A program made the translations under genes and the position numbers. DNA of 63,949 nucleotides, the filler included, from Klebsormidium nitens (Eukaryota > Plantae > Klebsormidiophyceae), in the NCBI GenBank assembly GCA_000708835.1. It is 6 parts of 6 records of this genome, joined end to end, with 100 filler letters (N's around TTAATTAATTAA, not from the genome) between each part and the next. Parts side by side here need not be neighbours in the genome. Positions count along the whole stretch, not along the records: positions 13,018 to 24,445 come from DF238181.1; positions 24,546 to 29,452 come from DF237240.1; 4 more parts are not named here. One strand, 5' to 3'. The notes beneath the pieces were generated by a model, which did not search any database, was not told the DNA's origin, and worked only from the letters and a program-made list of their open reading frames with translations. Shown piece after piece: positions 1 to 63,949 of this stretch (the first letter of the stretch is position 1; each line of letters starts with the position of its first letter).

Positions 1-504
1 TTTCGCCTCCCTCGTCCCTCTCGCCTGTGTCAAGCTCCCCTGGTTGGAGGGATCATGAGATGATGATGCGAGCCTATGATTGTACATATCTTTTTCATTT
101 TGGCCATGATCGCATGTCAAGGACGTCATCTCGCAAGGACGCCATATCGCACGACACGCTTGTCGACTTCTGAGAAAACATCTGATTTACAGCGAATGAT
201 CTCTTTAGATTTATCCTTTTTCAGGGGCGCTTTTAGGTCCGGCAAATAAGTGGACGATTATTGGGCGAATGAAGATTTTTTCCAAGCATTCGCACATATT
301 CGCGAATGCAGATTGAGATTTTGACAAATGGGGTACCTATGTGCGGATTACCAACCAGCAAGCAGAACTGTCTTGAGCAGAAAGACAACATTTTTATAGA
401 GCAAGCGCCTCCATCCGAGAATGCCTGCAACCGTGGTTTTCGCACATGGCTGCCGTATGTGTGTCTAGTTATCCCGCCAGCGCTTCGCTTAAGCAGGCAA
501 ACCG

Positions 505-1939
505 TCACACTTGCGCGGCGCGAGCGTTCGCAAGGGGCGGCGATGATGGCGCCCTGGGATGCTGCAAGGCCTTGCATTCGGCCGTATCATGCGTACTGGA
601 GTTGTGATGCGTGCACCACTTCTTCGGCGCGCCGGGCGCCTGCTGCTTGGCGCGCTTCTTTGCGCATTGAGAAGCCCAGTGGCCAAATTCTCCGCATTCG
701 TAACACTTGCTCTCAGCCTTCGCTAAGCCGCCGCGCTGTGGCGCTGCCGCTGCGTTGGCCTGAACCATTGGGGCAATACGGCCCTTCTGCGCCGGTGGTG
801 ACCGGCAGTCCCTGGCGATGTGGCCGAACTGGCCACAATTGTGGCACTTGCGGTTGTCAGCGGCCCTTTCGGCGGGGCCAGCCGACTTCGCGGCGGGGCC
901 GCGTCCCGCGTCACTGTGTGTGCTCGGCTGAGAGGCGGAACTCCAGAGCGCTTCTGTGCAACGTTTCTTCTCCAAGCGGATTGCCACCTTGCTGATCTGT
1001 TCGACTGTTAGGTCGTCGTCACTTGTATCCTCGGCCCATACAACCCTCCTGACCTCGCTCCGAAACTGCTTCGGCTCAATTGTGTCAAGCAGCTTCTGGG
1101 CGGCCATGCCCTCTGGTCTCTGTAGGACCCTTATGAGCGTCTTCATCCTCTGAGTGAGGCTCGACATGCTCTCGTTCGTCTGCATATGGAAGCTGTTAAA
1201 CTCGTTTATCCGCGCAGTGGACTTTTCTGGAAAGAGGTCCTTGATCATGGCCCAGAACTGGCCGGTCGTTCGTCATATATTTCGAGGATCGCTGGTCTTT
1301 GCGGCTTGACCGGTGCCGTCGGGCCTGCGCGCTCGGTCGTTGCTAGCGCATCATGCTTTTCTTTATTACGCTCATATTCGGCGAGCTCGCGCTCATTCAT
1401 CACTCGCATTCATCACTCGCATTTATCACTCGCATTCATCACTCGAGCTCGAATGCGCGGAGGCGCGCCTCGTTCCGTTTGTCCGGATCGTCGGCCATGC
1501 GACTCTCAAGCTCACCGGCGTGATTGCGAGCCTGACCCGAGGTCAGCTCGACTAGGAAATAGAAGTACTCATTCTCATTCAGGTTCTCTGTATTAGGTCG
1601 CAGCTTTAGCTTTGACATCATCGTTTTATAGCTCTGTCGCAAATGCGACACACTCATCCCGTCTGGCCCGCCCGTAAAGCGGCCAGCACCATGCTGCGCA
1701 TGCATATTATCCATGCTGTCGTCGGTTTCGACAACCCAATTCACATGATTCGAATCAAAATTGTGCAGTGCACTCGATTCGGCAGGGGGTAGCACACTAG
1801 GACTCTCAACGATATAACCACTGTCAATGTCAGCAGTATACGACTGAGTAGAACTCCGTGTATCTGACTCGACCCTACTCTCAATCTCTCTGTCTCCCTG
1901 TCGATGGGGCAAGTTTCTAAAGTTGTAACGGTGCATCAA
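505..1939 (-). pseudogene. gag: Ty3/gypsy-like Gag, frameshifted, with three Zn knuckles
   Basis: ORF pieces 1439-1939 and 505-1248 are joined by a segment in a third frame (RELAEYERNKEKH...). They contain two CX2CX4HX4C knuckles (CHNCGQFGHIARDC, CYECGEFGHWASQC) and a CX2HX4HX4C variant (WCTHHNSSTHDTAEC). No clean pol was recognisable downstream. Confidence 0.8.
1394..1445. repeat. 13-bp tandem repeat x4 (CATTCATCACTCG) interrupting gag
   Basis: Units start at 1394, 1407, 1420 (one mismatch) and 1433. The array supplies the TGA that ends the 1439-1939 ORF. Confidence 0.95.
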
Positions 1940-3558
1940 CTCGACTGACCAACCGTTTGCGCTGTCTAAGCGCTTACACTCAATTCCCCTAACTCACTAG
2001 CGTTATTGGAGCGCTTATGCTAATCCTAGGGAGCGGCACTGTCACCTGTCTCCCCCCCTGCCGGGACCTTGTCTGATCACAGGCACTTGGGCTTCGTGGT
2101 CTCGCGCGCACACCCGAGTGGAACTAAGCGACGTAGCAAGCTGGTAAGGTATGGCGGAACCTGGCGGACTCACTCAAAGAGGGTCCAACACAATCTCACA
2201 AGGCGAACTCCCTTCAAGAAGGTTTCAGCGCAAGTGTACAATTGGCGACACGCTTCCAAAGAAGGGTCAGCACATGGGCGAACTCACAACGAAGGGTTCA
2301 GCACCTGACCGCGAATCGTCCCAACGGGGTTCAACTGGTTTCAAAATTTGATGTAGTTGTTGTGAACGGTAGTCTTAGAGCTTCACAACAAGCAAGTACG
2401 GCCTCGCCCCCTGAAGTTACTTGACCACGTCAAGACCCCAGGGTTGTTCAGGTTTTCAGCGTGTGTTATTTACCGTACCCTGTTTCACAAATCCCAACGC
2501 CGGCATCAGGCGGGGGACGCCATCTAGCTTACGATGCGTTCATCTAGCAAGCAGAGCCAATTGGCTCAAAGAGACTATGTCTTCTCACCTTCTGTCACTG
2601 GCGCGCTGCAGTTACTTGCAGCTGGCAGTGTACCGTACTGGCGGCAGCTGGAGATGTACTGTACTTGCTGCAGCTGGCCTCAACCCACGATGGCGCGCGG
2701 GTCCTGGCGGCGGTCTAGTGTCGTTGGACCTGGAGCGGCAACATGGCCTGCTCCTGGGCACGCTTAAGCACACCTCCAGTCCAGGCTGGCGCGCACCATG
2801 TAGGCGCGCTGACTTACGCAGGCATGTACCTGCACATGAAGCAATACGGCAATCCGGGGCTGCCCTCTAGCCTATCTTATGTCACCCATACGCTAAGACA
2901 ATGACAATTTGGCACGCTGCGCAAGCTGCAGCACTGGCAGTCCTGGCAGCCATGTAGCACCCCCAAGATCAGCTGTAATTACCCAATCACAAAAGGACCG
3001 TGGCGCTCTATCCCTCGGCGTCACCACTCCCTAAATGTGACCTCAAAAGCCTGACAAACAGTCCATATCCCTGGCTGGAATCAGCGCTTCCCCGTATGAG
3101 CAATGCAAGACAGTTTGGCTGGTAACAGTACCAAATCACCACCACTACTTAAAACCTGCGGCGCCCCAACGTCTCTGAAGGCGGCACCTCAATGCAATCC
3201 CCGTAAGCTGGAAACCCACCACTGCCACTACTCGGAAAGGCGGCAATGGCAAACTCTCAAAACCAAATAAGCAAGTAAGAAGGTGCCTGCCTCCGACCAA
3301 TGTCACCTCCAAGAACAGCACTCTGCGTCTGGGCACGTCTGGCCCGCAATACTTACTGTCCCTTCTGCTCAGTGGCTGCGTATGCGTAAGCGTATGCGTC
3401 CGCGCCCCCCACGTCAAAGGGGCAATCTTCTTCCCTCTCCTTCCGGCTCCTCGTGAGCCAAGGATTCTTCTCGCAAGTCCAAGGTTGGAACTCACGACAA
3501 GGCTGTGTTGAGAAGTGCAAGGAGAGAGGTGAATGCTAAGTAGACTAAAAGGATGCAA

Positions 3559-3570
3559 GCAGGGCCACCA
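3559..3570 (-). promoter_or_regulatory. Putative primer-binding site (tRNA-Ile-like) of an LTR retrotransposon
   Basis: The minus strand reads ...TGACA then TGGTGGCCCTGC. TGGTGGCCC is complementary to the GGGCCACCA 3' end of eukaryotic tRNA-Ile(AAT), and the orientation matches the gag at 505-1939. Confidence 0.6.
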
Positions 3571-3899
3571 TGTCAAGGCGCCAAGAGCTCCTCACGAGAG
3601 TCTACTCGCGAGAAGAATGGTCTCCTAGCGAGAGGTCTCTGCCTAATGTATGGCGTGGTCTGAGGCTAAACGTAAGACTAGCTAGCCTATCGAATCGAAT
3701 ACCAGCAGACTGAGATGTGACTCAAGTCGTAACTACTGTAAACATGCAATAGAGTCTGCGCTAACCGACTAAGGTAACCGCGTCTCTGCAATCAAGCTCG
3801 TAAGCTATGCAACGTCTCATAAGCTATGCGATAACACGCAAATCATGCAATACGCTACGCAACCGATGCTCTGCTATGCCGATGTCATACAGCGTGACA
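3571..3899 (-). mobile_element. Putative 5' LTR
   Basis: Begins TGTCA at 3571, next to the PBS. TGACA occurs at 3895-3899, with an alternative end at 3916. The partner LTR is not in the window. Confidence 0.5.
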
Positions 3900-4744
3900 T
3901 TAGTTTTTGTTTGACACATATGCGTGATCGAACAAGCCCGTTAGTACCCTGCTTCAAAACCGTGTCGCGACCACACGGCACTTGTCAAGCTTTGTCACTG
4001 CAAGCTTCAGACCATGAACTCTCTCTTGTTCAGGTGGATAAGCTCTTTGAGACCAAGGGACTCGATTACTACATCGACCGGGAGAGAGCGAAGCACCATG
4101 CCAAGCAGCAGGCCTACCAGCATTATTGAATCAGCAAAACGGACAGGGCGGATACTGAGGATGGTACTGACGTTGAGCTGAGACAATTTACTGAGGTAGC
4201 CAATTGAAGCTGATTGTTTACTATATACCAAGGATTGAAGCCTATGAATGTACAAGAGCGCAAGCAGAGGACGAGATAGAGTCCAGCTTTTGATATCGTG
4301 CGTAGATTGAGATAAGCCGTTCATGTTTGTTTCTGAGTGAGTTGATTATCATTATCATGATGGATTTGAGAAACTGCCATAGTTTTGTAACATAACCTGC
4401 CCTTCAAACGCGAGGCTTTAGTTCGAATCCAAACGTACCCGTTTCTTTAGGTTGGCTGTGCCAAGAGTGCGTCCAGCTTCACTATTTCAAGCGACTGAGT
4501 CCGGCGCACAGAGGACTCGAGCCCGACATAAGCTGATATAGTATTTAATTGTCTATACTGCCAGTGAGTTCGATGTTAAAGTTTTACTACCTAGGATACG
4601 CAGACGCATGACGGTGTCACAAGCTATACATAGCTTGCTAGACAGAGCATATTATGGCTGTTATGCTTCAAAGCCCAGTCAGGTTAGCGCTCAGGCTAGC
4701 GCTCAGGCTAGTTCAGTTGGCCTTCTTCAAAGTATATCAGGGCC

Positions 4745-5187
4745 GCGTGGTCTCATAAACAGTTTTACAGCCACTGCACGAACGTCGAACGCCGACAATT
4801 GAAATGGCGGAGGGGTGGGTCGGCGGCTGGCGAAAGTGCCCGGCGGACAAGCGGGTAGGGGGTCCGGCGGCGGCGGCGGCAGCCGGGTAAAGTACCCCGG
4901 GTAGACCCGCCCGCACATACCAAGACAATTTTCAATATATTGTGGTAGATTTAGGCTACTTGACATACGTATGAAATACCAACAGTGAATATGCGCTGGT
5001 TCCGTACCAAAACAGGCCGTATTCTGCGTTATAAGCGCAGTTTTTAGGTTTTTTTGTTCTCAATTACGGGGGGGTCAGCCTGGCGGCTGGCGTGAAAAGT
5101 TTCGCAAAATTCTGGGGGTCGGGGGTGTGGCGGCCGGCGAATTGTCGGCGTTCGTGCGGTCACTGTCAAAGTGTTGTGAGATCACGC
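4745..5187. mobile_element. Degenerate foldback/MITE-like element
   Basis: Imperfect ~50-bp inverted repeats at 4745-4800 (...GCACGAACG...CCGACAATT) and 5140-5187 (AATTGTCGGCGTTCGTGC...CACGC). No target-site duplication was resolved. Confidence 0.45.
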
Positions 5188-6352
5188 CCAGGACAACACT
5201 ATCCCAGCTGATATAAAATTCATGTCATACTTTATGCCTCATTTAAGCATTTCGCAACCAATTTAGCATTGGTTGCTCATGTACTATGCCTCGTCACCGA
5301 ATGAGGCCATTCGGTGTCAATCGGACGTTGATCAAAGAAAGCTGCATGCAAATCTGTTCCAGCCATGCGCTGACGTGAATTGAATTTCGGGCAAGCTAAG
5401 AATTAGCTTTGCAAACTGCAATAATAAATTGAAAACGTACTTACAGCTTTGCGGTCATGAGGCTCAGTGCCAGGCAGCTGGGCGCGCCCGCTCGATCCGT
5501 CGTGTGTCACACGTTGTCTAATGGCACGTTGTCTGATGGCACGAATGAATGTCGTATTGAATGATGCTTACTGTCACCTTACTGTCATTACTGTTCCGAA
5601 TGGTAGGTCAGTTTGGCAGCCCTGGCAGCAATGATCCTACTATCCTAGGCAATCATCCATTTCGGAATTTCGACGCAGCCGGCGCGCGCTCGCGGGCGTA
5701 CGTCGAATTGAATGATGTTCACACAAAACGAATTCAGGCCCTAAAGGCTTGCACTGAGGGCGTTAGTCGGTACCCGCATCTGCAGACGACAAGACGATCA
5801 ATAAGCTGCGCCCGCCAACATATTAGGACAAAAAACTCCAGAACCATGCATGCCTAAATTTTGTAGATTTTGAGTCCACCACGGCGTCGGACCGAGTGTC
5901 CCTCGAATTTTTCGTTCGACATGGAGTTTTTATTTTGTCGGCTGGGAGCCGACTGTTCTCCGTTCAGTCGGCTGGACCTGTGAACCGGTCGGCTTGTGTC
6001 AGCCAAACCCCTAAGATATACCTCGATTTTGTTCGGCTTTTCGGCCGACGCCCCTCGGTTGAGTCGGCCGGGTGGCAATTCCGTCGGCTGACGTTTGCCT
6101 GGTGTGACGAACACTGCCTCGAAAGTGTCCCATCGAATCTGATTGGTTGGATCGGCGGCCCGGGGTACCGGTACCGGGGGTACCGGTACCGGTCCGCCCG
6201 CAACGGCGCGACTGTTAAACGCCGAGTCTGCGGCTCAGACACTGCACGAGTGGTAGCTAGCTAGGTCACTTGGCTGGTCCTGAAAATTCGTACATACGCG
6301 ACTGTCTAAGACCATAAGCAGCCGCACTCAGTGCACTCCGAGTCCCGAAGTA

Positions 6353-7089
6353 CCGTACCAGCGTTTAATTTCGTCAACAAATAAATAATTATTTGGCCTG
6401 GCGAAAATTTCAAAAAATATATTTCAGGCGGTAATGAATCGATAAGCGAAAGGTCATTTTGAAGTGGTACCCCCCCTGATTATTTGTAGAGGGTTTTCGG
6501 CAGGAGCGCTGGGTACCCCCCCCATACCTACGGCCCAAGTCGAACTGGACCCTCGGGCCCCCCTCCCATACAAATCTTTTGCTTTGTGTCTTGAAGAAGC
6601 CAAAATTGGATATTTGAGTCGCTTATGCGGGCATACAAAGGCATTTTCATTGCTTATCTGAGTTAAAATTTCAGAAATTGGTCATTTTTAAGCAATCAAC
6701 ACAAGGACTTTTTGATGAATACTGGTCATATACGCCATTTGAAGCCTCATTTAGCCTCCTAATCACATGAAAATAGGGACCCAGCTCCGTGCTTCCCCCC
6801 CTTGAGCCAACTTGAAGGCCCAGCTCGCAACGCTTCCCCCCCATCAAGCCCGGCCGTGAGCAAAGCGTAGTTGTCCCCCCCGCCCCATAGGGGCCCCAAG
6901 CTGCGCTTCGCGACTCGGAGCCCTGGGCTCCCCCCCCTCACAAATAATTAGGGGGGGTACCACTTCAAAATGACCTTCCCCTTAAAACGCGGTAGGTTCT
7001 AGCAGGTAACATTGGGTCTGACGAACTCCTGAAACGGTTCATAATTAATCATTTGGCGTCGAACCTGACGAAATCAAACGCTGGTACGG
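6353..7089. mobile_element. Tc1/mariner(pogo)-type MITE, outer element of a nest
   Basis: 24-bp TIRs (CCGTACCAGCGTTTAATTTCGTCA at 6353-6376; partner 7066-7089, one mismatch). TA lies on both sides (6351-6352, 7090-7091). Confidence 0.85.
6445..6982. mobile_element. MITE nested inside 6353-7089
   Basis: 43-bp TIRs at 6445-6487 and 6940-6982 with about 3 mismatches (core AAGGTCATTTTGAAGTGGTACCCCCCC). TA flanks at 6443-6444 and 6983-6984. Confidence 0.85.
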
Positions 7090-7191
7090 TACCTAGCTGA
7101 CTGAAGTTCAGATAATATCCCGTCGAGTCAAAAGTATGAGCTGTCAAACATCGAAATTCGCCGTTTCCGGCGAGAAAATTGAAACTCTAGT

Positions 7192-7513
7192 CCGTACGAC
7201 CAAGGTATGATTCCGAATAAATAAATATTTATTTGCATTCGGAAAGTTGGAAATTCCGGATAAGCAGTCGGATTCTGCTTTTTCGGAAACCGAAAATATT
7301 TGTTAAATCCCGTTCGGAAAGTGATTGCAAAGGCCCTGTAACTAAAAGGTACGTACCGGCACACTTTAAAAGCCTCAAAAATATGGGTACCGGGGTACCC
7401 TTAGGCGATTCGGATTTAGGGTCGGAAAGTGGAAAATAATACATGAGTTGGGCTCGCATTCGCTAGAATAATTGCTTTTTTTGAGCATTCGGAATCATAC
7501 CTTGGTCGTACGG
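7192..7513. mobile_element. MITE with perfect 27-bp TIRs
   Basis: CCGTACGACCAAGGTATGATTCCGAAT at 7192-7218 and its exact reverse complement at 7487-7513. Internal TTCGGA(A) repeats. TA is present on the right flank only. Confidence 0.85.
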
Positions 7514-7564
7514 TATACCGGCTGGTCAAATTCGAGTCGTGAGCAGCCTATAGACTCCGGCGAT

Positions 7565-7716
7565 ACTGGCGACATCTGTGTTCACTTAAGTATGCGCCCG
7601 GGGCAAAAGCAAACTAAAATGATTTAACACGCTCCGCACCCGTACCCACCCTAACCCCCAAACCAACCCTACCCGTCCCCGGGACCTATACTTCAGTGAA
7701 CACAAATGTCGCCAGT
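7565..7716. mobile_element. Small foldback element with a CCCTAACCC-like core
   Basis: 29-bp inverted repeats at 7565-7593 and 7688-7716 (2 mismatches), around a C-rich CCACCCTAACCCCCAAACCAACCCTACCC tract. Confidence 0.7.
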
Positions 7717-8544
7717 TTGAAACGCGACATGACTTTTGGGGCTTGCGTTACTGAGTCGGCCCGACCTGCTGACGTGGGTTCGGCCAATCAGATTGCCCGA
7801 TACAGGGCCGAATGGTGGACTCAAAATTAAAGCCCACTGGCTGCACCTTCAAAAGTGTACTTTAATGCATTGAAGGCGGCCGCGTCTAGCTAGAACTTAT
7901 CATACCTTATAGAATAGTGTTCAACGCCGCATCGGGCATGGTGGATTGATTCGAAGTATGTGATCCCAGAGTTCGACGGACAGTGACATGGTCACCGTCA
8001 TGCCGGCCATGGGCATGCAGGACAGCAATGATCCGACATTGTCGGAGATATCCGAAAACCATGCGCTTGGACCAGACCGGACCGGACTGGATACTATGAT
8101 AATCAAGTTCATGACCGTCGTGTTCATGATGGAAGGACGATCACTCGGTTCAAGTGCACGGCACATGAAAATGATCTAGGCAGTGTCCCGCTCAGCACCA
8201 GATATGATCCATTCATCCGCAGCATTCAAGTTGTATGCGGTGGCGCGGCGCGCACTGCTGGCCGCTATCATGACCTGGTTGAGCGTAAAGCCATATCAAT
8301 TAGACCCACGCCAGTTGGGGGCGGGCCACACTGATGCGGAGCTGCTGTGGATTGACGTCTGCTTGCCGGTGGTTCAATCGCTTGATTGTCAACCGAGCCT
8401 CGATTCAAACGTCGAATGTTTCACTTCGAAAAAGCCAACCGCTACATCGGACTGTATAAAAGAATCTAAAACAAACCGGAATAGTTCGGAACTTTCAGCG
8501 AGTTTAGGAAGCGAAAAAATCCACGAACTGGCAAAATCTGAGGG

Positions 8545-11166
8545 TTAGTCGCCAGCAACGCTAGGTGCTTCAGCAGACTCGGCACCCAACTCGTCTGCTT
8601 CTTTTTGATTTTGAACTGCTGCTTGATACTCTTCTGTTTCCTTGTAGTCTGCTGCACCCCCGTTATACGAGGCGACTGCAACCGCTCCCCCAAGAGCCTG
8701 CAAGGTACACTACTTGCAACGCATCAGTGAATTGCTCAACTCATCAACTGTCACCTGATTGCGTGTGACGACAAAATTGTAAATCCAAGGAAGCAAAAGC
8801 AAAGGAGTTTCACTTTCAGCAAAGCTGGTCAGCAGATTGCTCGCACTGAGAACAGAAACCCAGACTGTTTCTAAGAGGTTAGCAAAGAGCCAGGTTCAAT
8901 AGCGACTCCGACCTCATCATCAAACGCGACGGATCCCTTGACCAAAAGCCTGCTAACAAATGTGATTTCGTGATACCGACTTGCAAAGCGCACCCCTGTA
9001 ATTCAAGTGGTTCTCATCCTCCCGAAAAGAATGAAAACCAGTGTCAGGGCCAACTAATATATGATCTCCCAAGAGATTCAAACAGATCGATATTGCGGAA
9101 AGGCAACTCGGAGGCTGCAACTTTATTGCAAGCGGGAACCAGACAATAACAACAGCCAATCAATCGTTTAGGGGAGCTCAAGCTGAAAGGGTTTTGCATA
9201 GACTTGGGAGATGCGCTCAGAATCTGGCATCTCCACTTTAGAATCGTACATCATAAGGAGCAGACGAGTGAGACAGCTCCCGATCCTGACGTACTCATAA
9301 GGACTTGCTGCTTAGGGTGCTCTGAACACTCTACATAGGCGGTGACTAGAAGAGGGGCATCTTTGTTTCAAGATGACCCAACAGCAAGTAAGTTTGCAGG
9401 CCCAAAGGCAGACGTGCTCACAAATACGCGACGAGGGTGCTTCATTTCAAATGTGCTCCAGTTGCTCTAGGCTACCTAAGATCTGCTGAACATGAAGCAC
9501 CACCAAATGGAAGAAAGTGATAAAGCTCCTTCGCCGTGGTTCGATGAATATGCTTCTAGAGCATCTCACACGTTTCATGCGTTGAACTCCACAAAGGTAG
9601 ACAAAAAGCCTCAGGGAACAAAGGAGCGCAAAGTCCAACACAAACTGCATTCTCGCCCACCAGTAAAACGAGTCAAAACATTCAAGGGGCAAGCCTGTGT
9701 TTGACTGTGAAAAGTGCCAGGCACCCTAAGGGACATATGTAGAAAACGCTCAGGACACAGGTTCAATGTGGCCGCCTCCCTTTGGTAGTAAAGCGAGTTG
9801 CAATGCAGACTCTGCCCAGAAGAAAGGAGCAAGCCTTATCCGCAACCACAGCAGAATGAGAAAGTCTCCGGGCATGGTGGCACATGGTGAATATTGAGTG
9901 TTGCCCAATCGGACAATTGGATGATATTAAGGATTGTGCCCCGGTGCTCATATTCTCCAAAGCCCTTCTATCGATCCCTTTGATGCATTTTGGAAGTAGA
10001 ATCTGACGCGGCCGGGATAGAGAGAGATTGCCAGGATTGTTTCTCCTTATAAAATCGTACTGAAAAGCCTCGAACAGCGAAAACAGTTCCCTCAAACGGC
10101 ACTGCTTCACGCATCCCAAGCAGACGCATCCCAAGCAGACACTGTGCAGGGAATTGGCTTGATTGCGAAAGGCGGAGCTTGGATCGAGAATACTAAGCGA
10201 GAAGAATCTCAAGGACGTAGAGTACACCACAGAAGGCTGGAGGAGTCAATCTGGCACCAGTGTTTGACTTACCAAACGAAACAACAGATAAGAAAATTGG
10301 AGCAATTGTGCAACGGAGCAACGTTTCAGGAACCCAACAAAATTTAGGCTTGGGCCATGATTCTCTCTAACGACCAGCAACACACCCCAATTTTGCAAAC
10401 TCCAACAACTGTGATGAATCTTCCATGCGCAATGCTGTGGCAATGCTGTGGATCTCAGAATTGGTGGTTTTCACTCTGGATGAGGCACAGGTGACCTGAG
10501 CAGAATGACGAACCCATAAAGGAATTGTGCCGGCATGCTTTTCAGAAGTGCAATGCTCACAACTTGCTCAAAATTGATTCATTGCAGCCACCAATTTCCT
10601 CTGTCGCCCCCTTCGCCTGCTTACGCAACTACCATGAGCTCATTGTACTTTGCACGACACCATTCTTGTCACCTTCACCCTCTCCTGCCTCCCGTAAGCA
10701 AACTTTATGCAAACCGCACGGAGACGAGTAAGACCCTTACCGCAAAAATCAGAGCAAACAACGGCATCCACTGCACAAACGTGCCCAGGAGGTTCCACCG
10801 CTCCCCCTCCCAAAACCCCGGCTCGTCCAACCAAGGCCTCTCCAGTCCATCACTGTAGTCCTCCTTTTTCCACTTGTCCGGCGTGTCTTCCTCCTTCACA
10901 TTCAAGTCCGGGCCTATCTCTGTTTTCCTAATCTGCCGCCTCCGTGTTGGACGCGTTGCGCCCGCAACGTGAGAGTCTCTCCGCCTGGAAGGCTTGGGAC
11001 TTTGAAAACGCGAAACACTAAAAAGACTGAGGCCCACTTGAACGTCCGGGATTGGGCTGAGCCCCACAGAATTGGGCCTGTTCTGGGAAGATTCACAACC
11101 ATGTGTAATTTGTGATACGGCACACGGCGACACCGCCTGCGAGGCTGCGCAATACGCCATGCTCAT
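8545..11166 (-). CDS. Putative plastid-targeted single-pass membrane protein, 2 exons (11166-10741, 8697-8545), ~192 aa
   Basis: Ser-rich N-terminus resembling a transit peptide. WLDEPGFWEGERWNLLGTFVQWMPLFALIFA|ALGGAVAVASYNGGAADYKETEEY joins in phase 0 across a GTAAGG...TTGCAG intron. It resembles a conserved land-plant family I recall (FWEG.W..LG..VQ...YN.GA.DFKET), which is unverified. Confidence 0.72.
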
Positions 11167-11276
11167 GTTAGCAAATGCTGGCTGTTCGTGAAACCTACGG
11201 GGCCAAGGAGTCACTTTGGAATCCAGTACTGAGGGAGAGCAGCTGCAGCCACACCAGTATCTTGCGGAAAGGCCGT

Positions 11277-11358
11277 CCCTAGCTGCGCGTATACACGGGG
11301 GTATTGAGGCAATGAGGCCCTAGCTGCGCGTATACACGGGGGTATTGAGGCAATGAGG
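11277..11358. repeat. Perfect 41-bp tandem duplication
   Basis: CCCTAGCTGCGCGTATACACGGGGGTATTGAGGCAATGAGG occurs at 11277 and 11318. Confidence 0.95.
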
Positions 11359-13235
11359 GGCGGTTAATTGGGTTCACCATCTGATGAACAGCATAAATTT
11401 TACGGCCCAGATTCCTCGCGCGTGCCAAGCGGCGTATCGACCGGCCTCGATAGCGGCCGGCACGTCTATCCGGAGGAAAGAACCGTCAATGTGCCGGTAA
11501 GTTGGACCATGTACCGTAGAGGAATCTCGGGCCGGGACCCCCTGCTGGATGTGGACCGCGGAAGTGGATCGGTTGGGTGCCGAGAGGTGTCGACTTAGGG
11601 CCCGGGGCGATCGACGAGGTTAACCATCCGCGACAAAACCCGTCGGACCGGCCCGTGCATCTGTGTCCGGAAACGAGTAGACTGGAAAAGGGCTCGGAAT
11701 GATCGAAGCGTTTATTTAAGGAGAAGTCGCCCTGCCGCTGTGATATAACCTCCACTAACCAGCAAGTAGCCCGGCCACCATCTAGAATCTTGAGGAGCTC
11801 GGAAAAGATGCAACAAACTCCAGGATCTAGTGTGGCCCGGGTGAACGATCCTAGCACCCCGACCTACGACTTGCACCCATCGAGTCAGAGTCAAGTCACA
11901 CGCGGCAACTTTATCGTAGATCTGCAAGCAATTCAGACCATTCCCGCCGACTCACTAGCCACAAAATGCCAGGCTCTGCAGTCAGACACTCCTGAAAAAG
12001 CATCAAGAGAGTTACCAGCTTGCATGTCGTAAAAACCACCCACTGAGGGGTTTCGCAATCAGCGCACCCGGTTCGTTAGCCAAAGGTCAGAGAAAGCGCA
12101 AGCCTATCTGCCCGGAGTGCGTGAAGCGATACTACGGGCCCGTTACCCAGTGTGCTAACAAACTCACAATCACCGTAGCAAGGAGAAGCCGGGAATCCGT
12201 GGGTGTAGCTGAGATCTGGTTCCAGCGCCAGACGCAAGAAGAAGCATGGAGCCAACTGAAGGAGCTTTCGGGGGAAGAGGTTGGCAATCTGGAAGAGAAG
12301 GCAGAAGAGGATCGACTTGCCTTCAGTGGGCACCGCAAGAGTACTGCGGCACAGGAAGCACTGAACAAGGGGCGGAAAGCGGGGGAAATACCAAGATCCA
12401 GTGCACAAGCGGTGGTAAGCCCCAACTATGAATCGTCAAACCCTAGAAATGCCTCTGCTCGTGCATCTGTGTGCTATCGAGTGCTTCTTTGCAAGCCTAC
12501 ATACGGTCCATACTACAGCAGTGAGGCATTCAGCAATCTGTCCAAGTGTCCAAGGATATCACCGGCTTCTTATCATCGGCCGCCGCTGGACGTCATCAAG
12601 AGTCTGAATGTCAACAGGATGTGAGTATGTGAACGTCCACCAGGTGTGAACAATATGGACCCAGTTTTCCATGCGGCTGACTGAATTGTTAGATAATGGG
12701 CTGATGAATCTAACTTGATTTTGGAGCATTTGGAGCATTTGGACAGGTGTTCATCTACCACACACCGAGCCAATAGTTGGTGTAGTATGTCTGACTGCAA
12801 TCCTAAAACATATGCAGGGGCAAACCGACACAGAGGCTGCAGAAATGTTCGGCGCCGGGAGTCAGCGGACCATCGTCGACCAAGCTATAATGTATCTCGA
12901 TGGCGTTCGGTTGGGCGNNNNNNNNNNNNNNNNNNNNNNNNNNNNNNNNNNNNNNNNNNNNTTAATTAATTAANNNNNNNNNNNNNNNNNNNNNNNNNNN
13001 NNNNNNNNNNNNNNNNNTTTTCACCCGCAGTGACCACTTTGAGTCATCAAAAAGGACATCAAATATTTGAACGGCGAACCATGCTTTTGTACCACAATTT
13101 GTATGCAACTTATGAACATTATACTTGAAATTCGGCATTTAGATTGCAGGTTTGAAGCCAACACATATGTATCACATGAATGCAGTGCTGCGCGCTGTTT
13201 TCTCAATTCAATACTGTACAAGACTGAATGTTATC

Positions 13236-16151
13236 TTACACTCCTAATTTCGCTCGTTTCACAGCAAACTCGTCCGAATTGTGCCAGTCGGAGTCACATC
13301 TACCCGGACACAACCACACGTTGCACTGCTCGCATTTCATGTTGACCTTTGTGCCACTCTTACCGCTGTTTGCGTAGCACACCCTACACCTATTCGACTT
13401 TCCCTTCATCTTTGTCAAGAAGTGGACTCGACTCGACCCCTCCGTTCCCGAACCCGATCGTGCCCCCCGTTTTGCCCTTGCCAAAGGGTTATTATCAAGG
13501 GTGTTTTCGACCAACTGCTGTTGCAACGCCACGTAGAAATCGTACCTCGAAACCTCTGGCTTCGTGGTACAGCACGTATGCGTTGTGCATGGCTCCGTCT
13601 AGCAGCCCGAGGATGACCCGGACCCACCACTTCCTAGACACGATCTCCATCTCAATACTGTAACCCAACCCTAGACACGACTTATCGAACTGATCTACTG
13701 CATCCTTATACTTGTTGTACTCAAAAGCAATCTCTGGGCACACAATCGGCTCACTCACTGAGCCCGCTCGCCGCGTCGTCTCTCCCATGCTCAGCCCGTG
13801 GCACGTCGACAGAAAGTGCACCGGCTGCCGATCCTGCCAAACGGCAGCCAACATCCCGTCCTCCCAGCAATAGGCAGCCTTCACTGCCCCCCGTTCAGCA
13901 TTCTTCTCTAAAGACAACACCTCTTTCTTAGGATACATCTTCCTACTCGGCTGACACGTACCAGTGGCCAAAAGTCCTACGGATTTCAACGACCTAAGAG
14001 GCAACGGACCTGTGAAACCTCTATCCAAAATGACCACGTGTCCTTTATCCTTGGGCACGTGCTGCCCTAACAACTTCACTACGTAATCATGCAGACCCTC
14101 TCCAGCAACCTTTAGCTTATCGTACACCCACTGAAAATAACAATAGAATGTTTCTGCATCTACGACTGTGAACACTTCTGCTCCAAACTTGTGGGGCTTC
14201 TTTGGATTATATATCCTGATTGCACAGGCCCTGTTTCTCAATGGAATCATTCTCTCGTCAAAAGTAACGTATTGTCCTGGGTTATAATAAGCTTTGAATG
14301 TTTCCTCTAAGGTTTTTAGCAACGGCAATAGATGAAACAGCCTGTGCGCCCTACTCTTCTTATCGGGAGGCCTCTGTGCATTATCATTAGTATGAAAGTA
14401 TCTCTTTATCTGCTCGAATCTATACAGTGGCATAAACCTCCCAAAATCTGGATACTTTATTGCCCCGTACACCCCAGTCTCCCAATACCTCGCAAGACTT
14501 GGCAAGGGATGCAGAGCCATAGCGAACGCAAGACCAAACCAGCGCAGGATCTCCTGGACAATCACCGGAGTCCACGGCCGACCCTGACCTTCAGGCAGCG
14601 CCGCCGCCGCCCTGCTGTCGGCGGCATACTTGTTGGTTTGGATCACCACGTCCTCCCACCAGTGCATGGGCACGAGCAGGAAGAAGACTTGCAGGGGTGT
14701 GAACCCGGGCTCACCCCCTTCACCCTGCGCTGGGGCCCTGCAAATGCACAGATCAAAGCTCAGCGTTCTGTGTGTATGTCGAAAGGTATGTCTTGTGTAT
14801 GATAACATGGCAGGGCTGCCATGTTGTCGAACCTAATATGCGCTGCAGAATACATCAGCTTTGATAGCATGGCAGCTCAAAAAGATATCTCGGATCTGTT
14901 GAAAAGACATCCTCGCTGAACCGCACATCAACCTCAGAAGCATGATATCATACTGAAGCCTATCTCCCGATCAGTTTGAAGCGTACAATCCTTGCAGCAA
15001 CCTAAAGCTTTCTGTGCATGCCAGCTTGAAAGAAACCTTTTGGTTTACTCAAATCAAAGTAAGACATTCTTGCAGCGCCCAACAACTTTGCCGCGCACGC
15101 AGCTTGAAGGGAACGAGCTGATTGACAGACTGTAACAGTGTCGCTGCAGCGCCCAACAAGTTGCCACGCATGGCAACTTCAAAGAAACCCTCTTGTTCAG
15201 TGAATGCTTTTCGTCGCTGTCGCACCCAAAGGGTTTGCCATCCATGGCCTGTTGCAAGAGAAACCCTTTGATCAATCAGGGTTACATTTAGGCAACATGC
15301 AAACAAGAGGATGCGAAAACATTGGTGAGCGCACCTGTGAACTCTGGGGGCTGCAGATCCTCAACATTGTCACCCTCGCGGACGGGTTCCCATTGCATCT
15401 CCCCGCTCGGCCCCGCCTCGCTCTCCTCTTGCTCCAAAGGGCCAACCCCCTCCTCTTCAAGCTCCGCATCACTGAAAACGTCCTCTTCCGACCCGCTTGA
15501 TTCACCCGCCATGAGCTCCTTAGAAACCTTCTTCCGGCCCTTCTTCTTCTCCTTCCGCTTGGCAAAGGTGACATTACGTGGCTGGCGGGGGCGCTGCCTT
15601 GCCTGGTCGTCAGCACCCTCCGCTTCCCCCCCTCCCTCCTCCTCCTCCTCCTCCGAACCCACACCCCCGTCCACCTCCTCAGAGTTTGGCTCAGGCTCTG
15701 AGTCAGTCTCCGAGCTAGACTTGTCGAAGTCCAGCTTGCTTGCGGGCCTTACCCGCAGCTGCCTGACTGGCCTTCCGCTTGCAGCTGCAGCAGGGGCCTT
15801 TCCAGCTGCCCTTGCGTTGCTGCCCCCTGCCTGGTCAGCAACTGGGCTCCTCAGATCTATAGATCCTGCGGGGCCTTCGCTGCCAGATGCACCCCCCCCT
15901 TCAAGCAGCCGAGGGGGTGCCCCAAACTGGAGCATTGTCTCCTTCGGAAACATGTAGATCTTGGGGTCTCCCTCAAAGCGGAGACCCCACTTCTCCGGAT
16001 TCTTGCCCCTGGCAGGCTTGTACTCCACCACAGTTCCTGGCAACTTCTTTGTGTCCCACTCGTCTCCATAGGTGGACTTTGCCCAGTCAGTGCCAAACTG
16101 TGTGGCACTGACTGACACCACCAAACCCATGCAAGCTTGTTGCGAGGCCAT
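13236..16151 (-). mobile_element. piggyBac-family DDD transposase gene, intron-containing and frameshifted
   Basis: Core 13495-14737 has VTFDERMI, VILDRGFT and YNKYKDAVDQFD (DDD triad). A C-terminal Cys-rich domain (CRVC...CEQC...LCPGRC...WH, 13236-13532) follows a frameshift near 13550. The acidic N-terminal exon 16151-15335 ends EFTG|GTGCGC. Termini are lost in gaps. Confidence 0.9.
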
Positions 16152-18150
16152 CAGGGACTGTTGGCAGTAGTTGGATATGAGCAGGGAGATGGGCTGCAAG
16201 CGTTTTGAGCAAGATAAAGACGAAAGATGTGAAGCGCTGTGAGCAAATGTCCTGTCAAACTTGGGTCAAACTGGTGTCTCAAGTTTGCTAGCAACTAGAG
16301 CGCGTTTTTTTCCGGTTTTGGGTCGGACTTGGACCTGTCGCACTACCTTCGGACATGTCCAGCCTGGCAACACTGGATAGGCATGCGCGAACGCATGACA
16401 CGTGGCAGAATACACGCCAGGCATTTGCTGTCAAGATTGTGTCCTCAATCGAGGACAAGGTCCTTAATCGAGGACAAATTACGGTGCTAGTNNNNNNNNN
16501 NNNNNNNNNNNNNNNNNNNNNNNNNNNNNNNNNNNNNNNNNNNNNNNNNNNNNNNNNNNNNNNNNNNNNNNNNNNNNNNNNNNNNNNNNNNNNNNNNNNN
16601 NNNNNNNNNNNNNNNNNNNNNNNNNNNNNNNNNNNNNNNNNNNNNNNNNNNNNNNNNNNNNNNNNNNNNNNNNNNNNNNNNNNNNNNNNNNNNNNNNNNN
16701 NNNNNNNNNNNNNNNNNNNNNNNNNNNNNNNNNNNNNNNNNNNNNNNNNNNNNNNNNNNNNNNNNNNNNNNNNNNNNNNNNNNNNNNNNNNNNNNNNNNN
16801 NNNNNNNNNNNNNNNNNNNNNNNNNNNNNNNNNNNNNNNNNNNNNNNNNNNNNNNNNNNNNNNNNNNNNNNNNNNNNNNNNNNNNNNNNNNNNNNNNNNN
16901 NNNNNNNNNNNNNNNNNNNNNNNNNNNNNNNNNNNNNNNNNNNNNNNNNNNNNNNNNNNNNNNNNNNNNNNNNNNNNNNNNNNNNNNNNNNNNNNNNNNN
17001 NNNNNNNNNNNNNNNNNNNNNNNNNNNNNNNNNNNNNNNNNNNNNNNNNNNNNNNNNNNNNNNNNNNNNNNNNNNNNNNNNNNNNNNNNNNNCCGGATCC
17101 GGCCATCCGACGGCGGATCTGGCTCGGGGTTTAATTCGCGGCCGCACTGCGCGTTAATGACATTAGTCCGCGCGACCCGCGCGCGTATAGCTACCGGGGG
17201 ATCCCCGCGAGGGCTCGGAAAGCTAGCGCCGTTACATCGTCCACCTGAGAGCAACTCGTCTTATTGAGTACTGAGTGTATCATATCCTGCGGCCACAGGG
17301 CCTCTCACCAGTGGAATGGGGGAGAGGTTGATTTTCCAAGCGTGGGTGTCGGTTGTGAAGCAAGAGAAATCTGCACGAGCTTTGAAGCGACGCACCGAAG
17401 AGGACGGAAGCTAAGGACAGCTGAAATGCAGTTGAAGGACATCGACAGTTCCGTGCGTGGTGAAGTATCACGGATTCCTCCGATTATCACGTCCGTCTCT
17501 TCTGAGCAATCTTGACGCTTTGCGTCTGATAAGACCATGAGCACAAAGTTTGACCGCATTTTCAATACTCGAGAGTCAAGGCAGTGCGCAACCAGATACT
17601 TTTGTTTCTCAACAATTGGCGTTAAGAAGTGCACTCACTTTTTCCGAATCTTTTAGCGCCCTCTCCAGCGCACAGCATATGTCCTTCACTAGCGCAGGGA
17701 CCGCCTCATGAGCAGAAGCGAACGGATCTTGGACATACCAGCACGTCAGATAAGGAACGGGACGAAAATAGCACGTCTTGCAAGGCACCAATGATCGACC
17801 GATCAGTCGCGGGGCCAGTGCATTAACGACAAAGCAACGAATCTGTCGACAGGAGGATCAATTGATCGAAGTACTTCTGCAAAAGAAGCACATGCGGCCT
17901 GGGCCAACCCGCGAAAGCAAGAAAACAGTCCCGAACATTTGAAGCGCCGCGCAGCGCAGACAGAAAACAAACGAGTCAATCATTTGAAAAGAACCCTGGT
18001 GCACAATCTGTCCCTTGAATGATCTGCACGACTCTCAAAGGTGCAGCAAAGAGCGCAATCCTCCCATCTTTTCGCCCTAGCGAAACAACGCCTTTAGTCG
18101 AATTCAAGCCGACCCACACATCTCACCATCGACGTTGAATCTTTCGCCTC

Positions 18151-19950
18151 TCACCCGACCTCGGAATCGCCAAGTGATACCACCCGGTCCCCGCCCACAG
18201 CCGCGGCCGCCCCTCCCCTCAGCGCGTTGTCCCTGACGTCACCTCCCGCCGCCTTCGAACCGCCTGGGCCCCGGGCCCTTTTGAGGGATCCCTCGAGTGG
18301 ACCTCCCCCCGGGGAAGGCTCGGCGATACCCCCCGAGCTTGGGCCTCGGATCTGAAGAGGCGCTGCCGCAGAAGCTCCCGGCCACTGCCGGCCGCGCTTC
18401 ATCCCGGCTCGGGGGGTCAGTTCCAGCTCCTCGAATGTTCCCCTAGAACCCACCGCCGGAACAAGCGGCGATTCGGTCGCTCTGCCCACTCCTCCAGCCC
18501 CTTGGATCCACTCCCTCAGAACGCTAATGGGGACGCGTGCGCAAGGCTCTGCACCCCCCCAGAGGGGCATCCCTAGGCGCCCCGGCGGCCCCCCCGGAAA
18601 GGTTACCGCCCCCCCCTCGCAGAACCCGCAGTTCGCACAGACGTGCGGCCGCTCGGATGCCCACTGACTCTCGGACAATCCCAGGTGTTCCGACGTCCCG
18701 TGGGTGTCGGCCGCTCGCACGTTGACGGACCGGGACGGTCCCCGCTGTTCGGACGGCCCCTGGTCTTCGGACGGCCCCCGGGCTGCGAACGTCCGTTGAC
18801 TTTCGGACGGGAGTGCGTCCGCGTACGCGCCCCAGAGGAACCCGCCCGGGAGCAGCTGCTTGGCGTAGGCGGCCCATAGAGAGCCCTCCTCCGGCTGCCA
18901 CGTGGCGTCTTCGCTGGCGACCACGATTTGCCCGCCGCCCTCTGCTGCTGGCTGCGAAGCGTTCGCTTGGTCACCTTGAGGCTCGTCTTCGTCGTGATCG
19001 GGCTCTGCCTCGGCGAGTTGCTTGCCGGCATCCTGCTCCGAGGCTCCTGCTCCGGCAACCACCGGTCGCCCTTCGCTGCTTTCTGCCCGTTGCAGACTCG
19101 CATCCCCTCCCCACACTGTCCCTGGCAAAAGCACCCCCTCCACGAGTCCTTCGTCCCCCGCGATCCCCTCTGCCGACCCCCCCTCGTTGGGGTCCGCTTC
19201 AGCCGCCCTTAGTTCCGTTTCCGTCCCCAGCTCTGGCTTTGCCGATCCATTCTCACCCGACTCCGTCTCCGTTCGCGCCTCAAAGAAAATTCCTTCGTCT
19301 TCGGGCTCTATTCCGGGCTCACGCTCCTCGCGACTCTACCCTGAGGCCGGCGCCCCGACTATCTCACGTACGCCCCGGCCCTCCTCCCGTACAGTCGACT
19401 CGCCCTCCCAAACCGCAGAGGACACTCCAGAAACGATCACGGAGCCCGGCCCGATCATGGCGGCCGGCGGAATTGGAGCGCCGTCCTCTGCGGCACTTCC
19501 CGTTACCCCTTCCGCAGTTTCAACCAGAGGACCGGGCCCGACTTCTTCAGTACCGAGCGGCTCCTCTGACCCGGGCGGCAGTTCCGGGGCCTTCTCAGCA
19601 GCGGCTGGTCCGTCCCCGCCTTCGCTACACCCATTAGTCGGCTCGCTTTCGGCGGGGCTTTTGTTAAGCTCTTCGCTGATGTTGGTTTCGTTCGCGCCTT
19701 CACCAGTGCCTAGTTCACTAGGCTGACCGTCTGCTCTCGCCTTCCCCGCCCCGTCACCCAGCGCAGCTCGGGGCTCTTCCCCGAGCCCTTCTGTTGCGGC
19801 ATCCGCCGCAACCGGGGGCGTTTCTCTGACTGACTCCGAGCTGGGAGCTAGTCGCGCTTTGTGAGCCGGCGGTTGGCTGGTGGAGTCCCGCCGGAAGCCC
19901 TCGCTGGAGTCGTCTAGGCGGGGAAGCCAGGGGGCAGGCTGAGGCTGGAC
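18151..19950 (-). pseudogene. Long low-complexity Gly/Ala/Glu/Ser-rich exon of an unknown gene, one in-frame TAG
   Basis: The frame of ORF 18151-19143 runs upstream to an acceptor near 19950 (TTCCCAG|GTC), with a single TAG near 19337. ORF 20529-21005 may be another exon. No domain was recognised. Confidence 0.35.
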
Positions 19951-22059
19951 CTGGGAAGGGAAATTGCAGTTAAGTACAAGGCAGTAGCAAAGTAAGAATC
20001 GAACAGGAGAGCGTCTCGACTATGCTGGGCGGATTTAGTGAATCTATATCAATAGGATTGAAAAGCTCGGTGGCCACCGGGCAAGAGGACTTTTCGGGTT
20101 TCCTTTGGCTTAAGTTGCACACTATATCTGCCATACATAAAGGGAAAGCCCGCAAGAGCGACAAGGATCAGACGAAGTTCTCTTGCGCTAACGCAGGCCG
20201 GAAGGAGGAGGGAAGCCCTTGAGGGGTCTGAGAGAATCGAAGAGGACAATTGTGGGAGCACGCCAGACAATGATTGGTCGAATTTCAATATTGTACAAGG
20301 TGGAATTGTGAGTTTTGTGTACGACTTGCGGCAGAGGCAGGAAATGACGACTTGCACCCCAGGAAAGAGACAAGACCAAGGACAAAAATGCGAAAACGAA
20401 ACATTACATTGAGACACTCGCTGAGTGATATTCTCCAGCCATAGCAGACTGAGAATCGAATCAGGTACACGACATCTTTTGGAAGCGAAAATCACTGCCC
20501 TCCGGATTCAAAGGGTTGAGCCGAAACCTCAGACGAACGACCTGACTTGCAGTAACAAGGGGATGCGGCCGCCACTTAGCAAGTCCAACTTTCGCGAATC
20601 CATGTGGGGCCTATCTTCAACTGCACTCACCAGGCCTGCAAAGGGGCTCGCCTGGTAGGTCACAATTGCCAATCCAGCCTCCCGCCCCGCGGCCCCCTCG
20701 TCTGCAGCGCCGACCCCCACTCTAGTTTCACCATTTACCGCTTCGCCTCTAGAACCTCCATCCCTTTCAGAGCTCTCTCTTTCCAGACCTTCACCGCCTG
20801 ACCCCCCCGCCTGATCCATTTCTGACACCATTTTCAGGACTGCGGACACGATCTCCTGTCCGTGCCCCGCAGGGGGTTGCTCGCGCTCGGCCCCCAACCC
20901 CCCCTCTGCGGCGTCTCCTGTCGCTGCACCCTCCCTCTCCGAACTGGCGCCTGTTGCGACCCCCCCGGAGCTGCGGGCCCTTGTCTTCCGCACGCCGGCA
21001 GACACGTCCCCGCGGCGCCGCTTGCGAGGCGCTCCGCTTGAATCCGCAGGACTTGTGATGNNNNNNNNNNNNNNNNNNNNNNNNNNNNNNNNNNNNNNNN
21101 NNNNNNNNNNNNNNNNNNNNNNNNNNNNNNNNNNNNNNNNNNNNNNNNNNNNNNNNNNNNNNNNNNNNNNNNNNNNNNNNNNNNNNNNNNNNNNNNNNNN
21201 NNNNNNNNNNNNNNNNNNNNNNNNNNNNNNNNNNNNNNNNNNNNNNNNNNNNNNNNNNNNNNNNNNNNNNNNNNNNNNNNNNNNNNNNNNNNNNNNNNNN
21301 NNNNNNNNNNNNNNNNNNNNNNNNNNNNNNNNNNNNNNNNNNNNNNNNNNNNNNNNNNNNNNNNNNNNNNNNNNNNNNNNNNNNNNNNNNNNNNNNNNNN
21401 NNNNNNNNNNNNNNNNNNNNNNNNNNNNNNNNNNNNNNNNNNNNNNNNNNNNNNNNNNNNNNNNNNNNNNNNNNNNNNNNNNNNNNNNNNNNNNNNNNNN
21501 NNNNNNNNNNNNNNNNNNNNNNNNNNNNNNNNNNNNNNNNNNNNNNNNNNNNNNNNNNNNNNNNNNNNNNNNNNNNNNNNNNNNNNNNNNNNNNNNNNNN
21601 NNNNNNNNNNNNNNNNNNNNNNNNNNNNNNNNNNNNNNNNNNNNNNNNNNNNNNNNNNNNNNNNNNNNNNNNNNNNNNNNNNNNNNNNNNNNNNNNNNNN
21701 NNNNNNNNNNNNNNNNNNNNNNNNNNNNNNNNNNNNNNNNNNNNNNNNNNNNNNNNNNNNNNNNNNNNNNNNNNNNNNNNNNNNNNNNNNNNNNNNNNNN
21801 NNNNNNNNNNNNNNNNNNNNNNNNNNNNNNNNNNNNNNNNNNNNNNNNNNNNNNNNNNNNNNNNNNNNNNNNNNNNNNNNNNNNNNNNNNNNNNNNNNNN
21901 NNNNNNNNNNNNNNNNNNNNNNNNNNNNNNNNNNNNNNNNNNNNNNNNNNNNNNNNNNNNNNNNNNNNNNNNNNNNNNNNNNNNNNNNNNNNNNNNNNNN
22001 NNNNNNNNNNNNNNNNNNNNNNNCTCTCTCACGTCGAGTCGATTCTGTTCAGCGCCGCT

Positions 22060-24256
22060 TCATGTGACTTGTTCCACCGGGCTGCTGTTCTTGTGGATGC
22101 CCGTGTCCGTTTCTTCCGTGTCCGTTTCTCCTTCCCCGTCAGATTGTCCCCCGCCCTGTGCCCCGTTTTCTTCCCTTCCGTATTGTTCTGCTCTCGCTTC
22201 CTCCTCGCCCCGCTCCATCCCCTCGCTCTCTTGTGCCTCTTCGCTCTCGTTCTCCTCTTCACTCTCTTCTTCTCCCTCGCTCTCTTCTTCCTCATCGCCC
22301 TCTTCTTCGCTCTCGCTCTCGTCGTCGCTTTCGAGCAGCTTCCAATGCTCCTTCGCAAGGGTGAGGAATTCTCTCGCGCCATCGTCGTACAGGACCTGTG
22401 AGCAATGGTCAAAACGGGCTGATCTTGCGGTGCATTTGTCGGCGGGAACTTAAATGACGGCTATGTTTCGCAAGATAAGGTTGGCAAGAAGCGGGCCAAT
22501 GGGTTGTTGACAATGAGTCTATTCAATAAAAAAGGGCATGGTGCCCTGTGATGACAGTGCATGTGCTGAAGAGAGACCTCGCTTGGCGTAAAAGTTCGCA
22601 TGATGAGGCTACAAACAAAGGGATCGCATACAGAAAGCCGACGGAGGACTGGGAAAAGGCGGAAAAACGGGTGGGTCTAGCACGCGTTGCCCAGGCCAGA
22701 CAAAGCCCCACAAATTTCTGTATGATTTCTGTGGGAACTGAAACTAAGGACCGAGACACGTGGGTCAGACTTAGATGATGGCAGCCAACGAAGCGCAGGC
22801 TAGCTCAAGCGAATTAACTTCGTAAAAACGAAGCTTAGGAAAACGAAGCTCAGTAAGGATAAAGCTTAGCAAAACCTAGACTGAAACTCTGATGTCTACT
22901 TTCATAATGGGTCATCCGTCAAGCCCCTGACCCAAATACCCCCTCATACCTCGTGGCTCGAATTCCATTTCGTGTAGCGAATGACCCGCCCCTTGTTGTA
23001 CCTGCAAGCGTGCAGAACCTTCGGTCAGGTGCATGGTCAAGATGAAGATCAACCCATCGGGCGAGGAAGAGCGGATTGACCAGTCAAATGAAGATGCAGC
23101 ACAGGGTCAAGAAGGACAGAACTTCGTGAAGGTCAAGAAGAGATGCCGGAAGACTGCAAAGCGATCCAATGTCTATTGCCACCTCAAGAAAGGTACATCG
23201 CCGTTCTGAGTTTCGGAAATCATCCTCCTGCCCACTTCATAATCCATCGACCTTGAAGAGAAAGAAGACTTGCAAACCTCAACCCAATCCAGAATCTGAT
23301 GATGGAGACAGGCCGAACGCACAGAAGCTTGCCTTTCGTCAGACTGCCCACCAAGCCTCAGCATTTCAAGAGCACCTCTGATTTCAGAATACAGCGGATT
23401 GAACAAAGCTTCGTAGAGAATTTTCATACTGGGCAGAGAGAATGGGAGAGGAAACAATGGCTCACACTCCGTCAATCGGCCACCAGATGCCCACCCGCCG
23501 GCTGACCAGCTCGCTGTCCAGCGAAACACCCCCAACAGCAGCCATATCCATGTTCACTGTCTTCTGTGGCGATGGGACAGCCCTTTTGCTCCCCTTGGTC
23601 GCTGGCCTGGCGTGGGCAAGAGCCCCGTCCTTCTTCCCCTTGAGATACTTGCGGTAGCACGTGCTGCATGTGGTCTTTGGTCCTTTCGGCCCGCCATACC
23701 ACATGCACGTATCCCGCGTACCGCACACGTGGCAAGGGCCCCCTCCCTGCAGATCGTGGCACTTGCGGCACTGCGTCTTGGGCCCCCCAGGGCCCCGGTG
23801 CCAGCTGCTCGACTCTGTTGCTCCACAGTCAATGCACAGCCCGGGCTCTCGTGTAGCCAAGCTGTGCCCCGCGCCCTTCTTTTTTGGGGAGGTCTCCAAG
23901 GAATTTGGAGAAGCCCCCTTCTGTTTCTGCTTCTCACCCCTGGAGTCCATGGCGGTTTTTGCCAAGTCTGCGACCTTCTTTCCATCATTCTCCGGTGCTG
24001 AGTCACCCTCCTTCTCGTTCCCCTTCGCTGTGTGCGTCTTCCCGGTGAGCACATGCCCTTGTCTCCTCCTGATATTGTACTCCCGAGCGTAACAGGGATC
24101 GCACTTGCGCACCTCCGCCGACACTCCGTACCACCTCCCGGAGCCCGTCGCCCCACACAGGTGACACCGCTTTCCATTTTTGCCAGTGGCCCCCTCCGCG
24201 GCCTTCCCTCCATCCTTATCCTTCTGACGCGCCGCTGCTGCGGGACTACAAAGCAC
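22060..24256 (-). CDS. Protein with three GATA-type Zn fingers, a Tudor domain and an acidic tail (exons ~24246-23466, 23001-22950, 22395-22060)
   Basis: Fingers are CX2CX17CX2C and two CX2CX18CX2C with GPxGPKT (plant GATA-like). The spliced Tudor domain reads LVSRRVGIWWPIDGV-YNKGRVIRYTKWNSSHE-VLYDDGAREFLTLAKEHW, with canonical in-phase GT-AG junctions. The start exon is unresolved. Confidence 0.8.
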
Positions 24257-24699
24257 AGCCGTTGATTGTGCACGTAGAGTTCGATTCCGTGACGTTCCGT
24301 TACTGAAGGAACTAATAGCGGAAGGTAGAACGGAAACTCACCTTAGTTGGTGCGAGCACGTTTCGTGCGGTCACGCATTTCTTTTCGCCGTGCTAACCCT
24401 GCCACGGTTCGCTCATGAAGAGATTGCCAGTACTCGTCTAAGAGANNNNNNNNNNNNNNNNNNNNNNNNNNNNNNNNNNNNNNNNNNNNTTAATTAATTA
24501 ANNNNNNNNNNNNNNNNNNNNNNNNNNNNNNNNNNNNNNNNNNNNACCTGATGGATCAAAGATACGATTCTGACGAATTTGCAACCCACTCAACGTGCTC
24601 CTCAATCTGGCAGACGTTTTAAGATACTTCAATGCTCGTGAACGCATTCAAGAGCTCTGCGCTCGTGCTCATTAAGACACCTCAATACTTGTGAAGGCA

Positions 24700-25230
24700 A
24701 CCAAAGGAAGGCTTGGTGCTTTGGGATCATCCAAAGTGTCCAAAGAGGACAGCTGAGGCATATCGAATCCAGCATCCATCATCGTTGAGCTGTGGTTTTA
24801 TGAAGCTTCTTTGTTCGACCGGTAACTACTAACTACCCGCAACTACCTTCTTGAGTTTGCAAAGGGCAGCTATAGACTTCATCTCAACTCGTACAAGACC
24901 GATAAAACACACGGGCCTCAAAAGCTCGACATACCAGTCCGACTTGGCAACGTAATTGCAAAAAAGTCTCTCCGTCTTTCCAAGAAAATACCTTCTAAGC
25001 CGAATGAGAACACCAGATGCCCCAATGGGGTCGGGATACTTGACCAAGTTTTTGGCGGCCATTTATCCTGATTCAAACATGGGATCGTGCCTCCTTCGGA
25101 AGATCACCGTTAGCAATGCAATGCGAGATGCTCCGAGCCTTTCTGAAAGAGACCAGCTCGCAAAATCCATGTTACACAAGCATCGATAGCGATGCGTTAC
25201 TATGAGGCAAGTACAGACCTGATGGAAGTC
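24700..25230 (+). pseudogene. Tyrosine recombinase of the Polinton-like-virus/large-DNA-virus type, multiply frameshifted
   Basis: Fragments across frames: NYLLEFAKGSYRLHLNSYKTDKTHGPQKLDIPVRLGNVI (24841-), SLSVFPRKYLL...MGSCLLRKITVS...ERDQLAKSMLH (24956-25189), and ASIAMRYYE. They supply the K (YKT), R (LLRK), H (MLH) and catalytic Y positions. Confidence 0.7.
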
Positions 25231-25281
25231 GCATCCAATTCTGAACGGTTGAAAACGTCCACTTGCCATTTGAAAGCTCGT

Positions 25282-25620
25282 TCAGGACACTTCGATACCT
25301 GCTGTGAACGAGCTCAACGGAACGGTTGGTGCTCTGAGATCCTCCAGCGTGTATATCGATGCTATTTGAGAAACGTCAAAGCCTGCGTCTGCTAAACGGA
25401 TTAGCGTCTGTTTGTGCAATCGTTTGGTGGTGCCGGAAAGGAGACGTTTGTAAGCTTTTTGCATGAGGATGCTCTCTTTGTTGCGATTGTAGTACCTTTT
25501 AACAATCTGTGCGTGCTGTTCGTGGTGCTCCTTCCGGTATGCACGGCTTGTTTCACACACTCGGCAACGGCATGGATGGGTGTTGGTGTCGGTCAAAGAC
25601 TCTGTATTGCATTGGACCAT
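25282..25620 (-). CDS. Small basic hypothetical protein (112 aa) with a CxCx2C motif
   Basis: ATG start, intact, divergent from the primase. Contains HPCRCRVC and KRYYNRNKESILMQKAY, a basic helix of a kind common in small viral proteins. Confidence 0.65.
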   Translation of the reverse strand: MVQCNTESLTDTNTHPCRCRVCETSRAYRKEHHEQHAQIVKRYYNRNKESILMQKAYKRLLSGTTKRLHKQTLIRLADAGFDVSQIASIYTLEDLRAPTVPLSSFTAGIEVS

Positions 25621-25727
25621 GATGATGCCCTACAACTAAGCTTCGAAAATAAGCAGTCGGAGAACGCGGTTGCCGATGATGCGCGTTCAAAAGGGTCCCA
25701 AAATTTCCTCACACGAGTGTAGACATC

Positions 25728-28586
25728 ATGGCCACAATCGGTGCTGTCCAAGCCAACGCCTCAGGACCTGGGGCATCCAAGTTGTCTAAGGGCCCAGGGG
25801 CCCAGGGCATTCGAGACGAGATCTTACGGCTCCGCGAAGCTGGGCTCCTCTCCATCCCAGTGCATCTTTTCTGGAACGGGGACGAAGGTAAAAAGGACGC
25901 AGATTTCCCTCACAAGTGGTGTCACATTACGGATTCCAAGTCGTGGGAAAACTCGATCGAAGCTGCTCTAGAGCAGAGGGCTCACGATGCCAACGGCGTA
26001 GCCATTCTGACGGGTCCGAGCCATATCTATGTGATTGACGTTGATGTTGTCAAAAAGAAGAACGGAACGCTTCCTGGAATGGACCTTTGGAGCCAACTCA
26101 TTGCTCGGCATGGAGAACCGCAGACCCTCAAAGCCCAATCAGGCTCAGGCGGTCAGCATTTTTTCTTTAAGGCTTCTACGCCGGGGCTAAAGTGCACCCG
26201 TAACTTTCAAACGGTCAAGGTGGATGGCAAAGTGTACGGTTTGGATGGACGCGGAATTGGTGGCCTGGTGTACGTCCAACCGGCAAGTTACATAAATGGT
26301 GAGGGCAAACTCGCAAGGTATCAATGGCTGAACGGCCCCCCGAGTTTTGATGCATGCAAGGAGATGGACCCTTGGATTGTCGAGCTCGTAAACAACCGCA
26401 ATAGCCAGCGCACAATGATGAGCGAAGACGAATGTGTGCCACGCAATGCACCGTTGGCGGCGTCAGAATCGGAGTGTGTTGAAGTCGAGCGCAATCAGCG
26501 GCCGACTACGAGCTCCGGGTCGCCACACATCAAAGACCTCTTGCTGGCACAATTTGCACAGATGCTAAAAGAGGCCGGCGATTCGACGAGCACATACGCC
26601 GGGTCGTTGTCGCGCGGCCTCTATGGGAGATACTATTGCTACCGGACGCATGGGCCTCGAAGGTGCTACTTTGGCCATATGCATTCGGGAAGCAACAACT
26701 TTAACTTGCTCAAAAGGGGTCGGAATGTCTACTATCGCTGTCATGGTGCTGAATGCAGCCACAAACCGGCCAAAAAGCTAGGGGTCTTGAGCGACCTCAA
26801 GGCCGCCTTGCAAGACGCAACCAGTGCGGCCGTGGACCCCCATGACGACATGCAGGTGGTCACTCAATACACCAGAGGGACTCGAGAGGTCCAGGACTTG
26901 CTGCTTAAGATCGTTGTGGAGCATGCTGCTCCTAAGGCGTATGTCAACTTGGGACGCCTCTTTGCCTATATGTACATGATCGAGGGCCGCATTCTGGCGA
27001 CCACCAATGATGCGGAGAAAAGTCGAGATTCGCACTTCTTTGTCTGGAACGGATCCTCGTGGGTGGAAGACAACTCAAATCTGGTTGCCAGCGTGTTCAC
27101 GTCTCAGATGGGTTGTTTGCTGGCATGGTATGAGAGAGAGCGAGAGAGGGTTTTGAGTACCTTGTACTCCAAGCACCCAGATTTGGAGGTCTTCCTGGTG
27201 GACGGCATCCTCTGAAAGCCTCTCAACATTGAAGAGGTCAATCCAAAGGTTCTAAAGAAGATCAAGATGGCCACAGAGGCGTGCATGAAGGAACGAGACG
27301 AGAGCATGCCTAGCTTTGGCAAAATCAACGTGCAGGACATTGTTGACGTTCGAAAGTGCATGCACTCTGTGGTCAACGAGCTGCACGTACCAAAATTGCT
27401 CGACATGTTTGATCAGGATCGTGCGGTTGCAAACGCGCCCAACGGATTGATCGATCTTCGAGCGGGGGTGCTCTTGCCCCATCATCCTCAAGACCTCTGC
27501 TACAATCAGACGAGCGAGTACATACCCGGCGCTTCATTGCGGCCCACCTCCAAATTCCGGACGTTTCTGATGGAAGTTCTCCCACCGGATGCAATTGATT
27601 GGCTCCAGATGTTTCTGGGATATTGCCTCACCGGCGAGACGTCGGAAGAGCTTTTTGTCATTGCAAACGGGTTGTCTGGAAGCAATGGAAAGGGAGTGTT
27701 GAAGCAAGCACTCCGGAAGGCATTCGGAAGCTACAATTGCGCCGGGAACAAGGCCATATTCATCAAGCCAACGTTCAAGGCAAACGCTTCCGCAGCATCA
27801 ACCCATCTCATGCAGATTCGGACCAAGAGGCTTGTGACAAACGATGAATCCGAAGGGGTTGAAGAGCTCCATGCATCGTTTGTGAAGGAGGCAAGCGGCG
27901 GCGGCGAGCTCGATGCGCGCGAACTCTTTTGCAAGCCACAAAACTACGTTCCCCAATTCAAGCTGTGTCTCTTCACCAACTTCAGGCCCCACTTTCCAAG
28001 CGACGATACCGCCTTGATCCGACGGATTGTGCTCATCATGTTCAACTATACATTCAAAAGTCCTGACGAGCTCGATGCTTCCAATAGGTGGCACAAGCCC
28101 ATCGATCTGAGTCTTAAACCCTACTTTGAGTCGGACGAGGGGGCCGCAGACACTCTGGACTTTTGCGTTCGAGGGGCGATCATGTACTATGCCAAGAAGG
28201 CGCTTGCACCCACTGCAAGGGTCCTGTCTCCAATCCCCGTGGCATTCAAAGCGGCAGCAGACGAATACGCCGGAGAGAATGACAAGCTTCAAGCGTTCAT
28301 AGACGAGGTTTGTACAAAATCTCCTTTTAAAGAAGGCCCCACTGCGAAGATTGCCAAATCTGATTTTGTCGAGGCCTTTAAGAACTTTTTGTATGCTGGT
28401 GGGCACGACGTGGGCCTGGCGGGTGATGGGTTGTCGAGGGCAATGCGCTTAAAGGGGTACTTGCAACAACCGCCCGATGGTGGAAAAGCCTTCATGGTCA
28501 GAACGATTGATGGTAGATCCCGAGGCAGAGGCTTTTTTGGTATCCGTCTGAAGACAGAGGAGGAACTTAGGGCCGAAGAGAATTGA
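25728..28586 (+). pseudogene. Bifunctional Prim-Pol primase / Zn-binding / D5-like SF3 helicase (952 codons, single in-frame TGA at 27213-27215)
   Basis: Prim-Pol motifs NGVAILTG, YVIDVD, SGSGGQHFFF and DGRGIGGLVYVQPAS. Zn-like RRCYFGHMH...YYRCHGAEC. D5_N-like NAPNGLIDLRAG. Walker A GLSGSNGKG, Walker B LVTNDES, KEASGGGELDARELF and LFTNFRP. ORFs 25728-27215 and 27267-28586 share one frame. Confidence 0.93.
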
Positions 28587-28600
28587 AGGCGGGCAATTGA

Positions 28601-29081
28601 GTGCTGATACAACATGATACACGAATGTGGTCATTTTAAATGGATGTGTATCAGCACCAAATATTCGGGCTTTCCTTCCGTGCCGTGCCTTTTTTACGGC
28701 AATTTGGCTTCTTGATGCGTCAAGAAGTATTGATGAGGTTGCGGCAAATTGCACTTGTGGTGCCTACCGCGGAAAAGGTGCACTTTTTGAGCTGATACAG
28801 GTGATACAAGATACACTATCAAAGTGTATAGAGATTTTTTCCATTTTTTTTTAATTGCTTTATATAGAGACGCTCGCCGTGAAAACGTGTATCAACTGTC
28901 TCATTTGTATTAGACCACAACCCACCCCATTGCAACATGATTTGCACGGGAAAGTCCGAAACCACGGCCTTTGGCGGTGCGGAAAGGCCATTGCAGTTGT
29001 TTTTATCGTCGATCAAAGACACGCCTTGTATCCTTCTGGGACATGATACAGAACGGAAATTGTGTATCAATGTTTGTATCA
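28601..29081. repeat. Heptamer iteron-like array (TGATACA/TGTATCA x9), candidate replication origin
   Basis: Forward copies at 28605, 28615, 28793, 28802 and 29044; reverse copies at 28647, 28888, 29063 and 29075; one-mismatch copies at 28809 and 29027. T-rich tract at ~28835-28866. 11-bp inverted repeat 28601-28611/28647-28657; hairpin 28708-28727. The repeat is certain; its function is inferred. Confidence 0.85.
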
Positions 29082-29119
29082 TAGTTGAGACGGTCCAGAA
29101 GTGCAACGAATTGCCGTCT

Positions 29120-29452
29120 CTACCCTAGCAAGAGCCTCCGGGAGATGGCCGCCGTCCAAGCAGCCGCCGCAATTGCAATGCTAAACTTGGCGTCATCGAC
29201 CCGCCGCAAAGAGCTGTTGTAACCGCCAAGGAGCAGAGGCAGGATCACCATAAAGCTCTCAAGCCCGGAGTACCACCCCAGACTCCTGAACCCCTTGAGA
29301 AAGGAGTTGACGGACTCCACGGCCGATGATGTGTTCACCCAGTGCAGGGCGTTGTAGTTGTCGGGGCAATTCGAGGGGCCACACTTATGGACTTCGGCTC
29401 TAGCCTTTGCGTAGTGGAACCTGCGCATAAAAAGGTGTACATTATGAAGCGG
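29120..29452 (-). pseudogene. 3' end of a probable KDZ (Kyakuja-Dileera-Zisupton/HMGXB3-like) transposase, cut by a gap
   Basis: RFH...VHKC...Y...VNTSSAVESVNSFL...RS...Y...FM matches the FH..H..C...N(S/T)..(A)E..NS.L C-terminal pattern of this group. Confidence 0.55.
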
Positions 29453-29799
29453 NNNNNNNNNNNNNNNNNNNNNNNNNNNNNNNNNNNNNNNNNNNNTTAA
29501 TTAATTAANNNNNNNNNNNNNNNNNNNNNNNNNNNNNNNNNNNNNNNNNNNNATGGATAGGGACATGGACGTAAAATCCGCCGTTTTGATTGGGCTGCGT
29601 GTCAAAAGTACCACGTGTCGAACCTAGACCGGGGTCCGAGTCGCCGAAAATAATGATGATGCAACGTCATTTGGTCGTCTTTGAATGACTTTCTAGAGAT
29701 CGGACGGTCATAGTCAATCAATTTCTGTATCCAACGGTCGCCGGGGCGCCGTTTGATATTGTCGATTTTGTCTTATAAAAGCGGTCAGACCAAGGGGTA

Positions 29800-30246
29800 C
29801 GTCGCATGCGACCGCTACATTTCTGGTTCCGCGACAATGTGGCGGTCCCGAGACCAAACCCTCGTCGGATGCCACCGCCACTCGGTCAAAATTTTGGAAA
29901 GTACAATTCGATCGCGCGATCGGACCATCAAAACCGCCAGAATGTGGCTGGCGGTTTGGGGGTCCTCCTAGAATCTGGCGGTTCCGACATTCTCAACCGA
30001 GGACTCCTAATGACTGAAATTGCAGACTGGAAGTACCCGGTACCATATCGGTAATTATCAATATTTTTCTTCGCGATTAAAATCTTTAATTTGGAATTAA
30101 ATCTGACGACTCACCGCCAGCTATCGAACGCACCGTCGAAAGTTGTACCTTCTCAACGATCCGTCCGTACCGTATTCGTAAAGCCTGACCCGAAGTCAAC
30201 CCACCACAATCTGGCGGAAATGTAATTGTAGCGGTCGCATGCGACG
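29800..30246. mobile_element. MITE-like element
   Basis: Perfect 20-bp inverted repeats at 29800-29819 and 30227-30246 (CGTCGCATGCGACCGCTACA). Flanks are TA on the left and CA on the right. Confidence 0.55.
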
Positions 30247-33200
30247 CAGCCCCAAGACACCCGTTCCACTAGCGGCCGGCAGAACATTTTAAATTCTGTG
30301 ATTGGCTGAATATTGCTCTAGGTCAACTACCGGACTTCCGGGCAAATAAATTCATTCTCGCAGTCGACCCCAATAAGTTCGGACGATCAGGATTGCAAGT
30401 TGTTGATTTTTACGATTCAGAGCCGTCGAGCGTCGATATCGACTGCCGTAAAGTTACGTCAGCGCCCAGCACTTTGCGCGCTAGCACTGCAAATGACTGG
30501 GGCACTCCTTGAAATCGAGGGTGCGCCGCATCATCTGGCGCTGCGCGCGACGATATATCATGGGTTTCAAGCGGTCAGATAACATTTTACGAATCCAACG
30601 GTGCCAAACTTTCGAGTGTTTTTCAGCAACCGCCGTGCCGACAACTAACCAACTGATCGTTGGCCAAAAACCGGCCAACCGCAGCGCGCCACGTGTCCCC
30701 CCTCTCGCGCGGCTCGCGATCGGGCCGGAATGACCAGCGGGTGGCAGAAAACGCCTGCCCGGTAAACCGTTTTTCCGGTGCATTGGGTTTGTGGGAAAAT
30801 CCTGGGGTTTTTGTGACGCGGTTTGACCACGATCTGCAACTGACCAACTGATGCGGCATTCTGATAACGTATACCGTACCGTACGGTACAAAGTTCCAAC
30901 TTGGTTGAACCGTTCGGGGCCCGGGCCTGGCGCCCCCAACAGACTCATAGGTTATTCGCACCTGGATTTATTTTTGACGCCGCCGACGTACCACTATCCT
31001 GTCCCGGCTCTTCACGGGAAAATAAAAACCACCAAGAGGGTTCCTTGACACCAAGACGGACCAAGTCGGAACAGGGATTGTATAAGAGGTCTCTGACGTC
31101 ACTAACCATAGGGTCCGGAAAATAATAAAAGACGTCACTTTAGAATTGACTAGAATACTCGATACTTTTCCCGCTTATACCTTAGAACTTTCCTGATTTA
31201 ACCAGAAGGCTAAGGACGGTTGTAGAGTNNNNNNNNNNNNNNNNNNNNNNNNNNNNNNNNNNNNNNNNNNNNNNNNNNNNNNNNNNNNNNNNNNNNNNNN
31301 NNNNNNNNNNNNNNNNNNNNNNNNNNNNNNNNNNNNNNNNNNNNNNNNNNNNNNNNNNNNNNNNNNNNNNNNNNNNNNNNNNNNNNNNNNNNNNNNNNNN
31401 NNNNNNNNNNNNNNNNNNNNNNNNNNNNNNNNNNNNNNNNNNNNNNNNNNNNNNNNNNNNNNNNNNNNNNNNNNNNNNNNNNNNNNNNNNNNNNNNNNNN
31501 NNNNNNNNNNNNNNNNNNNNNNNNNNNNNNNNNNNNNNNNNNNNNNNNNNNNNNNNNNNNNNNNNNNNNNNNNNNNNNNNNNNNNNNNNNNNNNNNNNNN
31601 NNNNNNNNNNNNNNNNNNNNNNNNNNNNNNNNNNNNNNNNNNNNNNNNNNNNNNNNNNNNNNNNNNNNNNNNNNNNNNNNNNNNNNNNNNNNNNNNNNNN
31701 NNNNNNNNNNNNNNNNNNNNNNNNNNNNNNNNNNNNNNNNNNNNNNNNNNNNNNNNNNNNNNNNNNNNNNNNNNNNNNNNNNNNNNNNNNNNNNNNNNNN
31801 NNNNNNNNNNNNNNNNNNNNNNNNNNNNNNNNNNNNNNNNNNNNNNNNNNNNNNNNNNNNNNNNNNNNNNNNNNNNNNNNNNNNNNNNNNNNNNNNNNNN
31901 NNNNNNNNNNNNNNNNNNNNNNNNNNNNNNNNNNNNNNNNNNNNNNNNNNNNNNNNATCAGGCTGGAACCCTACCCCTAAGTTGCCAGGGCCAACTTCTG
32001 TTCAAGTCATAGTCCGAGTCGGGGCAGGCTCGGAGAGTCGGAACTACCTTTCAGCGATGTGTGTAGGCTGTAGCTCCCTAAACGTCTGATTCAGGCTTTG
32101 GAAGTACTTTCTCGGCCACGTGGATCTTTCCTAATTGTTTGAGTCAGGCTCGGAGTCGGAATGTCGGAAACACTTTACGATATCTGCCACGTGGAGCTTC
32201 CCTAGTTGTCTGAGTCAGGCCTTTCCGGATTTGTAGCTCGCTGGGACATCTGAGTCAGGCCTCTCTCTAAAGTCTAAAGAGCAGCTACAGCAGTGTTCGG
32301 AACCGCTCAACCGTCTAATGGAGCTTGCTCAGAGCCTCAGACGTCTGACTGAGGCTTTTCATTGGAGACTTTTCCTTGGTGTCCAGCTTGTCCGCCTTCT
32401 CTGCCAGGCTGTTGGACGGTTGAAAAACTGCACCTACAAAAAGAGGTCCTGCCATTTCATTCACCCAGCACGATTTTCTCAGCTCATTCCTCAGCACGAG
32501 CTTCTTAGCTTTTGACTCAAGCTTCCAACTCAGGATGCACAATCAGACAGCTGCTAAAGAGCGCCAGCGAGGCGCTAGCGGGATCAACGCACATTTTTAG
32601 AGCTGCGCACCAGCAGATGCTTGAGCCATTTTTTTGGCTCCCTGTCAAGGATTTCTTGGAAACGTCCTGCTCAAGAGCGCTGGAGAAGCTCATACAAGGT
32701 GAGGGGCGCTTGTTGGAGCGTGCAGATCCAGACCGCTTGTCGTGGGAGCGTGCAAGCTGCAGTCTCAATCATCTTTGCCAAAAAAGCAAAAGAAACTCTT
32801 GACTGGTGGTGGTGTATGTATGCTGGGGATGCCCCGGGCTGAAGCATCCCTGCATACACTATCAGCTCCAAACAGACAGAACAGTGGACATGCATCTATC
32901 TCCAGCAGCAGATGCGCAGCAGTCCTTGAGCCGATTGGCTCGCTGTCAAGGGTTTCTTGTCAAGGACAGCTAGAAAGGCTGTGAGTGCGCCGCTCGGTGG
33001 AGGGTGCAGACTTAGAACTCTCGTATGAGTGGAAACCTCCAAGCTGCTTGTTGTCAAACACGTTTGCAACTTATGCGATGTTGCTCGACTGTGTTGTGTT
33101 ACTTTGCAGGAAACTAGATCAAAGAGCTAAGAATCTGCATTGGTTCTTAAGCCTGGGCATCAGATTGTGGAGTGCCAGCTTTTTTAGCTCGTGGCCTCTG

Positions 33201-34187
33201 TTTTAGTTAGGCGCGCGCACCCATACGAGTTCTTGGGGCTCTCGAGGCATGGCGCCGGTTCGCTGCGATCGCCCATTCACCTCGCGATCCTCTCCGCCCG
33301 CAGGATCCGGACATGGCGCCCCCGACGGAAACACCTGGGCCGGCCCAGCGCACCCCTGATGCAGCCCAGCGCTCCCCTCCCGGTGTGGGCGGCGCGCTCT
33401 CCCTCTCGGCAGTCAAGATCCTCGTCGGGAGCGCGCTCAAGCGGACGCCCGTACAAGGGAACCGCGTCTTTTGAAGGAACGCGGGCCGCGTGTGCAGGCT
33501 GGCGAGAGAGCAGTGCGGACCGGCGGGCCTTCTCTGGACGGAGGCAGCCTGGCGTGGTGCCTTGGAGGCCGTCATGAGCGGCCTCGAGGGGCTGGTTGAG
33601 GCCCCAGAGTCTGCACTGCTGGAGGGCTTTGGGCGCATTGTCGCATCAACAGCTGCGGCGCACCTTGAGGGGCTGAAGCAGCGGGGCACCGTGCGCGCTG
33701 CGCGCAGGGCCCGCAGAGCTAAGGTCGCAAGCGGAAGCCCCAGATTTCCACCTTCTGTGGGGCGGCCAGAAGGCATTGAGCAACTTGGGAGGAAAGCAGG
33801 TGAGGATGTGATTGCTTCCGTGGTTGCATTCTCATTCCGTCTGCGTCTCAACCTGCCAGGGCAGCGCTTCCAGCGAGGGGGAGGATGCAGTGCTCTCGTG
33901 AAGGCAGCTCATAGAATGGCCGCTCGAGCTCCATCTCCGTCCCTCCCTTGCAGACCCGCATAGTCTTTGTTGCCACGTGTTGTTGCCACGTGTGCGGCGC
34001 AACCGCAGTGTACGGGCTTCGAGGAAGCAAGGAAGGGGGGGTAGTCCAGTACTTCTGCAAAGAACATGACCACTCGACTGGAAGCTTCCGCATCAACAGA
34101 GATCGCGCATGTAAGGCATGTCGCCATCTCGAGCGGCGCCACTGAGGCCCGTGAGGCTCTAAACTGTTGGAGCACTGCGTCATCCAT

Positions 34188-34390
34188 GAAGGTGTCCGAG
34201 TGTCCGAGTTGTTGACACACCTTTTTGAAGGGAGTCTCTTTGGTGACGTCAGCAGCCATCCCCGGCAATTTCTTCTGTAATTCACGGCACGAAGGTGTCC
34301 GAGTGTCCGAGCTTTCGACGCACCTTTTTGAAAAAAGCCTCTCTGGTGACGTCAGCAGCCATTCCGGCACTTTTTTCCGCCCGTAATCGA
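34188..34390. repeat. ~103-bp tandem duplication
   Basis: GAAGGTGTCCGAGTGTCCGAG...GGTGACGTCAGCAGCCAT starts at 34188 and again at 34291. Confidence 0.85.
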
Positions 34391-35535
34391 TGGCTTTAAA
34401 GTTTTTGGCCAATTGCAAAGCACAAGAAGCCTTTCTGCGCCTGCAGCTTGGGTGGAGATGTGGCGCATAAAGGCGGAGCTTGCCAGACTCAAAGCCGAGC
34501 TGCGGGAATTTGGGGGCGCACCATCGAGCGCAGAGAAGGAGCGATCCCGAACAAGTGAGCGTCGCGTGCAGTTTGCGGGGGCAGTTTCGAGGGGCGATGC
34601 TTTCGGGGCACTTTTCGGGGGCAGTTTTTTGGAAGGGGGGGGACAGTTTTGAGCCTTTCTCGAGATGCACCGCAGGGCCGACGCTTACTTGTGGTTAATA
34701 CTGAGCGCATATCATGATCTTTTATCAAGTGCTGCAGAGAGAAATGGGAGTTTTGGTACCCCGCCCCAAACAAGATGTCTGCACGAGCATGCGGCAAGCT
34801 TGCTGTCAACCATTCTGAACATTCGTTTTGCCGTTTGCAGCTCGCAACGCGCCTGGGCAAAACGCGATGTTCTATGATTTGACGCCCAAAAGCATCGCTC
34901 TCATAGGTGAGAAACAAGCCGGCTGCGCTATCTTTGGGAGCATGCAATTGGTGCATACGGGTCTTGATGGTTGTCTACTGTTCCTAAGTTGCCTGAGTTG
35001 TTTGGTCAAGAATCGTACGCCCAGAAAAACGACTCGCCGTTGTATTGTCCTCTGCGCAGGGACCCTTTTGGCAACCGGCTGCGTGGAGTTGAATCCCGGG
35101 CCTGTGGAGGACGAGGTGTCCGCAACCCCGGGGACCCGCAATGGCGCGCCGCTCGTTCATTTGTCCTCTCATGAGGTTAGCCCCTTGCCTTTAGTCCTTT
35201 AAGTGTGTCTCGTGCCATATCCCTTACAAGCGTCCGTCTTTTTTGAGTAGCTCGTCGAAAGAAGTTCTTTTGCTGGCTACTGGATGCGGATTCTTATGCA
35301 CTTTGCAAGGTGATGAGTGTGATGTTTGATAAGCCTTCTATTTGAGCTATCCATGAGCTAAACATTTCGGCTTGCATCAAGTGCACCTTCCAAAAGCAAC
35401 TATCCTTCACGTTGTGCACAGATGTTGTCTGGACCGGAACCCAGTTCCAGTGAAGGAGAGGGCGACGAAAGATCCTCAGACGGCAGCGACCAGTAAGAGT
35501 CGCCGCATCACTTCCCTCAAGACGAGGATGACAGT

Positions 35536-37537
35536 ATGATGCATCTGAGCCAGGAGGTCGGCGAATTGTCGCTATCACCCGGCCCCCAAGACGAAGTGCG
35601 CGCGTTCGGCGAGGTTTCGAGGTTTGTCGCGGACGGGAAGGCGCGCGCCGCGGGGTTCCTGGCGGCGATGTTCAGCGCGTGGGCGGCAAACCAGTTCGTG
35701 ACCTTTTGGATGGACGCCATGGGCGCGGCGATGATGTTGGGGGCCAGGTTCCTCGCGATCGTCGAGACGGAGCGCGGGAACCTGCGGCCCGAGGTGGGGC
35801 GCCCTTTTCAGCAGCACTTAGCTTTTATTTTTTGCTGAATCACTGCTGCGATGTGTCAGGCGTACCACCCCCGTGGTACGTCTCTTAGTATTGGTCCTCG
35901 ACCATGAGCCGTTTGATGGCTTTTCAATCCGAATGGATTCTTAAAGGTGAGGAACCAGTCGTAAAGTATAACAGCTTTGACGGGATTCGCCGCTTATTCG
36001 TCTTGTGTCTTTCGATTCGGCATGTCCAGTCTCTCGTTTTGTTTTCTGGCATGCGCGTCATTTGCGTCTGGTCGTGTTGTCTGTCCTGGCATCGGGTACT
36101 TCTATTTCCCCGTAGCCAGAGTCTTGTACTTCGCTCAATGAGAGACGCCCGTAACTTAGCATTGAACGGCGATCAAATGCTATCATCTTGGTGTGTCCTT
36201 CGGGCTTCAAAACTTTCCTTTCACCCTCTTTCCGTTCACACAACTTTGCTTTTAATAAGCGCTTAACTAACTCCGTTACTCCTTGCTTCTCGAAAGCGTC
36301 TGCCTAGCTTGACTCCCTCGATGATCTCGCATGGTAACCATGTTCTTCGCGCCTCCCCAGATGGCTGCCCTCAGCATTACGTACGCCGCCGAGTTCGCTG
36401 AGCTGCTCATGTGGAGCGTGCGCCAGTGGACCGAGCTCGAAGTCGCCATGGTCGCCGTGGAACGCGTTCTCGACTACACCGCTCTCCCCTCAGAAACCTG
36501 GGACGGCCGCCCGAGAATCCCTCTTCCGGCCACAGTACAGTCTTTGGAAACTGGCGTACCGGGCGCGCGGTTTGTACCGGGCGCTCAGCCGCCCGCCACG
36601 TGGCCCGAGCACGGCCGGTTGGAGTTCCAGGACGTGTGGCTGGTGTACGAGGTGCGCGCCAAGGGAGCGGTGAAAGCAACCGGGGGGCAGAAAGTGCCCG
36701 GCAGAACGAGAGACGGGGACGGAGAGAAGCCCGGGAAGGCGGCGCTGCGGGGAGTGACATTTGCGGCGTCGCCCGGGGAACGGATCGCGGTGGTCGGGAT
36801 AATGGGCGCCGGGAAGAGTAGCTTGGCTGGTAGAACTAGATCGGGGGAGAATCTTGATCGACGGAGTCGACGTGGCGGGCGTGCCGCTCGCCCAACTGCG
36901 GTGCAGGCTCGCGGTGGTGCCTCAGGAGCCGGTGCTCTTCTCCGGGAGCCTGCGCAGCAATCTGGACCCCCGGGGGGTGCGCCTCGACCGCGAAACCTGG
37001 GCGGCGCTCGAGGCCCTTGCGCTGAGGAAGACGGTCGCCGCGAAAGAGAAGAAGCTGGAGGAGGAGGCGGGCGGGGCGCTGTCGCTCGGGGAGCGGCAGC
37101 TGCTGTGCGTGGCGTGTGCCCTGCTCCAGTCAGCGACGGTCACGACCGTGCTCGACGAGGCGAGCAGCGCGGTCGATGCGGACTCGGAGCGCGCCATCTA
37201 CCGGGCGCTCCTGTGGCGCCCGGGGATGCCCCGGTCGCTCGGCCGCGGCGGCTTCGGAAGCTCGGGGTAGCTCTCCCGGGCGCCGAGTGGGCAGGCGCTG
37301 GCGAACCTGGAGGGAGAGGAGAGTGGCGGGGGGACCCCCCGGGCGTTTGAGGGCGCCCCGGGCGGTGGGTTCTACCTCGGGACGGTGTTGTACATTGCGC
37401 ATAAGCTGAGCACGGTGTTGCAGTGTGACCGGGTGATTGTGTTGGACCAGGGGCGGATTGTGGAGATGGACAGTCCGGCGGTGTTGATGGCCAGAGAGGG
37501 GAGCCGGTTTGCGGCGATGGTAGAGACGGTGGGTTAA
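35536..37537 (+). pseudogene. ABCC/MRP-type ABC transporter, C-terminal half (TMD2 end + NBD2), disrupted
   Basis: EVRAFG...WAANQF; ELEVAMVAVERVLDY; WPEHGRLEF; Walker A VVGIMGAGKSSL; VPQEPVLFSGSLRSNLDP; signature LSLGERQLLC; Walker B VLDEASSAVD; H-loop IAHKLSTV to TAA at 37537. There is a frameshift/deletion near 36840 and a TAG at 37268. Confidence 0.88.
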
Positions 37538-38507
37538 GCGATGGCGCTTGCAAAGCAGGTTAAGAGATCAATGAGACCAAACACGGTAAACGTCAAGGCT
37601 CACGGAGTCACAAGCTTGCAGACGCCCGCTAAGTGCAGGGCCATCGAGTTACATGTTGCTTTATTATGTCCGGCTAGAGACTACAGTACGTGGTCAACCA
37701 AGTGGTACGCATTGTAAATTCTACAATAAGCTGCATGTTTCCGTCTAACTCGAGAATTCAATAGCTAAGTCTAACGCTAGCATATCATAGTATACTACGA
37801 TTGTGCGTGGTCTCAAATTGGATTTTGTAGTTTTTGATTCGAACACCGGGTGGTCCGACGAGCCTCGGGCCGGCCACGCTTTTCGAGTTCAGCCAGTCAA
37901 CTAGTGCAACCATACACTTTCCGGGCGTCTGCTGGCGCTATCCACAGATTGCGTTTGCTCAATGCGAAGATGATCTTTCACTTACGAGACTGTGAGTCTG
38001 TGCTTTGCGCCGTCAGGTGCACCTTAAGGTCTTAGTATCAGATCGGGAACAGCAATATGGAGCCATGATGCTGTTTCCGTTCTGTTTACCGGCGGCGCGC
38101 TTTAGTTCACACACACGTCTCCTGACGCGCGGATCATCAACTAGGTCGCATAACATAACGCCGATGCGATAACGAGCCACCCACAAACATACGATGATGC
38201 ATCAATGTTAGCAACATGTTCGATGCACTGGATGTACATCCAGTGGGCATCATTGAGACGCATGCAAAAGCTCCTTACTAGCCAATCATGCAAGCGACGC
38301 ATACACTAACAAAGATGGGAAGGGTGGTCGACAAATGCCAAGTCGCATATCTAACAAAAAAGCATGCGAGGAGTGAATCGATTGGAAAAGTGAACTGCAA
38401 TTGATAGGCTCCGTTACATTGATGTCGGTCTCGTGAAACAAGCTGATGTGGACAGTCATAGGGGCCCCTCCAACAATCTCTCTAGGTCAAAGATGCGGAT
38501 CAGCTAC

Positions 38508-41500
38508 TTAGCTCTCCCCGTCCCAATCTTCTTCCAAGCATCCTGCGGGATGCCCACTTAGCAGAAAGTGGTCCATCATCCCCGATCCACGATCAATCGA
38601 GACCGTCCACCCCGCCAATGAGCTCGGCTGTGAGATCAGACCGCCCCGGTCCCCGTCCCAGCCCCACGACACTGTGGACGGGTCATACACCGTGCCTCCG
38701 TTGCTATCAAGAATGCCCCCGTCCGCAGCGAGAGCGCTGATCCGCTGCAGGTGATCGAAGATGCGATCCTCCCCGGTTGCGGGCAGGCTGTCGCAGTCGC
38801 TGTCCGCATCCAGATACCCTATGCTCTGCTCAGAAATGGAGGTGTTGCTTCCGCTGACCCCGCTCGCAGACGGCTCCTCATCTGGCGGATCGACTCTCGC
38901 CGCCACGCTTCGGCACCTTCCGTCCTCCTCCGCCGGCGCTGCTGCCTTCCGTTTTCCCACTGGCCCCGGCACCGTTTTCTTGACCACGGACCCTCCCGTC
39001 CGTTTTCGCAAACCGTAACACCCTACCCGTGTCTCGTCCTCACCTCCGCCGTCATCCTCTGCCACCGAGGCAAGCCCTGCCCCTGCGGCACCGGAAGAGG
39101 GTGGAGGCGGCTTCTTGCCGGCTGATCCCTTTTTGTGCTTCTTCTCCCGGTGCATGGTCTGCTGGGATGTGTCTCTGCGGCTTTCCAGAGAGTTTTCGTT
39201 TCTCCGCTTCACCCGGGTGAGCTCGCTCAGGCGGGACAGCTGCCCGGCCGCGACTTCGTCTGGGAGGGGCGCCTTTGAATCTGCGTTCAGCGCCGCACAC
39301 ACAGCCCGGTGCTTGTCTACGATCCGCGCGAGCACTGCAATTGCCTCCTCGGTCGTCCCGCGCTTTCGGCACAGCGTCTTTAGGTCCGTAAACCAGAAGA
39401 GCTCGAACTGCTGATGCGCACCGGTTGCTGCGTAGACCCGAAACTTCGACTGCGACTGCACGAGGAGCAACTCCCCAATGACCTGCGTGCTCTTCGAGGC
39501 AATGGCGTCGGTGGCCGTACTCCCCGTCAGAGGCCTGAAGTCCGTGAGCTCGAAGAAGACAAACGTGTACTCCAACATGCTCGTTGTAATTGACCTGTAC
39601 CGAAAATCAAAACCATTCAGAAGTAGGCAGCGTGAATTGCTTTATGTTTCAAAGTGTCTTTCAAAGCAGAAGTTGCCGGCAAGTGAACCGGACAAATACT
39701 ACCCGATGCCAAAGTAGCCACCACAGGTTCCGACTGAAATGTATGAACACTTCATAGAACCTTACGCAATGCATCTGCCATCGAAGTGAGATCCCGATCC
39801 TAACAAAAGGAGACTCGCAGGAAGAAATTCCCAAAGACCATTCGTGGAGGAAGAATTATTCAAAGGCGAAAGCAAGCACGGGTGTAAAGAATGTTCGAGT
39901 ATCAGGCCGGCTGCAGAAGGTCTGCGGGCAGTGGTACGCCACATGCACGTTGCCTCTGGGGTCTGCTCTACCAAGGCCCATCATTGATGTATACACTTTC
40001 CGTTACCAGGGTTCCTAGACTACATTCCTTTGCTACAGAGCTTCCTTCAGTCGCAGTACAAGCAGTAAAGCGGCGCATGAATTGATCTGCTTCATAGCGA
40101 CTTGTGGGTGGCACCTACAACAAGCCCGAACGCAATGTCACGAGAGGAGAGTTCTAAGAAGCAACTGCGAAAAGGGAGCCTTTGCTCTCTCTGTCGGAGA
40201 AAGCTGCGAATCTGAAGTCATGCATCCTCGTTTCTATATGACACCAGCTTCCTTGAGGGGTGCAGACTTTGCAGACTCGGCTCACTCCTGAGGCGATTGC
40301 AGGCTCCAGGATAGAGACCTACCCGAGGTACGAACTCGGCTCACTCCCGAGGAACTTGCCAACTCCAGGACAGAGACCTACCCGATGAACGAAGGGGTCA
40401 TCACGAAGTCACAGTTCCCAGTGACGTCCGTTGGTGCGCCGGGGAGAGGGAGGCCCGTGTCTCCATTGAAGAGCCGGGCAGAATGCGTATCGTGCAAGGT
40501 TACGGGCCAGTCCGGTTTCAGGAAATGCTTCCCGAGGTACTTGTAGAACGGCGCGGTGTTCTTCTCCTCTTTCCCGCCGGCGACCGGTTTGTATTTGGGG
40601 AGGGGAGGGACAGGGTTGGGGATTCCAAATGGCCAGGAGCTACATGCCTCCTTGAAGCCAATCCTCTCCTGGGCCGCCCGCAGGGTCTTTGACGTTAGGT
40701 CTGATGCGCTGCAGTGCGAACGCGCTGCTGGAGGAAGGCGGGCAGTATCTGCAACGAAGAAATGTGCAGACTTATGATGAGTGTAGAAGAGAAGGGGAGA
40801 TGAACAAGCTTTTCTTCAGTTCAGGATGAATAAGATATGTAGTGCCTTCGCAAGGAATTTGAGCAAGTCTTAAGTTGATTGAAACCGGGCCCCAGGCGCA
40901 CCTTCCAGAGCTGCATAATCAGGGTCAAAGGTCAGAGTCCACTTTCTCAGTGGGGAAGAAGCTTAAGGATTTCGAGATGACCAGGAGTCTGTCAGACTCA
41001 CCATTCAAAACCGCAGAGGTGAAGGAAGAGAGATTGAGTGGGGAGTCGGGGTTAGGGGTTTATTGGGTGTCCGTCGGACCCACTTGCCAAAGCAACACGC
41101 TCAGAAAGCAGGGTTAAGTGTTCACGATCTCCTGAGAATTCAGGATTAGGGTCTAAGGTTCACTGGGAATTAGTCAGACACACCTTCCGAAGCTGCACAA
41201 TCTCCTAAGAATTCAGGGTTAGGGTCTAAAATCCACTGGGAACTAGTCAGACACACCTTCCACAAGCTGCACAATAGGGTCAGGGTCAGGATTGGATTGG
41301 GTTCGGGAAACCAGGCTCCAGGTCCATGGCAAGTCGGTAAGTACACCTTCCAAGCTCGTGCGTTCAGGATTTCATTGCGCCCACGCCTACAGAGAATCCT
41401 GGCCAATGCGTCACAAAAGCACTTCAAGCCACCCTGGTGTTCCCTGCTATGCAAGAAAGGAGCCGACAGGAGATTTCACGCACCTTGAAGTATCCTGCCG

Positions 41501-43353
41501 ACTTCCTTACGTGGGGCGCAAACCAATCTCCATTCGCAACGCTGGCAAGCTTCAGTGCAACTCACTTCGCAGCCATACTTGCAGTGGCGCTTCTGGAGAC
41601 GACCCCGGAACATCTAGGGACTCGCTCAAGTCAGCACCGCGATGATCCTTCAGATGTAAGTCTTCCGGCTCCAGGTTATTCGTTTCCGCGAGACGCCCTT
41701 GTCTGGTGAATGCTTTTAGGACGTCGACGGCAGCGTTCGAGGAGGGGTACACTACTGTGTCTAACGCCTGCTCTCCCGAATCCACCGGCCACATTATTCT
41801 AAGGTACACGGAAGTGGGCGACCCTGCTCAAATGGCAAGCAATCCATCAGTTCACGGCATGCGTTGACAGCCAGAAAACTGGAGGGCCTTCAATCCACTG
41901 ACCTCATGACAGCGTGACAGCACAGTACAAAGTCTCCACAGAACGCAGCTACCAAACCAGAGCAGCGTGAGAGGGTGTCTCATCCAAAACAGCAGAAGGG
42001 AGTGCCACGATGCTGCCGCAGTCTTTGCTTTCCTTGCAGCCTCAACGATAGCGAGCAGGTTTCAGATCTCATGTGCTAATCTTGACAAGCACAAAACGGA
42101 CACTCCTTACTTGAAGACAAGGCTCCACACCTGCCTGGCCTCCAATTGAGACCAAAACTGTCTCGAGTTTAGCACAAGATTGCGGCTATGATTATCTCCA
42201 TAAAACCCCCAGAGATTGAGGAAGAAATCTCCTCGGTGATGCCGCCTCCTCACAACATACAGTCCGCAGACCCACGAGCTAGCAGAATAAGAACCCTAAC
42301 AACCCTTCAAACCAACAAAAGGATTCTAGGACAGAAATTGAACGACTATGGGATTGGCAGCTTAGGCGACTTACTGGCGCTTCCAGAGGCTACACCGGGC
42401 GCAACCGCTGCTCCAGCCACAGAGGCTGCGCACACAGCAATCAAAATCAATTTGACACCAGAGACCCAGTGCTGAACTAGACCCTTGAGTACAATGGCGA
42501 AAATGCCTGCCGCCTCATCTCAATGAATATGAGACGGCAAGGAAGCCCAGACTTGAAAAGCATCGGGCCTGGGCCAAACCGGCAGCTCGAGCACTCAGTA
42601 AAATGCATGCTTGCCGCTGCACAGGTAGGAGCTCTCTCTGTGTGCTTGTGTGTTTCATTCATAGACACAAGTTTGCAGGATGCTGATCTCAGACACTGGT
42701 TTATGAAGTAGATCAGAAGGTCTCAGAAGCAGCTCTCCCCAAACACTCTAAGCATGCTTTCAAGATCAGAAGACAAACCAAGGCTCCTGCATTCATGTGG
42801 GGGAGCCAAGTTTGCATACCCTTGGAGAAGCAGTCTACTTCTGTACTGCGGGGAAAAAAGGAAATCGCAGATAATAGCAGACCACCCAGCTCAGGAAGCA
42901 TGCAATCTCGATCCAGCCTAAGAGGTGAAATGATTCAGAAACAGAAAAAACAGGCACCCACATATTCAAGGGGTGGTGTAAATTACGGCGTTTACCATGA
43001 AGCAGAAATCTCCAACATCGCAAACATGCACAAATGCCATAGAACAGTTCGAATTTTTGAGGATTTGACTAATTCTTGCTCTGAATCAACAAAGGCAGTT
43101 GCCCTCTGCATCAAGAACCAGGAAACTCACCACTAGTCTGCAAGCCAACCTCCTTCGCGAGCAGCAGATTCTCCTTCTGCTGCAGAGCTGCCAATTCCTG
43201 ATACAACGCCGTCGACTGCTTCAGCCAGCAGAGCTCAGCCTCCTTATTGCCATCTTCTTTCTCGTCGTTGAGACGTCTGTCCACTTCTTTGATTTTCTCC
43301 GAGAGGGCTTTTATGCTTGCGGCAACCTCTCCTTTTCCCGCCTCCACAGACAT
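38508..43353 (-). CDS. Crinkler/RHS (CR)-effector-like protein: coiled-coil + ubiquitin-like header + PD-(D/E)xK-fold domain (exons 43353-43131, 41823-41579, [41494-41484], 40708-40382, 39594-38508)
   Basis: All exons are open with GT-AG junctions. Phases are compatible if an 11-nt microexon is used. The spliced core DVTGNCDFVMTP...VFFELT...QVIGELLLVQSQSKFRVYAATG...FELFW parallels the G.xD...ExK...QxxxEL..W.FFW pattern of CR-REase domains. Confidence 0.6.
40275..40392. repeat. 59-bp tandem duplication overlapping a splice donor
   Basis: ACTCGGCTCACTCC...CTCCAGGA.AGAGACCTACCCGA occurs at 40275 and 40334. Confidence 0.85.
41127..41275. repeat. ~73-bp tandem duplication with TTAGGG-like motifs (intronic)
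   Basis: ATCTCCT.AGAATTCAGG.TTAGGGTCTAA...CAGACACACCTTCC..AAGCTGCACAAT occurs at 41127 and 41200. Confidence 0.85.
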
Positions 43354-46300
43354 GTTGTATGCGACTTTTTTCAACAACTTCTCGCCTCAAAACAAGCAGA
43401 CGCCCTCAATAAGCAAGATCCCCAGCGACTCTTCTTGCCCACTACAATGTGAATCGGTTGCAAACACGGACATTGGCGATGTCAGCAGTAAGCATGTACC
43501 TTTTCCGCTGACACAAACATGTGCCACAAGGCATGGGCGTTGGGGGTTTGAACTCTGAACAGTTTGCCTGCATGGGGCTTCTGGTTCAAGTCCTGGAACT
43601 GAACAAAGTAAATCGCACAATGGAGGGGAACTTTGCGGAATAACTCAATTTTATGTTGAGTTAGGCTATGTTGAGTTACGGACGGTGCGCCGGGACCTCT
43701 AAAAATTCACTGAAGCGTATTTTACGGATTGCTAACATCGAAGAGCGACACCTGGCAGCATTGGAGACCATCTGGAGGTCACCTTTGTCGCACCTCGGTA
43801 CGTACCCTCAAGAAGTCATGAAATCTCTGAAAATAATTTTCAAAATTGGAAAATGCGCAAAATACTGGAATTGTTCGAAGGTTTCGGCAGACTCTTGCTC
43901 ACAAAATGGGAAGCGTGATTGTCACTGATGTCAGGAAACAGGCCTTTCAAAGCCCTCTTCAAACCGTATGACGAGCTCAATTCTAAAGAGCCGACAAGTG
44001 ACAAGATGTGTACAAGCTGTGTCAGATGCTGGACTCCTCATGTCATTATATTACGTCATTGTAAGTTGCAACTTCAGTTCTGCCTTCAGCAGCAAGCAGA
44101 GCGTCGCCGCAGCCATGGCTACCTTCGTAATTGAATGGTGTTCAAGTAAGTCATATGTTTCACTCTCTGCTGTTGCTACCAGTCTTTCTTTCGTGTGCAT
44201 CTGTTGAATGTTCATGCCTTTCTTCTGGCTTAACTTCTATGTGTAGCTGTTCATGTTTCTTTTGACTTTCTTTGTGGCATTGCAGCATATGCTATTTATT
44301 ACATAAAAGCCCACTCCATACTCCGTCTCTTGCACCGTTTAGATTAGCCACCTTTCAGCATTGCCATCTTCTGACGAGCTGCGGTATGGCAAAATGCTGT
44401 TGATATCAAAGTCGTTTCTGCTGAGACTTGATTTGCTTCAGGATCTCGCTTTTGAAGATACTTAAGGGCAGCCTTCGTGCTTTTCTCATGCATAGCTTGT
44501 TTGACATTCTTAAGTATGTTGCTCCCTGCTCCGTTTGGCCTTCTATTCTATCCTATTGTCCTTTTCAAATTTTCATAGCTTTGTGCAATATTTTTTGATC
44601 CCTATCCATGCAGGCGTACTGCCCTTGAACGCGCAGCCAGGGTAGCGGGCTGCCAGCAGAAGCAGCAGCACCACTTGCAAATGCGGGCACGCAACTCGGG
44701 GGGCGCAATGGCGGACAGTAGCTCAATTGACAGGAAGCCCCTCGAGGTCTCAAAGGATTGAGCTCCACTATGGTTAGCAAGTAGCGAGCCCCAACAGAGT
44801 GTGCGCCATGCTACCCCCGCCTCTCCAAGCGACAGTCTCTGCCCCCCATTGGTGGAGGGAGCGCCGACTGTGTGAAGGCGAGCCTGTCAAGGGGAATTGA
44901 CCTCTGCGGAGCACAACTTTGACTTGGCGATGGCAGCTGCCTCCCTCGTCCTTAGGGCACTCAACGAAGCACGCAGGTAAGGCGGAGCTGGGGAAGGCAA
45001 GCAGGCCCCTCACAGGGTCTGCTGCTGTGTCACCAAGCTGAAAAGACTGTACCAAGTCCATTTGTTGGTTGTGAGTAATCAGAAGAAATATCCTCATCGA
45101 TAGGATTGCGGGTCCTCAACTGGTAACCTGGTCTCCATACCACCTGCTCGTGAATTCTGCTGGTCCAAGCCTTGCCCGCAGAGGACTTACACCCATTCCC
45201 TGGGCCCCTCTTGATGAGCGACAGGACCCCCTCTTGACTGCGATGGCGTCGCTCAGCGGCCATATCTTCTTTTGTGTGTGTCTCTTGATCCCGTAGCTAA
45301 GCACACAGAGTTCTCCAACTCCTGCCCAGCGCCCTTTTGGAACACCCCCCTTCGGCCCACTCTCCGACCAGGTTCTTGATGCAGGCTGGCTTCGGGCATA
45401 TAAATTTTAGCAGGCGTCCTTTAAATGCCCTCCTCCCAACCCCTGCACAGATTGCGGACAAAAGGCCCGGCTGGAGGACCTGAGCCAGAGACAACGGAGG
45501 AGACGCTTGTATGAGAGCATCCGGAAGAGCCCGGGGGCCAGGCCCGCGCGCCGAGCCATGAGTAAGAAGAGGGGCGTCCCAACAGTGACAGGAAGTTGTT
45601 GGAAACAGGTGAGACCACTACTAATAGAGACTATGAGCGGCTGAGTGCCGCAGGCAAGTCCAAACGCTTGGACAGGGCCGCTATAGCCATTTCGATTCGG
45701 CTCCACTGGAGTGCATCAGCTGCGGTTCGAAAACACGCTGCAAGAAGAAGCACTTGGGAGAAAAAGGCATACTGGGTTTGTTGAAAGTTAGCCGTTGCAT
45801 CGGGAGACTTTGCTTGCTTTACAGGGAGTGCTCGCGCGTCTTCCACGCCCTCCAAGTTGTCCAACGAGAGCTGGAAAGAACGGCTCTCCGAATAGCTGCC
45901 TGCCTGCAGTCTGCGTTTCAATCACAAAGTAGTCCTATCATTCATGCAGTTATGAACGAGTTCCTCAACTGGAGCACAAGAAGGCGGGACAGAAGGCAGG
46001 CGGCACGGGGCTTGGCCCCAGTGGAGGCTGCAGCGGTCGTGAAGACGGCAGGACATGCTGAGAGGTACGCTGCAAGTGATGCAGTGCACGGCTGCATCAG
46101 GGGTGCGCAGAACGGAGGAATGCGCTGGTAGCCTTCATGGGCAACGTGTCCACGCACATAAGTAAGTCGCGGGGGCTGCTTTGATGTCTGATATCAGTCT
46201 GACAAGTGCATGCTCAACGTGGCTGCCTACACGTAAGCTCATGAGCAGTTCCGGGCTAAGGAAGTCTGTTTGCCGTGCTTTGCGTTCAGAGTTCTTGACA

Positions 46301-49300
46301 CGCTCGATGTAATTGCACCGACAGGAGACGAACATGGCGTCTCGAGTTCTTTGTCAAGACTCAAAGAAGGTCCACTTCCTCATTACATTCTCCAAATCTC
46401 ATTCCCGCCCAATTGTGATTCGCATGTGCGCTGCAGATACCAGTCGGCTGAATGCTTCTGACCAGCTTCTATGAAACTACCCGACTAATCGGAATTTCTG
46501 TTGCCCTCGCAGCCTCTCAGCAGTATAACGAAGGCGCTATCAGTGTCACCCTACGGTTCGCAAGGCGCCGCTGGGACTGCTCACACCGGCCGGGGTTTTC
46601 AGCAGCGCCATTGCTGGCAGGGGTTTCCTCCTCCATGACTCGACGGCTGACGTCAGCAACGGCGTCGACCGTTTCGTTCAAGCCCCTGACAGCCGGTCAG
46701 TCAAATCACTGCGTCCTTCCCTCTCGTGTGCTGCCCGTCACTGTGGCTTGTTGCAGGTAGATTTCGAACAACTCCCAAATCACAGTCCAGAGATTCAATT
46801 CAACAGGCCGGCGGATGTCTCCACCTCATTCTTGACTTTTCGCCCGATTGGTGTTGCTCGAGATGCGAGAGCCAGAACTGCACATCCTTTTCAAGCCCAA
46901 TGACAGGGTTCTGCTTGTTTTTCAATCTCATCAATGGTCTTTTGCTCTGCAAAACTGAACCGGCTCGAAAGGCAGCGCTTCTAAAGCTTCACAAATTCAT
47001 ACATATTTCAGAACGCTGCTTTATTCACAGCGCTTCTTCCTACCTTTTTCGCAGGTGCCTGAACCAGGCCCCGCCCCCGCCCTTCCGACCTCCCGACGCA
47101 CCCCCTCGGCCAATCCACCTCCTGACCCGCACTCCCGGCTACCACCCGACCAACCCTGCTCAGCCCACCCGGTAAGAACTCGTCCCGCTTTCCTTTCCTC
47201 GGACCCGCCCCCACAGTTCTCTTTGCCTCCACCCGACCAGCCTCCGACCGGAGGTCCCCCCTTCCCTGTCGGTAAATGTATTCGCCACCCATGCAGCCCT
47301 CCCCGGTCAATTCTGCACCCGGTCAGCCCCCGGGTCAACCTGCCTCCCGTCAGCTCCTGCCCAACTCACCGCGTTCCGACCAGTCCCCCACCGAACTAGT
47401 CCCTCTCAAATGTTTTGGTGGACACACGTGCAGCAGCAAGAGCATCCGTTTTCAACCCCGTCGCAAGGGGAGTGCCTAAAGTTCATGGGCGGAGAGACTA
47501 GTATGCTACTATGCTCGCTGATCTCACCCCTAGTTAACGGCACGTTAGTACCCCGGCGCAGGCGCACCGCGAGCTGGAGGTGCTGGACACAGACGTGGCA
47601 CGCCAAGGAAGAGAGCCTAAACTCTGAAAGCTTTGACGGACCATCTTAAGGACGACCAGGGTCCTATCAAAATGCTCGGTAAGCGGAGAGGTGCACCATG
47701 CAAAGATTGTCTTTAGCTGGTATGTTACATCGAGATCAATCAGGTCTCGTAAGATGTGTTTATTTGGGTCTGGTCGGAGATCAATGCAAAGTGAAAGTTC
47801 TGATGTTCACATTCAGAACCCGTTGAGATTCTCAAGATACACGCAAGCTGTCCGGTCACATTTGCAGGCCATGATCTCCACGAAGCATGAACCTAGGTTT
47901 ACTTTGTGTCTTTGAAACGTGCGGCAGTTGCGATTTTAACACGAGTTCGATCGTGCCTATGCAGACTATCTCGGAAGCGAAGTACGGTGCAGGCGAAGTG
48001 CTCTGTTACGGGGTTGCACTGGTATCTCTATTGAGTTGTCAACTTGTGGTGGAAAGACGGGTTGGTGCCAGCAAAGGTGCATGAGAGCGTGAGCTACTGA
48101 CCGTTGTATGCAAAGCTGCGCTCGAATGCAACCTCGACTCACACACTTTAAATACACTAACAGTAATAAAGAAGTCCGATCGCCGTTTTCTTTGGTTACA
48201 TTTTGGTCAAGGGATTGCCCCGGGTTGCAATTATCATTCCCGACTTCCGCCGTATGCACTAAACGTTCGGTTTGTATAGCTGTTGACTCGCTCGCTGCTG
48301 GGGCACGTCATGCTTGAAGTTAGGGCCTACGTGACATCGTCCGACCTGTTCTGTACATATGTGGCCCCGACGAAGCCGGACTGTGACTTGAATCTTCAAG
48401 AATTGATTCCGGCGTGGCCCAGCGTATTGCTATCATAAAAGAAAAATGCAACGAAATCAATGTTCCGACCTCTCAGTGGCCTTCGATCAAGTTTGCGAAG
48501 CTGTCATGGCAGTGATCCGGCCAAACATTTTAAGCTAAAATTGACGAGATTCTTTATAGTTGTATAGTGCGTATCATCATCTGTGCGTACTGCAAACTTC
48601 CTTTCGATCATGCATCCAATCAAGCCATGCAGACGGTTATCAAATTTAGCACTGACATGAGCGGCTGCACCCACTTTGAATGATTACGTATGCATCAATT
48701 CGTACACACATGCAGCGTTGATCAGTGAACATTTGTTTATTGTCAATCACGGGCGTGCAACAGTGGATGTGTTTGTATACGTACGCTTGCTGTTCATGAG
48801 CACATGCCCGCTCAGGTCGTTGGAAGGCTACTAACAATCCATGCACAACTCCTTGACATAGACGCTGGCTATTATGAGCCAGTGCACTGGCAAGAGCTAC
48901 CTTTTGTAATCACAATATAACAAGCCTAACATGGAGCGTGCACATGGCGCTGCATGTTTCCGCCAGCGGTGCTGGGCTACTTGGAGGCTTTTTGAGAGGA
49001 CTCGATCACTTTTATAATAGCTTGCCACACACAGGAGCCCATTCAGAGCTTGCCATCAACTATAGCGCACGCGCGCTTGATTCAATTCATCTCGCTTGAA
49101 ATGATTCTGCCAACTCCCGTCTACTTCAGCAACTGGTATGTATATTATGATTGAATAAATAGTGTCTTTCTTCCATTATGTTCCGTGCCGTTCGAAGCTT
49201 CAAAGACCTCTAGCTCCTGTTGTATGCAAAAGTAATCGGGCGTGATTCGGTCCAATATCTCAGCCTCTTCTTCAAGAGGCTAGCCTGGTACGCTACAATA

Positions 49301-50168
49301 TCAGACTTCGCAGAAGATTGTCCGCATTGGGCTTGCCAGATTGCTATTGGGTTACTGAAAGGCATGATGTCCTTGCAACCGGGTTTCCAGTGAACTTCAC
49401 GTACGATTTACTGTCTTGCATGAGAAGGCCACTTCGTTTGATCGTTTAGCACTTTTATTTTAGTGAGTTCATCATACCTATGTAATTCGATCAAACGTTG
49501 GTTTCAAATCAAGCGCTATACCACTTACAACAAATAGTCTTGAACTTTCATTGCCGTGGGCTCGCGACCATATATAGTGATATAGATATTTAATGATGAA
49601 TCGTGCGCTGAGACCTTAACTTACAATTGGGTGCCAGATCCTTAATGTGTGCATTGCGGTTTGATCATATATACCACGCCGTGGCCTGCAATCCTTCAAC
49701 ACCGCTGTTGATACATATGGGCGGCCACCACTACAAGGTCTCTCTTTCTATAGTCTACCTATGATCAAGCTAGCATTGCAGTTGGCCGCACGTCAATGCA
49801 GACTATGATCAACTGATGTGAATCTCCACCGTGACAGATCAACTGCGCGTGATCTGCGCACATGCGCCTCATGCAAGTACGGACTCATGGCTGTTCAGAG
49901 GATTTGCACACCTAACTTTTGGGAAAAGGGCTTCCGCTAAGCTTCCTTTTCAATCTGCGTGTTACAACGAGGCCGATAACGATGTTTTACACTACCAATG
50001 ACATTTGCAGCAGCCGGTCTCAACGGTAGCTTGAATGATTGACAGCAGCGCACTATGCTGGCTAGGGACACGAGTTTTTCACGCGGACGGGCTTAACATC
50101 TTGTGCCAGCAAGGAGTAACCATCAACTCACAGCTTATGTCGAAGCAACTCTACGGATTGGAGCTTTT

Positions 50169-53100
50169 TTATCTCGATAAGACCAGAACGCGTTGCCCTC
50201 GTGCCCGAACTTCTGTTATCCGGCCCAAATGTCTGAGTACCTGCATAAGTGCTCCCCGCATCAAGATTGTCAGATTCTTCGTTCCCAGCATGAAACATGT
50301 CGTTGTTCAGGCCTCTTGAAAGCATTGTTCCACTGCGCTGGTCGGATCGTTATCGTAAATGCAATGAGCAGGACTAGGACTCGGTTCCTGGTGCAGCACA
50401 TGGTTTCGAAGTAAATCAAAATCCGAGGTCATATTGGCCATGGTGTCACAGCGGAAAACAAGAGAGCTGAAATTGAATCTCAGTTGCATGCTCGTCCTGA
50501 TGCACTTCGTGCTCGGCTAGAACGAAGGCGCACAACTGCATTGAAGTCCACGGTATTGCCGTTCCATTTGTCCAAGCACAAGCAAGGTTGCTGTCCACTT
50601 TCAGTGTGAATCTTGATTGCTCAGGTCCAACTTCACACACAGGAAATTGTTCAAAAGGTTGCTAGGGCAATCGTCCTTGCAGCCAAAAGGATCGGCTTGG
50701 ATCAGGTGGCAATCTTTGGAGCACACCGTTGGATACTCGTGCCAGAACAATCTCGGAAGCATGGCACTTGCACGCCAGGGAGACGACGGAAGGGATGTCA
50801 AAAGACTGTCTTTCAAGACAACGCAAGTAGAACCTGAACATCGCAACACTGGGCAAAATGTCCGTCATGCTCCTGATGATATGAGCGTAAATAGCAGATA
50901 CTAATCCGCGAAGCCCCTTGCGCCAAGAATCCCTCTGCATGAGAACATTCCCTCAGCGACCATAACATCCTCGCCGGGCTCCTATCTAAGCAAAACCTCC
51001 TATGATCTGGCAATGTGCATAGCAAAATGGGAGACATATAGCTTCTCAGATCTGTTCATAGCGGGGTCGTTAGGACTCTCGGAATGGTTGAGAGAATGGC
51101 GTCAATAGCCTATCGAAGCTCACCGTGAGGATCGACTTCCCGGTTGTGTCCATTTTGAGGTGCGTCCCCGACCGCATGTCAAACTCCAGGAAGAAGGCCT
51201 GGCCCTTGACCCCCTCCAGTGCCGTGAGCTCCCGAAGCTCCTGCAGACGGATGAGAAAAACTCTTTTCAAACGAAACTTTTCGCCTGTAATAAGTCGACT
51301 CAGGGCGAAACTTAAAAAAGCTCTAAGGCCGGGCTCGAAGGGACCTGTTCCGTCGACCACCTCGAGCACCTGAAGGTAGCAGCACTAGGCCTTTTTCGAG
51401 CCAACCAGTCCAATGAGATCGTCGGGCCTTGGTTTAAAACAGCTCAACACTCGTCATATGAAGAGCAGACGCAGAGCTGGAACCAATGGAAGCTGCTCGG
51501 AAAGGTTTTGCAGATCGCGGCAGGAGCGAGAAAGTAGTGGGAGACGCAACTTAGAGACTTTCAGGACGAACGAGACCTTGACGCAATGAGTCGCTCTCGC
51601 AGTTGGCATTATGTCCTGAAGCAAAAGGTATGGACGTAAACTTGGCGGAGCGAACTCACCAGAACCTTCTTCAGGGCGTCCTCTCCCAGCTGCACCAGGA
51701 GAACAGTGTCTGAGCTTTCTCCGAAGATAACAGACTTATGGCGTTTCGGGGTCATTGTTAATCCGAACAAGTCCGCTCGTTTCCGGTCTCTAGACGGCAA
51801 CCCCGCAAACTTTCGCAACTTTGCCTTGTAGCCGTGTTATGATTTTCGGATATTGTTCTCAACCCGCTTCCTGAGGTTTGGCAATCCTCATGCAAGTTAT
51901 GCGTAGCAGAGCGGTCCCTCTGCACTGGCTCCAATTGAACTCGTATCGGCGCTCACTTTCTTCCGAGGCGCTGACAGCAGCTGTGCATTCGCCTCCGCAA
52001 ATGACGCCATGTCGTCGACTGCGGCGTTGACTTTGTCGAGCGTTAGTCGGCCCTTCATGTAGCTGCAGAGAAGCGAGAAAGTTCGTTATCTCTTGTAAGG
52101 TTTCGACGCTTCTGCTCACTAAAAGCGCCGCTTGAGCCTCAACGTCGAAAAAACTCTCTCCTGCTCATCGATCTCTCCCAACTCGTAAATAACCAACATG
52201 CGTCGCCCTTCACACGAGACTCTTTTCAGAAGAAACCGACATGTGAGGAAAGGCTTCTTGAACCTCTGATGCAAACGTAGGTCGAGTGAGGTCACTCCTA
52301 ACTGCCTGCACACTGTAAATGCTTTTCGACGGTAAAGAGGGGATCCGCGGATCAGAACTGATGCAGTTGAAGAAGAACTCTCACCTGGAGAGTGACTTAA
52401 GCTCGTCCATCGTAACGTACTTTCGAGGCACACCCCGGGGCTCCTTCTTCACCTGAGAAACAACAGCCTACGGAATTAAGGTTCCCGGACAGGGATCCTG
52501 ATGAAAAGAAAAGATGATATTGTTCTCGGTCTGACAATACAGGACGAGTAACTGCAATCAATCACGACGTATCAGAAGGCCCTACTTCAACGTGAGCTGA
52601 TGATGAGAAGCACAAGAGTCAATTCGGATCGAAGTCGTGTGATGCTCTGGTATGATCGTTTACGGAGAGTTTCCAGAATGTTTCACATGGTCATGCCGGC
52701 TCTGCATGTCCTACAAGAATGGAAACTGTCGAAACAAGAGGTTTGTTGTTTGCAAAGCCAGAAACGGAATGCAACTTAAGAGGTTGTCTCGAGCGGCCTT
52801 GCAGGAAGTTGCTTACCTTTGCAGTGCTTGGAGCAGTCTCCGTTCCATTATCTTCATTGACTTTGTTTGACTCGTTGGCTCTCGAGGTGGTGTATGAAGT
52901 GGACGTCTCAGAGCCGTTCTGTGAGCTGCAAAGTGTATCAGGACTCATTCAATCAGTCCCTCGGTTGACCCTGATCGCATTCAAAAGCTTGACCTGTGTT
53001 GTAGACGAGCAAGGTCTTCTCCACTACCCGTTCGCGAAACTGAGGACCACTGCTGACACTCCTGCACTTTGATTGTTAACATTCTCCCCCCAAGAAACAG

Positions 53101-54638
53101 AGAGGTTCGCCTTTCTAAGATCCAAAAATAGGCTGAGCGATGATTCAAAAAGTACATGGCTTGAATCGTCAAGATTTTGAGAAATTTACCATGCTGTGAA
53201 TCGCTCTCCGCAGTCTCTAAGGTTGTTCGAAGCACAAGGGTGGACAGACAACTACCCACCGACTCCAGACAGATTAGATGCCTGAAGCCTGATCTTTTGT
53301 CTATGACACAGTGATCAGCTGGATAGAAACGGTGAGCTTACAATCGGCCGCTCTGATTTGGCAGATGCGCCGGAAGGTGCGCCGCAATGGACTGCAGCTT
53401 TCGTTGTTGCTGTTGGGATCGTTCCACCAGGTCCTGCCATCAGGAAGCAAGAAACTACTACTTCGAGATGAATCCTACTAGTGCACCGGGAGATAGAGTT
53501 AAGACAGAGGAGTTGTGCAGGAAAAAGTGAGACATGGTATGAGTCTGCAGAGATCAAGTGCAGGGGCCGCCACTCTCTGCCCCTTCAGAACCTCACTTGT
53601 ACAGTAATTACTCAGTTATTATGGACACGGATATTTCGTTGACCAGTGCAGTAGGCTAAAATACAGAGACTTTCAAGATGAGCAAGGCAAGGGCTGCCAG
53701 AAGAGTGACTCTCTTGCGATCCAGCTGCACAACCACCTCAAGAGTAAGCACTACAATTGTTGCAGACTTCCTGATTGCAAGAGTCCTCCCAGCTGACAAG
53801 TGCTATTATTGTTCAGGAAAGTTTTGGCGCAGATCTATGATTCATGTGGCTCATTTTCCAGATTCTCTGCAGGTTCCATGCCGAGAATTCCAGTGGCAAT
53901 CAGAATATTTGCATGGTAGCTGGCGGTCTGGATGCGAGGTCAACCTACCTGCGTGCTGGGAAGCCCTTCTGCCTCATGCCTGAGGTGTGCTTTGATTGCT
54001 TGAAGCTGCCGCTCCAGTGCTTTGATGGAAGTGTCAAGGGCGGCCAAGTCTGCACCATATTGATCAATTGACACTGCAATCCAAAAGAAAGACTTGCTTA
54101 GACGAAGGCCGCAGTCAATCACTCAAAACGGACGAGGGCAACTTCCCCAATCTCCTCAGCCAGTATATAGCCCTAGAAACCCCAGGGGACAGTCCTGCAT
54201 CTAAGCATGAGCATGTCCATGTGCACAATCTGACCTCAGCTTACCTGGCAAAGCTTACTCAAAGGCAATCGAGCTGGTTTCAGCACTTTTCGTTCATTTT
54301 GACCCCTCCCATGATTCATCAGAAAAGAGGCAAGGGTCCAATGCTAAAGTGGCTTGAAATCTTAGTCACAGAGTCTTGTGAACTCAGCCACTGAGTCAAT
54401 CCATGCACTTGATCATTCAGTCGATCTAGGTCCTGTCACGAACATACTTTTTGATGCTACTCATGTCATCACCACCGTTGCAAGACCCTAACTTTGACAT
54501 TTGAAGTGCAGCTGCAAACTCACAATGCCGTAGGAGAATCATCTCCTTTAGGTCGGCGGCTCTTCGATTGAATGCTGCCATCAAAATCTGCAGTGAGTCC
54601 CCGGTTGAGCTGGCAATCTCATCTCCGCTGGTAGCCAT
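50169..54638 (-). CDS. SKA1: Spindle and kinetochore-associated protein 1 homolog, 9 exons (54638-54524, 54073-53949, 53433-53342, 52925-52817, 52452-52385, 52062-51957, 51689-51660, 51240-51124, 50240-50169), 277 aa
   Basis: All junctions are GT-AG and in phase (834 nt). Plant SKA1 motifs: AFNRRAADLKEMIL, DLAALD...LERQLQAIK, YVTMDELKSLSSYMKGRLTLDKVNAAVDDMA, VKGQAFFLE.D...LKMDTTGKSILTVLRHLGRI. Confidence 0.93.
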
Positions 54639-56404
54639 GTCCTCTTCCTCTTTCACTGACAACCACTTGTAGATGTACCAACTCTTGCGCTTCTGCGAAT
54701 CTTCAACCGATTGCAGCACAAATCAAACATTCACCGCTACTGCAAAAACGGTGAGATGGATTCTGCAAAGCCGCAAAAGTCCTGAGCTGGAATCAAAAGG
54801 TGGCGCACAATGCCAGCACGGCAGCAACTTGAAGCGTTGATCTCACATAGCGCAGCACACTGTGACTTAGGATAAAACTTAAGCTGTACCCACATTTTGG
54901 CGGGTGTTGTTAATGTCCTAAACCCAAAACGCACGAAGTCGACGCTGATGAAACCGGCGGGACTACGTGGGAATCCGGCACGAAGCAGGTTTGTTTGTCA
55001 TGGATTTTGACATCCAGAACCGTCACGACGCACCCGTCGTCTAGTGTTACTAACCCCTTAACTTCAAAAGGTTAAACCCACAGGCATACGATTTAGCTGT
55101 CTAGCTACACAGGCCTTTGAACTGTCTGCAGTGACAGACAGTGAGGCACCGTGAGGCAAAATGGTCAATCTACGTTATTTTACTAGTGTCTCTGGTCGAA
55201 TTGTCAGAGTAAATAGTTTCGCATGGCGTCAATCTGTGCAGCCATTGGCTGAAGGTCTGAATTGTGACAGAGCGATCTGTTCCAGGTCATTTCTGTCCGC
55301 GGCACATGAGGGTGTTAACACAGGACGCATGCCGGAGACACTAATAAAATAGCGTACTTCGTCCTACTTGCCACAGTGAGGGTCGGAGTGGCGAACTTTG
55401 CCTTTCAAAGGTCCACATGCCGCATCTGCCTCTACTAAGCTCGACACAATTCTCGGCAGCTGCAATGTTCTTCCGCAGTCAATTGCCGGGGCAGGTCCAG
55501 GAGCCTCCATTCTCAGTCTGCACAACTGGATACAGCCAGGAAGCTGCGTTCTCATGCTAATGCATTAGGCGTGCTTCGCAATAGGGAATCCATCGGGTAC
55601 TTCCACTTAAGTTATTGATTAATTTGTGGTGCATAAGTTCAGTCGGTTATAGTTCAGGCATAATGGCTTCCCAAGGCAGGCCAGCAGCCTTCTACATCCA
55701 TGTGCCAAAATTGAGGGGAGGAGCACCTGCATTGCATGTGCACTGTCCAGACGTGCAGCAGCCTGAGTCCACAGTTCAGTTCCTTCTGAAGAGAGTGAAG
55801 GTGCAGTTTATAGAACTTTTATGCTTGTTGAATGAATGTCTAATGCAGCATTGCGGACAATGGTCGTTGCACCTCATTACAATCATTCTGCAACTCCTGC
55901 ATGCAGAAATTTGGATCTTACCAGCCAATCTGACTCTGTTGTGGCCATTTCAGAACCATAGGCCGCTTATCCTTCTTGTCTTCGTTTATACATTTGTCGC
56001 TTTCTGACTAGCACCGCATAGATCAACAACTTCGAGGCTGGCTTGGTTCCATTCACTGGAAAGGCATTGCACAGCCTAGCGGGGCTTGAGTGAGAGGCTA
56101 TTCGAGTAGGTTGGGCGATAGGCAATTTGAACAGGTCGAGCAAATTCAAGTCTTACCAGACCGCTTCTTGTGTCTAGCATCGTCCCCTAACGTAAAGCAG
56201 ACGAGGACTTCCACACGCGCAGCCCCCTCTTGCTTTTAATGACCCATGACCACACAAAGTAGTGCAAACTTTGGAAGACAGAAAGACCCGATCGCAGCCA
56301 GTCAAGTTCTCCAGAACAGGCATGTCTGTCACGAGCTTTGAGCTTCCTAATATCACATTTGGTCTTCCGATTGTCCTATTGTTGATGTGACATAAGCATC
56401 CTCC

Positions 56405-59044
56405 ATGCTGCAGACAAGAGTGACCCTAGAACCGCATGAGTACGGTATGCCCAATGGCATGGTTGAGGTTCGGTTCCAGGACAGCCCTGACCCTGACGAA
56501 TACGAGAGCGACTTCAGCTTGGAACTGCTGCACCTCGTGCTCTCACCAAATGGAGAGCCGATTAAAAGCGGGCGCACTTGGCCGCACCTATGGGCCATAC
56601 TGAGCGCGACCCCAGCGGCTGATGCTGTTATGCCCCAGCTGCCAGTAAGAGAGGAGGGGACACGTGCTGCAGGTATTATATTGCGATTTTTCTTGGTCAG
56701 CTCTGTCCTGGCAGGTTCGAAATAATGTCAAAATAACCTCATGGAAATCATCTGTCTAGTGACATTAGCTGGATTCACGTTCTTCTTCGAAGAAAGCACG
56801 CAATTTTTGAAGAAAGCATGCTATCTTTCGTCCTAAGCATCTGTGAAGGAGGAGTTGCCCAGGATCTTGGTACCGCAAGGAAGCTTTAGTGATTCCCACT
56901 TTGCAGAATGATTAGTGTTATTCATGATTGGTTATGAAGTACTAAGAGGCAACATTGGTCATCTGGAAGACAACAGGTCCACTTTGTTTTGCCACCAGTG
57001 AATTGTGTCGCTTATGGTCCGTCATATTAAGTTCCCTACCCTAATGATCTTCTGCATTTTGGAAACGATTGAAAAGTAGTTATGTTTTCATTCACTGTTC
57101 TCGCAGCGCAAATCAAACCTGACGTCCCCCCTTACGCTCAGAGGACTTCACTGTATAACTGTCTTCGGCACCATCCCTTGTGCAGATATGGTCCAGCAAA
57201 CAGGCCCCTTCCCACAACAACAGGCCCCTATGCCCCAGCAAACAGGCCCTCTCCCACAGCAACACGGCCCTATGCCCCAGCAACAAGGCCCTATGCCCCA
57301 GCAACACGGCCCTATGCCCCAGCAACAAGGCCCTATGCCCCAGCAACAAGGCCCTATGCCCCAGCAACAAGGCCCTACCCCGGCTTCCCCGTCGAAAGGA
57401 CCTACAGCCCCTGCAAACCCCGGTGCCAGAGTATTGCCACAGGAGGACATGCTGCAAAACTTGGCACCGGGCGCAGTCTTCCAAGCTGAGACGTCGGGTC
57501 GGGCCCAATCCACGCCGCTGGAGACCCCCCCAGACACAACAACGCATGGCCTGCCATTGCCGACGGAGCCCCTACAGCCAGTAGAGGCCGCAACCCCTTT
57601 TCCTGTGGGCCTGCAGGACACTGCAAACGTTGGTGGTAGGAATAGGGATGCAGAAGCAATGTGTGGCGACCAACGGGGAGTTGAGAGGCCGCCCCCGACG
57701 TTTCACACCAGCCACGACTCAAGGGAACCCCAAGAACGGCACAGCTCGTTTAGGTTCTGGGGGAGTGATCGTGAGGCTGGGGGGCTGAGAAACGCTGCAG
57801 AAGAGCAGATTATCACCCCTGCTCAGCTTGATTTTGGAGACGAGGACGAACCGAGTCAGATTGGGGAAAAGGGTTCGAGGGAGCCTGGTGGGGGGGGCGG
57901 TGGCAATGCTGACGGTGAAGCGGAAGCGCAAAGAGGAGCTCAAGATCAAGGCAAAGAAGGAGCAGTGGAACAGGGAGGAAGAAGCATTGATGGTGGAGAC
58001 CGGAGAGAGCATCTTTTGGAAGAAGTGGCTCACGAGGTGATGAAGAAGCGGGGGCGGCAACTGGACTTTGAGAGTAGTGCGGCGGCGGCGGCAGGGCAGC
58101 AGAAAGGCGGCAATGAGATGAGTGGAGGCCCGGGAGCAAAAAGGAGGAAGCAGACGGGGGAAGCGGAGGGGTACCGTTCTTCGCAGGGGAGGGAAGGTGG
58201 GGGAAACGGAGGAGCTGTGACTGATCGAGGTGCGCAGTCGGACGGGGACGCTGAGCGGGGTCCGTTTATGCGAAACATCGGGGCGAGAGAATGAAGGCGG
58301 CCCTAGATAGCATGAGAGGGGTATTCAGAGGACTGCGCGGCTCGGCGAGGGGGGGTGCGGGGAAGTAGCAGCGCTACTAAGGGAAGGGGCTAAGGGAGGA
58401 GCACCGCTGGCAGGGGTAGGGGACGGGGCATAAGTTCAGAAGCGCATGAGGAGGCATCAGAGTCGGAGGACGGCGGCGAAAGCGGTGGTGGAGCTCTTGA
58501 TACCGTGAGCGGGGCGAGAGGCGGGGGCACTGCTGGGGGGAAAAGGGGGCGGGGATCTGCTGCGGGGGGAAGGGGTCGTGGGACTTCCACCAGAGGGGGG
58601 TCAGGTACAGGGGCCAGGGGACGTGGTGGTTTGACAAGGGGGGATGCAACTAGGGGGGAAAGAGGAAGAGGCTGGTCTGCTGGGGACAGCGGACGTGGCA
58701 AGAGCAGTGACCAAGAGGAGGAGGCGGGTAGGGGGCCTGGTAGTGGTTTTAGGGGGAGGGGGGGGAGAGGACCGGGAATGGAGACAAGAGGGCGCGGAAT
58801 GGATTCCGGGGGGAGGGGCCATGGCGCCGCACGGGCCGCTGGGGAGAGTTCCGCGAACTCAGGTGACGCACATGGCGTTCTCTTTCAGGATTGGCTTACA
58901 GAATTGGTATCAGTACGGGAAGCAGCTCGGAACGATAAGCGAGTCGGAAAAGTGGGGGGGGCTGGGTTCAATATCGAGAGGAAAGGGGGCCCCAAGAGCA
59001 AGGAAGAGTTGATGCGAGAAAGGCTGGGTTTGATGGAAAAGTGA
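56405..59044 (+). pseudogene. Unknown Q/P-rich then G/E/R-rich protein gene, probably spliced, frameshifted near 58295-58500
   Basis: ORFs 56405-56725 (exon-like), 57188-58294 and 58505-59044. The last two share a frame but are separated by stops and shifts. No domain was recognised. Confidence 0.4.
57194..57382 (+). repeat. 21-bp coding minisatellite x9 encoding QQ(Q/H/T)GP(M/L/F/T)P
   Basis: Nine in-frame units, consensus CAGCAACAAGGCCCTATGCCC. Confidence 0.95.
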
Positions 59045-59472
59045 ATTCAAGCTGACGAGAGTAACGGAAAGTCGATGCGTTGACTGGCCATAACGGAAGT
59101 CTGATTGGTCGTGGAAATATTCAGAACCATGTGCCCACTGTGAGGTGGGTGTGTCAGGAACTCGAGATAGGCTGGCACCTCAAAATTCGATCTTGCTGTT
59201 CCATTGCAAAATTGTTGCCAGTGTTGTACATGCGGATTCCCATACATTTAGGTAAGATCTACCGTTATGGTACAAGACAAATACGAGCTATTGACAGGCT
59301 TTCTTGTCATTCAATTTGGTTGTGACCGGTTCTCCTTCAGTCTGTCTTTCAACAAGGTCCAATCGAACTAGNNNNNNNNNNNNNNNNNNNNNNNNNNNNN
59401 NNNNNNNNNNNNNNNTTAATTAATTAANNNNNNNNNNNNNNNNNNNNNNNNNNNNNNNNNNNNNNNNNNNNT

Positions 59473-60922
59473 ATTCAGCGCCGCTTCACGGAAGGCTGGA
59501 CGCGCTGGGCGTACGTCCGGTACATGGGCGCCTACGAGAACGGAAACGGCTTCCGGGCTCCGTTCTTCATCTCAGAGGCAGAGTTCCGGGCGGTCCGCTA
59601 CCACATCATGGACCAGAAAGGGGGGGCCTCGGAGAAAGGGGAGGGCAAGTACACGCTGCGCCCGTTGCTCGCGCACGAGAGCCCTGCAGGGATGTTTGGA
59701 ACCCCCGGTTACTATCCCATCCGGACGAGCGGATCCTCCCCCGCCGTTAGCTTTTATTCGGAGTACTTCTGCATGCTGGCAGGAGCGCTTCCCCCCTACC
59801 AGAGCTACACCGTCAAGACAAAATCGGACGCGGGCGGCGCGCTGGTTCCCCGGTCTCCAGCTTCCCAACGAGCTCCAGGCCCTCGCGCGGCCGCACACTC
59901 CGCGCGCGATGCAGGTCTGGGCTATGATAGCGTATGACGCGCAGGCTCGGGCCGCCGTCTTCGAGCGTTACACCCCGGGAATGAAGCTGCCGGCGAGCCC
60001 CGAGAAGGAGAAGTCCCTGCAAGGGAGGAAGAAGGAGGCGACGCCGAGCCCGGGGCTGGGTCAAACCGGGGGAGCTCAGCTGCTCGGGCACACTCCCCCC
60101 CTAACTAAGAGACCGACAGAGGAAGAAGTCGGGGGGTCTGGTCGGAAGAGGTACCGGAAGGGGCAGCCAACGGAGTCGGTTGTTCCGAGTCAGGTTTTGG
60201 CTCTGGCCGGGGACCTGAGTTTGGCCGGTCGATTGAGCGAAGGAGGGCCGGCTTCTCTGGGCGAGAACACCGCCCGGTTGCTCCTGGAGGCCATGACCCG
60301 GCTTCCCACTGCGCTGACCGGGAGCGCCTTCACCCAGTTCGTCAGCTTCACAGGGAGGTTACCGGCCGCCGTTCCCCGGCTATCCGCTAACCCGGCTCCC
60401 CAAGCCAACCTGCAGATAATCAGCCTGCTGAGCGACTTTGTCGCCGCGGCCGCCCCCGTCTCGACCACGCTGGCCGAGATCCTGCTGATGGCCATGTACG
60501 AGCTTCTGAAGGACAGAGACATCATCGGCGCGATCCCGACCAGTCATCAACCTTCCCCGCCTCGCGGAGGGGGCCCAGGCCCAGGGTCCGGAGAGGAAGA
60601 TTCAGAGGAGGAAGACAGGGAGCTCGTGCGGCGCGGGGCCGCGACGGGCGCGGCCCAGTCATTATCCCCAGGGTTTACCGTCGCAAGGAGCAGGGAGGCG
60701 GCTCCGAACAGGGGAAGGGGCCAGGGCAGGCGCAGGCCCCCTTGGGGAGAATCGACAGCCCACTCCGCGGCCGCTCCCCCTCGCCCAGACGCGGCCTCTC
60801 GCGCGATTCGCGCGGCCGCGAGCGCTCCCCCCTCTCTCGCCGCGCACGCAGCGAGTCCTTCTCGGGGGACAGAAGCACTTCGAGCTCTTCTGAGGGCTCG
60901 GAACCCCCCTCGCCAACTGTAG
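59473..60922 (+). pseudogene. Intronless GC-rich hypothetical ORF, 5'-truncated by a gap, one apparent frameshift near 59845
   Basis: The frame of 59524-59937 (WAYVRYMGAYENG...YTVKTKSD) appears to continue into the 59696-60922 frame (WFPGLQLPNELQALARP...). Family unknown. Confidence 0.4.
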
Positions 60923-61029
60923 GAGGCGCGACTTCGGCTCGACGCGTGTCCCGCTCCCCCGACAAAGGTGCCACGTGGCCGGCGCCTCTCTACCCGACTC
61001 CGCGCCCCACCGCGGCCGCGAATCCGCCA

Positions 61030-62073
61030 ATGCAGGTCGCGGCTCCGCCCCGCGTCGCGCCAGAGGTCGACTCCCCCTTCTTTCGCATGGACGAGGACGA
61101 AGTCGACTTCGAGCCCACGCCGGAGCGCTTCCTGACGGCGGAGGATGACGTCACGGCCATGGAGAAGGCGCCCCCGGTTGGTGACCGCCTCCCGGTGCAT
61201 CAGCGCCTGGGGACCGCCACGGTTTTCTCCGAACGGAGGCCCATTTCTGAGCGCCTTTCTGGACAGGTGCAGGAGCCCAGAGTGCCGGTCGCAGACCGCC
61301 TCGGGCCCACGAACAGTCGGCCCCGAGTCCAGGATCGGCTTGACTTCTCCAGGGCGCCCTCCCCCGGTGATGAGCCCACGGTGACGATCGGGGATCGTCT
61401 CCTCTCGCTCGCGTCCGAAGAGGAAAACCGCGAGGAGTTGGCGCTCGAGCAGCAGTTTGAGGGGATCCCCTCACCGACCCCTGGGGTACAGCTGGACGGA
61501 ACCCCTGAACCAGATGATGGGAGCGTTAAAACCAAACGCTCCCGCTTCGACGAGCGCCCCTCTTTTCTGACGGCACTCGAGGCAGAGCTGCGCTACATCT
61601 CGGCGCAGCGACTTTTGCAGAAACATCGCCTGGCGGAGAAGACGTGGAGCGCCTACTGCGACGACCCCAACAACATGTGCCCGGGTCGAGCTGAAGACTT
61701 GGACTGCCTCGAGGGCATCCTTTTTCAGATAGCGGAGGCTGAGGCGGAGTGTGAACGGGCGAAGTGGGAATTCGACTTTGCGAAGGTGCGCGAGCAGGCG
61801 CAGGCTAAGGCAGCCGCGGCCGCCGCCTCTGTTTCGACGATCAGTCTGGGGTCGGGGTTTGAGCAGGGAAAGAAGAAGCGCCCCGCCAACAGACGCGGGG
61901 GCAAGGGGAGAAAGCCGGCTAAGCCGCCCTCTTTCGCGAGACCTGGCGCTGGTAAGGGCGGCTCGAAGACGGCTCCGTTGAAGAGGTCGTCCACGAGCAC
62001 GTCTGTCGTCACCACAGCCGAGGTCTCCGCGTCGATCAAGACTGTCTCCCGCACCACGCGCTGGGACAAGTGA
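61030..62073 (+). CDS. Hypothetical protein with repeated (V/I)xxRL(G/S/D) motifs and a helical C-terminal region
   Basis: Open frame 60742-62073, first ATG at 61030. Motifs VHQRLG, ISERLS, VADRLG, VQDRLD and IGDRLL. TGTAA lies about 33 nt after the stop. Confidence 0.5.
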   Translation: MQVAAPPRVAPEVDSPFFRMDEDEVDFEPTPERFLTAEDDVTAMEKAPPVGDRLPVHQRLGTATVFSERRPISERLSGQVQEPRVPVADRLGPTNSRPRVQDRLDFSRAPSPGDEPTVTIGDRLLSLASEEENREELALEQQFEGIPSPTPGVQLDGTPEPDDGSVKTKRSRFDERPSFLTALEAELRYISAQRLLQKHRLAEKTWSAYCDDPNNMCPGRAEDLDCLEGILFQIAEAEAECERAKWEFDFAKVREQAQAKAAAAAASVSTISLGSGFEQGKKKRPANRRGGKGRKPAKPPSFARPGAGKGGSKTAPLKRSSTSTSVVTTAEVSASIKTVSRTTRWDK

Positions 62074-62379
62074 TCTTCTGTACATACAGATAGTAAGTCT
62101 CTTTTTGTAACNNNNNNNNNNNNNNNNNNNNNNNNNNNNNNNNNNNNNNNNNNNNTTAATTAATTAANNNNNNNNNNNNNNNNNNNNNNNNNNNNNNNNN
62201 NNNNNNNNNNNAAATGTACCAGCATAGATTGCTTTTGGCCTAGAATAACGTTGCCATACTCTTGATACACCCCCCAGCCTTTTTTGATAGCATCCGAGGC
62301 CTTATGATCATTATTAGCGTTACGCGTTACGTTTCCGTTTTCCACCAAAATCCACCAAGGGTCATTTTAGCGTCCCTCT

Positions 62380-63188
62380 AGAACAAGGAGAGTGGTCCTG
62401 ACATTCGTCAGTGGTTGCCTATGATTGAGGAGTATCTCGTTGCTACTTCCAATGCAGAGTATCTGCGTATTGCATCTTCCTATCTGAATGGTAAGCCGAG
62501 GTCCTTCTGGATGTCGACGTGGGAGGCATGGCAGGCAGCCAACCCTGGAGCGTATCCTGGAAGTGCTAACCCTGGCCCGTTTGTTGGAGCTGCTCGGGAT
62601 TTCTTCCGTGAGACTATGATTAGGGGCTATGGTCTTCGTACCCCCATTCAGTCCTATTGGGATACCTGGAACAAGTTGTCCAAGGGGTCCAAGAGCGTGG
62701 ATGATTATAACATCGATTTCAACCAGGCCATGGTTAATCTCCGTGAGGAGATTACTGATGAGGCTGTCAAGATCGAAAGGTATCGGTCGGGACTTCAGCC
62801 TGACCTGAGGGAGATGTGTCGCACTAATACTCCTGGTCAGCGTTGGGCAACGCTCAATGCCATCGGAGAGTATGCGACTCTACAGTGGCCTACTATTGAG
62901 GCACGTCTGGCCAAGCGCATGTCTTCCCAGCCTGCCAAATCGGTGGGTGGAAAGCGCAAGGCATCTGGTGGAGGTGGTTCTGGACGTTCGTCCAAGGCCA
63001 AGTTGTCGGCAGCTCTTACCGATGAGCAGTAGGCCAACGATATGGAGAACCGCCTGTGCCATATCTGTCAAAAGCCAGGCCATATTGCACGTGACTGCGA
63101 GGAGGGTCCTCCCAAGGCGGCCGCGGGCAAGGGCAAAGGCCAGAAGAAGGGCAACAAGAAGTATGAGCAAGGTTTTCAGAAAAACTAG
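62380..63188 (+). pseudogene. gag: Ty3/gypsy Gag (retrotransposon-gag domain + Zn knuckle), premature TAG at 63030
   Basis: PDIRQWLPMIEEYL...YLNGKPRSFW...SVDDYNIDF...KIERYRSGLQPDLR. Past the TAG the same frame gives CHICQKPGHIARDC and ends GFQKN-TAG at 63188. Confidence 0.88.
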
Positions 63189-63850
63189 CCAACGTAGGAC
63201 AGTTGTCTAGTCAGGAGAACTCTGTATTGGATCTGACAGAACGGGACTTCCTGAACATTTAAAATGTTACTGGTCGTATATTTGAAGTTCAACGTTCAGA
63301 AGATTCCATCTCTACAGATGTGTGTCCTAATCAGCTTTACTGACATCGTCTATGGCAGGCAAGCATGTTTGGATAAACGCGAGCACAGCTAAGGATGTGA
63401 CAGAACGTCTTAGGCATTTGCATTCTGCGTTTGTTGATAGCCCTACTTCGACGTCTGCTTGTGTGTTGGTACGTGATAGCATGCCTATTGCTTTGCCGTT
63501 ACTGAAGGATTTTCGTGTTGTGCTGACAGTTCCGAAAGGTGGGTTGGTTCGTCAGTTGCAGACAGATCACACGTGGGCTGTTGTGCGAAGTCCTGAGAAG
63601 TTGCGAGTTCTGTTCCTTGCTTCTGTTTCTAACAAAGTGTCTTCTGAAGCAGGTCTGCTGACCAACAAGATTCTCGCAGGGCTCCTCGCGGAAGGGCTCG
63701 GCTAAGTTGCCACGTATGATGTTTTCCGAAGCTCTGGTAAGGCAGCTGCGGCTAAGTCCAACATCCTGTTTGACTCTGGAGCGTCAGTGAACTTCGTTTC
63801 TGCCAAATTTGCTAAGCAGACATGCATTACGGTAAGACCTACTTGTAACG
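63188..63850 (+). pseudogene. pol: Start of pol: N6-adenine-methyltransferase-like domain followed by aspartic protease
   Basis: Starts in the -1 frame relative to gag. MAGKHVWINAST...SPTSTSACVLVR...LLKDFRVV..VPKG is followed, after a TAA at 63703 in the same frame, by NILFDSGASVNFVS (protease D at 63772). The protease call is confident; the MTase-like call is moderate. Confidence 0.7.
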
Positions 63851-63949
63851 AACGGGCTTTGGTTAAGTCTAACCGCACGTCGTTACGAGGATAACCCCTG
63901 AGTTAAGCAATTACGTCAGGTTGCGACGTATGAGCACAATATTGATGTG

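What the first reader, a model, noticed from the sequence alone, without database searches (positions are those of the whole stretch)
24546..29081. Candidate eukaryotic satellite-like replicon: integrase + primase-helicase + iteron origin, no capsid genes seen
Seen: in ~4.5 kb there is a virus-type tyrosine recombinase relic, a small divergent Cys-motif ORF, a fused Prim-Pol/Zn/D5-SF3 replicase, and then a dense heptamer array. The ORFs have no introns, unlike the host genes nearby. No major capsid protein or packaging ATPase appears in the contig. Established: P4-like satellites and PICIs/SaPIs are built from integrase, primase-helicase and an adjacent iteron origin, and depend on a helper for packaging. 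Polinton-like viruses carry similar recombinases and primase-helicases but normally also capsid genes. Inference: this may be a minimal integrative, self-replicating element or giant-virus/PLV satellite in a streptophyte alga, a class I do not know to be described. The left end is lost in a gap, so capsid genes could lie there.
Basis: partly seen in the sequence, partly recalled or inferred. Interest (0 to 1): 0.9.

Follow-up and report, generated by a model that had tools for sequence, protein, structure and literature searches.

The report
Algal transposon with viral replication genes
This is a broken copy of a repeated DNA element, likely from the green alga Klebsormidium, in which virus-like genes for copying and recombining DNA sit next to a likely jumping-gene enzyme, so intact copies may be a self-copying transposon, though its ends are missing and hidden virus-coat genes are not excluded.

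Summary
The parts are real: a tyrosine recombinase (YR) relic, a 112-aa Cys ORF, a PrimPol-Zn-D5/SF3 primase-helicase with one in-frame stop, and 9 TGATACA copies. At 29123-29420 (-) lies the last exon of an intron-containing KDZ-like (CxC4) DDE transposase, tail-to-tail with the helicase. This pairing recurs: 5 of 11 Klebsormidium nitens primase gene models have a consecutive locus tag with this transposase. The two proteins co-diverge (n=6, r=0.95, 1/720 permutations). YR and primase share 7 contig lengths elsewhere. In diverged copies only the heptamer triple of the spacer is conserved, beside the contig's most AT-rich tract, as an origin would be. Best reading (0.55): a composite, capsid-less, self-replicating KDZ transposon carrying a giant-virus/PLV-type replication module. 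Main rival (0.2): a whole Polinton-like virus fused to the transposase, since K. nitens has 7 PLV capsid genes I could not map. Ends, target duplications, circles and activity are untested. This copy is dead. Nine literature searches found no description; Repbase was not searchable.

The parts
24546..24573 (+). Last codons (PDGSKIRF*) of a second, diverged tyrosine recombinase copy; the rest is in the gap
   Evidence: Matches the C-terminal motif of YR family alignment A2; repeat D19 with 25217-25244
24672..24785 (-). 3' tail of a second, diverged copy of the small ORF (partial tandem duplication; ends approximate)
   Evidence: tblastx against the 25282-25620 ORF: 50% identity, E 1e-9; a Logan contig spans 24547-24908 with 5 differences
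24835..25244 (+). Tyrosine recombinase relic: C-terminal ~135 of 350 residues, frameshifted at about three places; the N-terminal part with Arg-I is missing
   Evidence: 83-89% identity to P0042/P0044/P0054. Family keeps R-K-R-H-Y. Model N-domain matches Ndc10, Brujita integrase, XerA, lambda Int at Z 7.4-9.4. Foldseek best hits are giant-virus proteins
25282..25620 (-). Small 112-aa ORF with CxCxxC motif, function unknown (guess: DNA-binding regulator)
   Evidence: Intact ORF; only weak hit is phrog_36724, E 0.015; second copy in the window
25728..28586 (+). Fused PrimPol (AEP) - Zn - D5_N - SF3 helicase with C-terminal domain; one in-frame stop at 27213-27215
   Evidence: Best solved relative is ASFV C962R by profile (E 2e-16) and by fold (E 1.3e-21, TMq 0.70, model pLDDT 92)
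28605..29081 (.). TGATACA array: 9 exact copies in three groups, each running plus then minus; candidate replication origin
28784..28866 (.). Conserved core of the array (three heptamer-like copies, 28784-28816) and adjacent 80% A+T tract, the most AT-rich 55-mer of the contig
   Evidence: Only part of the spacer that other copies match at >=80% (tables 2, 5, 7)
29123..29420 (-). Last exon of a KDZ-like (CxC4) DDE transposase, with the H..H.C motif and the final catalytic Glu; convergent on the helicase
   Evidence: 66-80% identity to 13 of 13 hits, all K. nitens models of 408-1331 aa; Pfam KDZ and CxC4 below cut-off; motifs
29421..29452 (-). 3' end of a spliceosomal intron of the transposase gene (pyrimidine tract + CAG); the rest of the gene is in the gap
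   Evidence: 4 of 4 JGI fragments of the family stop at ...FVVDR, the same intron position

Best explanation
The stretch is a dead copy of a multicopy element in which a virus-like module (tyrosine recombinase, small Cys protein, PrimPol-D5 primase-helicase, TGATACA array) is joined tail-to-tail to a spliced, likely KDZ-type DDE transposase, and the whole likely moves as one self-replicating transposon, likely without capsid genes. Shown: the gene set, its linkage in other copies, co-divergence, conserved catalytic residues and conservation of the heptamer core. Inferred, by analogy with P4/SaPI and D5-type replicases (recalled): the helicase binds the heptamers, opens the AT-rich tract and primes synthesis, so an excised form would be amplified outside the chromosome. 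The recombinase would circularise the element or resolve multimers, and the transposase would insert copies at new sites with a 7-8 bp target duplication. The module most likely came from a Polinton-like or giant virus.
For: Primase-transposase adjacency by consecutive locus tags: 002280180/170, 012860020/010, 014030030/020, 001520110/120, 003670050/040 = 5 of 11 K. nitens primase models and 5 of 13 transposase hits. A diverged 2548-bp Logan contig is colinear through helicase, heptamer core and transposase exon, and a second contig joins helicase end to heptamer core. Patristic co-divergence of primase and neighbouring transposase: n=6, r=0.95, 1/720 permutations; without the most distant pair n=5, r=0.92, 1/120; identity-based r=0.84, 3/720. 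YR-primase linkage: 2 gene models fuse YR upstream of the primase; 7 contig lengths shared between 37 primase and 30 YR entries, against 0.06 expected and at most 2 in 20000 draws; co-divergence r=0.83, p=0.006, n=10. Catalytic residues kept in all three families. Listed differences between copies fall at third codon positions in 15 of 22 (helicase) and 14 of 18 (transposase) places (from the cut table). Uninterrupted 985-990-aa primase-helicases exist (P0002, P0012, P0223). Heptamer core plus AT tract. All coding space of the 4.9-kb contig is assigned, with no room for a capsid gene between YR and transposase.
Against: No end, target duplication or full-length copy was seen; no genome is held. 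6 of 11 primase models and 8 of 13 transposase hits have no partner with a consecutive tag among my hits (fragmented assembly and word-limited searches may explain this; untested). Locus tags and equal contig lengths show neighbourhood, not orientation or distance. YR-primase co-divergence is weak without the most distant pair (r=0.45, p=0.04, n=9), and related helicases are swapped behind the same PrimPol in P0066/P0069, so modules recombine. K. nitens holds 7 PLV capsid genes, four of them 71-86% identical to the reference copy, a spread like this family's (PMC10120064 Table S5). KDZ and CxC4 Pfam scores stay under the curated cut-offs (best 25.8 vs 26.6 bits). The YR model is poor in its catalytic half (pLDDT 58.7) and has no PDB match with E<=0.001. 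The laid runs are one sample and may be the window's own source. Why an element needs both a DDE transposase and a YR is not explained by any test.
Confidence: 0.55

Rival explanations
1. A complete Polinton-like virus fused to a KDZ transposase (a Teratorn-like virus-transposon fusion). Capsid and ATPase genes lie beyond the YR or beyond the transposase, in the gaps.
For: PLVs carry YRs and AEP-SF3 primase-helicases (PMC4642659). K. nitens has 7 PgVV-group capsid genes of similar divergence (PMC10120064). YR fold hits are giant-virus and virophage proteins. Both ends of this contig are gaps.
Against: No capsid or ATPase family among the scanned window ORFs (weak). Primase and transposase models are consecutive in 5 loci. 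PLV recombinase genes tend to lie at genome extremities (PMC4642659), which leaves the transposase where the capsid block would be (inference). No relative of the family in IMG/VR.
Confidence: 0.2
2. Two separate elements: an integrative YR-primase replicon inserts by target preference next to the 3' end of KDZ transposons (or the reverse), so adjacency is repeated nesting.
For: 8 of 13 transposase hits have no adjacent primase among my hits. YRs are site-specific (established). The heptamers could be transposase or recombinase binding sites marking a junction.
Against: Independent insertions should not give matching divergence (r=0.95 and 0.92), unless targeting is subfamily-specific. The spacer is diverged but colinear in another copy.
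Confidence: 0.12
3. An ordinary cut-and-paste KDZ transposon that once captured viral DNA and carries it as passive or merely accessory cargo, with no self-replication. The heptamers would be 3'-end processing signals (UGUA-type) or subterminal repeats.
For: KDZ elements are known to carry cargo such as TET/JBP genes (PMC12730594). The array lies between two convergent 3' ends. This copy and most K. nitens models are broken.
Against: Catalytic residues are conserved across 49-85% identical copies, with third-position bias. Intact ORFs exist. The heptamer core is conserved next to an AT-rich tract.
Confidence: 0.08
4. One reading: a stand-alone three-gene satellite (P4/PICI-like) packaged by a helper giant virus or PLV.
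For: The integrase, primase-helicase, origin order is real; K. nitens has giant-virus and PLV inserts (PMC5294986).
Against: The module co-diverges with a spliced eukaryotic transposase. No helper-hijacking gene was identified. No free copies in IMG/VR or the metagenome collection (these collections also lack the JGI contigs that the protein search lists).
Confidence: 0.05

Closest known systems
Teratorn (piggyBac-alloherpesvirus fusion of teleost fish; PMC10175614, passages)
   Same: DDE transposase joined to viral replication genes, with matching trees of the two parts used as evidence of fusion
   Different: Teratorn is ~180 kb, piggyBac plus a whole herpesvirus with capsid genes. Here it is a KDZ-like transposase plus a ~4 kb YR/primase-helicase module of giant-virus/PLV type, with no capsid gene seen
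Polinton-like viruses with OLV11-like YR and AEP-SF3 primase-helicase (PMC4642659; PMC10120064; passages, supplement rows)
   Same: YR plus fused primase-helicase, intronless, integrated in algal genomes
   Different: [quoted passage not shown] Neither paper's main text mentions a transposase (0 occurrences)
KDZ (Kyakuja-Dileera-Zisupton) DNA transposons (PMC12730594, passages; Iyer et al. 2014 not held, seen only as cited)
   Same: CxC4 plus KDZ-like domain, D-D-DxxH-E residues, introns, cargo genes
   Different: Described cargo is TET/JBP and similar; 'primase' has 0 occurrences in that paper. Termini and 7-8 bp target duplications could not be checked here
Plavaka-associated giant repeats of Amoebidium (PMC11244446, passages and supplement legend)
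   Same: DDE transposase flanking intron-poor genes that include tyrosine recombinases
   Different: Different transposase (Plavaka), up to 50 kb of tandem genes, no primase-helicase or origin reported in the passages read
P4 satellites, SaPI/PICI (recalled; not read here)
   Same: Integrase, primase-helicase, then iterons beside an AT-rich tract
   Different: Bacterial, helper-packaged, no DDE transposase. The best solved match of this helicase is ASFV C962R and poxvirus D5
Self-synthesising transposons: Polintons, casposons, pipolins (Polintons in PMC10175614 passages; the others recalled)
   Same: Mobile element with its own DNA-synthesis gene and an integrase
   Different: Those use family B polymerases; this uses a PrimPol-SF3 helicase and has two unrelated recombinases

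Membership tests
Polinton-like virus | Major capsid, minor capsid and packaging ATPase genes | tested here: inconclusive
   None in the 4.9-kb contig or in the window ORFs scanned with Pfam, but both ends are gaps, Pfam covers PLV capsids poorly (own knowledge), and 7 K. nitens capsid loci could not be mapped
Polinton-like virus | AEP-SF3 primase-helicase (accessory, patchy) | tested here: met
Polinton-like virus | OLV11-like tyrosine recombinase (accessory) | tested here: inconclusive
   YR residues and core-binding fold met; Foldseek best hits are giant-virus proteins, E 7.6e-6 to 1.6e-3, with low TM-scores; no direct comparison with OLV11
Polinton-like virus | Terminal inverted repeats, 15-30 kb | not testable with these tools
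   Ends in gaps; no genome held
KDZ DNA transposon | KDZ transposase domain with CxC cluster | tested here: inconclusive
   KDZ hit in 9 of 13 and CxC4 in 8 of 13 relatives, best E 9.9e-6 and 7.1e-5, all under the curated cut-offs; precomputed PF18758 on P0215
KDZ DNA transposon | Catalytic D, D, DxxH..H.C, E (motif recalled) | tested here: met
   Invariant in every row that covers the column, alignment A4 of 10 sequences
KDZ DNA transposon | Termini and 7-bp (Kyakuja) or 8-bp (Zisupton, Dileera) target duplication | not testable with these tools
   Definition from PMC12730594; element ends not in the window contig
P4 / PICI-type satellite | Integrase + primase-helicase + adjacent iteron origin | tested here: met
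   Layout and conserved heptamer core with AT tract; origin function itself untested
P4 / PICI-type satellite | Bacterial host and bacteriophage helper | tested here: not met
   All source-named relatives with an organism are K. nitens; joined to a spliced eukaryotic gene
P4 / PICI-type satellite | Packaging by a helper virus | not testable with these tools
   Needs infection experiments
Teratorn-like transposon-virus fusion | Transposase and viral genes co-diverge | tested here: met
   (n=6)
Teratorn-like transposon-virus fusion | piggyBac transposase plus whole herpesvirus | tested here: not met
   Transposase is KDZ-like; helicase is D5/C962R-type

The most novel reading that the evidence does not exclude
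An undescribed class of eukaryotic self-synthesising transposon: a KDZ transposase fused long ago to a capsid-less virus replicon, amplifying itself as an episome from its own iteron origin with a PrimPol-SF3 helicase, resolved by a tyrosine recombinase and re-inserted by the DDE enzyme. It would be a polymerase-B-free counterpart of Polintons and casposons in the algal relatives of land plants.
Probability: 0.35. Interest if true: 0.88.

Novelty: new variant of a known kind. Interest (0 to 1): 0.75.

Why it matters
Stable fusions of a cut-and-paste transposon with DNA-virus replication genes are rare; the Teratorn review calls their generality unclear (PMC10175614). A KDZ-PrimPol/D5-YR element would be a second, unrelated case, in a culturable streptophyte alga. 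It would show a route from Polinton-like or giant viruses to self-copying transposons without polymerase B. It offers a compact, testable eukaryotic origin (a 7-bp iteron plus AT tract) and a primase-helicase to assay. Even the capsid-bearing rival would be a new virus-transposon fusion.

Tried and rejected
No own genome is held, so ends, copy number and capsid genes could not be searched. IMG/VR scans with the helicase half, alignment A1 and YR alignment A2 gave no relative. The metagenome scan with A1 gave none, and the 32 motif matches were all chance (0 tblastn hits). A scan with the sister-group alignment A3 returned 80 loci, the best a giant-virus MAG contig at 32%; none carried a YR of this family, so the donor is not identified. 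The genome-contig scan with A3 could not run. YR: no Pfam match of note, and none in NCBIfam, PDB sequences or phage records; Foldseek on PDB gave Cre on top but E 0.13. The first YR-primase Mantel test returned NaN because one pair had no overlap and was redone on trees. The ESM Atlas did not complete, so the small ORF stays unassigned. No RNA holder listed; no statement on expression. My idea that 22800-23500 is a Crypton-like relic found no Pfam support. I could not map the 7 capsid contigs of PMC10120064 to these loci. Contamination or misjoin is rejected: GC is 46-54%, like the flanks, and a separately assembled 1722-bp contig spans 27749-29452 with 0 differences, though that run may be the window's own source. 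Earlier scan notes: nothing by place or sequence.
Full report
Setting. The finding covers most of a 4907-bp contig (24546-29452) between two spacer gaps. Its GC of 46-54% resembles the flanks. The window is transposon-rich (piggyBac-type transposase, gag relics). No genome is held. Every close homologue that a source names with an organism is from Klebsormidium nitens, so the host is inferred to be that alga or a close relative.

Primase-helicase. ATG 25728 to stop 28586 gives 952 codons with one in-frame TGA at 27213-27215 (read with X). Pfam finds Prim-Pol (E 1.3e-15) and D5_N (2.2e-7). AEP DxD/H/D, four Zn ligands, Walker A/B, sensor Asn and Arg finger are present and conserved in alignment A1. 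A confident model of the helicase half (pLDDT 92) matches ASFV PrimPol C962R best (E 1.3e-21, TMq 0.70), then poxvirus E5/D5; the profile search agrees. The homologue search gave 20 hits at 35-83% identity: 11 K. nitens models, 6 JGI, 2 Logan, 1 ENA. In a helicase tree of 132 sequences these form one clade (support 0.997) apart from unnamed ~800-aa relatives at about 30%. I could not identify the donor: the 80 IMG/VR loci fetched with the sister group were distant and carried no YR of this family.

Recombinase. The N-terminus of model P0011 matched the window and retrieved 32 relatives of up to 437 aa. They keep Arg, Lys, Arg, His and Tyr in 16-18 of 19 rows; the usual first His of HxxR is replaced. 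The model is poor overall (pLDDT 58.7). Its N-domain aligns with Ndc10 (Z 9.4, rmsd 3.5, 96 residues), Brujita integrase (8.0), an archaeal Xer (7.8) and lambda Int (7.5). Foldseek's best viral hits are giant-virus proteins, including an annotated Tyr recombinase of Heterosigma akashiwo virus (E 1.6e-3); PDB gave Cre at E 0.13 only. The window has only residues ~215-350, at 83-89% identity, spread over several frames. Upstream lies not its N-terminus but the tail of a second diverged YR and of a second small ORF. A Logan contig spans this junction with 5 differences, so the partial duplication is real. This copy cannot make either enzyme.

Linkage of YR and primase. Two K. nitens models fuse a YR upstream of the primase (P0011, P0020). 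Seven contig lengths are shared between 37 primase and 30 YR entries of JGI, Logan and ENA origin; chance gives 0.06, at most 2 in 20000 draws. Equal length is indirect evidence of the same contig. Tree distances correlate at r=0.83 (p=0.006, n=10), falling to r=0.45 (p=0.04) without the most distant pair.

The missed gene. The frame at 29123-29452 (-) had no Pfam hit but retrieved 13 K. nitens models of 408-1331 aa at 66-80% identity. Nine of 13 hit KDZ and 8 of 13 hit CxC4, all below the curated cut-offs. D, D, DxxH, H, C and E are invariant where covered. Similarity begins right after a pyrimidine tract and CAG at 29421, and 4 of 4 JGI fragments stop at the same place, which marks a conserved spliceosomal intron. 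Five of the 11 primase models have a locus tag consecutive with one of these transposases; 6 primase models and 8 transposase hits do not, among what I retrieved. At DNA level, a 1722-bp contig covers helicase, array and exon with 0 differences, and a diverged 2548-bp contig is colinear across all three. For the six pairs (window plus five), primase and transposase distances correlate at r=0.95 (1 of 720 permutations), and r=0.92 (1 of 120) without the most distant pair; identity-based values are 0.84 and, for the five K. nitens pairs with longer transposase sequence, 0.82. The sample is small, gene models are partial, and the window's transposase is placed from 98 residues.

A spreading family. 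In run X1, 131 contigs lay on the contig at 80% or better, 84 of them under 90%. The runs are one sample and may be the window's source, and depth is not copy number. Listed differences fall at third codon positions in 15 of 22 helicase and 14 of 18 transposase places (from a cut table). Uninterrupted 985-990-aa primase-helicases exist in JGI data.

The array. Nine exact TGATACA copies lie in 477 bp, in three groups each running plus then minus; shuffles reach at most 7 for any 7-mer. In other copies the spacer matches only at 28784-28816, the heptamer triple (depth 62-86 against 16-19 in the surrounding bins). Loose ends there continue with a similar AAAGTGTATA and A/T run. The adjacent 55 bp are 80% A+T, the highest in the contig. 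This fits iterons plus an unwinding tract, as in P4 and SaPI origins (recalled). Binding sites for the transposase or recombinase, or 3'-end signals of two convergent genes, are not excluded.

Mechanism. I commit to one composite transposon (0.55). Shown: gene set, recurrent linkage, co-divergence, conserved active sites, conserved cis core. Inferred: origin binding and priming by the primase-helicase, circle formation or multimer resolution by the YR, insertion by the DDE enzyme, and a viral origin of the module. Not shown: ends, target duplications, circles, activity, absence of capsid genes. The Pfam scans of window ORFs found no capsid or ATPase family, which is weak. K. nitens has 7 PgVV-group PLV capsid genes (PMC10120064, Tables S1, S4, S5 rows) and giant-virus inserts with six capsid genes and no D5 listed (PMC5294986 passages). 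I could not map either set to these loci, so a whole PLV fused to the transposase remains the main rival (0.2).

Literature. Nine full-text searches found no description of a KDZ transposase with primase-helicase and YR, or of this Klebsormidium family. I read passages of PMC11244446 (plus supplement legends; figures not visible), PMC12730594, PMC10120064 (plus supplement rows; file cut when stored), PMC4642659, PMC5294986, PMC10175614, PMC3671162 and one passage of PMC12344493. Iyer et al. 2014 was not held. Repbase and most subscription papers were not searchable and could hold this element. One unchecked note from this scan (e1-7126373) describes a fungal Mutator transposon with PrimPol and SF3 helicase; it is a parallel lead, not support.

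Verdict. Observation confirmed and extended; the satellite reading is partly supported. It works like an integrative replicon grafted onto a DDE transposon; it is not a P4/PICI member, and PLV and KDZ membership are inconclusive. New variant of a known kind (transposon-virus composite, self-synthesising element); interest 0.75.

Noticed in passing
window 13498-14832 (-) and 15291-16265 (-): piggyBac-type transposase ORF (Pfam DDE_Tnp_1_7, E 3.5e-51) with an upstream unassigned ORF
   Followed up: no
window 11959-12621 (+): Weak match (26%, E 9e-7) to the N-terminal extension of transposase model P0209; possibly another relic
   Followed up: partly
window 23462-24337 (-): ORF with several GATA-like zinc fingers (E 8e-7) and a Tudor-like tail (recalled motif), just left of the gap; could be host gene or element cargo
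   Followed up: partly
window 29794-29845 and 30201-30252: 52-nt inverted repeat pair, 79% complementary, 355 nt apart: MITE-like
   Followed up: no
window 508-1272 (-) and 62382-63029 (+): Retrotransposon gag relics (zf-CCHC, Retrotrans_gag)
   Followed up: no
window 36325-37347 (+): ABC transporter fragments, frameshifted or intron-split
   Followed up: no
window 35464-35586 (+): 80% match to the N-terminus of K. nitens model P0166, a second, distant PrimPol-D5 protein; probably a shared repeat
   Followed up: no
proteins P0066, P0069 (JGI): Same PrimPol N-terminus as this family but fused to a different helicase-like C-terminus: a module swap
   Followed up: partly
proteins P0072, P0059, P0021/P0025: Deeper-branching primase-helicases (33-38% identity) in the same clade (support 0.997); P0072 is a K. 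nitens model; neighbours unknown
   Followed up: partly
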